Shown: one piece after another, positions 1-64,000 of the stretch
Layout of the letters: every line of letters starts with the position of its first letter
Position numbering within the stretch: the first letter of the stretch is position 1
DNA from: Azolla caroliniana
Taxonomy: Eukaryota; Plantae; Polypodiophyta
Assembly (NCBI GenBank): GCA_043228905.1
Contig: JBHGNT010000002.1
Span: 248,001-312,000 of the forward strand
Direction: 5' to 3'
DNA: 64,000 nucleotides
Position numbers and translations under genes: made by a program
The notes under the pieces: generated by a model
Told to the model about the DNA's origin: nothing
Databases searched by the model: none
What the model saw: only the letters and a program-made list of their open reading frames with translations

Positions 1-115
1 TCTTAGCACATATGGCATGTTCAAGAATACATGTGCTTAAAATATTCCAAACGTGAAAGACTGCAAATAACGCGTAAAACGTGTCTTAGAAGTATGAGAG
101 AGATACAGCCATCAC

Positions 116-560
116 CTGCAATGAAAGCACATGAGGTTGGACGGTACCGTTCCAGATGTGGAGGTGTTGGAAGCAGCTAGATCCACTGATACTATCTTTC
201 CACTAAAGTTTGAGATGAAGAATGTCCGATTGGTGGAAGAAAGAGGCATATCTTGCCTTGCACACGAACAGCATGTGGCTTCCGATTCTAAACACTTTCC
301 TCCTACTGCTGCTTTGTTCACTGAACGCATATTTCGGATTGTAGACTCTGTTGTAATAAAAATAATAAAAATTCCCAAGGAGAGCATTCGTTTCCAGGGA
401 CATCATCATTTAAAGAGATCGACTCAGAGTTAAAATAAGAGTTATCAGGGAAACATAACGAGAACCTTACCGTAAAGAGAGAATGCATCGTCTTTCATCA
501 ATTTGAGATCTTCCGTTCTTTCTGAGAACGCAGCCGCCGTCCTTTTGAAACCCAGCATAT
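116..560 (-). CDS. Possible 5' exons of an unidentified spliced gene running off the left window edge
   Basis: Donor G|GTAAGG at 471/470, acceptor ACAACAG at 348, 232-nt open block 347-116 ending at CAG|GTGATG. Phases are compatible (…DDAFSLY-E-STIRNMRSV…). A (CT)n tract upstream resembles a 5' UTR. No recognisable domain. Confidence 0.3.
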
Positions 561-637
561 TCACCTGAGAGAGCAGCCAAGTTGCAGACTGTATGAGTTC
601 CCGCCAAATAATAATGCTCGATTTCGCAGAAACAGAC

Positions 638-642
<5 letters not shown>

Positions 643-680
<38 letters not shown>
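643..680. repeat. (GA)19 microsatellite
   Basis: Direct reading. Confidence 0.95.
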
Positions 681-686
<6 letters not shown>

Positions 687-1081
687 ATGTGACCAAGAAG
701 ATGAATACATATTTAGAGAAAGTGAGTTCACACTGGTGCTTTTGAAAACTAACGTAACTAGCTTTTTCCTATTTCGATTTGGGGTGGTCAGTATATGTAC
801 ATAATACATAATTGTATGCGTCCTATGTTGTTAGTAGGTTACCAAGCTACTAACATCGGTACTTACCATGCACCTGATTTCGTTTTGGGTTCCGATAAGT
901 ACAATTTGCATGGAGAAATCTTCGCATCTAACCTTTGTGTGGCAATCATTCTGTCGAGACATCCACATAAGCAACTCATGTAGTTCCTTTGTGAAGGCAA
1001 CGTAGTGTTTGCCATTTGAAGCATCGTGAGGAGTGGGGGCCCTTCATCTACATTAGCAACACAAATATCAAGTAGTACGCT

Positions 1082-1349
1082 ATCGTTGACAATGGTTGTA
1101 TGATGAAGAGTTGATGTGCATCGTGGAGTTCCCCTTCGTCTCTCACCATTGTTTGTAGCAAACATGGAGGTTGACACCATTCCTCCTTGGGATCCATGTT
1201 CAGTCTAGGGTTCACATCGTAGACAGTGGTTGTACAATAAAGAGTTGATTTGCATCGTACAGTTCCCCTTCATCTCACACCATTGTTTGTAGCAAATATG
1301 GACACTGACACCGTACCTCATCAGGATCCATGTTTAGCCTAAGGTTCCG
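1082..1349. repeat. Degenerate 134-bp tandem duplication (2 copies)
   Basis: ATCGTTGACAATGGTTGTA… at 1082 and ATCGTAGACAGTGGTTGTA… at 1216 align through …GGATCCATGTT…TAGGGTTC/TAAGGTTC. Confidence 0.8.
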
Positions 1350-1696
1350 CCCAATCCTAGGCTCCATGTTTAGTCTAGGGTTCACACTAATTTCACCTTC
1401 CCCTTTGTGTCCAATCCACTATACACACTAAAATACTTTGGAGGGAGCGGACTTTATGTTCCTAAAACACCCCTCACATTCAACAAAAAACTATAAATTC
1501 CTAGAATCAAAACCCCTCTCCATATGCCAAACTAAAATACCTACATACACAAACAAGATCTAGGGTTTTGTGTTAATTGTCTTCATCGCGTTGACAAAGT
1601 CGGGTATTCATTCATCACTTTGGTTCGTCCCCACAAGAAAGCAAGCAACTTCTACTTTATTATCCATAGTTGCTTGTCAAGAAGACCTAGGGTTAG

Positions 1697-1921
1697 TTTT
1701 CCAATATGATTCAAGCTACAATTTCAAACAAGAGTTTTTCTTCATGAAGCAGTGTCACGTAAACACGTGTGCATATGCTACTGAACCGAGAAAGGTGTGA
1801 AGTTATCGAAGCGGTACTTAAAGCCTTTGTGAAACTCTTATCGTGGATGTTCTTGTTAATCCCCCCCTATTGTGTAATTCAAAAGGCACCATGGAAACTA
1901 ACATGCACATGCACAAATGAA
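1697..1921 (+). repeat. 225-bp host segment, copy 1 (duplicated at 8569-8793 on the other side of Copia-1)
   Basis: TTTTCCAATATGATTCAAG…GCACAAATGAA appears identical at both places (offset 6872); ORF-track translations match. Confidence 0.95.
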
Positions 1922-3221
1922 GATGACCTCCATCCGAACGGTGCTGAGCATAGCGGCAAGCATGGACCTCGAGGTAGAACAGATGGACGTGAAGACGGCA
2001 TTCCTTCACGGTGACCTCGAAGAAGAGATCTACATGCAGCAACCGGAAGGATTCGAGAAGAAAGGGAAGGAGCACCTGGTATGCCGGTTAAAGAAGAGCC
2101 TTTACGGACTGAAGCAGGCTCCCCGGCAATGGTACCGGAAGTTCGACTCCTTCATGACCGACGAAGGGTACCTCAAAACGCAGTCCGACCACTGCGTGTT
2201 TGTGAAGAAGTACGAAGGAGGAGACTTTCTAATACTCCTCCTGTATGTGGACGACATGTTGATCGTCGGACGAGACCAGGTCAAGATACGGATGCTGAAG
2301 AAGGCTCTTCACCGAACCTTCTCAATGAAGGACCTGGTTCCGGCGAGGCAAATACTAGGGATGCACATCATCCGGGACCGGAAGAAGAAGCAGTTGTGGC
2401 TGTCACAGGAGAAGTACGTGACGAAGGTGCTTCACCGGTTCAACATGTCGGAAGCAAGACCGGTCGGATCGACCCTCCCGGCAAACTGCAAGCTGTTCAG
2501 CAAGCAAAGCCCCAAGACAAAGGCTGAGAAGGAGGACATGTTGAAAGTACCATATGCCTCTGCCGTCGGGAGCTTGATGTACGCGATGGTGTGTACCCGA
2601 CCGGACATAGGATATGCAGTCGGAGTGGTGAGCCGGTACATGAGCAATCCCGGCAAAGAGCATTGGAACGCGGCCAAGTGGATACTCCGATACCTGAAGG
2701 GCACGGCAAACGTGTGCCTCCGATTCGGCTCCGGTAAGCCCGAACTTGACGGTTTTACCGATTCGGATATGTCGGCTGATGCAGATACCAGTCGGTCCAC
2801 ATCCGGGTATGTGATGACCTATGCAGGGGGAGCCGTTTCGTGGCAGTCGAGGCTGCAGAAGACGGTTGCGTTGTCAACCACGGAGGCGGAGTACATGGCA
2901 GCTGTTGAAGCCGGCAAGGAAGTAATATGGATGAAGGACTTCATAAGAGAGCTCGGGATCCGGCAGGAGGAGTACCGACTCTACTGCAATAGTCAGAGTG
3001 CAATCCACCTTGCGAAGAACGCGGCCTATCACTCCCGGACGAAGCACATCCAGCGAAGATATCACTGGATCCGGGAAAGGATAGAAGACAAGGAGTTCGT
3101 GCTGACAAAGATCCACACGGACGAGAACGGGTCGGATATGCTGACCAAGGTCCTCACACCCGACAAGCTGGAAGCATGCCGGAAGAGGATCGGATTGGAA
3201 AGACATCCCATGCCGAAGTGA
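1917..3221 (+). pseudogene. Duplicated 3' part of copia pol (RT + RNase H)
   Basis: QMDVKTAFLHG, LKKSLYGLKQAPRQW, YVDD, TRPDI, STTEAEY, HSRTKHI; same translation as the region ending 7948. The ATG at 1917 is created by the host/element junction. Confidence 0.93.
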
Positions 3222-3231
3222 AGGGGGAGTT

Positions 3232-3843
3232 TGTTGGGATTACGATCCCTTCGGATGGGATGGTCGGATGTCGGAGATGAATGCCGACGAGCCCGGTTTC
3301 GGTTTCGGAACCGGATGATGAAGACCCCGGCTTCGGAGCCGGATGACGAATGTACCCGGAGAGAGATCCGGATGCGGGGACATATCCGTGAATATGTTTG
3401 CTAAGGGCCCTTGAGGCTATAGTTGTAAATAGCCCCAAAGTCATATATGTATAAATATGACTTAGGGCAAACAGTTTTATTGCTGCTGATCATTTTTCTG
3501 TTTTTCCACTCAAGAGGAGTGAAGAGGGAGCAACCGTGAGAGAGAGAGAGAGAGATAGAGCGTGAGAGAGGAAGAGGACGACGCCTCTGTGTATTTCCGC
3601 CGCCTGTGGCGAGGACAGCGAGCTCAAGGTCGTCGCCTTGCAGCTCGCCATTGTATACTTCTCTTTGTATAGTGTTGGTTTGGAGTCTTGTACTCCCGTG
3701 GTTTTTCCCGTCTAGGGTTTTCCACGTTAATCCCTGTGTATTCGTGTGTTTCTCTCTGTGGTTCCTATTTTCTGCTGCATTGATTCGCGCTTACTCGGTT
3801 GTGGCCGAGTGGTGAAGGTGAATCGAAGCGTCGATTCCCAACA
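3232..3843 (+). repeat. LTR of Copia-1 (612 bp), preceded by a PPT (3221-3229) and followed by the PBS
   Basis: TG…CA with 8-bp terminal inverted repeat TGTTGGGA/TCCCAACA; matches 7959-8568 except (GA)9 vs (GA)8. Confidence 0.97.
3415..3463 (+). promoter_or_regulatory. LTR core promoter: TATA box embedded in a double-palindrome module
   Basis: GGCTAT-N8-ATAGCC (3415-3434) then AAGTCATAT-N8-ATATGACTT (3438-3463) overlapping TATAAATA; same module in the LTRs at 8142-8190, 12141-12191, 17890-17938, 23779-23827. Confidence 0.7.
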
Positions 3844-3846
3844 AAC

Positions 3847-3858
3847 TGGTATCAGAGC
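3847..3858 (+). promoter_or_regulatory. Primer-binding site (initiator tRNA-Met)
   Basis: TGGTATCAGAGC 3 nt after the LTR end. Confidence 0.95.
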
Positions 3859-3873
3859 GAGCTGCTGCAGAAA

Positions 3874-6800
3874 ATGGAAGGCGGCGGCAGCGGGCAGCCG
3901 GGGATGATGGTGGTGAATGCGCAGAATTACGCCGACTGGAAGATCAAGATGGAGGATCTTCTGATTGTTCGGGACCTGTACGAACCGATTGACAGGTCGG
4001 AAATACCGAAGGGGGTACTTGAGTCGGAATGGAGGCTTCTGAACCGGAAAGCCGTTGCAACCATTCAGCAATACGTCGATGTGAGCGTTCTACAACATGT
4101 GGCGAACGACATCAACGCATATGAGATGTGGCGGAAGCTGTCGGGCCTCTACGAGAGGAAGAATGCGTTGAACCGGACCTCCCTGATGAGGAAGATAGTG
4201 AACCTCAAGTACCGGGACGGCGAGAGTATGGTGGAACACGTAAGCACGTTCATGGGATTCGTGAACCAGCTTGCAGCGATCAAGTTCCCGCTGGAGGATG
4301 CAATGCAAGCCATCATTCTGATGTGTACATTGCCGGAAAGCTGGGAGAACTTGGTGGTGACTCTCAGCACCTCCTGCACCGAAGATAACTTGTCCTTACA
4401 AATGGTAAAGACAAGTATTTTGAACGAAGAAGCGCGTCGGAGAGATAAAGAACCGGCCTCCGACTCGAAGGCGCTGCTTACCGAATCGGATCGGGGAAGA
4501 CAATGGAACCGGAGTCCGCAAAGACGGGAGAAGTCGGGGACCTGGTCGCAGTCAAGAGGAAGGCCCACATGCTTCCACTGTGGGAAGCCGGGGCACTTCC
4601 GAAAGAATTGTCGGCATTACCGAAAAGACAACGGAGCCGACGACACCGATTCGAAGAAGTCATCGGAGAGAAACGGTGCATACCGGGGAGCCACGGACCG
4701 GAGAGGTTCGGATCGGCGAGGGCAGGACCGGAAAGGAACAACGGCACTCGCGGCAAGTGAGGAAGAAATCATGCTCATCACCGAAGAAGGTGAACTAAAC
4801 ATTGCCGGCGATGAGACGACCTGGGTGGTCGATTCCGGAGCATCGTTCCACCTGACCCCGGAGAGAAGATACTTCTCATCCTACACAGCCGGTGAGCATG
4901 GCTGTGTTCGGATGGGAAATGAAGGTACGTGCCGGATTGCCGGCATAGGAGACGTGTGGTTGACAACCCCGACCAGATGCAAAATGCTGCTGAAGGATGT
5001 CCGACACGTTCCGGAGGTTCGATTGAACCTGATTTCGGCCGGGAGGCTAGACGATGAAGGCTACACAGGTAGCATCCGGAACGGCGTAATGAAGTTCAGC
5101 AAGGGGAGCCTGATAGTGGCTCGGGCCCGGAAAGTCAACACACTGTACCTTATGAATGCCCGGTTGTGTCCGGAAGAGTTGAACGTGGCAGCCGACACTG
5201 CCGGTGAGCTGTGGCACAAGAGACTGTGCCACATGAGTGAGAAGGGGATGAAGAGGCTTGCAGAAGACAACCTCATTCCAGTGAAGCATGTGCACCTGGA
5301 GAAGTGCACCGATTGCCTGGCCGGTAAGCAGAACCGAGCCTCCTTCCACTCAAGGCCACCGACGAGACGTAGTGCACCATTGGAGTTGGTGCACACTGAT
5401 GTGTGTCAAGTGGAAACGAAGTCACATGGCGGAGCCCAGTACTTCGTGACATTCATTGATGACCACAGCCGGAAGCTGTGGACGGCACCGTTGAAGACAA
5501 AGGACCAAGTGTTGACCGTCTTCAAAGAACTCCACGCAAGAGTGGAAAGGGAATCCGGCAAGAAGCTGAAAGCGATACGAGCGGATAACGGAGGGGAATA
5601 CCGGGGGCAGTTCCAGGAGTACTGTCGCTCGAAGGGAATCCGGCTCGAGTTTACTGTGCCGAAGACGCCGGAACTGAACGGGCTGGCCGAGAGGATGAAC
5701 CGGACCATAATGGAGAGGGTCCGGAGTATGCTGGCGCATGCGAAATTACCCAAGGGGTTTTGGGCTGAGGCAATGTCGACGGCGACATACGTGATAAACA
5801 GATCACCCTCAGTACCTTTGGACGGAGACACGCCGCAAAAAACTGTGGACCGGTAAGGAAGTGTCCTACCGGCATCTGAAGGTGTTCGGGTGTCTCGCAT
5901 ACGTGCATGTGGCAAAGGACCGGAGAGGAAAGCTAGATCCAAAGACCCGGCCATGCATATTCCTCGGTTACGGCGACGACGAGTTCGGCTACCGAGTATG
6001 GGACCCGGTCGACAAGAAGATATTCCGGAGTCGTGATATCATCTTCATGGAGAACAAGACACTCGCCGACTGGGAGTCGGAGAAGAAGATGAAGAGCTCC
6101 AAGTCGACCGGTGAGGATCAACTCTACGAGGAGTAGTCCCGACCGGCAAGGAACTGGTTAGCACTCGAGGATCCGGCCGAAGACGGTGAAGAAACAGAAC
6201 CGGCCGAAGAAGATGAAAATGATACCGGAACCGGCCCCGATCCCGAAATGGATTCGGATGAAGAAGAATCGGAAGAACCGGTTACCGAAGCTCCGGAACG
6301 GAGATATCCTCTAAGAGAGAGAAGGGCCCCCCAGAGATTTCCGGAACCAGAGCACGTGCTGCTAACCGACGAGGGGGAGCCGGAGAGCTTTGAAGAAGCA
6401 AAGCATGACACCCAGAGCCGCAGGTGGTTGAGTGCCATGCAGGACGAGATGGATTCCCTGCATGAGAACCACACATATGAACTTGTGGAGTTGCCGAAAG
6501 GAAAGCGGGCACTTCGAAACAAGTGGGTGTTCAAGCTGAAACCGGGAGATGCCGGAAACCCCCCGAGATACAAAGCCAGGATCGTGGTGAAGGGGTTTCA
6601 CCAGAAGAAGGGCGTCGACTTCGACGAGATATTTGCCCCGGTAGTGAAGATGACCTCCATCCGAACGGTGCTGAGCATAGCGGCAAGCATGGACCTCGAG
6701 GTAGAACAGATGGACGTGAAGACGGCATTCCTTCACGGTGACCTCGAAGAAGAGATCTACATGCAGCAACCGGAAGGATTCGAGAAGAAAGGGAAGGAGC

Positions 6801-7948
6801 ACCTGGTATGCCGGTTAAAGAAGAGCCTTTACGGACTGAAGCAGGCTCCCCGGCAATGGTACCGGAAGTTCGACTCCTTCATGACCGACGAAGGGTACCT
6901 CAAAACGCAGTCCGACCACTGCGTGTTTGTGAAGAAGTACGAAGGAGGAGACTTTCTAATACTCCTCCTGTATGTGGACGACATGTTGATCGTCGGACGA
7001 GACCAGGTCAAGATACGGATGCTGAAGAAGGCTCTTCACCGAACCTTCTCAATGAAGGACCTGGTTCCGGCGAGGCAAATACTAGGGATGCACATCATCC
7101 GGGACCGGAAGAAGAAGCAGTTGTGGCTGTCACAGGAGAAGTACGTGACGAAGGTGCTTCACCGGTTCAACATGTCGGAAGCAAGACCGGTCGGATCGAC
7201 CCTCCCGGCAAACTGCAAGCTGTTCAGCAAGCAAAGCCCCAAGACAAAGGCTGAGAAGGAGGACATGTTGAAAGTACCATATGCCTCTGCCGTCGGGAGC
7301 TTGATGTACGCGATGGTGTGTACCCGACCGGACATAGGATATGCAGTCGGAGTGGTGAGCCGGTACATGAGCAATCCCGGCAAAGAGCATTGGAACGCGG
7401 CCAAGTGGATACTCCGATACCTGAAGGGCACGGCAAACGTGTGCCTCCGATTCGGCTCCGGTAAGCCCGAACTTGACGGTTTTACCGATTCGGATATGTC
7501 GGCTGATGCAGATACCAGTCGGTCCACATCCGGGTATGTGATGACCTATGCAGGGGGAGCCGTTTCGTGGCAGTCGAGGCTGCAGAAGACGGTTGCGTTG
7601 TCAACCACGGAGGCGGAGTACATGGCAGCTGTTGAAGCCGGCAAGGAAGTAATATGGATGAAGGACTTCATAAGAGAGCTCGGGATCCGGCAGGAGGAGT
7701 ACCGACTCTACTGCAATAGTCAGAGTGCAATCCACCTTGCGAAGAACGCGGCCTATCACTCCCGGACGAAGCACATCCAGCGAAGATATCACTGGATCCG
7801 GGAAAGGATAGAAGACAAGGAGTTCGTGCTGACAAAGATCCACACGGACGAGAACGGGTCGGATATGCTGACCAAGGTCCTCACACCCGACAAGCTGGAA
7901 GCATGCCGGAAGAGGATCGGATTGGAAAGACATCCCATGCCGAAGTGA
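3874..7948 (+). pseudogene. Copia gag-pol polyprotein, disrupted by a +1 frameshift (A6 run near 5837-5842) and a TAG at 6134-6136
   Basis: CCHC knuckle CFHCGKPGHFRKNC, protease WVVDSGAS, LWHKRLCH, integrase HTDVC/IRADNGGEY/NGLAERMNR, RT YVDD, RNase H. The related element at 18230-22275 reads QRVWTGKEVSY and DEQTQP through the two lesions. Confidence 0.93.
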
Positions 7949-7958
7949 AGGGGGAGTT

Positions 7959-8568
7959 TGTTGGGATTACGATCCCTTCGGATGGGATGGTCGGATGTCG
8001 GAGATGAATGCCGACGAGCCCGGTTTCGGTTTCGGAACCGGATGATGAAGACCCCGGCTTCGGAGCCGGATGACGAATGTACCCGGAGAGAGATCCGGAT
8101 GCGGGGACATATCCGTGAATATGTTTGCTAAGGGCCCTTGAGGCTATAGTTGTAAATAGCCCCAAAGTCATATATGTATAAATATGACTTAGGGCAAACA
8201 GTTTTATTGCTGCTGATCATTTTTCTGTTTTTCCACTCAAGAGGAGTGAAGAGGGAGCAACCGTGAGAGAGAGAGAGAGATAGAGCGTGAGAGAGGAAGA
8301 GGACGACGCCTCTGTGTATTTCCGCCGCCTGTGGCGAGGACAGCGAGCTCAAGGTCGTCGCCTTGCAGCTCGCCATTGTATACTTCTCTTTGTATAGTGT
8401 TGGTTTGGAGTCTTGTACTCCCGTGGTTTTTCCCGTCTAGGGTTTTCCACGTTAATCCCTGTGTATTCGTGTGTTTCTCTCTGTGGTTCCTATTTTCTGC
8501 TGCATTGATTCGCGCTTACTCGGTTGTGGCCGAGTGGTGAAGGTGAATCGAAGCGTCGATTCCCAACA
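7959..8568 (+). repeat. 3' LTR of Copia-1 (610 bp), PPT at 7948-7956
   Basis: TGTTGGGA…TCCCAACA joined directly to host sequence TTTTCC. Confidence 0.97.
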
Positions 8569-8793
8569 TTTTCCAATATGATTCAAGCTACAATTTCAAA
8601 CAAGAGTTTTTCTTCATGAAGCAGTGTCACGTAAACACGTGTGCATATGCTACTGAACCGAGAAAGGTGTGAAGTTATCGAAGCGGTACTTAAAGCCTTT
8701 GTGAAACTCTTATCGTGGATGTTCTTGTTAATCCCCCCCTATTGTGTAATTCAAAAGGCACCATGGAAACTAACATGCACATGCACAAATGAA
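8569..8793 (+). repeat. 225-bp host segment, copy 2
   Basis: Matches 1697-1921 and then continues into unique sequence. Confidence 0.95.
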
Positions 8794-9699
8794 TGCGCAT
8801 GTAGGCAATCGAATGGGCGTGCAGGCAAACGAGCTAGGTGCTCATGGAGACTAATTGTCACTTCACTACAACACAAAGGGGTGTTAGTGTAGCCCTCGCC
8901 CTTTTTGCTAAACTATGTCGTTAAGTGACATACCTAGAAACACATCAATGTGTGATGTGTTTATTTATTTTAAAATATAAGAAAACGGGGATTCTGAATT
9001 CCTCATTTTTCCATCATAAGACAAGCTCCCGCCATTGACAAGGAGCAGCGCAACAAGTCGACGTCGGGCAAAGTATATGGTAGAAATTAAATGAACAATA
9101 CTTTTATCTCACCAAAATTGGCCTAGTGAACACTTGAGCTTACCAACACCCAACTTGAAACTTTTGTAAAATAGTTTTTATTTAAGCGTGTCTAATGTTG
9201 TTTGTGAATGCCCAACTTGACCACACTACTTGCAAGATATAACAAATGAGGGACATTTCTCTCATTGAAATACTCATTGCTCTTTGTAATACTTATCCTA
9301 CTCTGAAACATTAGTCTTTAGTGTAATGTCTATAATATACTCAATGCTTATTTCCAAAACAATGCACTCTTGCACTAACAAATCTAAATCAAGAAAATTA
9401 TATTGGGAACATTCACTTTCTCCCAAGTTGCATCACTTACAATTTGAGACAATCATTTAATTTTGAATTCTTAGATTTGTGTAGATCTTAAATGTTACTA
9501 AGGCATCGAGAATAAATTTTTCATGAATCAACATATTTTTTATGGCTACCTCCTCTTCCTCTTTAACGTCACTAATAAGAGTTCATGACTATAAAGAGGG
9601 GGCATCCCAAGTGTAGGGGTTGTTTTGAGCTTTTGCTTCAACGAGTCAATATGTTAGCAATGATGTTGAATGATACTCACCCAATAGTGTTGCTCATCC

Positions 9700-11100
9700 T
9701 CTACCCATCATAGAAAGAGACACCATTACCCTCCATTGCAAATCTTAGTTTTTTTGAGAGGGCATCCCCAAACTCTATTGATCGATATATCTTTTGGTCG
9801 ATCTTGCAACTTTTGCTTACCCAACAACATTATTGACAAGGATGAGATTCCAACAACATGGGCAATTCTCCATGAGCTACAATGCACATTGCAATTCATA
9901 ACTACCAAGGGTCAAACTCCCTAAATAGTCACAAATATGCATCTTCAATGAAGTCGCTCAATGTGAAGAAACCTCAATTGAAGAATGTTTAACCAACTTA
10001 GCCTAGAATACATCGTCTAGGCCCACATATTTGTGAATATATCAGCCCATTTTCTTTAGTTGTCAACTACCTTTGAATTCCTTGTAAAGCTACAGACTCC
10101 CAAACTCATTCAAGAGAGACTCCCCTCCTCGATGTGTTTGAAAGCATCACTTCACACCTAATTCCTTGTTGAGCACGAACCAACTCTCGAGGATACTTTG
10201 TTCTCTCAATTTCCTATATCGATCCTCATAATTGAACATGTCTCGCAATCTTGATGAGGTCTATGGAGCCTTTGGTATAGCGTTGGGTACATTAGGTGAC
10301 CCAAGTCAGCGTGGTTGTTCACTCGTGAGTCACGAGTAGTAAGTTCAAAAGTTACTCTATCTTCCTTTCAAAAAGAATTTCAATACCAAGAAAAGAAAAA
10401 ATACTCTAAAGACTTCTAACATTGCTCTATCTTCAATTGAGTGCATGAAAGCCATCATGGCAAACCCCATTCTATTTAGCCTCATGGTCTCTTGCTCTAT
10501 CTTCAAATCAGTGTGTAAAAGGTTCAAATCAGTGTGTAAAAGGTTCAAGGCAAACCCCATTCTAGAAACTTTAGCCTCATGATTCCTTGCTTTACAGCTC
10601 CAAATACATAGAGTAACTATTGTGGTAATTATGAATCAGTTTACTAAGATGGCTCTCATTTGATTCCTTGCTCTAAAGCCATCTCAAGGCATAGAAGCAA
10701 CAAATCTAATAATACTGATTGAGATTCAGTCACACCAACTCCTGGATAACATTGTTTTGAATTGTGGCCCCAAATCATCTAACATTTGTTGGACCAATTC
10801 CAACTTCTTGAGACCTCAACGAGTTTGCCATTAGTCGATCTCCCGCAAGTTAATGACGACCTAAATACCACATTTGTGACATCATTCACTAAGGATATCG
10901 TCAACTTTTGCCCCTTCTCTCTACCCAACAACCAAATGAGAAATTTGCATTCGTCTAATAAGGTAATCAACCCCATTATGTGTTATCCCTCTAACCAAGC
11001 CATCAAGTCTTGGAGGCACTTAGTCATTAGTCATGAAACAAAGTTGCGCATTTGCATTCTTCATATCAACTCAATCATCCTTCACTACTTATAATGGGGC
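9700..11100. mobile_element. Heavily decayed Ty3/gypsy fragments in mixed orientation
   Basis: + strand ~10610-10790 reads TIVVIMNQFTKMA..LIPCSK…DNIVLNCGPK (cf. integrase VVVDRFTKMAHFIPC…IVSDRDP); - strand ~10900-11030 has LITLLDECKF (cf. RNase H end WxxLLQEFxF). Boundaries approximate. Confidence 0.5.
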
Positions 11101-12007
11101 AAATTCCTTTATGTTAGATTTATCATCATTATCAATCATTATCCACGTGTACAAACAATTAAAACATTTGCACCACCCCACACATATGCCTTAACTCTCT
11201 TCTACAGATGTTAAATAACATTTGACCATAGTACAAAATCTAAATTTTAAGCTTGAAAAATAAAGTACGTAGGCTGACTAAAATTTATTAGTCATACTAG
11301 GTTTTGTGGGGGTTAGACATGCTTATTCCAGTGTACATCTCTAGTTCATGATAACAGGATTCCACCCAAAGAGATTGCATTGCTTTTTGTTCACAAAGCT
11401 AAAGGCACACCCTAATATCATAATAAAACAACCGGTTGATTCCCAGACGTTAACAAATCTTTACAGAAAAGGATTACTCATCAGTCACAAGAAATGGCAT
11501 TAATGGCGGAATGGCTTGCCTGGTAATATGAAGGATGCAGCAACCAAGAGAACTCCATAAATCAACATGCAGAATCTATCAGTTTATTATGACTTTATTT
11601 GACAATACTAGAAGAAGAGGAATTTTTTGGAACAGCCCACACGAATGACAGTCCACTCATTGGTAAGGGGATGAATGTCCCCAATTTTATAACTCCTCTT
11701 AATATGATTTAATGTGTATCTCGTTTCTCTTTCTTAAACTACAACCTAATTCTAGTTTAAGGCTTCAATGATCTCAGATGCTACATCTTTTGGTGACTTG
11801 ACAACATGCAAATTAACAACTAACCTTCTCCCTGCATAGTAGTCAATCACTTGAGAAAATACAATACCATAAATCTACCAAGTTGAATCGCTCTCTCTCT
11901 CTCAAAAAAATTTGTTTCATAGTTCCCTTTCGTCTAAAACTTTACAAGAAAAGATTCTCAATAAAGTATAAAAACAATGCATCTTATATGATATACATAT
12001 TTATTTA

Positions 12008-12270
12008 TGTTGGGAATTCGGTCCCTCCGGATCGGACGAACCGAAGGAAGGAACTAGACCAGACCAGAAGGTATCCGGATGGATCTGGGGTGAACCGGAT
12101 CCAGGGACATATCTACAAATATGTTTCTGGTGTGCTTGTAAAGACTATATTTGTAAATAGTCTTAAAGTCATATAAGTATAAATATGACTTAGGGCAATC
12201 ACTTTAGTTGTGTGGTTGTTGTTGTTGTTGTGGTTGTTGTTGTTGTTAGTTGTTAGTTGTATCATAGTTG

Positions 12271-12306
<36 letters not shown>

Positions 12307-13093
12307 AAGCCGCCAATTGACGAAGACACAAAGCTCAAGGTTGTTGCCTCTGAGTCTCCTATTGTACCACCTTTCTCATATAGTGATAGTTGGAGTCTGT
12401 GGGCTCCTGTGGTTATTCCCTATTAGGTTTTTCCACGTAATCATCCTATGTCGTCTCTTCTCTGTAAGTGTACGAACCTCCATTTCTGTTTTGTTCTCTC
12501 ATAAAGTGTTTGAGTCTTGGTTGTGGTTGAGCACTATTCCGCACAAACTGGTATCAGAGCTAGCAAAAAAATGGAAGAGTAATTCAAAAGCATGTTCAAG
12601 CTCACCGGCTCCAACTACCCAGTGTGGAAGTCGAAGATGAGGGACATGCTCGTGGTCAAAGATCTCTAGCTGCCAGTACAATTCAGGGACAAGAAATTGG
12701 ACAAGATCGATGCCACGACATTGGAGGTGATGAACATGAAGACGACAGCATACATACGGTGCTTCATCGACATGAGCTTGTACAACAACTTCAATGAAGA
12801 AAGTAAGGCTCATGTGCTCTGGGAGAAAATTGGCACCATGCTGGAGAGCAAAAACGTCATAAATTGGGTTTCGGTATTCCGGAAGTTAGTGAGACTCCAA
12901 TACCAAGACGGATCCAGCATGGCAGGGCACATGAACGCATTCCAGGGGCTCATAAATCAAACAACTTCTCTTGAAGTACCTCTGGCCAATGAGGTACTTG
13001 CATTTCTCCTGCTTGGTTCCCTCCCGAATAGTTGGGAGACGCTAGTTATCACTTTGGGCAACATTGGACCAAAAGGAAAGTAGTTGTCCCTAG
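12008..13093 (+). mobile_element. Truncated copia 'Copia-2': 5' LTR 12008-12545, PBS 12549-12560, gag pseudogene from 12571, cut by the insertion of Copia-B1
   Basis: TGTTGGGAA…TTCCGCACA, TGGTATCAGAGC; gag MFKLTGSNYPVWKSKMRD… closely matches the gag of Copia-3 but has in-frame stops. Confidence 0.9.
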
Positions 13094-16000
13094 TGTTGAG
13101 ATATCAAGCTCAACTTAGTTTAGTTAGTTAGTCAACCATGTAACTTCGTAGTTACCTAGATAAAATCTAGGTAGAAGTGTTGACTATAACGCCTTAAATA
13201 GGACCTTGTACTTAAGTGGGATATTCTAGATCCTCCACTCCTAAGTACATTTAATATAGGACTTACACCTTAGTACCTATATTCCACTCACACATGTGCA
13301 CCCTTGCACATGAGATGTATATATACCTCATTGTGGGTATTTTTGTATTTGATGATGATAATGCTAATTTAATATACTTACTCATCCCCCATCTTGTGTT
13401 GTTCATATGTGTATCTCTCTCTCTCTCTCTTCCTCTCACACACATATCACATAATCTTCCACTTATTAACTTAATCACATAATTAGGTACTAATTAATCC
13501 TTGCTTAATTACTTACCTAATTCTTAACATGTTATTAGAGCGTGTGGTTTAGAAAATCTACTAAGCCCACCTGACTCCGTGATTGTGTGTTCGGGACACC
13601 GACGACAAAATCCGGCTATCGGCTACCGTAGTGCCGCTACGTAGCACGTGTATATGATCGAAGGAAGAAAAGCAAAAGAAGAGAAGTCACTAATCAACAT
13701 GAACACACAAATGGGTAGCTCACTCCTTAGTGAAAAGCTAGACCGGAGCCATTATTCATCTTGGGAGTACAAGATGACCCAATACCTCGTCGGCCAAGGG
13801 TATTGAAGCTACATTAACGGCGCGCTCGAAAACAAGCCCGACATCACAAACGCCAACTACCCAACGTGGGAACAAGGAGCGAGTTGGGTAATGTGAACCT
13901 TGGCAACATGTGTCCACGACCACATGCTTAGCCACATTCGAGACACCAAGACGCCTAAAGAGGCGTGGGAGAACTTAAAGAAAATGTTCGCCGCCAACAC
14001 GACCGCCCGAAAGCTTCAACTCCAACAAGAGTTGAACAACATTCGGCAAAAAGACATGTCTGTGTCAGACTACACCGCCAAGATCAAGAGCATTTGCAAC
14101 TCGCTTGGCTCCATCAACATAAACGTCGACAAAGACGAGATGGTTCAAGTATGCTTGGGCGGCCTTGCACAATGATTCAATCCATTACGGACGGCAATCT
14201 TGGCAAGAGAAAACCCTCCTTCATTCTTTGACCTCCAATCAATGCTATTGGTCGAAGAGAACCACGTCCGAACCAAAAGCAAGACGTAGGAAGGACAAAT
14301 GTTCTTCTCAAATTCGGACGGTGCCGAGGAGGAGGTCACGGTGATAGAAGAGGTCAATTCGACCCATCACACAAATGGAACTCAAACCTTCACAGAAGCC
14401 ATCAAGGAACCTTCGGAAGAAGGGGGTGCTTCCATGTCGAACATGGTCGGTAAACGAGGCCCATAACTTGCAATTATTGCGGCAAAATTGGCCACTACGA
14501 GGCAGAGTGTCGGAAAAAGCGAAGTGAGTCGGCTTCAACAAGTCGACCCCTCACAAACTACGCATCGAACTCCGACTACGACAACCGTAGCGGAATGTTC
14601 ACGAATCACGCATCGAATTCCGACTACGACGATTGTAGTGAAATGTTCACAAATTACGCCACGAATTCCGACTACGGCGACCATGGCGTAATGTTCGTAA
14701 TGAGGCATAGAGCGAACTCTATGACAGCCTCCAACTCCGCAAGCACCTCCAATTCGGAAGACGTGTGGTTCGTCGATTCCGGCGCCTCACATCCCATGAC
14801 ATCTCACGAAGAGTGGTTTCATGACTTGTGTACACCGGACCAACCCGACTTAATAGAGACGGGAGACGACACCATGCACCCCATTTGGCACATCGGCAAT
14901 GTCTCATTCGGGAAAGAAGGTGAACAAACTTGCATCAAGAATGTCTTGCACGTGCCCACAATAACGAAGAATTTGGTCTCCGTCGGCCAAATCGTGGAGC
15001 AAGGCATGCAAGTCCGTTTCAACAAAGAAGGATGCTTCATCGAGGAAGATGGCCGACTCATAGCGAAGGGGTGGAGAGATGGCCGAATGTTCATCCTTGA
15101 TTCGAACGAGGTGAAATCGGCAATGTATGCTAAAAATCTCACAATCGAGACAAGCATCAAGTTGTGGCACAAGAGAATCGGCCACATAAACCTCCAACGG
15201 CTTCGAGCGATGCAAACCAAGGGAGTAGTCATCAGACTTCCGACATTCGAGTCGAAACAAGTCGACTGAGTATGCGAAGCGTGTCAACTCGGCAAACAAC
15301 ATCGACTCACATTCCCGAAGGAGAGCTCCGCAAGCAAAGGCCTCCTCGACGTCATATACTCGGATAAATGGGGACCGGCTCAAACGCCGACGATCGGCGG
15401 ATGCCGATACTACGTAACCTTCATCGACGACTACTCGTGCTACACGTGGATCTACCTGATGAAGAAGAAGAGCGAAGTGTTCTCCCACTTCCAAAAGCTC
15501 AAGGGGCAAGTCAAAAAAGAAATCAGTCGGCACATTCGATGCCTACGATTGGATGGAAGAAAGGAGTACTTCTCCGACGAATTCACCCCCTACCTCGAAA
15601 GTTAAGGCTTTCGGAGAGAATTCTCGTGTCGACACACACCCCAACAAAATGGAGTCACCGAAAGGAAGAATCGGCAAATACTTGAAGTAGCACGCGCCAT
15701 GATGCATGAGAAGCACATGCCGAATTTCTATTGGGCCGAAGCGGCATCCACGGCTATCTATCTCATGAACCGGTGCACCACCAATGGAGTCCATGAGCTA
15801 ACTCCATACGAGCTCCTCGTCAGAAGGAAGCCGATCTTGTCGCACCTCAAGGTGTTTGGAAGCATTGCGAATGTATGCATCCCGAACAAACAACGACAGA
15901 AGCTTGACGCGAAGTCAAAGGAATGTATCCTCATAGGATACTCGTCCGAGAAGAAGGCGTACAAGTGTTACAACCCTTCTACCCGAGCGGTTCCGGTAAG

Positions 16001-16568
16001 TCGAGACGTAGTCTTCGACGAGTTCGCATCGTGGTATGCACCAAAGGCAACTTCGACTCCGACTCTCGTCGACCCGGAATCCGCCGAACAAGAGGTAGAA
16101 GATGGAGATCGCTTCGAACACATGTTCGAAGAAAGTCTGATTACAGCAAAGCCTAGTGGGCCACAAGATCCCCCACGCGACCCAAGCACGTCGTGGCCAA
16201 GTACGAACTTGGACAAAGGCAAAGGTAAGATGCCTGAATACGAAGTCAACCACCCCGACAACAGTGATTCGGATGTGTCGGCTCCCTCACTAGACAGTGA
16301 GTTCGGTGTACCCATCATGCGTACACCCGGAGTAAAGAAGGTGCTCACATCGGCGAGCGAAAGACTTCGATGCTCATCTAGAGCTAAGAATCCCGTCACT
16401 CGGCACGGCTACAACGAGTACATGGCCCATCATTACGCATTCGCGATGAAGGTAGTGGCCGAACAAGAGCCCAAGAGCTCCACCGAAGCGGCTTGTAACC
16501 CACGATGGGTGGAAGTTGTCAACCTTCGCCCACACATTGCAAGCCTTCGTCGCCGGCTTGAGGGGGAG
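13094..16568 (+). mobile_element. Copia family B copy 'B1': 5' LTR 13094-13529, degenerate PBS 13530-13541, decayed gag-PR-IN; RT/RNase H absent; probable PPT 16560-16568; no 3' LTR
   Basis: TGTTGAGA…TCTTAACA; gag MNTQMGSSLLSEKLD…WEYKM; VWFVDSGAS; LWHKRIGH; YWAEAAST; coding similarity stops at NPRWVE, followed about 45 bp later by CTTGAGGGGGAG. Confidence 0.88.
14553..14696 (+). repeat. 48-bp (16-aa) in-frame triplication between gag knuckle and protease
   Basis: TNYASNSDYDNRSGMF / TNHASNSDYDDCSEMF / TNYATNSDYGDHGVMF; also present in B2 at 24803-24946. Confidence 0.9.
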
Positions 16569-17775
16569 CTCCATTTGTCCGAATGATTGGGATGTCCAGG
16601 CCTTCGAACTCACTGTCACGGGAGTGAGTTGACGCGTTGTCGATTGGATATTCGTATTCGGACATCTTGGCCTTCCCTTTGTCGAGTTTCGGACTCGATC
16701 GAAATGTGATTCAGCCACTCGGGGGCTCCCGTGGTCCACTAAGCCGTGTCGTAATCGGGCTTTCTTCGTACATGCGCATGAGCTGATCTTCGTCTTCTAT
16801 CTCTATTTCGGCGGATTCCGAGTCGAGCGAAGTCAGAGTCGAAGTTGTTTCTAGTGCGTATTAGGATGCGGACTCGTCGAAAATGGCATCTTGACTTACG
16901 CAAGCTTTTCGTGTAGATGGGTTGTAGCATTTGTACCCCTTCTGTTCAAGTGAGTATCCTACAAGGATTCTCTAACTTCGGGTCAATTTTTTGTCGTGTA
17001 TCATTGGGAATATGCACGTAAGCGATTGCACCGAAAATGCAGACATGTGATAAGTCTAGCTTATTTCCAAAGAACTTCTCATGAGGAATTACATCGTGTA
17101 CTCCCGAGGTTGTGCACCTATCCATGAGGTATACAACCGTGTTTGCCGCTTCTGCCCAATACGATTTCGACAGGTTCTTCTCATTCATCATAGCCCGAGC
17201 GACTTCTACTATGTGTCGGTTTTTACGCTCAGCTACGCCGTTCTGTTGAGGTGTGTGACAGCATGAGAATTCTCGTCGAATTCCTTCCTTTCGGAGATAC
17301 CTCATAAACTCATCCGAAAAGTATTCTTTGCCTCCATCCGATTGAAGGCAGCGTAAGTGCCGACCCGTAGTTTTTTCGACTTCGGCCTTGAACCTCTACA
17401 AGTGTCTGAACACTTCGCTCTTCTATCTCACCGGGTAGATCTAGGTGTGCCTGGAGAAGTCGTCGATGAACGTGACGTAATATCGGCATCTGCCGAGTGT
17501 GCTTTGACAGGAACTTCACGCTCTCTACATAACGCTCGGCCACAACCGAGCTTAGAATCAAACACAGAAAACGGGGAATGAACAAATGACACAAAGGAGA
17601 GAAGAGTGCATAGGATGTTTAACATGGAAAACCCTGAGAGGGAAAAACCACGGGAGTCCACAGACTCCAAACTATCACTATATCACAATGATTACAACAG
17701 TGAGCTCATAGAGGCAACGACCTCGTGCTCACGATCTTCGCCACAGGCGGCGGTTGCAACAGAGGCAATGACCTC

Positions 17776-17823
<48 letters not shown>

Positions 17824-18229
17824 CACTGTTACGCGCGCTCTAATCTTGCGCCAACAAGAATGACAACAACTTCGCCCTAAGTTTGCCCTAAGTCATATTT
17901 ATACTAATATGACTTTTCGTCTATTTACAAATATAGCCCCGATGGACTCTCAAAAAACATATTTACGAATATGTCCCTTCATCCGGTGAGCACTTCTCAC
18001 CGGGCCTTCATCATCCGGCTCTTGCTGGGTACTCCTCATCCGGTTCTCACTGGGTCTTCCGTAGCCGGGTACTCTTCATCCGGTTCGCACCGGATCTTTC
18101 GTAGCCGGGTACTCTTCATTCGGTTCTCACCGGGTCTTCCATAACCGGGTACTCCTCATCCGGTTTCTCATCAGCACTGTTCTTCTCACTTCCCATCCGG
18201 AGGGACCTGTTTCCTAACAAACTCCCCCT

Positions 18230-21200
18230 TCACTCCGGCATGGGATGTTACTAGTCCGATACGCTTCCGGCATGCATCCAGCTTGTCGGGTATCAGTACT
18301 TTGGTCAGCATATCTGACCCGTTCTCGGCCGTGTGGATCTTCATCAACGCGAACTCCTGGTCATCTACTCTTTCCCGGATCTAGTGATACCTTCGTTGGA
18401 TATGCTTCGTCCGGGAATGGTAAGCCGCATTCTTAGCAAGGTGGATGGCACTTTGACTGTCGCAGTAGAGCCGGTATTCATCTTGCCTGATACCGAGCTC
18501 TCCGATGAAGTCCTTCATCCATAATATTTCCTTGCCGGCTTCGACAGCCACCATGTACTCCGCTTCCGTGGTTGACAGCGCAACCGTCTTCTGCAGCCTC
18601 GACTACCACGAAACAGCTCCACCTGCATACGACATTACATACCCGGATGTAGACCGGCTGGTATCCACATCAGCCGACATGTTTGAATTGGTAAAACCGT
18701 CAAGTTGAGGTTTACCGGAGCCGAATCGGAAACACATGTTCGAAGTTCCCTTCAAGTACCGGAGTATCCATTTGACCGCGTTCCAATGCTCCTTGTCGGG
18801 ATTGCTCATAAACTGGCTCACCACTCCGACTGCGTATCCAATATCTGGTCGAGTACACACCATTGCGTACATTAAGCTCCCGACAGCATAGGCATATGGA
18901 ACCTTCATCATATCCGCCTTCTTTGCTTTTGTCTTCGGGCCTTGCTTACTGGATAACCTGTAGTTTGTCGGAAGTGTCGATCCGACCGGTTTCGCATCTG
19001 ACATGTTGAACCACTGAAGCACCTTTGTCACGTACTTCTCTTGTGACAGCCACAATTGCTTCATTGACCGGTTCTGAGTAATATGCATCCCCAGCATCTA
19101 TCTTGCCGGACCCAAGTCTTTCATTGAGAAGGTCTGGTTGAGAGCCTTCTTCAGCATCCGTATTTTGGCTTGGTCCCGTCTGACAATCAACATGTCATCC
19201 ACGTACAGAAGGAGTATCATGAAGTCGCCTCCCTCGAACTTCTTCACAAACACACAGTGATCGGCCTGCGTCTTGTGGTACCCTTGATCGGTCATGAAGG
19301 AGTCGAACTTCCGGTACCATTGCCGGGGGGCTTGCTTCAACCCGTAGAGGCTCTTCTTCAACCGGCAAACCAGGTGCTCCTTCCCTTTCTCCACGAATCC
19401 TTCCGGTTACTGCATGTAGATCTCCTCTTCGAGGTCACCGTGAAGGAATGTCGTCTTCACGTCTAGCTGCTCTACCTCGAGGTCCATGCTTGCCGCTATA
19501 CTCAGCACCGTCCAGATGGAGGTCATCTTTACTACCGGGGCAAATATCTCGTCGAAGTCCATGCCCTTCTTCTGCTAGAACCCCTTCACCACGATCCTGG
19601 CTTTGTATCTCGGGGGGTTGCCGGCATCTCCCGGTTTCAACTTGTACACCCACTTATTTCGGAGTGCCCGCTTTCCTTTCGGCAACTCCACCAATTTGTA
19701 CGTATGGTTCTCATGCAGGGAATCCATCTCATCCTGCATGGCACTTAACCATTTTCGGTTGTGGGTGTCATCCTTCGCTTCTTCGAAGCTTTCTAGCTCC
19801 CCCTCATCGGTTAGCAGCACATGCTCTACATCCGGAAATCTCCAGGGGGCCCTTCTCTCTCTGAGAGGATATCTCCGTCTCTGGGCTTCGGTAACCGGCT
19901 CCTCCATTTGCTCTTCATCCGAATCCGATTCAGGGTCTTGGTCGGTTCCGGTTTCAGCTTCCTCTACTTCTTCTTCTGCCGGTTCGGTATCCTCACCGTA
20001 ACCGACTGGTTCCTCGAGTGCTAACCGATCTCTTGCCGGTTGGGTCTGCTCATCGTAGAATCGATCCTTACCAGTCGACTCGGAGTTCATTATCTTCTTC
20101 TCCAACTCCGAATCGGCGAGCATCTTGTCCTCCATGAAGATAATATCTCGACTCCGGAATACCTTCTTGTCAACCAGGTCCCACACTCGGTAGTCGAACT
20201 CATCGTCGCTATAACCGAGGAATATGCATGGTTGGGTCTTTGGATCTAACTTTCCTCTCCGATCCTTAGCTACATGCACGTACGCGAGACACCCGAATAC
20301 CTTCAAATGTCGGTAGGACACTTCCTTACCGGTCCAGACTCTCTGTGACGTGTCTCCGTCCAAGGGTACTGAGGGTGATCTGTTTATCACATATGTCACC
20401 ATCGATAGTGCCTCAGCCCAAAACTTCTTGGGTAGTTTTGCATGCGTCAGCATACTCTGGACCCTCTCCATTGTGGTTCGGTTCATCCTCTCGGCCAACC
20501 CGTTTAGTTCTGGCGTCTTCGGCACGGTAAATTCGAGCTGGATTCCCTTCGAGCGACAGTACTCCTCCAACTGCCCCCCGGTATTCACCTCCGTTATCTG
20601 CTCGAACCGCCTTCACCTTCCGGCCGGTTTCTCTTTCCACTCTCGCGTGGAGTTCTTTGAAGACAGATAACACCTGATCCTTCTTCTTCAACGGTGTGGC
20701 CCACAACTTCCGGCTGTGGTCATCTATGAACGTCACAAAGTACTGCGATCCTGCATGTGACTTCGTGTCCACTTGACACACATCAGTATGCATCAACTCT
20801 AGTGGTGCATTGCGTCTCATCAGTGGCCTTGGTCGGAAGGAGGTCTGGTTTTGCTTACCGGCCAAACAATCAGTGCACTTCTCCAAGTGCACGTTCTTCA
20901 CTAGAATGAGGTTGTCGTCTGCAAGCCTCTTCATCCCCTTCTCCCTCATGTGACACAACCTTTTGTGCCACAGCTCACCGGCAATGTCGGATGCCACGTT
21001 CACTTCCTCTGCACATAACCGGGCATTCATCAAGTACAACATGTTTACCTTCCGGGCCCGAGCCACAATCAGGCTCCCTTTGTTGAACTTCATAACACTG
21101 TTCCGGATGCTACCCGTGTAGCCTTCATCATCTAGCCGACCGGCTGATATCAGGTTCAGACGAACCTCCGGAACGTGTCGGACATCCTTCAGCAGCATCT

Positions 21201-22275
21201 TGCATCCGATTGGTGTTGACAGACACACGTCTCCTATGCCGACAATTCGGCATGTACCTTCATTCCCCATCCGGACACAGCCGTGATCAACAGTTGAGTA
21301 GGATGAGAAGCATTTCCGGTTCAGGGTAAGGTGGAACGACGCTCCTGAGTCGACCACCCAGGTCATCTCGTCGTCGGCAAGGTTTATCCTACTCTCCTCA
21401 GTTATGAGCATCAACTCTTCTTCACTTGTCGCGATTGTCGTCGTTCCCTTTCGGTCCGTTCCCCTCCGGTCTTTACCGTTCCGGTCCGGTGTCCGCTTCG
21501 AATCGGTACCGTCGGTTTCCTTGTCTTTCCGGAAATGCCAACAGTTCTTCTGGAAGTGTCCCGGCTTGCCGCAATAGAAGCAAGTAGGCCTCCCCCTTGA
21601 CTTTGACCGTGTCCCCGACTTTTCCTGGTTCTGAGGACTACGGTTTCTATGTCTTCCGCGTTCCGATTCGGTAAGGAGCGCTTTGGAGTCGGAGCTCATA
21701 TCCTTATCTTTCCGACGCGCCTCCTCATCTAGCAAGCTCGACTTCACTCTTGCTAGGGATAATCGTTTCCCTTCCGGCCCGGCGTTGCCCAAGGTGACAA
21801 CCAACGTCTCCCAGCTATCCGGGAGGGAACCGAGCAGGAGTAGCGCTAGTACCTCATCGGCGAGAGGTACTTCCAATGATGTTGCCTGGTGGATCAGCCC
21901 CTAGAAGGCATTCATGTGCTCCGCCATGCTGGAGCCATCTTGGTACCGGAGTTTTACTAGCTTCCGGAATACCGAAACCTGATTAACACCATTTTTGTTT
22001 TGAAACATAATGTCGATCTTCTCCCAGAGCTCATGAGCCTTGCTCTCTTCATTGAAGTTGTTGTATAGGCTCATGTCGATGAAGCACCGTATGTACGCCG
22101 TTGTCTTCATGTGCATCACCTCCCATATCGTGGCGTCGATTTTGTCCGGTCTCTTGTCCCCGAACTGAACCGGCAACCAAAGATCTTTAACCATGAGCAT
22201 GTCCCTCATCTTCGACTTCCACACCGAATAGTTGGAGTCGGTGAGCTTGAACATGCCTCCCAACGAATCGTCCAT
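18230..22275 (-). pseudogene. Copia-3 gag-pol with several stops and frameshifts
   Basis: ORF pieces 21901-22275, 20413-21876, 19575-20588, 19098-19394, 18603-19097 carry gag, CCHC, PR, IN, RT (YVDD) and RH motifs. Confidence 0.93.
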
Positions 22276-22375
22276 TTTCTGTGTCGTTTCGCTCTAATAC
22301 CACTTTGACAGGAACTTCACGCTCTCTACGTAACGCTCGGCCACAACCAAGCTTAGAATCAAACACAGAAAACGG

Positions 22376-23450
22376 TGTCGTGGCGTGGCTCGCCTAGAAG
22401 CGTAGCGTTGTGCACACAAAGGATAACGTAAAAGTGAGGAAGGAATCACTGGGATTATGGACGGAAGAGACGAAAGAGTAGAGTTGGAGTGAATAGAGAT
22501 GAATAAGATATGACAAAATAGGATTTTTAAGGATTATAAGATAAGACAAGATAAGATATAAAATATTATATGAGAAAGTGTATGAAATTTATAATCATTT
22601 TCATGAAAGAGTTACAAAATGATTGTGCACGTCGTTGAACCTCCGAACTTTGTCTTGCAAGGTAATCGCTCTTCTCTTTCTTGATCATAGACCACTACAA
22701 TCTTCACTTCAATATTTTGATGAAGATAAGGCTTGAACCGCCTCCCTCTTGTTGAGAGTTGACCACCACGACCGCCAAGCTAGAGCTCCCCCTTTATGTT
22801 AAACTTCTTCCCTTCTTTATCTATTTTTATGATATCTCTTATGTAATACATAATTTGATTGATATCTCATACCTTCTTCCCCTTTGATCTCTTCTTGCAC
22901 CCTTTAAATAGGTGCCCCCATGCATATGATGCATTGGAGGGTACAAGACATGCATGTGATGCATGATAAACATCTCGCTCATTTGAGCTTTTATGTATGA
23001 AACAATATATGCAATAACAATAAGCATGAAAGTACAATCTTAAAGAGAAAGGACCTAGCCTAATGGTAGGTGTGTTGACTTTGGTGTATGAGGTTGTGGG
23101 TTCGAGTCTCAAAATACTATTGAATACAACATACAACTTTATTTTTATATCATGAAGCAAATCCTTTATGTAATATAAAGTATGCTTTATTTTATGTATA
23201 TTACTAGTATAGAGTAAATGGTAAGATTTGAGAGTCATAGGGTGGGGTTATTGGTTCAAGTCCTCTCTTGTTCATGTTATATAATATATCTATCTATATA
23301 TTATTTGCCTCTACATATAATATATAATATTATCATAGTGTGTTGTTAATATTATCTTTATATATAAAACATTATCAAGATTTATTTTATTTTAGTTACG
23401 TATTTATCTTATTGTAGACTTTTAATGTGAAGCTTTCGTACTTCACGACA
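22376..23450 (-). mobile_element. Solo LTR (1075 bp, probably gypsy-type) inserted in the 5' LTR of Copia-3
   Basis: TGTCGTG…CACGACA terminal inverted repeat; 4-bp TSD ACGG/ACAG; removing it restores a match to the 3' LTR (ACAGAAAACGGGGAATG). Orientation inferred from CTATTTAAAGGGG on the minus strand near 22900-22912. Confidence 0.85.
23051..23263 (+). promoter_or_regulatory. Two tRNA-derived A-box/B-box (Pol III type 2) units inside the solo LTR
   Basis: TAGCCTAATGG (23056) + GGTTCGAGTCT (23099); TAGAGTAAATGG (23210) + GGTTCAAGTCC (23253); both spaced 43 nt, as in tRNA genes; no intact cloverleaf seen. Confidence 0.65.
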
Positions 23451-23656
23451 ACAGGGAATGAACACACGACACAAAGGAGAGAAGAGTGCACAGGATGTTT
23501 AATGTGGAAAACCCTAAGAGGGAAAAACCACGGGGAGTCCACAGACTCCAAACTATCACTATATCACAATGATTACAACAGTGAGCTCACAGAGGCAACG
23601 ACCTCGTGCTCACGATCTTCGCCACAGGCGGCGGTTGCAACAAAGGCAACGACCTC

Positions 23657-23712
<56 letters not shown>

Positions 23713-25975
23713 CACTGTTACGCGCGCTCTAATCTTGCACCAACAAGAATGACAACAACTTCGCCCTAAGTTTGCCCTAAGTCATATTTATATTAATATG
23801 ACTTTTCGGCTATTTACAAATATAGCCCCGATGGACTCTCAGAAAACATATTTACGAATATGTCCCTTCATCCGGTGAGCACTTCTCACCGGGCCTTCAT
23901 CATCCAGCTCTTGCCGAGTACTCCTCATCCGGTTCTCACCGGGTCTTCTATAGCTGGGTACTCTTCATTCGGTGAGCACCGGATCTTCCGTAGCCGGGTA
24001 CTCTTCATCCGGTTCTCACCGGGTCTTCCGTAACCGAGTACTCCTCCTCCGGTTTCTCATCAGCACTATTCTTCTCACTTCCCATCCGGAGGGAGTTGTT
24101 TCCTAACATGCTTGTCTGGGCCGGTTCCCATACATCTGAATGTACGACATCCAGGATCCCTTTGCTCACATTCTGCTCTTTTGGGAAGGGATGTCAGCAT
24201 TGCTTTCCGAACTGGCACGCTTCGCATACGCCCGTAATCTCCTTCATGGTAAAATTTGGGAATTCGATTACGACTCCTTTCGATTGCATGTTCTGGAGTT
24301 TTTGGAGATTGATGTGGCCGATTCTCTTGTGCCACAGATTTATGTCAGTTTCGACTTTAAGGCCCTTTGCGAACATGGTTGACTTTACCTCGTTCGATTC
24401 AAGGATAAACATACGACCTTCTCGTTGACCGTGGGCTACGACTTGTCCGCCCCTTTCGATGAAGCACCCGTCGTTGTTGAATCGTACCTCCATTCCTTGT
24501 TCGACAATCTGGCCGACGGAGACCAGGTTTTCCATGATGGTAGGGACATGTAGTACGTTCTTGAGATAGGTTTGTTTGTCATTGTTTCCAAATGGGACGT
24601 TCCCAATATGCTATATTGGATGAATCGTGTCATCGCCTGTCTCGACATATCCAGGTCGTTCAGGTTTTTGTAATTCCCGAAACCAATCTTCATGAGACAT
24701 CATGTGGTTAGATGCTCCCGAGTCAACAAACCATACGTTATTTGAGGCGGAGGCGCTAGTTGAGGCCCGTGCTGACATCGAGTGTCCTTCGTGCCTCATT
24801 ACGAACATTCCGCCATGGTCTCCGTAGTTGGAATTCGCGGCGTAATTTGTAAACATTCCGCTACGATCGTCATAGTCGGAATTCAATGCGTAATTCGTGA
24901 ACATTCCGCTACGATTGTCATAGTCAGAGTTCAATTCGTAGTTCGTGAGTTGTCGGCTAGTTGAAGCCAAGTCTCATACCTTTTTCCGGCACTCCTCTTC
25001 ATAGTGGCCATGTTTTCCACAGTGCCCGCATTCGATCAGGTTGTTACGATTGCTCGGTTCGGCGTGATGAATCCCCCTTTTGTCGAACTCTCTGGGACCG
25101 TTCGTGTCCGCTTGCCATTGGTGGGAGTTACGCTCTTGAGTCTGCCGACCATTACGGCCTTGTTCGGATTGACCTCTATTTCCACAGCCGAAATTTCTTC
25201 TATCATCCGACTGGGAGTAGAGCATAGGACCCTCTAGTGCGTTGCTCCTTTGTCAGGCGTGATTTTCCTCAACCAACAATATTGATTGGAGATCAAAAAA
25301 TGGAGGGTTCTCCCTTGCAAGGATGGCCGATCTAATCGAGCCAAATCGGGGTGCTAAGCCACCGAGGCATATTTGCACCATCTCATCATTGTCGATTATG
25401 ACATTAATCGAACCAAGGGCATCGCACAGCTCCTTGATCTTTAAGGTATAGTCGGTGATCGACATGTCCCTCTGTTGCATGTTGTTTAGCTCCTGTCGAA
25501 GTTGGAGCTTTTGTGCAACCATGTTGGCCGCAAAAATCATCTTGAGGAATCTCGAATATAGCGAAGCATATGATCATGAACGCATAATGCAAGGGAATAC
25601 AACACATGGCTTGCGGCCTGCTCCCAAGCGGGATAGTCGGCGTGTGTTGGCTTGGGTTGAGTTTCGTGAGCTCCTTCAATGTAGCTCCAGTAACCTTGTC
25701 CAACAAGATATTGATGCATCTTGTATTCCCAAGATGCCAAATTCGTTTTGTCAAGCTTCTCGATAGGAAGAGCGCTTCCCATCTGACTGTTCATTATGTG
25801 GATTTCTTAATGTTAATGAGTTGGTTCTGTTGATCGTCGGCGTGTACCACAACACAATTGAATAGATTCGATTAAGCAACCACACACTCTGATACCATGT
25901 AAAGAAATGAGGAGCAAGAGTGGTTGAGATGCAGCGGAAGGTCTATGTGTGTGAGTGTGTGTATGCACGTAAGGC

Positions 25976-26016
<41 letters not shown>

Positions 26017-27899
26017 AGACAGAGATAAAAGATTGTATGTTACATTAACCAAAATACTTCCAACAGTAATTAAGTTACAAGGGGTTGGTTTAAATACCAA
26101 CGGAGCTAGGGTAAGTGCCTTTTCTACTATTTACAAAACTAGTCGGGTATGTCCATGAGCTAGTGTGAAACCTATTGCTATGGGAAGTTGAGTTTGACTC
26201 TCAACAGTACCCTGCATCTCCACCAATATGTGAAATGCACATAAGAGATCAAAACCAGCCTACTTAGCTTCGTACTTCTTACTCGATTTATAGTTCATAG
26301 AAATGTACCTATTTGGGTTGACTTAGCTAAAAAGGGTGTGCTAAAAGGGTGGCACAAAGGAACACATACACACGACAATATGTACATATACTTTTGTAAT
26401 GTGTGTGAAACCTCACTTTTCCTCGTTTTCCTCCTTTGGCCACGCCACATCACGACATTGTCCCCTTGAGTGTCTCCCTTGAAATGTGTTTAGCCATACC
26501 CGAGGGTATAGGCACAAACCTCATCCACAAGTTTGTTACACCTACATCCTAACCTTGCTCAACTTGCATATTCATGTTTGTGAATGATGATGTGTTTTGT
26601 TGAGGAATGATGCACAATGCGTTATTCCATCCTGCTTACGTCATTTCCCAACCCAATCCTTTTTGCATCATTAATATTAAAAAGACCATCTTCATATCGT
26701 ACTATGTGTTCATTGCCCATCTTGCCTAATTATCCACAGTGCAAGCTTTCAAGAATTTCTCCAATATTCTTGTTGCTCATCTCCCCTATTCTGTTGCACA
26801 CTTAATAGTGTTGTATCATATCATTTCTTGATTCCTTATTTCTTATTCGTAGTCATTTGGTATCCCGACATGATATTTGCTTTCTCTGAACCACTCTAAG
26901 TTGTGTACACATTGTTCTGGGCCTTGGAGATATTCGCTCTAGGTTGTACCTTATATGGTAAGAGGTTACAAAGGGCCTCCACCAATGTATTCAAAGGCAA
27001 ATAAATTTTCAGAATGTCTTATGCATACTGTTATAAGAATATTCATGAACCCTTTTCTAGTGCTATACAAGGTCCTACGTAAAGTATAAAAGTATCCCTA
27101 ATATATTCTCCAAAGAGACACCAGCGGTAACAAATACAAGACATCCTCTTCAAGGATTCTCAAAGTACTGAAGTGATGCACAATAGTGTAAAAATACAAC
27201 GATTCACCAAACTGATCAAGTTTATTTAAGGTTATTGCTTTCTTGAAGGTTTTCGTACCAAAATACGAAAATAGTTTTAAATTTTACATAGGTTCATAAG
27301 CTCATTCTAGTGATAGCTAACAATTTGTTGAACTTCATATGACTATACAAAGGAGCAAATGAATGAAATGGTAAGGAAACGTATGACAACTACTGCACAT
27401 CCCAGGATACGAAAGCAATTATATTTACGTAAATGATCATCAATAGCAATGAATCGTACAACTTCACTTAAATTATCACTAATTTTTCTAGCATGTACAA
27501 TTAACATTATTTCCAGAAAGTAAAAACTTCAATTTTTATAAAATCAAACCCTTGCTTACAGTTTTCCCAACAGATGACAGACCTCTAGCACTGCTGTGTA
27601 CTCATAACCAGGCATGTAACATTTTCGCAGTGAAGGAACCATTTTACAATGTCTTCCTATTAAATTATTTGATTAGAATGTAACCGGCACTAATACCATA
27701 ATACCAGGGACCCATTTTCACTTACTAGATGAGCCTGAAAAAACTTGAAAGACACCTTATGTATACCTTGAGTTGAATCTAATATCAGACCTTCATATGG
27801 GACATTGTTTAAAGTTAAAGAGCAAAGGCCATAATTTTCTTTAATACATATGCAGATTACAGAAGAAGCCCACTGCAATCAAGCATTAACAATAGACCA

Positions 27900-30627
27900 T
27901 CAAGATGCCTTCCTCCGTGCATCGTCAGGAACTTGAACATTGGCTAAACTGGCAGCCATTGAAGCAGCTAGTGAAGAAATACTTTGATTTGCAAATTGGT
28001 TATTTGATGTACTCTCTTCCAGACTAGCCTTGATAGCAGCTGTCAAGATAAGATCTTCTTCCTTGGAATTCTTTCCCGACGTCTTTGTCGACTTTGAGAT
28101 CCTCTCTGCATCCTCTGGAGTAAGCCACTGCCCAAAATTATTTCCAGATTCTGATGAGAATGCACATTCTGTAGGAAAGTTGCCTCTGACGACAAAAATA
28201 CTCCATCCCTCACTTTGAAGGGATCCAAGGAAGGCTGAGAGGTAGAAATTAGACAAATGCTCTGGGGCTGGATAAAGACTGTTAAAATTGTACCACTGAT
28301 CACCAACTCTACGAATTGTGAACCAGTGGTCCTGCAGATGACATATAAATGCAACCTCTTGCTGAGGATTTAGCTTTGCAGTTTGGGCATCACGTGAATC
28401 GAGAGAAGTTAACTTCAAATCCCAAACATCAAGGGCCTTAGCTAAAACCTGGAGAAGGAATGGTATGTGTTTAATAATCTCTAAGATCTAGTCTAGAAAG
28501 TTCTTAATATCCCAGTTCATAGATTAACATAGATAATCATCTTCTCTTTTGTGTCACAGAAAATAAACTTGAATAACAACAAGAAGTATTACACAATATT
28601 AACTAGGACAGATGATCATTTTGTATGGCCCAAAATGAGCTTCACAAACAAAAAATAAACGTAGCACTTTCACAACTTAGGCAACAAGAAGAGGGAGTAG
28701 AAGGCAAGCGGATTGAGAAGGGGTGTTGCACTAGGTTGAATGTGTTTTTCCAAATATCTTTAGGGGGACACTCAATCTCATGTTTCAGTTAAGAGTGCGA
28801 AACACATTTCAAGTGTTTACTCCCATTGAAAAGCATTTCACCGTGGCATTATAACATGGTGAGAACAGACTTCAGTGTGAAGCTTCTGCCCTCATGCAGA
28901 TAAAACACCATCTTATGGTCGATTATCTCGCCATGTACGCCTACTTAAATTTTTTTCCCTAGTAGAGCCTCATTTTTCAGCTGTCACATGATCAAACTAT
29001 CCTTAAAAAGCATATTTTTAAACATCATGGGAAGACAGCAGCAACCATCTCCAACAGTGATGGCAGGTGCAGAAACGGCTATTGCCAAGAATTGTCCAAA
29101 CACATGGGCACACAACTTCTGATGTCATCTTCAAACTACCCTGAAATTGATGGACACAGAAGGGGTGATTCATAAATCATAAATTGGAAGATTACATCCA
29201 GAACTATACAAACAGGATTGCAAAAATATCACCAAGCATACAGTTTTATTAGAATTCTGAGTTCACAGCACCATATGCTTCGTTCCTTTCAAATATGTGC
29301 GGCAAATATATGTAATCATTTCATTGGCTTTACTCTCAGAAAGTCAACATGCACATTAGACCATTACATTAACTTTCTTTCACATCATTACAACCTGGGT
29401 AAACCTTCAAACAACATTTTGAATAGTACCCGTTTTCATTCTTCAAAACCATGTCACATATGAGATAAGAGTAAAAAGAGGCATCTATATAAACTCCACG
29501 AATCAACAGAGCATAGGACACTTCATGCATGGCACGGAACAGCTGCCATCATCATTCGCTACATATGATTCATCTATTCGCATTCATATTGGTTACACAA
29601 GCTATCATGTTTGGTTTACATAACTTCTTCAACATGTAATCTTCAAAATTATTCATGAAGAAGTTTTAATCAAAATGCGCTTACAAATTATGTATATATA
29701 ACTTAAGACCATGGAGAGAAGTCTTATGTTCTTGATAATCGACAATACCTACCATGGTGGCAACGCATCAAGTTTGAGGAACATGAAAAAGTGAGACTAG
29801 CCAGCCTACTCTATGGTCAGTGGAAGATACCTCCAGCTAAACAGGAGTGGTCATCTAAAGTGAAATGCCAAGAAAGTCAGAACAAACTGTATCTTTTGAA
29901 CAATTCTCAAAAATTTGGTTCCCTTGAAGAGTTAATAATAGAAGCCAAAACAGAGATTTTGTTATTTGGACATTTGTATTCCAAAATATTGAGCCATACA
30001 GGTAACAGAAGTATTTGTACATTTAATATCAAGGCAAAACTTGCAGTTTCTGCAAACACTGCTGAGGAGGATACTATGTATATGAAGCAACGTAAAGATA
30101 CCAACACTATCAAAAAAACTGTGTATCAAAGGTATACACAAAAACCAGTCCTATTCAGAATTGCTAAATATACACTTATTTGTCTTTAGAATACAGATCA
30201 AAGATGTGTTACTTTGGATATTCAGATCGAATTGTTCGGATGGACACATCTTCTTTTCATTGAACATTCATTTCATGGATAAAGATTTGGTTATCTTCAA
30301 AAAAAATACAGATCGAAAGAGAAATGTGTGTGAGAGAGAGTGTGCTTGTGCATGTACCTGGATGCTGAAGTTTCCATCCACAGACACATTCGACGATACT
30401 TCTTCTCCCAAACCAGAGGAGAAAAGAGACGAAGGATGAGGATGATGGGTGTGGACGTCCATTCCCATCTGCATCTCTCTCTTGTCGAGATCTGCAGCGA
30501 CTGCAGCGAGGTCTAACTCGGAGAAGAAAGGCCCCTGCAGCACAGTGTTGACACAGTGCACACCGCACAGCTTCGACTCCTGCACCTCGTGGTAGAGAAT
30601 CATGGATGATCCTCCACGCGAAGACAT
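27900..30627 (-). CDS. Ataxin-3 homolog (Josephin-domain deubiquitinase with a UIM-like motif); exons 30627-30358 and 28448-27900, 272 aa
   Basis: LYHEVQESKLCGVHCVN, GNFSIQ|VLAKAL, AFICHLQDHWFTIR, WYNFNSL (Cys-His-Asn triad intact), EEDLILTAAIKASL; phase-0 GT-AG intron 30357-28449. Confidence 0.93.
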
Positions 30628-30790
30628 GGATGGTATGCGATGGATCGACGAAAGAAACTTAAGAGGAGGAGCGTGGAGAGGGAGGGAGATGGTTCTTTCT
30701 TGACAGGCAGGCAAAGCAGGAAGGAATTTATGTTGTCCGTTTCTGTCTGTGTGTCTACACGCTCGTGGAGTTACATACATACATACATAT

Positions 30791-30805
30791 CTTCTTCTTC
30801 TTCGT

Positions 30806-30835
<30 letters not shown>
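30791..30835. repeat. (CTT)n microsatellite upstream of the ataxin-3 homolog
   Basis: Direct reading, one interruption. Confidence 0.9.
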
Positions 30836-30837
<2 letters not shown>

Positions 30838-31399
30838 CAACGATGCTTTCATGTCTCTTTCATTGCGCTGGTCTATAATTCCTTATATTTTGCTTAATTA
30901 ATAATTAGTTAAACTCTAACAATGAATGATCTAGAACATATGGGAGCCCCTAGCAATCTTAGAGCCTAAGGAGCTCTTTTATGTTTAGGGGACTACACTA
31001 TCCTCCTCAGCGCTCACGACATCTGAATGAAACACGTAAAGTTTGTTGGTGAGGCAAACCTCTCATATTCTGAATTAAATGTGGTCTACTAGACTTCTGA
31101 GGTATAATCCGATGCATATTTAATGATGGTAAGGAAAACCAATGGGGAAACATTTGTACTGATCTTGTATCCTTTGCTTAGGGATCATTTGGGTGTTCAA
31201 CCACCTTGCATGCTATATTTCTCTTTAGTCTTTTATAAATAACTTCTTATTGTTAGCATTTCTAATTATTTTGCTTGAAGAAGTTAATTTCCTATATTCC
31301 TTTTGGTTGAAGGACTTAATATGATTGCAAGCCATGCAAATGGTTCAATGTGCCCAAAATCTTGCCCATAAAAAAAATTGGCATCACTAGATACACCCA

Positions 31400-32720
31400 A
31401 AACCTATTCTTTGTATGAGAAATATGTGTAGAAGAAATGCACCTATTCTTTGATGAGTGAGTTGGTCGGTAATTGTTTTTTATTCTCCACCATATAGTGC
31501 ACAATGCAACAGAGCTATATTTCCCTTTTTTGAAGGTTCAACCCCGTTCAAAGCAGATCTAATAAACATTTCCATTCGAATACTCTACTTAATTGGAAAA
31601 CCAAAGCTCCACATACCCATGAGTTTGCTTTCCCACGCGTATCTTCCATGCATATCAAGCACTTTGTGGCCTATAAATAAAGGTTTTGGACATGATAGAA
31701 TGAAATAGCATGTGATACCTTCGTATAGGCTAGAGGGGGAATCTCTTTGGCTCACTTTGAATCTTAGGGTAAGCTTACATGTGGAACTTATGCAAGGTTG
31801 AATCTCAACAAACCTCCCCATACATGAGGTAGTAGTGTTCCCTTAACTAGCTTAGCAAGTTGGTGAAAAATTTAAGAGCAAACAAGTTATTAGTAGTTTT
31901 TAAATTTGGATTGGAGCAAATCAATTGTGTCATCATGTGATCGTGACTCTATTATAAACAATGTGCTACAAATAATGAGTTTCCGATCATGATCAAAGTG
32001 ACTTCTCACCAAGAGATTAGTAGACGTGTATGCTAGTCTTTGGCAACCATTGTGCCTTGTCCTTATCCAAAATAACATTGCCTTCCACATATTATGCCAC
32101 CATGCACTAATCATATTATTATCAAGAAGTCTTTCGCAAGTTCTAAAAATAATGAGTCTAATTATTTAGTGTACCAAAAAACATTGGATTTGCCGAGGAA
32201 CTCAATTATTATACACAATTTTGTCACGTAATGGGGACCTTAACTCCTATGCATCCATGAGTGAAAAACAAAATATTGTAATTCAAGCCCCTTTTGTTAA
32301 TAAGGAACTTTCTCTTGCATGTGACTAGCCATATCAGTTTACCACCGATTTTCGTCAAGAATGACTCCACCTCAACCTTGTTAGGTCAACTTCTCGAGCT
32401 TTCGGTGGTTACTTGTGCCTTCCCTTTTATGATTGCCATCACTTACTTCATTATGATTTGCACAAACATCCTCAATCTCAAGATCATTGTACAATATATC
32501 ACCCAAATAAATCGATTCACAGCTTCAATGAATATCCAATCATAGAACAAGCAAATAACCATTTTGCCATAACCTTTACATTAAGGCATAAAGCAACTAC
32601 AATGCCCAAAGCACTTTTATATTTTCTCTTGAGATTGTAAATAATCATACCTATGAAATCTATGTCAATAGCATTGTAGGGGACAATTCCTTGGCCTAGT
32701 TATGTAAAAGTTCCAATCCA
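31400..32720 (-). mobile_element. Highly decayed gypsy RNase H and integrase remnants
   Basis: EKREI.LCCIVHYMV (cf. EKExLAxVxA) near 31480-31530; LFIGHKVL (cf. TDHxAL); PYNAIDIDFIG (cf. integrase WGIDFVGP) near 32650-32685. Boundaries approximate. Confidence 0.4.
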
Positions 32721-33637
32721 ATTACAACGAGAACGATTCACCTTTCCAAATACTGACCTCTTTTCTAGTAGGCCTGGAACCTTGGGACATAAACAAAGCT
32801 TCGTGGATGGATTCGTTTTTGTAAACATTGACCTCCTTTATAGGTAGGCCTACACCTTAGGGCATAAACTACCAATAGTTAGTACAAATACAAATTATGA
32901 GTCCCCTATCATAACCCAACAGTCTGCAATCTTGATTGTGGATGCAAACGATTACATTGCACAACACGATAATATTCTGAATATGCGATGAATATTGACA
33001 TTGTAAATAAACAGTCAACGCTACATTGAGGGTGACCCATGTGTATGTCCATTTTCATGCTAACACCAACATTTAACACATGTCTTCATAGATGGGACCC
33101 CCTTGAGTCATTTTAGGCTGGCTGCAAACCCATTGAGTTTACTACTACTTGATAAGACACCTAGGTTATGTTTATGGGAAGCCTCACAAGGTATATCATC
33201 TATAAAACCATATGTGGGCACCCTTTAGTAGCATAATTAGTGGTGATGAGGAGTAGCATAACTAGTGGTAAGGTAGCTTAGGTTCCGAAACAGAAACATG
33301 ATATTATGAATCATGTGCATGAGAAATTGACCAATCAAAGGATTGTACGCCATGGTTTCAGGCTTTACTCCCTTTAAATCCTTCCTGACCTTGTACATTA
33401 ATTGGGATATATATTTCCCTCCTCTATCACTTCTTAATCATTTCAATTTCTTTCCACATCAATCTTAGCTACTGGAGATCATTGTTTGAACATCATAAAG
33501 ACAGCCGACTTCACAACAATAGTATCAAACCATGTCAACCATCAGCGTTCAGCACTAAAGGTGACGAGAAACTTTGATCCACCATTATATGTTGGAGATC
33601 ACCGTACTATGCCTTTATGAACCAAAGAAATTATACC

Positions 33638-33998
33638 GTCGGACATCCATCATGTTGAGAGTTTTGGTTCACTTAATCAAGTTTGGGAAAATCCACCTTA
33701 TGCATCTATACCGTGGGACATCCATCATGTTGTGTTACAAAATCATGTCACAACTTTGTCGGACATCCATCATGTTGAGAGTTTTGGTTCACTTAATCAA
33801 GTTTGGGAAAATCCACCTTATGCATCTATACCGTGGGACATCCATCATGTTGTGTTACAAAATCATGTCACAACTTTGTCGGACATCCATCATGTTGAGA
33901 GTTTTGGTTCACTTAATCAAGTTTGGGAAAATCCACTTTGTGCATCTATACCGTGGGACATCCATCATGTTGTGTTACAAAATCATGTCACAACTTTG
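33638..33998. repeat. 120-bp tandem repeat, 3 copies, near perfect
   Basis: Units start at 33638, 33758, 33878; copies 1 and 2 identical, copy 3 has 2 substitutions; internal sub-repeat GGACATCCATCATGTTG. Confidence 0.97.
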
Positions 33999-34804
33999 CC
34001 AACCCGTGACAAACGATGTAGCTTTGTTGCATGTAAGCAACTCAGCAAAGAGCAGATTGTAAATTCTAGCATGCCACAAATAAATCAAAGCACTATGAGC
34101 AGTCTCACATAAGTATCATCTTTTCTCCTTCTGAGTGTACTCTTAGAAGAATCACTTGGCCTTGTATTATCACAGTAGAATATTCTTCAAATAGTGCCAG
34201 AATTTGGGCCATCCCAACTTCATTCCATTGGGCAATGGCTGAAAATGCATCTGAACTCAACATCATAGCAAATCTTGTGATATAAACATGCAAGAAACCA
34301 GCTTTTGAACAAGTTCAGGTCACCGGTCATTAAGAAATATAAATAATCAGCTCATTGGTAATTGTAATGTACGCATAAAGTGAGGGACTACAAAAGTGCC
34401 AGAATTGCACTACAAGTTACAACCAAAGGATTCCGGCAAGATATCTTTCACTCAGGCTCAAAAGACATGTCAAGTATCCAATATGATGAAGAAGATGAAC
34501 CAATTAATGGATAGTTGAAGGGCTGAGGCACAAGTAACTTGACGAAGATGCCTCTCTTTTGTTCTTATTTGACAGAACTTCCACACACCATAAAATGTTC
34601 TGTCAAAGATCTAGAATTTATATTCTTCATAGCCCTCGTGTGAATTATACTACAAGGAATAATAGACTTAAAGAAAGTCATGATAATTCTTTGCCAATGA
34701 ACTTTGTAGTTGTATTGTTTTCCTCCAACAGGTCTTTATGTCTGTTGATTTCTGGCAAGACAAGTTCCAAGAATTGCTGATTTTTATATTTCATTAACAG
34801 GTAA

Positions 34805-35278
34805 AGCCAAGCCAATGCCTTCTTTGAATAGGCAATAGTATCGTCCAATTATTTTGTAACAAACAATACATTAGAAAACATAATGTTCCTGCTATTCCAC
34901 ATCTTGATGGTACATCATCATTGATCTTCATATTTCCTTACCTTGCAGAGTGAGTCAATGCCTTTGAAAAGGCAAAGGTATCGTATAATTATTTTATAAT
35001 GAGCTGTACAATGGCAACATAATGCTCCTCCCATTCTACACCCTGGTAGCTCAATTGGCAGATCCATTCTTCCAAAGATTTGCATGCATATCACTCTTTA
35101 ATTTACTACCTTGCAGAGTGAGCCAAAGCCTTGTTCAAATACGCAAGTGCATAATGCAATTATGTTATAACGAACAGTACAATGGCAAACATAGTGTTTC
35201 TCATATTCCATGTCCTGATGACTCGGTTGGTAGATCTATTCTTCCAAAGATTTGCATGCATATCACTCTCTAACTTAT
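34805..35278. repeat. Degenerate tandem repeat, ~168-bp period, about 3 copies
   Basis: CCTTGCAGAGTGAG at 34941 and 35109; TTCTTCCAAAGATTTGCATGCATATCACTCT shared by units 2 and 3. Confidence 0.75.
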
Positions 35279-37641
35279 ATGAAGAGGTCCTCTGCTACTC
35301 TATAACACTACAGAGAATATAACAGAGCCTAATGCTAAATACATCCTGTACCATATTAAAAAAGAGGGCCTCATAGTGTGCCATCTTCCCACCAACAGAT
35401 GGTGTGGTGATGATACACATTCTTTCATTATCCAATTTAATGATATAAATTGAGATCACTCAATTCTTTCACACTTTGGTCATGTCCAAGTGTGGACAAC
35501 CAAATCAATATTAGAATGGAGACAGTGCATTTATATGTATGCCATGTGATCAGAACCATTCTTGCAAATCGGCCTACATAAGTAGCTTCAGGTTATCCAT
35601 ACAAAGACACTCTAGTCATCTTTTTAACGCATTCCTAAAATCATGACCTTTACCAGCTCCAATTACTGGAGCATCAATGGTAGAAAACACTTGTAATTTT
35701 AGTCCACGTGGAGAGAAAGGTGATTCATATATCTCAAACTTCTAATGAAGTGCCGTCCCACTACCTAGCATATCACCATGACAGGCTCAAGCGAGAAAAG
35801 TTCATCATGGCAATAAACAGCACGGAGTTACCACACATGGAGACAGATCATAGAGATTTAGAGTACACAAATCACCATGGTGGATGCACCAGTAAAAAAC
35901 CAAAAACATCAAATAGTTGCTTTCAAAGATTCTCAAAGTATTAGCATTTTCTGGATTGTGCAAATATAGTGACAAACTCTTCACTTTGTTCACACTGATG
36001 TTTGCAACACGTATTCCACTGGAGAAACAAGTGGACAAGCTAGTACATATGCACGCCATGCTTTGTAATATCCATTTCATGTCTGATGCCCAAATATAAA
36101 AAGATCCTTCAGCCTCCTCTTTAATGATTCATGTACTTTTTTTCATGCACATTTATACTCATGCTTTGTCTCATAGGGAAGGTCGAGACATTGTAAATGC
36201 TACAATGCCATGTGTTTTCAAAGTCTAACGTTGAAACCTAAAAGAGTAGACGGGCGGTAATTGTGTGGAGAGACCCAACAATAGTAGCTTTTAACCTTTC
36301 CAACCACATGTAATGAACTCTTAAAAACTTACAAATTTTGAACCATGTAATATGTGCATACTGTGCCAAGTTATCATATAATTATTTATTTATTTTTCAG
36401 TGTATCTATGTAGAAGAGGGAGAAAATGATCAATAAGAATAAAGTGAATTTGTAAGTTAATTCATGCAGAAATTTGATATCATGCTCCCAAACCATGCAC
36501 AGGTCTGGAGCTTCGATGCACAGATTCACCTTCCCACTTTAAATTCTCTTGGCATGATTTTCATAAGGTCAGATGGGTTCTAAGTGTAGTTTCAGAGGAT
36601 TAATTGTAAACTTGAGAATGTTTAACATGCAAATAACGAGGGTTACAAGTAAAGGCAATCTCACACATTTTATGGATAGGGAAAATAAAGTTAATTAGTC
36701 ACGGACATAATTGTTAAAGTTAGGTTATTAATAAATTGATATCGATGAGGCCATTTCTCAATCAATTATCATTAATGATGGTACCATATAGCCAAGGAAC
36801 AAAAGCAGTAGATAAAGTTAAGTGATAATTCATGGGACTATTGAGTAATTAAGGGAGGTCGTCTTTCTATCAATGTGAGAGAAGTTTAGGTTGCTGAATG
36901 TATTGACTTCTGCTGGATTCTACTCCTCAGCTGCATGGAGCCTGAAGAACTTTGTCCTGGGGAACAGCATGGGTACACTAGCTACACTTATGCCTTCGTC
37001 GCCTTCTTCATCAGTTGCGTATTGATAGTATGTCCCAAATTTCTGCATGAAATACTAAATTAATATGCATGTAGCATCAAAAATCAATCTGTTGGTGTAT
37101 CATGTCTACTCTTCCTCGCTTACAGCACCATAATGGTATTTCAAGGAAAAGACAGTACTTGTACAAGGGAAAGTTGGAGAGATCAATGTACATGTTACAT
37201 GCTGTGGGCTAGAGTATCTCAGCACATACTCAACAAGAAAGTTAAATCATTGGCGCCACAGACATTCGTTGAAATTGATATGGTTATCCTCTTTAAGTAT
37301 AGATGCCCCAGTATTTTTTTCTCTTCATTTACGTTATTCAGTTTTCATCATTTAATGTTCTAGACATCTTATGTGCCACCAAACTGTTAGTTTTGGCTTT
37401 CAGTTGTGCTCATAAAGTTTCAAATTATTATCATGAATATTACCTCCATTGTTTATGAGCTACCTTCTCCACTATTCCTTTCTCTAATTATACTAATGAT
37501 TTTGGTTTCTCAAATTTTATTTCTAAGAAATTATTAGGAGACTTCTAGATCTCAGGGATGAAGTTAAGATTAATGAAATAGGTGTTGCTGAAGCGTATCT
37601 TCTTGAGAAATTTCTTCATGGTGTTCATAATGAACACAAAT

Positions 37642-39533
37642 GAATTAGAATTAGAATTAGAATTTTTATCGTCCATAAAGAGGTCAATTTTGACCTATGG
37701 GACCAGAGTATACATGTGTTCTTGATATATGTCTCCTTCCTAAAGGGGTATTCATACATTGAAGCACAAAGTCTCTATGTGTGAATAAAGCATACACATG
37801 AGCTCAACCTTCTCAATGGTGTCTTATCTTAGTATGTCAGCATATCTTGAATGAATTGCATTATATGTCGAGCATGTGAGGAGCAAGTGACATTCATCCT
37901 CTACCATGCCTTCATTGCATACTTTGCATGTCTTCAAATTAGTTACATTTTGATACCATGATTCAACTTCAATACCTAACTTGTGAGATTGAGTGCAAAG
38001 TAGTGTAAGGGCTCTACGAGCATTACTACTCATATTGGTAATGAGATAAGGTTGGATACGATCAATAGGCATTCTTGCTTAATATTGAGACCAACATTGA
38101 GGATTGACATTTGCAATGTAGTATTCTAGCTTTGTCCTCTTAGGATCCTTAATGATTCCACCAACCTTTCCTCAATCATTACATACTACATAGCATTCCC
38201 CGAAAGCTCTAAAAGATCATCCAAACCCCATCTTCTAAACCATTTCCTTGTGTCAACAACCCAACTGGATGAGAGAATCTTACTTTTATGATTCTTTTGT
38301 AGCTTACATCCAACATTCCAAGCAAGACGTGGTAATCGATGATTCGGCATATTCTTGACTTTTGTAATGTATTTATATACTTTTTGGAGTGCCAATAGTT
38401 CTATGGGTCGAACACCTGTTTCCAAGAGCATAACCTGGTAAGAGGTAGTGCATTTAACTCCTAATTGCCTCATTAAAAACATCTTTTGAATTTTCTCAAT
38501 CTTATTCCATGCATTAAGAGAGATGGTGCCACCCCATACTTCTACTCCATAAAGCAATACTTGAGTTACCATGGCATTGAACAACATTAGTTTTACTTCC
38601 CATCCACAAGTATCACTTTCGTTGCATTGGTTCTCCAAAAGGTAATACGATTTCCAACTGGCTTGGAGCCTAGAATCAAAGCATGCACTCCATTTATTTG
38701 TGGCAGGTACATCAATACCAAGATATTTAAAGCCTTGAACAAATTGTATATGTTCACCTCTATATGTGAGCATAGGGTAATGATGAGGTTGGATGGATTG
38801 CACTACCATCATTTTTGTTTTCTCAACATTCACTACTGGTCCACTACTATGGCAAAATTCTTCTAATACCCCAAGTAAATTTTGCATACTATCAACATCA
38901 TATGAGAAGAGTACCACATCATCAGCATAGAGAAGCAATAAGATAACATGTTGCATTTGGGAGCATTCAATCCTTCTTCTCTTGCAACCTTATTTACCAC
39001 TTCTAATTTATTAATACATAAGCCAAAAAGTGTGGGTGATAGTGGGCATCCTTGCTTGATCCCCATGTTACTTAAAAAGTGCTTTGAGAATCCACTATCC
39101 ATTTTTAGTTGGCATTTAACTTGTTCATATAGGCATGCAACAGCAACTCAGTACTCTAATGGCATGTCAATCTCTACCATTCTATTCCATAGCTCACTTC
39201 GTGGTACGGTATCAAAAGCTTTCTTAAAATCAACAAAACAACAATAAAGTGTTTTTCCTTGTAGTCGACTGTCTTCCATGATTACTCTCAATGTGACCAA
39301 ATGATCCACAGTGGAGTGTTTTGGTCTAAATCCTGCTTGCCCAAGTGCGCTCTTTTGCTTGTACTTTTAGCTCATATGCTTATCTTTTGCTCCATAATAG
39401 TGCTATATAATTTAGCAATAGTTGAGCTCACCATTATTGTACGATAATTTGATACTTGATTCTTATCTTCGGCTTTAAATATTGGTTTAATCCGATTCAT
39501 AAGCCAATCATTTGGAAATCCTTGTTTTATAAC
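37642..39533 (-). mobile_element. 5'-truncated non-LTR retrotransposon (RTE/RTEX-like LINE), decayed
   Basis: GFPNDW…IKPIFK…NYRTIM, CFVDFKKAFDTV, GIKQGCPLSPTLF, LLYADDVV, FKYLG, C-terminal CKVC…EDECHLLLTC; 3' stem-loop AGGTCAA-TT-TTGACCT (37681-37696) and (AATTCT)n tail. Confidence 0.9.
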
Positions 39534-40149
39534 CCATCATTTGGAAATTTCTTATTGGTGGATAGGCAATGCCACATCCTTCTATTGATTGCATGTTCAA
39601 CACCACGTGTTGAAAAATAGTAAAACAATATAGATTATTCTTAATGTCAGCAAAATAAACTAAGAGAGATGACAAAAATAAGAAAGAAATCTTAGACAAG
39701 CAACCATACATTTGTACAATAAGTAGCCTGTCTGGAGAGAAAATACCTTCACAAGAGAATGTGCAGGTTAAATGGGACACGCACAATGGTTGCTCAAATA
39801 GAAATGTACATGCCAGCTAGTCAGATTATAGTTGTTAGTAACCATAGCGAAACATGTTGCAGAAACATTCCAAACCGATTAGCAATTAGTTGTGAGTCTC
39901 TAGATTTTACTAACTTACTCATTACATACAAGGATAATTGAAGGGTTTCTTAATCTAAAGAAGTTATTTCATTTGTTGAAGGGTTTTTATTATGACCTTC
40001 CACAATGGTAAAATGAAACAAGCTACAATGGCTCGATATGTGTATTGTTTGCAATTTCAACAATATATGGGCCTTTAGACTATTAGGAAGGCCAAGAATA
40101 ATGTCATGTTTCCGTACAAGCCCCATCATGTAATTACTAAGGAGACCCT

Positions 40150-41030
40150 CCCTTTTGTTTGTAGGAGTGTTAGGCGGGTGAGCGGATAACAACGGGAATT
40201 GAACAAGCCGATAGATCACCGACACCTAACCTATAGGTGGTTTGCGGGAATTGGGCCAGTTACCTCCTATAGAAATGCTTTGTTTGTTTGTCTTTTGGTA
40301 GGGACAGTCATTACGCGTAGCTTCGTTGGACAAATGGGTTTCCTCAAGATCACACAAAAAACCACCAAAACAATTATCCATTTGTCCTCCCAAGTCCAAA
40401 ACATGCGGTATCGATTGGACCATCACTTCAAACTCTAGAATGGATATCCATATTGCCATTCAACTCAAGATATCCACTATGTTGAGCAAGACATTGGGAT
40501 AGTGGCACCATAGGAGTCTGGGTGTCGCCTACTAAAAGTCTCAGTGGTATTCGTCAAGTAGAGGATTTTAAGAAAGGGGTACGTACAAGGCTATACCCAA
40601 TAGATACATGTGGAGCACACTTGAAGAGTGATGACACAAGCTTCACCCTTCCCGTATGTGTCAACAATATCATTATTCCAGCCATAATGGACAATCTTCA
40701 CAATGAGCAGAAAATAGAGGTGGATCAACGATGTGGAACCTTAAGAAGACCTTGTTACACAGGTGATTGAATAAGAGAAAGTCCCACATGTCCGGGTCAA
40801 AGGAAGGATGATGTCAACCTTGACAAGGTTGTAGCCTAGTGTAATGAACAACTGTGTTCACATTTCCTTGCACCAGCTCAGCCTCAGGATGCTGCATCCA
40901 AGAGAATATGAACAGTGTATCTTCGTCAAACAATGTGCATAGTTTGGAGCACTAGACCCTCCTTGGGGCCATTGGTATAACCCTTGGATGATCCTAGCTA
41001 ATCCTGGCCAGCTTGTCTCAAAGATTAAGG
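40150..41030 (-). mobile_element. Possible very old L1-type LINE fragment
   Basis: LFDEDTLFI (cf. LFADDTLLF) near 40910-40935 and LLTHTGRVKLVSSL (cf. LLSxAGRLxLIKSVL) near 40625-40670. Confidence 0.4.
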
Positions 41031-41864
41031 CACAGATGTGTACGCATAGACTCTCTTGTATTGTGCAATTGGAAATGGCTCTTTTAATCAGTTAAACTAT
41101 TGCTTTGAGCTATTCAAGGTGCAGGACACTTTACTTCCTGCTCAAACAGAATGGCATCTCTATTTGGAATAGGCTCAGCTGGTAAATCATAATCCATGAT
41201 AATTTTGGCAAGAAGTGGGCATTGATCCTGAAGTGACTGCCATAATTCTGATTATCTGAAAGTTTGAACAAAACCTGCATCTATCCATCATTCTCACTTA
41301 GATCCCCCAAAATTTGATAATCCCATGTGAGTAATCTAGGATATGTACACCTAGCTTCCCATTTCCTTTGTACAAGGGCCACAACATTCTTCCCTGATAC
41401 ATATATGTGAAGGTCAATGCCATATACTTAGTAAGAGCTCTTTTTCTCTAATAAAATTATATTGATCGGCGAAACACAAGAAATGCTAAACTGTAAATAC
41501 ACCACAGCCACAAAAAAGGATCATATCTGTTTTGAAACTATTAAACACAAGATTGCCAGGTTACCCACCATGCATTACAATGCAGTACAGGAAAGAATAC
41601 ATGTATTCAATTTGTGACAACCCACCTGCAAGACAAACACTATAATCTGCTTAGTGCTATGCATCTTCCCCGTCATGTTCATAATTTCTTTCGCTTTTAA
41701 ACACTGCCAAAAAAATGAAAGGAGTTAAACCATAAGAAAGTAAAGATGTGTCAAGGACCTCTATGAACCAAGCAGCAAGAACCCACCCTTCTTCCATTGA
41801 ATTGAAGAACAGCACTTCTTTCTGAGATCTCCTTGCCAACATCGAATTTTAACTTATTTTAATG

Positions 41865-44800
41865 TTATCTGAGTTGCAAGGTTTCCTCTGGCAATGACTG
41901 TGGCTTTGCCAGCTTAACATTAGAACCTCCATTCAAAGTGGCAGCAGAAGCTGCTGGTTTCCTTGCAGCTCGACCCCATTTGATAGCTGAGACCAGAGAA
42001 TCTCCTTGGGATCCCAGTCCTCTTCGACCAACTAGTTTAACTCCAAGATTTTCACATAAGAAGACTAACCGTGCCTTATCCCCTCCCCTAACCTCCATCA
42101 ATTCCAAAGCTTGTTGTCGAGATATCATTGTGTAAAGGTGGAGCTGCTGCTGCTGATACATCTGAATTTGTTGAAATAAAAGCCTTTGTGGTAAAGGAGG
42201 CTGATCATTCATCCCACTCTCATTGACCTTCTTCCTTGCACCCATACCAATCATCACCCGTAATAGCACATGTGACTTAAGCTCACTAGTTCGAGGATCA
42301 AAAAGTACAGCAAAGCTTCCGAATTCAAGATCAGGTTCTCTGAACAAGTCTGCCAAAAGTGTAGCATAAGCCTGTGTGTCCTTCAGGATTGCTCGTTCAA
42401 CTTTTGCAGGAACCAACCTGTTGGCAGCGTGCGCAGTTATGTTACCAGCCTCCCTTAAACCACTCAGCAATGCACCATGCATAGTTGCTGGGTACCTACG
42501 GTTTGTGGCCTCTCCAGCAAAAAATAGCCTCCCATCACCAACACTCTCCGCTAAAAGATCATAGTCATCCCCTGATGCACCAACAGCAACGTGAGAATAT
42601 GATCCAAAACTAAGAGGATCCCCTCCCCATCTCGTACATACTGTCTGGATAGGATCAGGAACACTAATTCCTTGAGGTTCATAAATGCCTGCCATTATGA
42701 TAGAACTTAGTTAAGTAACTAGGTGGTATCAATAAGGAATGTTCTGAAAAATTACAGTGACAACTTTGCCTACCTCTTAGAATCGTCAATACTCGTTGAA
42801 TTGCCTCTGCTGGATGCATTAGTTCGAAATTGATCGCTGCCTCCCCTGCAACAAGTGCGAGCAAAAGCGGCCCTCCTGATACAGCTGCATAACTATAGAA
42901 CAGAAAAAACTCACCCCTTCTCTCTGTGCTTTCAGCAAGGTGCCCAAAGGTATCAAGTTCAGAGCCCCAGAAAACTCTAGGAAAAAGCATGGCCACCTTG
43001 TTTAGCAATCCAAAACCAAGCCTTCGGATCGCATCAAGTTTTCTCTGTGGCAGCTCTGGCTCAAATTTAATCATCTTCTGCTTCAAAACCCCTAAGGGCA
43101 CCGTGCATAGAGCCATATCTCCTTCAAAAACTTGATTGGTTGTTATTACCTGTACACCACTACTGCCATAGCGAATTGTATGTACCTGTTTTCCGTAGAA
43201 GATAGGTATTCCTTCTGCAAGTGCGGAAACCAATCGCACATTACCTCCAGGAAGAAAGCAATGATCACCCCCCATCTCGTATGGATCATCCTGGTCCCAA
43301 AATGCAAGTGAAAGCTCTGACAGTAGTCCTGCATTTGCATACTCAAGATTTGCAAGGTGCCAATCAAACAACTGCCTTTCATCAAGAACTTCTGCAACCC
43401 CTGCGTCTTCACGCAAAGTCTCCAGAGTTTGTCCTAATGATATCCCTTCTGCAATCGGTCCCATCTGCTCTCTCAATTGGCTAGCTCTATCCAAAAGTTT
43501 GTTGAACTGGGACTCAACTTTAGCATCCACATCCACTGCCAAAGGTGACCCATCGGGTTGATAAAGGGGACATTTCTCTCTTATCTTGTGCAAGGGGATG
43601 GAAAGTTGCCTAGCAAGGACACCCAAAGGGTTTCCATGCAATCCAGTTATAACACTACCTCCAAGATCTGCAGCAGCCACCTGGCCCCCTCCTTCCATTT
43701 TCCTGGTGTAAACCCGCCCTCCAGGCCTGTTCCTTCCGTCTACAACAGCGACTCGATGCCCAAATGCCAATAGTTGTCTTGCAGCCGCAAGCCCTGCTAA
43801 TCCCGCCCCAATGATAACGATTGTGGACTTTGTTCCCTCTTCTGGTATGACTGCTTTCACTGCTGGTGACACTCCAAAATTGATATAACCATATGAAAAG
43901 AGAAATTTATAGGCTGCAGTTACTAGTAACTTATGTTGGCTTCGAATACTTTCCATAACTTGGGCTTGATCCAACCACGTGTTAACACTCTCTCGCCATC
44001 GAGCTAAGATATGGTTTCTTACTTCTATATAATTATCTTGTTCCACATCTCCAATTGTCTGCACAACTCCTGCTTCAATCTCTTCTTCTGTTAACGAATC
44101 TTTGGGAAACCCAATGGACGCAGCGATCATCGCTTCTTTTTCTTTGTTTTTATCAAGGTCCACTGATTTCTTCTTCTTACCTTTAGCTGGAGAAATCTCT
44201 GCACCTAGCTGAGATTGGATCATGACATCCATGAGATTCTCATCATAGCTCAAAGCCCTTGCTTGTTGCCGAAGGGCTCTTACATTCTTACTGCCTCCTC
44301 TGAGCCTCTCCTGTGTTCGTTTCCTTCTCTTCTTTGCGAAGCCATCAGGAACATACTCAGATACAAGAGTCCTCTTCTTTGCAAAACCCTCTATACTTTT
44401 CTTCTTTACAAAGCCCTCAGGGCCATCCTCAGATTCAATACGTTTCTTCTTTGCAAGGCCATCATCAGATTCTACACATTCTCTTTTTGCGAGACCATCC
44501 CCAAATTCTACTCTTTCTTTCTTTGAAAGGTCATTCTCAGATTTTAAACTTCCCTTCTCTGCAAATCCATCCACAGATTCCACACTTTCCTTCTTACCAA
44601 ATTGATCCTCAGTTTCCAAACTTTCCTTATTTTCAACTCTATACTCGGATTCCACGTTTTCATTCTTTTCAAATACATCATCGGTGGTCATGTTTTCTTT
44701 CATTTCAAATACATCCTCAAATTCAGGACGTTTCTTATTTGCAAGTCCATTCACGGAGTCTACAGAGTTCTGTATTGCGATAAGAGGAGGTTTTCCCACG

Positions 44801-44973
44801 GAAACACTAAACGAATCTGCTGCTCCTGTTTCAGTTATGTTAAGGGTACTCACAGGATTACGCGAGTTGACAGTATGCTCTGCTGCATTCTCTGAGACAC
44901 CCTTGTCAGTCATGGTTCTTTCATCTACGATGACCGTAACTTGAGGTCTGTCTATGGTTTCACCGTCTGGCAT
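41865..44973 (-). CDS. FLD: Lysine-specific histone demethylase 1 homolog of the FLOWERING LOCUS D type (SWIRM + FAD amine oxidase); exons 44973-42774 and 42688-41865, 1007 aa
   Basis: SWIRM ([17 protein letters not shown]…[12 protein letters not shown]…YGYINFG), [32 protein letters not shown], catalytic [29 protein letters not shown]-like tail [11 protein letters not shown]…EVRGGD…[12 protein letters not shown]; 85-bp phase-1 GT-AG intron. Confidence 0.93.
44332..44772 (-). repeat. In-frame 36-bp (12-aa) degenerate repeat, about 12 units, in the FLD N-terminus
   Basis: [12 protein letters not shown] / [12 protein letters not shown] / [12 protein letters not shown] etc., residues 68-214. Confidence 0.85.
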
Positions 44974-45064
44974 ATCTTACTCTGCCTTCTTTGTCTTCCA
45001 TGTACTTCCTCTCCTCCTTCTACTACAGAAGGATTCATCTTTCTTCAGGAGAAAAATCGTAAAC

Positions 45065-45422
45065 CTGAAGTAGACAAAGAAGAAACATCAAGAACAAGAA
45101 GAAGATGATGATGATGACCCTCTATAGTAAATAATAAGAAGGAAGACATATAAAGGAGCAAGAAGAAGAAGCCAATTACTCCATTGCAAGAAAGGAAAGC
45201 GAATTACTCCATTGCAAGAAGAAAGGGAGGTAGGAAGGAAAAAAACAAAAGAAATCACTCCATTGCAGAGACGGAAAAAAAGAATATAGTAGACAGGAGC
45301 AAAGAAAAACCATACCTGCTGTTTCGTCTTGCAGCTTTTTTTCCTGCTTATAAAGAAGGAAGTAAGAACGAAACAAGGAAAGAAGTCCGCATCAGAGAGA
45401 GAGAGAGAGAGAGAAGCCATAC
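45065..45422 (-). other. Probable 5' UTR intron(s) of FLD, with a possible mini-exon at ~45343-45316
   Basis: Donors CAG|GTATGG at 45423 and 45316; pyrimidine-rich acceptor TTCAG ending 45065. Confidence 0.55.
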
Positions 45423-47759
45423 CTGCTGCTGCTGCTGCTGCCGCTGTTTTGTGGCCGCGTGCAGTGCTCAGAAAAAACGATGGGATGGGCAAAGATCGAG
45501 AGAAAACGATAGGCTTCTCTCTGACCACAGTGAGTGCAGAAGAAGAAGAAGAAGGAGAAGAAGGAGGAGAAGAAATTTTTAGGTGTAAAAATTATAATGT
45601 AAAAGCAGGTAAGCACGCGTTTCTACTACCCTCCTCTTGAAATGTCATGATTTTGGCTTCTTTATGTTCTCTAAAGTGCCAATCAATAACTTTGGTCTAT
45701 GATGCAAGAAGAAATGTTCATTTGTATGCATCCTCGGAAGACATCATGGGACCAATGTAAAAAGATTTTCACGTACAACAGAATGTTAGTGACACCACGT
45801 TCAAGATTTTCCATAAATGCAACATTCACAACTGAATGCATCTTGTGTATAGGGGTATCTCAAGGTTGAGAGTGCAAGGCAAGCAGACTTGAAAGTGATT
45901 AACGGTAGACCTTTAAAAATAGAGTGTGATTTTTCACCTTGCTAAATTATTTGGGGTAAGATATGCATGCATACACATGTGTGTATATACATATATTAGT
46001 TTTGAATCATTTAAATCGTCCAACTCATCGATGCACTAGGTGACAATGGACATCCTTGCTTAACAAGGTGTTTCAATGTTCTGAACCATAAGTGTCCCTC
46101 CTTCATGCATACATATAAGTATGCATATTCTTGCATCTCTTCATTTGTAAATTAACCTTTGATATCGTATTTCTTAGCCTTAACTTGTCTCTTCTATACG
46201 AATATCAATTGGAGCTCAAACAATATTTATTTTTCCATTTGCTTGATGAATTCGTCCTCAACAATGTGATGAGAATGATCCAATGTGATTTTGTTGAATG
46301 GTTGGGCCTCACTTGAACTCCACCCAATTGTTGGGAGCATATTGTAACTCACTACTTTGCTCTTGTAAATTCACCAACACCATTGAATCAAAGCAATGGA
46401 CTTTGCCCGCTTCGTAGAATCCATTTTACCACATTTATTTGTTTTTAGATTTAGTAACTCCGTCAACTCCCATGTTGGCCATGTTGTGTCACCCATGGAA
46501 GCTACCTTCTGCCGAATGCGTATTTATAATGGCCGTATTCACATTATCCCATTAGACAAACTAGGATAGGTTATTTATGTAAATAACATAAAGGGCAATT
46601 GCCCTAGTTTGGTTAGTAGATAACCAGTTTGTAACCTAGTTTGTTAGATGATGTCATCATTCTTTCTGCCGTAACCATTTGAATAATATTGTTACATATT
46701 TCTGTGCCTCTTTATCTCTTTCTCCCCGTTAATATTCTTGATCTTGCAATTTGGCCTTAGTTCTATTATGTTCATCTTGTTTACATCATCAAATTGTTGT
46801 CCTTGAGTATACATACAGACAACCTTGTCCACAACACCTTCGACGAATGTCGTCATCCTCACGATCTCTTGTTGATCCTCATCTTCTTATCATCCTACTC
46901 ATGTTAGGTTCACAAGATGTCATGTAAAATTGTGAATGTGCATATTTGAGGGAATCACCATTATTTTGAGCCTACTGATAATAGAGAAGAAAGGAGTGAC
47001 TATAGAAATTAGACAAAAAGTAAGCCATCTAACTAAAGAAAAATAAAAAATGAGTTATATAAAACTTAAGAAGAGAATTCTCTATTAGACACCTCATATT
47101 TACAATAATAGAGATGGATTAACACCTTAAAAAGCTAGATTACCCTTAACCCTTAAACCCCTCTCTTTTCTTTTCAAGTGCATAGTGTGTCATTTGGCAC
47201 ATATTCTAACTTCATGCTCCCATAAGTGAATCCATAGCCCAAATTAACCTTTCCATACAAATTGTCCCAAGTACATTTCGATTTATTTAGCCATAATGCA
47301 CATTGTGTGACCAATAGATTCTAGATATCATGGATGGAAACTAGTGGAATTTCAAAATGAGAAAAGTTGTTTGAAATCTAACACTTGTCAATATTTCCGG
47401 TTCATACTTATAAAACCACGTTTTTATGGCGTTTCCTAATTATTAAGTAGTTTATATAATGTGTGACAACGGCATGGACATGTAATCCAAGGATTTGTCA
47501 TAAAATTGTATTGATTTATTTATTTTTCCAAAAAAAAACACTACTTCGCATTAGTTAGCAAACAGATTACATCATAGACCACCAAATTTTCAGCAACCCT
47601 CACTCTAGCCTTCTCACCAAAGTGGTCATAGTCCCCACCTCATTTTCAACAAAAGTATCCCAACAACTCCTATAACCTTGTAATTAATTTGTACCATATC
47701 TATACATATTTACATCACTTGGTCACTAATGGAAGCCATTGGCAGAAACAGCCATCGGG

Positions 47760-48440
47760 GTGCTTGGTAGTTCCATTCAGGCCCTGATGATGATCTGCTT
47801 CACCATTGGAGAACTACCCCATTTCAACAGGAACTTTGACTGAGCTCTTTCAGCTGCATCAAATTCCCCTTGAATTGAGTCGTACCGTCCCTGTAGCCAA
47901 GATACCAGCTCGAACCGAATATTTAGCAACAACTCACCACTAGGGAGGTTTTGCTGTTGAAAAACAAACTTACAACGTCTGGTCCAAATGTGCGAGACCA
48001 ATAAACAAGCCACCATCATCCATGTCTCTTCAAAAAATTATGACTTAGTGCCAAGTCGAACTCCAACACGTTGAAACACCTTGCCACCCTGCACTATAAA
48101 CCCATTATTTTGGGGGTTTAACTGTTCAGTCCAGCCTTCCCCTGTTAACTTCAGCCCCTATAAGGACCCGGATGCAACTCTCCCATTCACACCGCATGTT
48201 GCTACTATCCGAAGACTTCTACCCCAAATGCTAATAGCCTCTCTACAATTCCAAAAACAATGAGGGATTGATTCCAAAGGGTGTCCATATATCTTGCAAC
48301 CAGCCTCACCACCACGACACCTCAACCACTCCCCCATCGATATCGCTTTATGACTAAGAAGCTACAACCAAAGCTTTATTTTTTCTGGCATATCGAACAC
48401 CCATAGTCTCCTCCAAAGCGACTTCAACAAGTCATCAAAT
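47760..48440 (-). mobile_element. L1-type LINE 3' remnant (zf-RVT region)
   Basis: LWRRLWVFDMPEKIKLWL*LLSHKAI…CKIYGHPLESIPHCFWNCREA matches the zf-RVT pattern WxxxxPxKIKxFxW…CxxC…ExxxHxFxxC. Confidence 0.7.
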
Positions 48441-48884
48441 ATGCCTTTGATTAATTGAGATACCAATAGTCAAACCTGGGTTCAAGCTATATATTTAATC
48501 AATTTGTTAGTGGTCTATTGACGAACATCAATAATAATTGTTTGGCAATCATTGATGTTGTAGGTACTACCACACTACACAAAATATTATTTCCATGGAA
48601 ACCAAGCAAAACCAAGTGATTATAATTCTACTCCCTTTGAAACAATCTCCTTGAGTTCTTGGGCATTTCAAATAGGGCTAAATGGATATATCATATAATC
48701 ATGGCCCAAAATGCAGGTAACATCTTTTCAATTCTCAATACTGAAGTACATGCAAACCCTATTCAATTTATGTTAGGGATTTATTATTTGTTATCATAAG
48801 GTCAAAAGTTGAGTTGGCATAACTAGAGTTTGTTGAAGTGTACAAGATACTTATCTATCTTGAAGATAGATAAGTACTAGCAAT

Positions 48885-49354
48885 TAACAATGGGTATAGT
48901 TCAAATTCAATTCGGTTCGGTTTCTTTGCCTTTAAACTAAACCGAACCATTTATATAAAACAAAAATCAAACAAAACCATTTATGAACTCTCAAGCCATT
49001 TAAATCAAACCATCTAAGAAAAGGTAAACCAAACCATTTAAGGAAAAGTTGAAACTAAACCGAACCATTTAATAAAAAATTTAAACCTAACCATTTAAGT
49101 CAAACAAATTAAAAATTTAAAGAAATGAAAATACATTAATTAAACCATTAAATTAATAAACTATTAAGGTGAAAGAAAAAGGTAACCAAAAACCAATAAA
49201 CCTTTAAACCAAATCATTTAAACTTATAAACCAATCAACCCGAGTTTTAGAGCCAAACCAAACCAAACTATTAAATATTTTTGGAACCAATTAACCATTA
49301 AACCATGGCTTAAGAGTTTGGTTTAGGGTTTAGGGTAAATCTTGCCCATTGCTA
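48885..49354. mobile_element. Non-autonomous hAT-type MITE (470 bp) with 8-bp TSD CTAGCAAT
   Basis: TSD at 48877-48884 and 49355-49362; TIRs TAACAATGGGTA / TGCCCATTGCTA (10 of 12 match); many subterminal AAACC(G)AACC motifs. Confidence 0.88.
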
Positions 49355-49580
49355 CTAGCAATATCTTAAGTAAAGAAGGTATCTCATTTCCTAAGATGCC
49401 ATTTTATATATTTTTCATTAGACATCGACTTTTTACTTTCGAGAAGATATGTCAAGGATAAATAGCATTATGTGATGTTTCATAGGCTACATTGGCCATT
49501 AAGAAACACTAATGCATAGTTTTCTTTCTTTCTTCTTCTCTCTTACGGAATCTCATTATAATGCTGGATGGTGTCAGTAT

Positions 49581-49975
49581 AGTAATACACTAGCTTCATG
49601 TTCACAAGCTTATCTAGTCCCTTTGGTGCTGGACTTGACATCATGTGCGATCAGGAAGGCGAATGCTACGAAATCTTAGGACGGCTTTGGAATTTGTCAG
49701 CCTTTAATTTCATCTGCAGGCATGTCAGCAGCTGCATACATATTTGTCATGCAGACATACGCCGAAGTGCAATTTTCATCCAACATTACTGACTGCTCAA
49801 AGGCGCATCTTCCAATTTTCATGTTCACCCATTTGTGACAAGCACCTAATATGGTAAAAAATAATGGAAGATTCTCAAAAGTCGAAGTCTTTTCAAGAAA
49901 ATAATTAGCCTTGGCAAAATGTCCCACACAGACAAACAGAGCAGTCACCCAAGTGTAGTGTTCTAATGTTGGAGT
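49581..49975 (-). pseudogene. ~393-bp tandem duplicate of the PPR gene 3' end (S2-E1-E2, stop, 3' UTR)
   Basis: Aligns to 49973-50368; 3-bp AGT microhomology at the junction; scattered substitutions and one indel. Confidence 0.92.
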
Positions 49976-50089
49976 AATACACTAGCTTCATGTTCACAAG
50001 CTTATCTAGTCCCTTTGGTGCTGGACTTGACATCATGTGCGATCAGGAAGGCGAATGCCACGAAAACTTCAGGAAGGATTTGGAATTTG

Positions 50090-52296
50090 TCAGCCTTCAA
50101 TTTCATCTGCATGCATGTCAGCAGCTGCATACATATTTGTCATGCAGACATACGCCGAAGTGCAATTTTCATCCAACATTACTGACTGCTCAAAGGCCCA
50201 TCTTCCAAGTTTCATGTTCACCCATTTGTGACAAGCACCTAATATGGTCAAAAATAATGGAAGATTGTCAGAAGTCGAAGTCTTTTCAAGAAAATAGTTA
50301 ACCTTGGCAAAATGTCCCGCACGGACAAACAGATCAGTCACACAAGTGTAATGTTCTAATGTTGGAGTGAGACCATAAACAACACACATATCATCAAAAA
50401 CTTGTGCTCCCTCTTTCAATAAACCTGCATGATTACATACACTTAGCAAAACAAGGAATGTAACTGAATCTGGCACAATCCCTTCTGACAACATTTTCAC
50501 AAGAAGCCTCAAAACCAAAGTCAGCTCACCTAACTGAGCAAATCCTGCCATCACTGCAGTCCACGATACAACATTCCGCCCAGGAAGCAGTTGAAATACT
50601 TCTTGTGCTCGTTCAAGAGCACCACACTTAGCGTACATGTCTACCAACACGTTTCCAAGCACAATGTCTTTTTGCAATAATCCTTGTTTTCTAACCTCAG
50701 CATCTATATCTTCACCAATCTTAAGAGCACCTACAATGCCACAAACTTTCAAAATGCAAGAATATGTGACTGCATCGGGGGAGACTTTGTCCTCCAGCAT
50801 ACATTTGTAGTATTCCAAGGCATCATCACCAAGTCCATGCTCTGCATACCCTGTCATCAATGCATTCCAAGACACAACATTTCTGACTGGAAGCTGTTCA
50901 AAGACCTCTTGTGCTTTTTCAAGAGCACCACATTTGCTATACATGTCTACCAATGTGTTTCCCAGCATAATATCATTTTCCAACAACCCATGCTTTCTGA
51001 CCTCAGCATCTATGTATTCTCCAATCTGAAGAGATCTTGTCATGCTACAAGCTTTCAAAATGCAAAGATAAGTTATTGCATCTGGGGGCATCGGCATCTT
51101 CTTGAAGCATCTCAGAACTTCATCAACAAACCCATGTTGTGCATATCCAACCATCAGTATGTTCCAAGAAACAACATTCGGACATGGAAGCCGGTCAAAT
51201 ACTTCCTTTGCTTTTTTGAGTGCACCACACTTGACATACATGTCTACCAATGCATTGCCAAGTGTTATGTCTTTTCTCAGCAGCCCTTCTCTCTTGATCT
51301 CAGCATCTATATCTTCACCAATCTCAATAGATCCGACAATGCCACAAGCTTTCAGAACACAAATATAAGTTATTGCATTTGGGGAGATTCCCTCATCCTG
51401 CATCTGCCTAAAGCATTTCAAGGTCTCATCACCAAGTCCACTTCGTGCATAACCCGTCATCAATGTGGTCCAAGAGATGACATCTCGCACTGGAAGCTGT
51501 TCAAAGACGTCTCTTGCTTTTTGGAGTGCTCCACATTTTGCATACATGTCTACCAATGCATTGCCGAGCACCGTGTCCTTTTCAAGTAAACCTTGCATTC
51601 TGACCTCAGTGTCTATGTCTTCTCCAATGTCAAGAGCACCTACAAGGCCACAAGCTTTCAGAATGCAAGAATAAGTGAATGCATCCGGGGACACTCCTTC
51701 ATCTTGCATCTGGCCGAAGCATTCAAGGGCCTCATGCCCAAGCCCATGTTGGGCATAACCTGATATTAATGCATTCCACGGCACGGCATTTCGAGCCGTG
51801 AGCTGCTCGAATACTTGCCGTGCTTTGTTGAGCGCACCACATTTGGCATAGCAACTGAGCAATGCAGTGGCAATGTAGGTGTCCTTTGGAATCAAATTTT
51901 TCTTGAGAACTTCGGCATGGATTTGTGTTGCCATGCCTATATCCTTGTGTTTCCCACACGCTTTTATCTTATGTAAAAGACCAACACGATCTTCTTGAAG
52001 CCACAGCAGCGTATTGGGCAGTTCGAGACTATTTAGCTGCTTGAGCTGTAGCCAAGGAGGATTACGGCACCCATGGATCCACAATCCTTTCCTTGTCTGT
52101 TTGTGCCGAAAATCAGGACAGCTTGGGTTTCGCTGCAAATGAGAAATCAGTTACATCCTAAAAGAAACCGTTAGAAACACTAATAATATGTGACGCTAGA
52201 TAATCCTCCTTACAATACCTTGTTATCTCGATTGTCCCAAAATTGAGAAGGGTCTCTGAAGAATTCCTTCCACAGAAAGTCCGTTTCTACAGCCAT
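50090..52296 (-). CDS. PLS-class PPR protein (17 motifs + E1 + partial E2, no DYW) with an N-terminal OSB-type PDF motif; exons 52296-52219 and 52132-50090, 706 aa
   Basis: Exon 1 MAVETDFLWKEFFRDPSQFWDNRDNK; 86-bp phase-0 GT-AG intron; exon 2 RNPSCPDFRHKQTRKGLWIHGCRNPPWL then regular L-S-P motifs (MYAKCG, VVSWNALM, DAVTYSCILKxC) and LGAC…GRWAFE…AYVCM. Confidence 0.88.
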
Positions 52297-53569
52297 TCAT
52301 ACATACGCCTTCACTTACTCCGCCTATTGGAGCTCTCTATTTGTGACCATGGATTTTAGGACGTCACGCCTTCTGATTGCTAGGATTCCAGAGAGAAACA
52401 GGCCATAATTGGCCTGCGAGACATATCATGATTATGGGTAACATTCATATTATCCAGAAACAAAACGAAAAGCTCTAGGTTTTCAAAAGGTACATAATCA
52501 TGATTTTAATGGATGTGCTGGATTGAGTTTCAAGATATTTTACAAATTACAAGCATGAAGTATGTAGCTTATATACATGGCCATTGCATTGCTCGTAGTG
52601 CTTCCATCTTTGGCTAATTGGGTAAAGTGTGAGTTGGCTTCATGCTTTGCAAGCACCAAGATTCACGGAGACATCCATGTACCTATGTGATTTTCTATCC
52701 TATGAGAAGTTCATAAAATGATATTTGTAGTAGGCCATCTTTGTGGGAAGAGTTTCCCTTGGTGTACTTCAAGTCTTTTGGGGAGGTATGGTACCGAAAG
52801 GATGACAAATCCTCGGCATGGAGGCCATTGTTATTGAACCACCTCAACACTTATGAGTCCCATGATCTTTTTCTTTAATATATTGTCACCCTTTCCTTCA
52901 ATGCTTCAAACATCTTCCTTATAATGCTCTGCGATAGCATGTTTAAAATCCAATTGATGAGGTTCATTGCCTACAAAGGGTGAGATTGATTTAGCTCTAT
53001 TGATCTCTACCTTTTTCCATTGTGGTGGCAACATTAAGTGCTATTAGTCATAACTCTTCTTTATATCGATGAATCTTAAGAGTTTGTTGTGAGTGGATTG
53101 AATTGTTTAGATTTGCAACAAGAAAGAATACATTGATAAAGTTGGTGTCGCTCCTCACATTGATGAGTTCAATTAAGAGGGTTCTATAAGCATGGCAAAA
53201 ATTTGGAACTAAAGGATTGGATTCGCAACACAAAAATAAAATCACTAAGATACAAGTTAGGTGGAAATGATGTATCAAAGGACAATTTAGTAGCATTGCA
53301 TACTTTATCATTACATTAATGATGCCATTAAATTTATGAATTTACAAAATTTAACTATTTGCCATATTATGGCTTTAACATGATACTACTAATATTCGTG
53401 CAAACTCTCCAAATCAATGTTAAGTACTCTCTAACAGCATTGAATTTGTTTGTATGTTGGGTTTCTTACTATTTCGTATATATGCATGTATGTTTTGAGG
53501 ATACCTCTTTTATCAACCCAATTCCTACCATGGTTGATTTCCACTCCAAGAGTCAACTTGACGAGGTCA

Positions 53570-53680
53570 AGCTGATATTGATATGATGCAGATATGTGCT
53601 TGGTCCTACATTGTAGAACCAGATTATGTGTCATGGCAATTGTGTAAGTCCCATGACAATGGGACTGAAACAAGCACAAG
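53570..53680 (-). mobile_element. Short copia RNase H remnant
   Basis: IAMTHNLVLQCRTKHISASYQY (cf. IxLAxNPVFHxRTKHIDxRYHF). Confidence 0.6.
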
Positions 53681-54758
53681 ATGTTTGTTAAAGAATACTC
53701 TCAACAAATCACTTGTGCAAGACAAATAAGAAACAACTGTCAACAACCACATGTACTCATTCTATCCTTCAGGTTAACAGTTCACTCAATCAATCATTGC
53801 CATAAAATAAGCCAAGGCGCATATTAGACTTCTATGCAGCAAATCAACCAGCATGGCTTCCAATGTGACTCTGTAGATTGTATGTAAGGCATTGAGACAC
53901 ATAGAAAAGGCCTAACCGCACATACCAAAGCAACTATCAATGGCATGTTTATACAGAGTAAGAGTTACATTCTCCTCAGCATTACACAACTCAAGTTGGT
54001 TCAATGCTCATAAGCAGGTTACTACCATGCACAGTCTAGTCATTCAACAACTTTTCTCCATTTACTCTGACACATAAACATCCCTTGGTGCAATATAAAT
54101 ATTAAATATCCAAAAGCACCACAAACTATACAGTGGAATTGGTCCTCTAAAGTACTCTGGTCGTCCTTCCTGCAAGTTGCAAACGCCTCAATTCGTAGAG
54201 CAACCAACGATGCATCTCCTTTTGGTGAACAACTTTCTTGATTTCTGCTTTCAACCTCTCTTGAACTCTGAGCTTCCTACCTTATATAATATAGATGCCA
54301 ATCGTTGACATCTTTATCGGATATTTGCATCATCCCACAAAAAATAGCTGCTTCCTTGCCTTTTGCTGTTTTAAAAATGGCAAAGCTGCAATGCACAAAT
54401 TCCTACCAAGGTCAAATCCATATTAGTAGTTTATGATTACAAGTTATATCCTACTGTCTGATCATACTACAAGAAAATCACATCCTTTGTATCAGATGAA
54501 AATGGTGCCTAACCTTCCTATGCATAACTCAAAGCATAGTCCTGCATGAGGTCAAATCTATATATCAGAGTATGGTTTACATATCCTGTATCGGCGGCAT
54601 AGCTTCCTTTCTTAGACTTTCACATCAAGCGAAACAAATGAAATTAATAATACATCATTAAAGCAACCAGGAACTATTTATACATTAGGCCGCTTCTAAG
54701 ATCATGGAAAGCATAATCATTTATGATTCAAATCTTCTTCACTGCTCTACCTTAATCT

Positions 54759-56669
54759 TCAGAGTCTACGAGCTGCCAGCTCAAAAGAAAACCTCCCAAG
54801 ATTTACCTTACCCCATTTTTGGCATGAACCCAATAAAGCACAGCAAACTGGATAGTGCAGAAATGGTATATTCTTAATTTGTGACAGAGCCTTGTCAAAA
54901 AGGCCAGCACAAGCAAAAAGATAAACCATGCACATCATATGCTCTATATAAGGTGTAATGCCATATACAATTGTCATTTTTGCAAATTGTTCCTGACCCT
55001 CATCCAGAAAACCTGAGTAGCTACATGCCCTCAGCACACAAAGATAAGTCACCGCATCTGGAGAGAGGCCCTCAGCTTGCATCCACTCAAAGCAATCCAG
55101 GGCTTCCCGTCCCTGGCCTTGCTGGACATATCCTGTCATGAGTACATTCCAAGAGATTGCATCTCGAACAAGAAGCTCCTCGAACATTTCATGTGCTTTT
55201 CCAAGCTCCCCGCATTTGGCATACATATTAAGCAGTGCATTGCCGAGTGCAATATGTTTTTCCAACCATCCCTTACTAATAATGTCGTTGTGAAGCTGCT
55301 TCCCTTTATAAATAGCTCCGACGCTGCCACATGCCTTTAGGATGCAAATGAAGGTAATCACATTCGGTGAAATTTGATCAGTATGCATCTTTTCAAAACA
55401 GGTCAGTGCAGCTTCCCCCTGCTCATGCTGAGTATACGCTGAAATTAGTGTATTCCAGGAAACCACATCCCGAACAGGAAGCTCATTCAGCACTTGCTCA
55501 GCTTTTGCCAGTGCATTACATTTTGCATACATGCCCATCAAGACATTACCAAGCTCAATAGGCTTTTCCTGCAGTCCCATGCAAACAAGACCAATATGAA
55601 TCTGTTGGCCCTTATCAAGTGCTCCTTCACTGCCACAAGCCTTCAAGATACTAATAAGCGTGATTGAATCTGGTGAGAAACCATCAAACTGCATCTGTTT
55701 GAAACAATCCAGCGCCTCATCTATTAGCCCCTGCTGGGCATAGCCAGCAATCAAGGCATTCCAAGACACTACATTTCGAGTAATGAGCTCATTGAAGACT
55801 TCTTGTGCTTTTAACATTGAACCACATTTAGCATACATATCTATCAAAGCCGTGCCGAGAATAGTGTCTTTTCTCAGCAAACCCTTTCTAACAACCTCTT
55901 CATGAATGCCTTTACCCAAATCAAATGATCGTACACTGCCACATGCCTTGAGGACAGAAGTAAACGTGATCGCGTCAGGAGACAGGCCCTCACTTCGCAT
56001 TCTTTCATAACAATAAAGAGCTTCTTGATCATTACCCTGCTGGATACATCCTGCAATGAGGGCTGACCATGGAACCACGTCCCTGACAGAAAGCTCATCA
56101 AGAGCTGCTTGAGCTCTTTCAAGCTCGCCACATTTGGCATACATGTCCACCATAGCAGTCCACAAAAGGGTATCATCTTTGGCTACCAATCCCTTCCTCA
56201 CAATCTGATCATGGATTTGAATGCCCATATCTAGAGCTCCTATGTTGGCACATGCTTTGAGGATGCAAGTGAAGGTGATGGCATCAGGAGAGAGTCCGTC
56301 ATCTCTTTGCATGCATTCAAAGCAATGAAATGCATCGTGGCTCTGCCCGTGTTGGGCATATCCCGCAATCAGTGCATTCCACGAGACAACATCCCTAAAA
56401 GAAAGTTCATCCAGCACTTGCTGCGCTTTCTGCAAAGCACCACATTTAGCATACATGTTCACAACTGCACTCCCTACATGCTTGGGACTCATTTGAAGCA
56501 ACCCCTGTTTCAGAATGTCAGAATGTATACATATTCCTTTGTTGAGGTCTTTCTTCTTGGCGCAGACCTTGAGGATGGCCAGTACAGAAGCAATGGCATC
56601 CTTTTTCCTTCCCAGAACAAAAGCTCTGCCACTATTCCAAGACTTCCAAAGACTTCGCGAGATCACCAT
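54759..56669 (-). CDS. PLS-class PPR protein (17 motifs + truncated E1, no DYW), about 636 aa from the first ATG
   Basis: Intact ORF with L-S-P triplets, P2-L2-S2 and ALLGSCQKWG; N-terminus MVISRSLWKSWNSGRAF is Ser/Arg-rich, possibly a targeting peptide; true start uncertain. Confidence 0.9.
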   Translation of the reverse strand: MVISRSLWKSWNSGRAFVLGRKKDAIASVLAILKVCAKKKDLNKGICIHSDILKQGLLQMSPKHVGSAVVNMYAKCGALQKAQQVLDELSFRDVVSWNALIAGYAQHGQSHDAFHCFECMQRDDGLSPDAITFTCILKACANIGALDMGIQIHDQIVRKGLVAKDDTLLWTAMVDMYAKCGELERAQAALDELSVRDVVPWSALIAGCIQQGNDQEALYCYERMRSEGLSPDAITFTSVLKACGSVRSFDLGKGIHEEVVRKGLLRKDTILGTALIDMYAKCGSMLKAQEVFNELITRNVVSWNALIAGYAQQGLIDEALDCFKQMQFDGFSPDSITLISILKACGSEGALDKGQQIHIGLVCMGLQEKPIELGNVLMGMYAKCNALAKAEQVLNELPVRDVVSWNTLISAYTQHEQGEAALTCFEKMHTDQISPNVITFICILKACGSVGAIYKGKQLHNDIISKGWLEKHIALGNALLNMYAKCGELGKAHEMFEELLVRDAISWNVLMTGYVQQGQGREALDCFEWMQAEGLSPDAVTYLCVLRACSYSGFLDEGQEQFAKMTIVYGITPYIEHMMCMVYLFACAGLFDKALSQIKNIPFLHYPVCCALLGSCQKWGKVNLGRFSFELAARRL

Positions 56670-57061
56670 GTTCTCCACAAAGCATTTAATTTTGAGTGTT
56701 ACACGTAAAAATAAATCATAATTCGTGCTGCATTTATTTATATTTTGGCCTACATTAATCAATACAAGACAATTCCTATCCTGCTTCTACGCTCACACGT
56801 TTGCAGAACAAACAACAACACCCTCCCCCTCCTCCTCCTCTATGTAACCACCATCCCATGCTATGCCATGGTTATAGATCCACCATTAATCACTATGAGG
56901 AGATTCATATCCCGCTTCTGCTCTCACACGTTCACGGAACAAACACCAACACCCTCCTCTTCCTCCTCCTCTGAGTTGCCACCATGCCATGCCATTCTGA
57001 TACACCCACAACATCCCTTCCCTTCAAAAATATTACACAACCAGCAAAAGCACTCAACACA

Positions 57062-57369
57062 ATCTTCTTGAGGCTGCAGCAGCGTATTGGGCGTTTTGAC
57101 ACAATTTAGCTGCTTGAACTGTAGCCAAGTAGGATTAACACACCCATGGATCCACATCCGTTCCTTGTCTGTTTGTGCCGAAAATCAGGACAATTTGGGT
57201 CTCTCTGCATATGAGAAATCAGTTACAGTCCAAAAAGAAACTGTTAGAAACACTAATAATATGTGACTCTAGATCATCCTCCTTAAATTACCTTGTTATC
57301 TCGATTGTCCCAAAATTGAGAAGGGTCTCTGAAGAATTCCTTCCACAGAAAGTTCGTTTCCAAGGCCAT
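57062..57369 (-). pseudogene. Second copy of the two-exon PDF-motif cassette, frameshifted; part of a ~550-bp duplication (57062-57625 vs 51989-52530)
   Basis: Exon 57369-57292 MALETNFLWKEFFRDPSQFWDNRDNK; intron 57291-57205; RDPNCPDFRHKQTRNG then a 1-bp deletion at 57156/57157 leading to TAA at 57108-57106. Confidence 0.88.
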
Positions 57370-57461
57370 TCATACACCTTCACTCATTCCACCTATATAT
57401 AGGAAGCCCTCTATTTGTGACCATGGATTTTAAGACGTCATGCCTTCTGATTGCCAGGATT

Positions 57462-57496
<35 letters not shown>

Positions 57497-58341
57497 CCAT
57501 AATCGTCCTGCAAGACATATCATGATTATGGGTAAACATTTATATTATCCATAAACAAAAAGAAAATCTCTAGGTTTTCAAAAGGTCCATAATTATGATT
57601 TTAATGCATGTGCTGGGTTGAGTTTGGAGACATAGCATATATACATGGGAAGTGAATTGCTCATCATGCTTCCATGTTTGGACATGAATGAGACTCCGAG
57701 TTAACAGACTTTCTTGACAGCAAGGATTGTTGTAGTGAACATTCACAAAGTTTATTCTCAGGAATGAATAATTAATTTGGCAAAGACACAGGAATCCAAC
57801 AGTTTTCCAGGAAATATGTATCACGTTCAACAACTTCCAGCTAAAGACAGAAGATAAAAGATAAGATTTCTCTAACGAAATGGTGTACTCCGTACAGAAA
57901 GGGCTTAGCTTTTTCTGACAAAACACTCTATGAAGATTGCAATGGTTCAGGCAAAACGTGTATATAATTTATGGTTCTCATGCAGAAAAATAGCATAATA
58001 TAGCCAGAAATATGAGTTTTTTTCTTCTGGGAAATGTGTAGTAAGACCATAGATGGTAGGGTTTCCCCGGAAATAATGTCGTGTAATTTTATCACCACAA
58101 ACATTCGGATTTCTTGACAAAATGCAGTATGAAGATCACAAAAGTTAGGGTTTCTCTGCATAAATGGCGTACTTTGAAGAGCCATGCGAAACCTGAGCCA
58201 GGAAGAGGAGGGACAGGAATCGCAGAACAAGAAGGAGAACAAGAAATCAGAAGAAAAATAAACAAGGAAAAGAAGAAAGAAACAGAAGTGGGAACGAAGA
58301 GAAGAGCGGATAAGGAAAGAAAAAAAGCAGAAGAGCCTTAT

Positions 58342-58441
58342 AGTAGGGAATGTGTTGTTTGTGAAGGTAAGACTTTCCGAGAACGCCATCGCCAACTGTG
58401 AGACACTTGATGAATCGAGAGTTACTTACTACTCTACTCAT
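58342..58441 (-). pseudogene. Orphan exon 1 of a ROP/RAC small GTPase
   Basis: SRFIKCLTVGDGVLGK…TFTNNTFPT (cf. SRFIKCVTVGDGAVGKTCxLISYTSNTFPT); ~11-nt frameshifting deletion; followed by ATAAGG where a GT donor is expected; no further ROP exons seen. Confidence 0.85.
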
Positions 58442-58510
58442 TGATCTCTATGTGTAGCTTCACGCCATAGCCATTCATACATATACATATATGTGTATCT
58501 TCCTTCATCT

Positions 58511-58546
<36 letters not shown>

Positions 58547-58795
58547 GTTCTCACAGAAAAGAGTAGCCCTAGACGTACGTACCTATGGGGATGGTTGGAG
58601 CGGAGCGTTGCTCTGCTATTGGGCCTCGCTCTGCTCTGTTCTGCTGCTGTTCTTCGACCGGGGTGTTTTTTGTACATATCCATCCAACACTCTTGCAATT
58701 AACCTCTATGGATCAACCATGGATATATGTGATGCAGTATTTTATAGAGCATGAAGCATTGGTACCTCAGAAAACTAAGATTCATGCATTGCGGT

Positions 58796-58910
58796 GGTCA
58801 TTGCTCAATGGATGTATTCCTCTAAATATTGAACATTGTGTATGTGCTCAACGGTCATTGCTCAATGGATGTATTCCTCTAAATATTGAACATTGTGTAT
58901 GTGCTCAACG
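58796..58910. repeat. Perfect 57-bp tandem duplication
   Basis: GGTCATTGCTCAATGG…GTGCTCAAC at 58796 and 58853. Confidence 0.95.
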
Positions 58911-60855
58911 ATTGGTAAGATCATAGCGACATCGTTTTTTTTGAGTGGGCACCATCTAAGCATTTGAGAGTTTTGTAACTCATTACAAATTGAACTATGC
59001 ATTTCTTCTTGGTTATTGTTCTAGCATGAAAAGGAGAAGTTGAGATCACGAATCAATTGTTTATTTCAATCGAGGGTTGTAGCAATGGGGGATGCGGTTT
59101 GACTATGAATCTCAAAGGTTGTTAGAATTTAAAGATGTTCGATCATGGTTGTTTATTCATCCACTTTATGGATTTATTTGGGAGAAATTACAAGATATAG
59201 CATTGTTGCATGTATATTTGCCAACGAAAACAATTGGTGTGGTTTCAATGGGTGGATTATCAGTTAAAGGCATAGATTGACATGTTCACATTCGTGGGGA
59301 AGGCCCCATGAATGCATAAGAATGCTTCTAAAAGTATTCATTTTTTTGTTTTTTTAAATAATTATTTTTTCTCATTGCATCCTCGCCTTCACCTCCATCC
59401 TACATTACTCTTACATCCTCGCCTCCCATGTATCATGTTCTTGGTCTGAAAATAAGGGTTTCGACTAAGAACTCTAAATTTAGTCAAAACCCTAAATTTG
59501 ACTATATTTTCTCTTTCTCAACTTGCATCCTCGCCTCCTTTTGCATCTCTGCACGACGGATGTAATGATATTCTCGTCCTACAAACTTAGGATTTCGCAA
59601 AAACCCTAATTTCGATTGAAACCCTAATGATTTACTTCCTCCTAATTTGTTGAGGATACTTCATGGAATAGTATAGAATAAGGGATATCATTTTAATATA
59701 TTAATTAATTAATTAATATTATATTAAATAAATATTTGTGAATTGAATCATTTTTATTATGTAAATTTATTTTGAAAAACGAATGGTTTTACAATATTCT
59801 TGGGGCCATTTCGTATTCGTGAATATCACGCATGGCGAATACCACAAATATCATGTATGTGTCGATCTATGGTTAAAAGATGATACATGCTTGCTAGAGG
59901 TCACTACAAATATCTTTGTATCAATCATGCAATGACATCATTTTCTCGGGTATCACCTAAAGTAGAAAATATGTGGAATGCATGTAAGTTGAATGCAAGG
60001 TGGCGGCATATATATTGCAACGTGGTTGTCATTCCCGTTTGCCAGTTTGTGCAAACGTATTCATATGGAGAGTCATGATAGTGAACTCCCAATAGGTTTG
60101 GCCTTTGGGAGACGAGGACTAGGGTCAAGCTCATGCTTCTTTTGCAACATTCTATTGGAAGGACAATATGCACGGGTTCATTAAATGCCCTACTATGTAC
60201 TTATTAGAGATTTGGCAAGTTTAACTCATTGTTTGAGGCCTCAACAACGGGTTCTTGCTCCATATGTTCAAAATAGCCCAAATGAGGAGCTAGAAAGATT
60301 GCTCCAAATTTTATGATATTGGTGACTACAACACAAATGGAATGCGTGTAATGCTTTCATGTTCAATTGTAGACATGGTGTGAAAGCCTACACAAAGAAG
60401 TTGAAAGACATTCTCATGTGGAAAATTTGGATGTTATAGCATGTGGGGATCATTTGCTCTAAGTGCATATTTAGGTTTTCTAATGCCTTTACAAGGATAT
60501 CCCTCTCCTTACATATAGGTAGGTCGGTAGGTAGAGAAGGCTAAGAAGTTATAACACGTGGGCTTTACATGCAAGTAATGTAGTTGTTTAGAGAGAGAGA
60601 GATATTTATTGGAGCAAGTAGAATTGTTTTCCGTGGTGGAATGGTCGATTTGCTTATTGGCAATTCAACATGTTCCACTGCTCATGTAGTTTGTGGGTGA
60701 CCATAATCCATTATGACACCCATTGTAAGAAGTGTTTTTCAAAAACTTTTATTAATATAATTGTGTGTTTTCACCAAGAAAGAGTGAAGGATGGAGGGAG
60801 AGAGGGAGATGCTTATGCTTAGAAGGATATAGCTTTGACAGATATATACTTAGTT

Positions 60856-61235
60856 GGATGTAGCTTGATTGGTAAGGTTGTTCAATAATCAATTGAAGAC
60901 CAAAAGGTCATGGGTTCGACCCTTTTACCTTCGATGGAAAGTAAATTAAGAGATTTAGCAAGGAATAATGGAGAAAGATGCTTAGATAGATGTAACTCCA
61001 GACTTGGTAAATAAATTAAGAGATTTAGCATGGAATAATGGAGAAAGATGTTTAGATGGATGTAACTCCAGACTTGGTAAGTTTCATTCCAAAGTGGAGA
61101 TGAGAACATTAGGTCTTGAACCTAAGACCTTGGGCTAGGGCTAGTAACAAAGTAAGAGGATATGTATGGAATAATGGAGAGCTGATAAAATTAGGTTTCG
61201 AACCGAAGACCTACTAAGACCTACTATTGGTAAGC
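60856..61235. other. Cluster of tRNA-like A/B boxes plus a 70-bp tandem duplication (60942-61080)
   Basis: + strand TAGCTTGATTGG (60861) and GGTTCGACCC (60913); - strand GGTTCAAGACC (61122-61112) and GGTTCGAAACC (61204-61194). Confidence 0.5.
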
Positions 61236-62189
61236 TAATTACAAAAGAAAAAAGGGGAGTGTTCAATGGAATAGACTACATATACGTACATATAATTAGT
61301 AATTGCATAAGAGAGAGAGAGGAGATGAGAAGTGAAGAAGTTTAGGGTTCCAAGGAAAGTTCTTGGCTTTGGTGGAAACCCTAAATATATGTACATCCAT
61401 CCATATATATACAAAGAGGCACATTTTTCTATGTGTTCTACATGCATGGATCCTTCTTCCGTGCTCAAATTCTATTAGGTAGGTACCATCGTTTGGCCAT
61501 GGTGTTGTGTTTTGATGTTGATTACTGAGTGAGAATGGAGCAGTTCCGATACTTTAGTGAAGCCTCCGTATTACCAACCTTAAGAGCTACGTCCAACACA
61601 TGGTCTTTGAAGTTGAGGTATGCTGAAAATATTATCTTATTCTCTATAACAATTTAAATGTTTCATGGTTTTATATTCATGTACATACTTTAATACACAA
61701 GATGTGGTTATATTGTTATGAGCATATGTGTACCATACATTAAGTAATATGTCTTGCAAGTCAATCTAAGGCCACAAATATGCCAATTCAGCATGGAGTC
61801 GAGATAGTTGATGCTCTCTCCAATGGTGGGTATGGACAACTATGTGCCATATTCTCATTGGCAATCTGATCACATGGATGAAGCTTGTATGACATCCATC
61901 AAAGCGTGTTGCTAGCCAATTATTTTTCTTTAAATGCAAGTACAATTTCTTGCAAGCTTCTCCTTCATGTTTTGCTAATTTACACATACTTTCTTCACTA
62001 AATGGGGCAATGAGGGTATAGTCAATCTAAAGAGTGAACTGGAGCATCTCATTCTCCTCACTGCCAGCAAATGCCTCTTGGGACGTGAGGTAAGAGATCA
62101 GTTGTTATCTGATGACATGAGTAACATTGCCAATATTGATTTCCCCCCCCTTTTATTTCAGTTCATTTACCTCTTTCATTTTGCTTGTA

Positions 62190-62831
62190 TTTTTTCAAGC
62201 ACAATATGAGCAACGTGAAGTGATGAAGCGGCATGGGGAAGCACTCAATTATGATGTTTTGAGTGAGATAGATGTGTTGTATTAGTGCATAAAGGAGGCA
62301 CTTTGTCTTCACATGCTGCTCATACTGCCTCTCCGTTATAATCACAAGGATTTTAGCGTGAAATCTAAGCAAGGCAATGAATATGTTGTACCAAAGACAA
62401 GAGCGACCACATGCATCAAAAAGCTTAAAGCTTCCTCGTATGATATCGGATTTAAGAGTTCAAGTAGGTGAATCAAAGCTACCGAAGTAGGTTATGATAT
62501 GCTTTGACAAAATCTAAATTTCGAAATTCAGGGCGAGAGACATGAAAGAAAAAGTAAAGTTGTGTCACAATTCAGGTAGAGACAGACAAGAGCAACCACA
62601 TGCATCAAAAAGCTCAAAGCTTCCTCGTATGATATCAGATTTAAGAGTTCAAGTAGGTGAATCAAAACTACCGAAGTAGCCTATGATATGATATCATAAA
62701 ATCTAAATTTCGAAATTCAGGGCGAGAGACATGAAAGAAAAAGGAATGTTGCATTTGCAAATTGGTTACCATACATATATAAGAATCCTGATACATATGA
62801 TCCAGATAGGTTTGCCCCTAGACGTGATGAG
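62190..62831 (+). pseudogene. CYP51: Fragment of sterol 14-alpha-demethylase (CYP51G), split by an insertion at ~62397-62745
   Basis: EQREVMKRHGEALNYDVLSEIDVLY*CIKEALCLH…HKDFSVKSKQGNEYVVPK then AFANWLPYIYKNPDTYDPDRFAPRRDE; in-frame stop; ExxR arginine lost. Confidence 0.85.
62396..62743. repeat. 189-bp-period tandem duplication inserted in the CYP51 fragment
   Basis: GACAAGAGC(G/A)ACCACATGCATC at 62396 and 62585. Confidence 0.9.
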
Positions 62832-63047
62832 GCTTCTACCTGGATTTTTATTTCAATGCCAGATCTTTTTTTTTGCCCAACAAAAGATACTGCATTAGTA
62901 TTAAGAAATCTCCCTAAGGCCATACATACAAGATGTACCAAGGAGTCCCTTTTTTTTCTAAATTCTATATGTTGGCTTAAATAAATACTTCGGTGTAGAG
63001 TTGTCAAGATTCGAACTCTTGACATGACCATGTTATAATCGAGTGTC

Positions 63048-63200
63048 TACCCTCTGCCACGAATAGATGATCTCTTGGACCAATCGGGATGCTCAAAGTA
63101 CTTCATCTCTATCGATCTTGCGGCCGGATATTGGCAGATTCCAATGGACCCAAGAGATGCACATAAGACAGCTTTCAAAACACGCAGAGGCCTATTCCAG
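63048..63200 (+). mobile_element. Ty3/gypsy reverse-transcriptase fragment
   Basis: YPLPRIDDLLDQ…YFISIDLAAGYWQIPM…KTAFKT. Confidence 0.9.
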
Positions 63201-63201
63201 G

Positions 63202-64000
63202 TGTTGTCCATAGGCCAAAAATGGAAATTAGTTAAATATAATATGCTAGAAGTTAGGCGAGTAGGTAAGGGAGAATTAGGTAAAACGCCGAGTTTCGAGC
63301 CTCACAGTCAGTCGATCGCTCGACGTTGTATGAAGGAAAAGAAGTATATAAACCGAGGTCTGCGTACCTCGGCAAGGGGGAGATATGCAGAGCCTAGGGA
63401 GGTCGGTTCATAGTTATAACTATTGCAGTAATACATATGTATAGCTCTTGTTGTTTTCATCTATGTGTCATCACTTTTAAGGTCTCAACTACGTATACGA
63501 CCCGGGCTCTATTCTGGGTATGCTCTCCGTGTTCTCCCCCTAACGACACCTCCGTGCACCAGTCTTCACGATTACACTTCCCTTGATACCGATAGCTTGT
63601 AGGCATATCGAAGGTGTTTCTGGCAAAATGGTTAACACAATTTGGCACGCCCGGTTACAATGGTGAGATCACAGCGAACTACGTTGAAGACAACCTTCAG
63701 CCGCCATTACGGCGCCCAATCGCAAGCGGTCTCGGCCATCTGGCCGATGCCCTGAGCCAGTCGAAGGCACTTCCGACTCGGCGGTCACGGACCAGTCCTT
63801 CCTAGAAACATCAGAGGCTCACCGATTGCAATCCTCGCCACTTGCTACTCGATCGCGAGTCGAGTCCACACCAACCTCCCCACCAAGCCCTCTAGAGGTC
63901 ACCCACCCTGACCCTAACCCTTTTCCGGCTTTACCGGAAGACCCCGAATTCGATACCATACCATATCCTTACCCACGATACACCGACAACCCCGACGTGG
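63202..64000 (+). mobile_element. Probable 5' LTR (~63202-63639), PBS and leader of an LTR element continuing beyond the window
   Basis: TGTT…AACA(CA), TATATAAA at ~63345, then TGGCACGCCCGGT (63643-63655; resembles a tRNA-Arg PBS) and a GC-rich leader. Confidence 0.55.

Follow-up and report, generated by a model that had tools for sequence, protein, structure and literature searches.

An intact fern gene places an OSB-type PDF motif at the N-terminus of a PLS-class PPR protein

A gene on the reverse strand of a 64-kb stretch of Azolla caroliniana DNA (hereafter the window) joins the PDF motif of OSB proteins to a PLS-class PPR array. OSBs maintain DNA in plant organelles and hold single strands of it by means of this motif. 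Comparison with a second genomic copy and with genes of other plants shows that the locus is an intact two-exon nuclear fern gene under selective constraint, and that it belongs to an old multi-gene family of mosses, clubmosses and ferns and is not a one-off. The best explanation, which we consider reasonably probable, is that the PDF motif would serve as a nucleic-acid grip on an intact PLS-PPR protein of this old family. The interpretation offered in the initial annotation stood as regards the homology to the OSB PDF and the fusion to a PLS-PPR. To be amended are the place of the gene, which is one of many, and that of the intron, which is shared with moss and clubmoss PDF-PPR genes and not with the OSB gene compared.

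The gene is composed of two exons of very unequal length. Exon 1 (52296..52219, reverse strand, 78 nt) is an ATG followed by 25 codons, 26 in all, and ends in AAC AAG. It encodes MAVETDF followed by the N-terminal half of the PDF motif, LWKEFFRDPSQFWDNRDNK. The intron (52218..52133, reverse strand, 86 nt) is of phase 0 with GT..AG borders and immediately follows the codon for the invariant PDF Lys. It reads GTATTG...TTTGCAG, has an A+T content of 66% and carries a CTAAC 42 nt 5' of the acceptor. Exon 2 (52132..50090, reverse strand, 2,043 nt) starts with CGA AAC CCA and stays open as far as the TGA stop codon (50092..50090, reverse strand), which is kept both in L001, a 96%-identical genomic copy, and in a downstream duplicated copy. 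The beginning of exon 2 (52132..52049, reverse strand) matches the PDF profile and encodes the second half of the motif, RNPSCPDFRHKQTRKGLWIHGCRNPPWL. The coordinates and the abutting profile halves thus confirm the proposal that a 78-nt ATG exon is joined to the PPR reading frame through an 86-nt intron, and the splice model is backed by other PDF-PPR genes, from a moss and a clubmoss, with the same intron position. Retention of the intron would halt translation two codons in. Translation from a downstream start would give a truncated array, because the first Met of exon 2 falls within the initial PPR motif. A first exon this small is easily overlooked in annotation.

Upstream of exon 1, a conserved region (52297..52530, reverse strand) is the putative promoter and 5'UTR. 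Two ATGs within it (52300 and 52304), 4 and 8 nt before the proposed start and out of frame with it, had been missed earlier. Immediately 5' of the ATG at 52296 there is an in-frame TGA, as had been noted, and we agree that a transit peptide is not obvious. None is recognizable, and the N-terminus MAVETDF is acidic, with Glu and Asp among the seven residues before the motif. An upstream exon encoding a transit peptide was considered and is unlikely, since the in-frame TGA blocks acceptors 5' of the ATG. The sole AG after the TGA, the candidate acceptor for such an exon, is missing from L001 and from a neighboring copy.

To identify the motif, a profile made solely from PPR-linked PDF motifs, seven in number and all from other plants, was scanned against the six-frame translation of the whole window. 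Profile positions 2-21 match 52278..52219 in exon 1 (i-E 5e-8) and positions 21-50 match 52135..52046 in exon 2 (i-E 8e-12), so that both halves meet exactly at the splice junction of the model, at profile position 21. Aligned separately, the two exon translations cover the PDF consensus end to end and keep 12 of its 14 nearly invariant positions. The other two carry conservative replacements, W by F in 'QFWDNR' and V by L in 'PPWL'. The same PPR-derived profile finds 1,173 representatives at E <= 1e-3 and retrieves the Populus 'protein OSB1, mitochondrial-like' with an E of 2.3e-28. Both PDF motifs of this protein align to the profile residue by residue, at 59-61 bits each. The HMM check suggested in the initial annotation therefore matches both exons as well as true OSB1 proteins, and the motif is a homologue of the OSB PDF.

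A linker of ~21 residues (52048..51986, reverse strand), the least constrained coding segment, leads from the PDF motif to the PPR array (51985..50264, reverse strand). The array is composed of five L-S-P triplets followed by L2 and S2, that is (L1-S1-P1) x4, L1-S1-P2, L2 and S2, with five S and five P anchors spaced ~102 residues apart. Pfam PPR families match with E values of 1e-83 to 1e-42 (PPR_2, 1.4e-83; PPR, 2.5e-69). By manual parse, the remainder (50263..50093, reverse strand) is an E1 of 34 aa and an E2 cut short after 23 of ~34 aa; the Pfam E_motif match is weak and below the cut-off (E 0.12), and E1 is recognizable by eye. Pfam gives no DYW_deaminase match before the stop at 50092..50090, and L001 has the same stop. 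The 17 motifs with E1 and partial E2, lacking DYW, are thus as first described, and the fusion of PDF to a PLS-class array is real. Neither exon product has an SSB/OB-fold domain by Pfam. Only 7 residues precede the motif, which leaves no room for an OB fold, a domain that is poorly conserved among OSBs. The 3' end of the gene is duplicated in tandem, which had gone unnoticed before. With a period of 393 nt and 94-98% identity, the duplicate (49581..49970, reverse strand) copies the terminal ~270 nt of the gene together with 3' flank (49973..50363) and contains an 83-aa reading frame (49697..49948) that repeats S2-E1-E2.

An AlphaFold2 model of a PDF-PPR homologue, P0255, was used as a proxy for the window protein. 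The PDF of the homologue is modeled at a pLDDT of ~90 as a helix, three short strands and a helix. The pLDDT dips at the equivalent of the linker, and the predicted PDF sits on this flexible connection and is not packed on the PPR array. A sequence search of the PDB with the PDF profile gave no match, Foldseek against the PDB with the PDF model returned nothing at E <= 0.001, and VIA-align of the model against 48,161 chains reached a best Z of 3.0. From these PDB comparisons the modeled PDF is not assignable to any known fold, and none is excluded.

Proteins combining PDF and PPR motifs occur in Adiantum (at least nine), A. nelumboides, Pteridium, Diphasiastrum and Sphagnum. As in the window gene, where the PDF is N-terminal of the PLS array in one reading frame once spliced, the PDF precedes a PLS-PPR array in P0027, P0029, P0045, P0063, P0078, P0082, P0099, P0134, P0148, P0162, P0203, P0207, P0238, P0247, P0260, P0267 and P0311-P0314. 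A full DYW deaminase is found by Pfam in P0027, P0045 and P0312, and the 564-residue Sphagnum protein P0247 ends in ...DYW, with DYW_deaminase recorded for its gene; moss, clubmoss and fern all have some members with a full DYW. The PDF is preceded by 7 residues in the window protein, by 1-30 in many homologues and by 90 in P0247, where they come from an exon of their own further 5'. When PDF motifs were placed in a tree, whose resolution is low, the PPR-linked ones clustered separately from the C-terminal OSB-type ones. A literature search found no papers on the PDF and PPR architecture, in keeping with the earlier remark that no characterized protein of this kind was known.

Comparison of gene structures shows that a phase-0 intron following the invariant Lys interrupts the PDF in the moss, clubmoss and fern family. 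The intron is present at this site in Sphagnum compactum (L005, 2025..2208) and in Diphasiastrum (L004, 1753..2026), and the annotated proteins P0247 and P0203, respectively, are joined there. Also in favor of the splice model, the Pteridium transcriptome reading frames P0269 and P0253 have a contiguous PDF followed by PPR motifs. The intron is not universal: gene spans indicate that the genes for Adiantum P0078 and A. nelumboides P0082 are intronless. The comparison with OSB genes that had been proposed went the other way, and the intron is absent from Populus OSB1, the sole OSB gene compared. Two database proteins, P0007 and P0002, start at half a PDF motif, and the contig of P0002 ends 25 nt 5' of its reading frame. 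The family is probably under-counted because the first exon is so easily missed, as these two proteins illustrate.

Selective constraint was assessed with L001 as the reference for substitution counts. L001 keeps the ATG, both splice sites (GT and AG) and the stop, has an intron of 87 nt and an identical C-terminus (...AADMHADEIEG*), and the 706-codon frame is free of stops and frameshifts in both the window copy and L001. Exon 1 differs by four synonymous and no non-synonymous changes. For exon 2 the dN/dS (omega) is 0.20, and 0.18 in its PPR part. Of the 39 codons separating the PDF from the first Met, 7 differ non-synonymously and 4 synonymously, with an omega of 0.49 over the first 22. The upstream region, whose proximal 47 nt are also found in L001, is ~86% identical to that of a neighboring PPR gene (57370..57625). 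In this neighboring copy the motif-coding 60 nt of exon 1 are identical, the whole 5' module is 86% identical and the intron is kept. The module carries a frameshift and stands apart from its PPR reading frame, indicating that PDF 5' modules do decay.

In the mechanism that we favor on these sequence comparisons, the PPR array would, like that of other PLS-class PPR proteins, recognize a particular sequence in organellar RNA, and the PDF would most likely add a sequence-independent single-strand grip at the N-terminal end of the array, on the 5' side of the RNA footprint. The target of this grip may be the RNA itself or ssDNA exposed in the nucleoid. That the PDF binds RNA should not be assumed, as OSB1 and OSB2 are reported to prefer ssDNA over RNA (PMC4166229). 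Since the window copy lacks a DYW domain, a deaminase would have to be supplied in trans for any C-to-U editing; the alternative would be a role as a site-binding or stabilizing factor. Counted against this explanation are the replacement of one nearly invariant PDF Trp by Phe, the out-of-frame ATGs, the lack of a recognizable transit peptide, the truncated E2, the missing DYW, the 3' duplication and the frameshifted neighbor.

Could the likeness to the OSB PDF be due to chance or composition, and the exon-intron model be an artefact of reading? Pfam has no model matching the PDF motif in either exon product, and a word-based search with residues 1-60 of exon 2, its N-terminus, came back blank. 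The later profile search shows that this blank reflects a limit of sensitivity and not absence. The two exactly abutting profile matches, the recovery of OSB1 by the same profile and an intron site conserved across three plant lineages refute a chance resemblance, which we regard as extremely improbable. It is also conceivable, though quite unlikely, that this copy is non-functional or decaying, with exon 1 not spliced or translated or the gene silent, and that the PDF halves are relics. The truncated E2 and missing DYW, the 393-nt duplication at the 3' end, the ATGs upstream of the start and the frameshifted module now apart from its PPR reading frame would all fit such decay. However, the 706-codon frame is undamaged in both 96%-identical copies, the ATG, splice sites and stop have all been kept, the omega is 0.20 and the four changes in exon 1 are all synonymous in the PDF frame. 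A start further downstream, moreover, would cut into the PPR array.

Somewhat less unlikely, but still doubtful, is that the PDF of PPR proteins is a module for protein-protein contact, oligomerization or localization instead of a nucleic-acid clamp. It might, for example, dock the PPR protein on OSB-coated nucleoids or on other proteins with a PDF, or stand in for a classical transit peptide. The PDF lies at the extreme N-terminus, the usual site of targeting and docking elements, and is predicted to be held on a flexible linker away from the PPR array; OSB2 is also reported as a tetramer (PMC6963530). Yet ssDNA binding is the only published PDF activity; in OSB1 the PDF is reported to be sufficient for it, as cited in PMC6963530 and PMC4166229. 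Aromatic and basic residues (W, F, K, R), typical of single-strand binders, make up the nearly invariant PDF positions, and in Sphagnum P0247 the 90-residue extension on its own upstream exon means that the PDF is not itself the presequence there.

A bolder proposal, which the same comparisons allow us to put forward only as a tentative and rather unlikely one, is that PDF-PPR proteins tether editing-site recognition to ssDNA in organelle nucleoids, for example to the strand displaced at transcription bubbles or R-loops. Were this true, a subset of sites would be recognized co-transcriptionally in mosses, clubmosses and ferns, or editing factors would join recombination and R-loop surveillance beside the OSBs. 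The DYW-less window copy would then be the targeting subunit of such a complex. Mosses, clubmosses and ferns edit hundreds to thousands of sites, and it is exactly in these most heavily editing plant lineages that the PDF-PPR family is found. PPR editing factors and OSBs have so far been treated as separate machineries, one for RNA editing and the other for control of DNA recombination. A conserved family of fusions, of which some members carry a DYW deaminase that looks active, suggests that the two are physically connected. The PPR-linked PDF is a naturally portable version of the domain and makes it testable whether the PDF binds RNA as well as ssDNA and whether it places editing factors on nucleoids. 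The compact PDF-PLS-E-DYW genes of Sphagnum, such as that of the 564-residue P0247, are candidates for such tests.

With OSB proteins, the window protein has in common the ~50-residue PDF motif with all hallmark residues (W..FF..P..WWDNR..K....PDFKHK.....LW.....P.WV), the two conservative exceptions aside. OSBs carry an N-terminal organellar transit peptide and a central OB fold, and at least one PDF motif after the latter. Unlike them, the window protein lacks an OB fold by Pfam and has a single PDF at the extreme N-terminus with a PPR array after it, and its PDF is interrupted by an intron that the Populus OSB1 PDF does not have. PLS-class E/DYW PPR proteins are the site-recognition factors for organellar C-to-U RNA editing. 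The window protein shares their L-S-P triplets, L2-S2 and E1, and its nearest relatives are fern PLS PPRs. It differs in having an N-terminal PDF and no recognizable transit peptide, and in ending 23 residues into E2 without DYW, whereas a complete DYW deaminase forms the C-terminus of PDF-PPR members from Sphagnum, Diphasiastrum and Adiantum. The accessory domains of PPR proteins listed in a Physcomitrium review are RRM, LAGLIDADG, SMR, NYN, CBS and SAP, and the PDF is not among them (PMC9459714). PPR4, with an N-terminal RRM, and the PPR-SMR proteins follow the same principle of a sequence-specific RNA reader combined with a small general nucleic-acid domain (PMC9459714). Those proteins are P-class and carry unrelated domains, whereas the window protein is PLS-class and its added domain is known only from DNA-maintenance proteins.

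The PDF-PPR gene lies on the minus strand at 52296..50090. Sequence reading places its ATG at 52296, with an in-frame TGA directly before it. Exon 1 (52296..52219, 78 nt) ends in ...GAT AAC AAG and encodes MAVETDF-LWKEFFRDPSQFWDNRDNK. The intron (52218..52133, 86 nt, GTATTG...TTTCTCATTTGCAG) is 66% A+T with CTAAC 42 nt 5' of the acceptor, and in translation of the window sequence its retention leads to a stop two codons on. Exon 2, an open reading frame from 52132 to the TGA at 50092..50090, opens with RNPSCPDFRHKQTRKGLWIHGCRNPPWL; after the PDF come a linker of ~21 residues, five L-S-P triplets, L2 and S2 (17 PPR motifs). The C-terminal end consists of E1 followed by 23 residues of E2, and the DYW domain is absent from the C-terminus of the exon 2 product. 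The initial annotation, which had an OSB-type PDF motif joined to a PPR array, was right in all particulars of the gene that could be checked (exons, intron, 17 PPR motifs, E1 and partial E2, no DYW). An upstream exon is unlikely. Three ATGs fall within 9 nt at 52298..52304 (minus strand; gtATGtATGaATGg). Two of them, at −4 and −8 relative to the start ATG, are out of frame and open ORFs of 5 and 25 codons, a caveat on translation from 52296; the one at −4 is also found in L001, a genomic copy of the gene, and in the neighbouring copy described below.

Profile A1, built from seven PPR-linked PDF motifs, was searched against all six reading frames of the 64-kb window. Its matches at 52278..52219 (profile positions 2–21, i-E 5e-8) and 52135..52046 (positions 21–50, i-E 8e-12) abut exactly at the proposed exon 1/exon 2 junction. 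Among the 120 PPR relatives closest to exon 2, 7 have a complete, uninterrupted PDF motif N-terminal to the PPR array; they are annotated proteins from Adiantum capillus-veneris, A. nelumboides and Diphasiastrum complanatum and one Logan contig. Aligned with 89 PDF motifs, both exon translations together cover the consensus end to end and keep 12 of 14 nearly invariant positions; the remaining two changes are conservative, W to F and V to L. The same intron recurs elsewhere: a PDF-PLS-E-DYW gene of Sphagnum compactum (L005) has a phase-0 GT..AG intron at 2025..2208, right after the invariant Lys, and a Diphasiastrum PDF-PPR gene (L004) has one at the same site (1753..2026). The annotated proteins P0247 (Sphagnum) and P0203 (Diphasiastrum) are joined exactly there. 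The abutting profile halves and the shared moss and clubmoss site thus provide strong comparative evidence for the phase-0 splice proposed in the initial annotation.

Coding span equals protein length for P0078 of A. capillus-veneris and P0082 of A. nelumboides, so these genes are intronless. The suggested comparison with OSB introns gave no match in the one OSB gene read, Populus OSB1, whose two PDF motifs sit in one exon. By these comparisons, the intron is old within PDF-PPR genes, some fern copies have lost it, and the OSB gene read does not share it.

Searched against 1.84 billion proteins, the profile, whose source motifs are all PPR-linked, matched 1,173 cluster representatives at E ≤ 1e-3. 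The majority of its top matches are proteins of 250–600 residues with one to several C-terminal PDF copies. P0182, a Populus nigra protein labelled 'protein OSB1, mitochondrial-like', matched at E 2.3e-28, its two PDF motifs aligning over positions 3–54 with every hallmark residue present; in P0161 the PDF motifs are preceded by a Pfam SSB domain. The identification as an OSB motif is upheld by this retrieval, and on sequence grounds the motif formed by exons 1 and 2 is the OSB PDF motif. Three matches, P0133, P0161 and P0166, bear unusual labels: a Cladocopium (dinoflagellate) gene model with 7 PDF motifs, a Striga 'Interactor of constitutive active ROPs 2' with an SSB domain and 3 PDF motifs, and a Coptis protein of 1,526 residues named for a kinesin motor domain. 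They are possibly fused gene models or contamination.

PPR repeats occur in 13 of the top 150 profile matches. These 13 are Diphasiastrum P0099, P0162, P0207 and P0203; Sphagnum P0238 and P0247, the latter a compact PDF-PLS-E1-E2-DYW protein of 564 residues ending in ...DYW; and Adiantum P0148 (two PDF motifs), P0260, P0267 and P0255. Pteridium aquilinum contributes transcriptome ORFs P0269 and P0253, and the Logan contig protein P0134 combines PPR repeats with three PDF motifs. With one Adiantum motif as query, a word-based search gave seven PDF-PPR proteins of A. capillus-veneris, one with DYW; two more from the profile search bring that species to nine. A tree of 89 PDF motifs unites the PPR-linked motifs of ferns in one clade (SH-aLRT 98) and places those of moss and clubmoss in another group (support 81–84), with no C-terminal OSB-type motif in either. 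With 60 usable columns, the tree neither shows nor excludes a single origin. Taken with the common intron, this grouping favours an old fusion, later multiplied as PLS-PPR genes expanded, over repeated recent captures.

In L004 (Diphasiastrum MU835231.1), three second and two first PDF halves stand in series at 167..2128 upstream of one PPR gene, each pair divided at the same profile position. The series is consistent with genes in which two or three PDF motifs stand in tandem, an arrangement also present in P0134, P0148 and P0162. At ~770 nt downstream of where the gene annotation ends, a separate ORF carries an E motif and DYW; the annotated protein of 503 residues may therefore be truncated.

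One rival to a functional gene is a silent or decaying copy. The E2 of the gene is truncated, a caveat on calling it intact, and there is a tandem duplication at the gene end (minus strand; 49581..49970 versus 49973..50363; 393 nt, 94–98% identity). The duplicated segment comprises 117 nt of 3' flank together with the last ~270 nt of the gene, which encode the S2-E1-E2 end and include the stop codon, and the duplicate carries an 83-aa ORF (49697..49948) copying the C-terminus. L001, a 2,338-nt contig of an ENA assembly with ~96% identity to the gene, keeps the ATG, GT, AG and same stop, with an intron of 87 nt. All four exon 1 differences from it are synonymous in the PDF frame, and exon 2 as a whole has dN/dS 0.20, with values of 0.18 in the PPR part and ~0.5 in the linker. 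A downstream start would shorten the array, since exon 2 has its first Met midway through the first PPR motif. Together, these features argue for a translated, constrained two-exon gene.

A second PLS-PPR gene lies 2.5 kb upstream. A second copy of the 5' module (57046..57625, minus strand: ~250 nt upstream, exon 1 at 57369..57292, intron and exon 2 start) stands in front of the ORF of this different PPR gene (54759..56762, minus strand). The modules share 86% identity over 585 nt, including 60 identical nt of exon 1 with the motif code; the PPR bodies are alike only in 75–77% patches. A 1-nt deletion near 57153 in the second PDF half of the neighbouring copy changes GGATTGTGG to GGATGTGG and shifts the frame to a stop. 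A GGAGGA-rich stretch of ~290 nt, which includes a ~125-nt tandem repeat, separates this module from its PPR ORF. Either this copy is a PDF-PPR gene in decay, or it points to movement of the 5' module between PPR genes.

The window is plant nuclear DNA. The nearest PPR relatives come from ferns. An LSD1-like histone demethylase gene (41865..44973, minus strand; Pfam SWIRM E 1e-12, flavin amine-oxidase E 4e-55) is divided over at least two ORFs. Two exons of a gene for a Josephin-domain, ataxin-3-like deubiquitinase occupy 27900..28418 and 30268..30852 (minus strand); the upstream ORF also translates an (AGG/CGG)n run, as poly-Arg. Gag, integrase and reverse transcriptase are encoded by copia-type LTR retrotransposon copies at 1917..7948 (+), 12257..16586 (+) and 18603..22275 (−). 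The protein sequence of the reverse-transcriptase segment 1917..3221 recurs unchanged within 6248..7948, suggesting that elements at 1917..7948 are nested or in tandem.

AlphaFold2 was run on the natural homologue P0255 (285 residues, 89-row alignment). The model showed the PDF as a helix, three short strands and a helix (pLDDT 92–97), then a low-confidence linker and a confident PPR solenoid. Modelled alone, the PDF gave the same elements (mean pLDDT 85). A PDB sequence search with the PDF returned no match, Foldseek with its model none at E ≤ 0.001, and VIA-align a best Z of only 3.0. The PDF therefore looks like an independent, tethered module, its fold matched by no solved structure in these searches.

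With architecture, OSB homology, constraint and age of the fusion established, a mechanism can be proposed. The PPR array would provide sequence-specific RNA recognition, and the N-terminal PDF would hold single-stranded nucleic acid in a general way on the 5' side of the footprint, with RNA or nucleoid ssDNA as its candidate ligand. Being without DYW, the Azolla copy would either depend on a deaminase supplied in trans or function as a binding factor. Alternatively, the PDF may serve a protein-interaction or localisation role. No presequence is evident at the N-terminus of the gene product. The two PDF halves together (47 positions) contain 10 Lys/Arg, 5 Asp/Glu and 8 aromatic residues, a composition that, we infer, would fit a single-strand binder. 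Published accounts of OSB proteins give the PDF motif a length of ~50 residues and derive its name from Pro-Asp-Phe; they report that the OSB1 PDF suffices for ssDNA binding and that OSB1 and OSB2 prefer ssDNA to dsDNA or RNA (PMC6963530, PMC4166229).

A full-text literature search found no paper describing a PDF-PPR protein; most subscription journals fall outside its coverage, so 'undescribed' is provisional. A review of moss PPR accessory domains names RRM, LAGLIDADG, SMR, NYN, CBS and SAP, the PDF not being among them (PMC9459714). A 2026 survey of the OSB family required both an OB fold and a PDF (PMC13393729), so that proteins pairing the PDF with a PPR array would have been left out.
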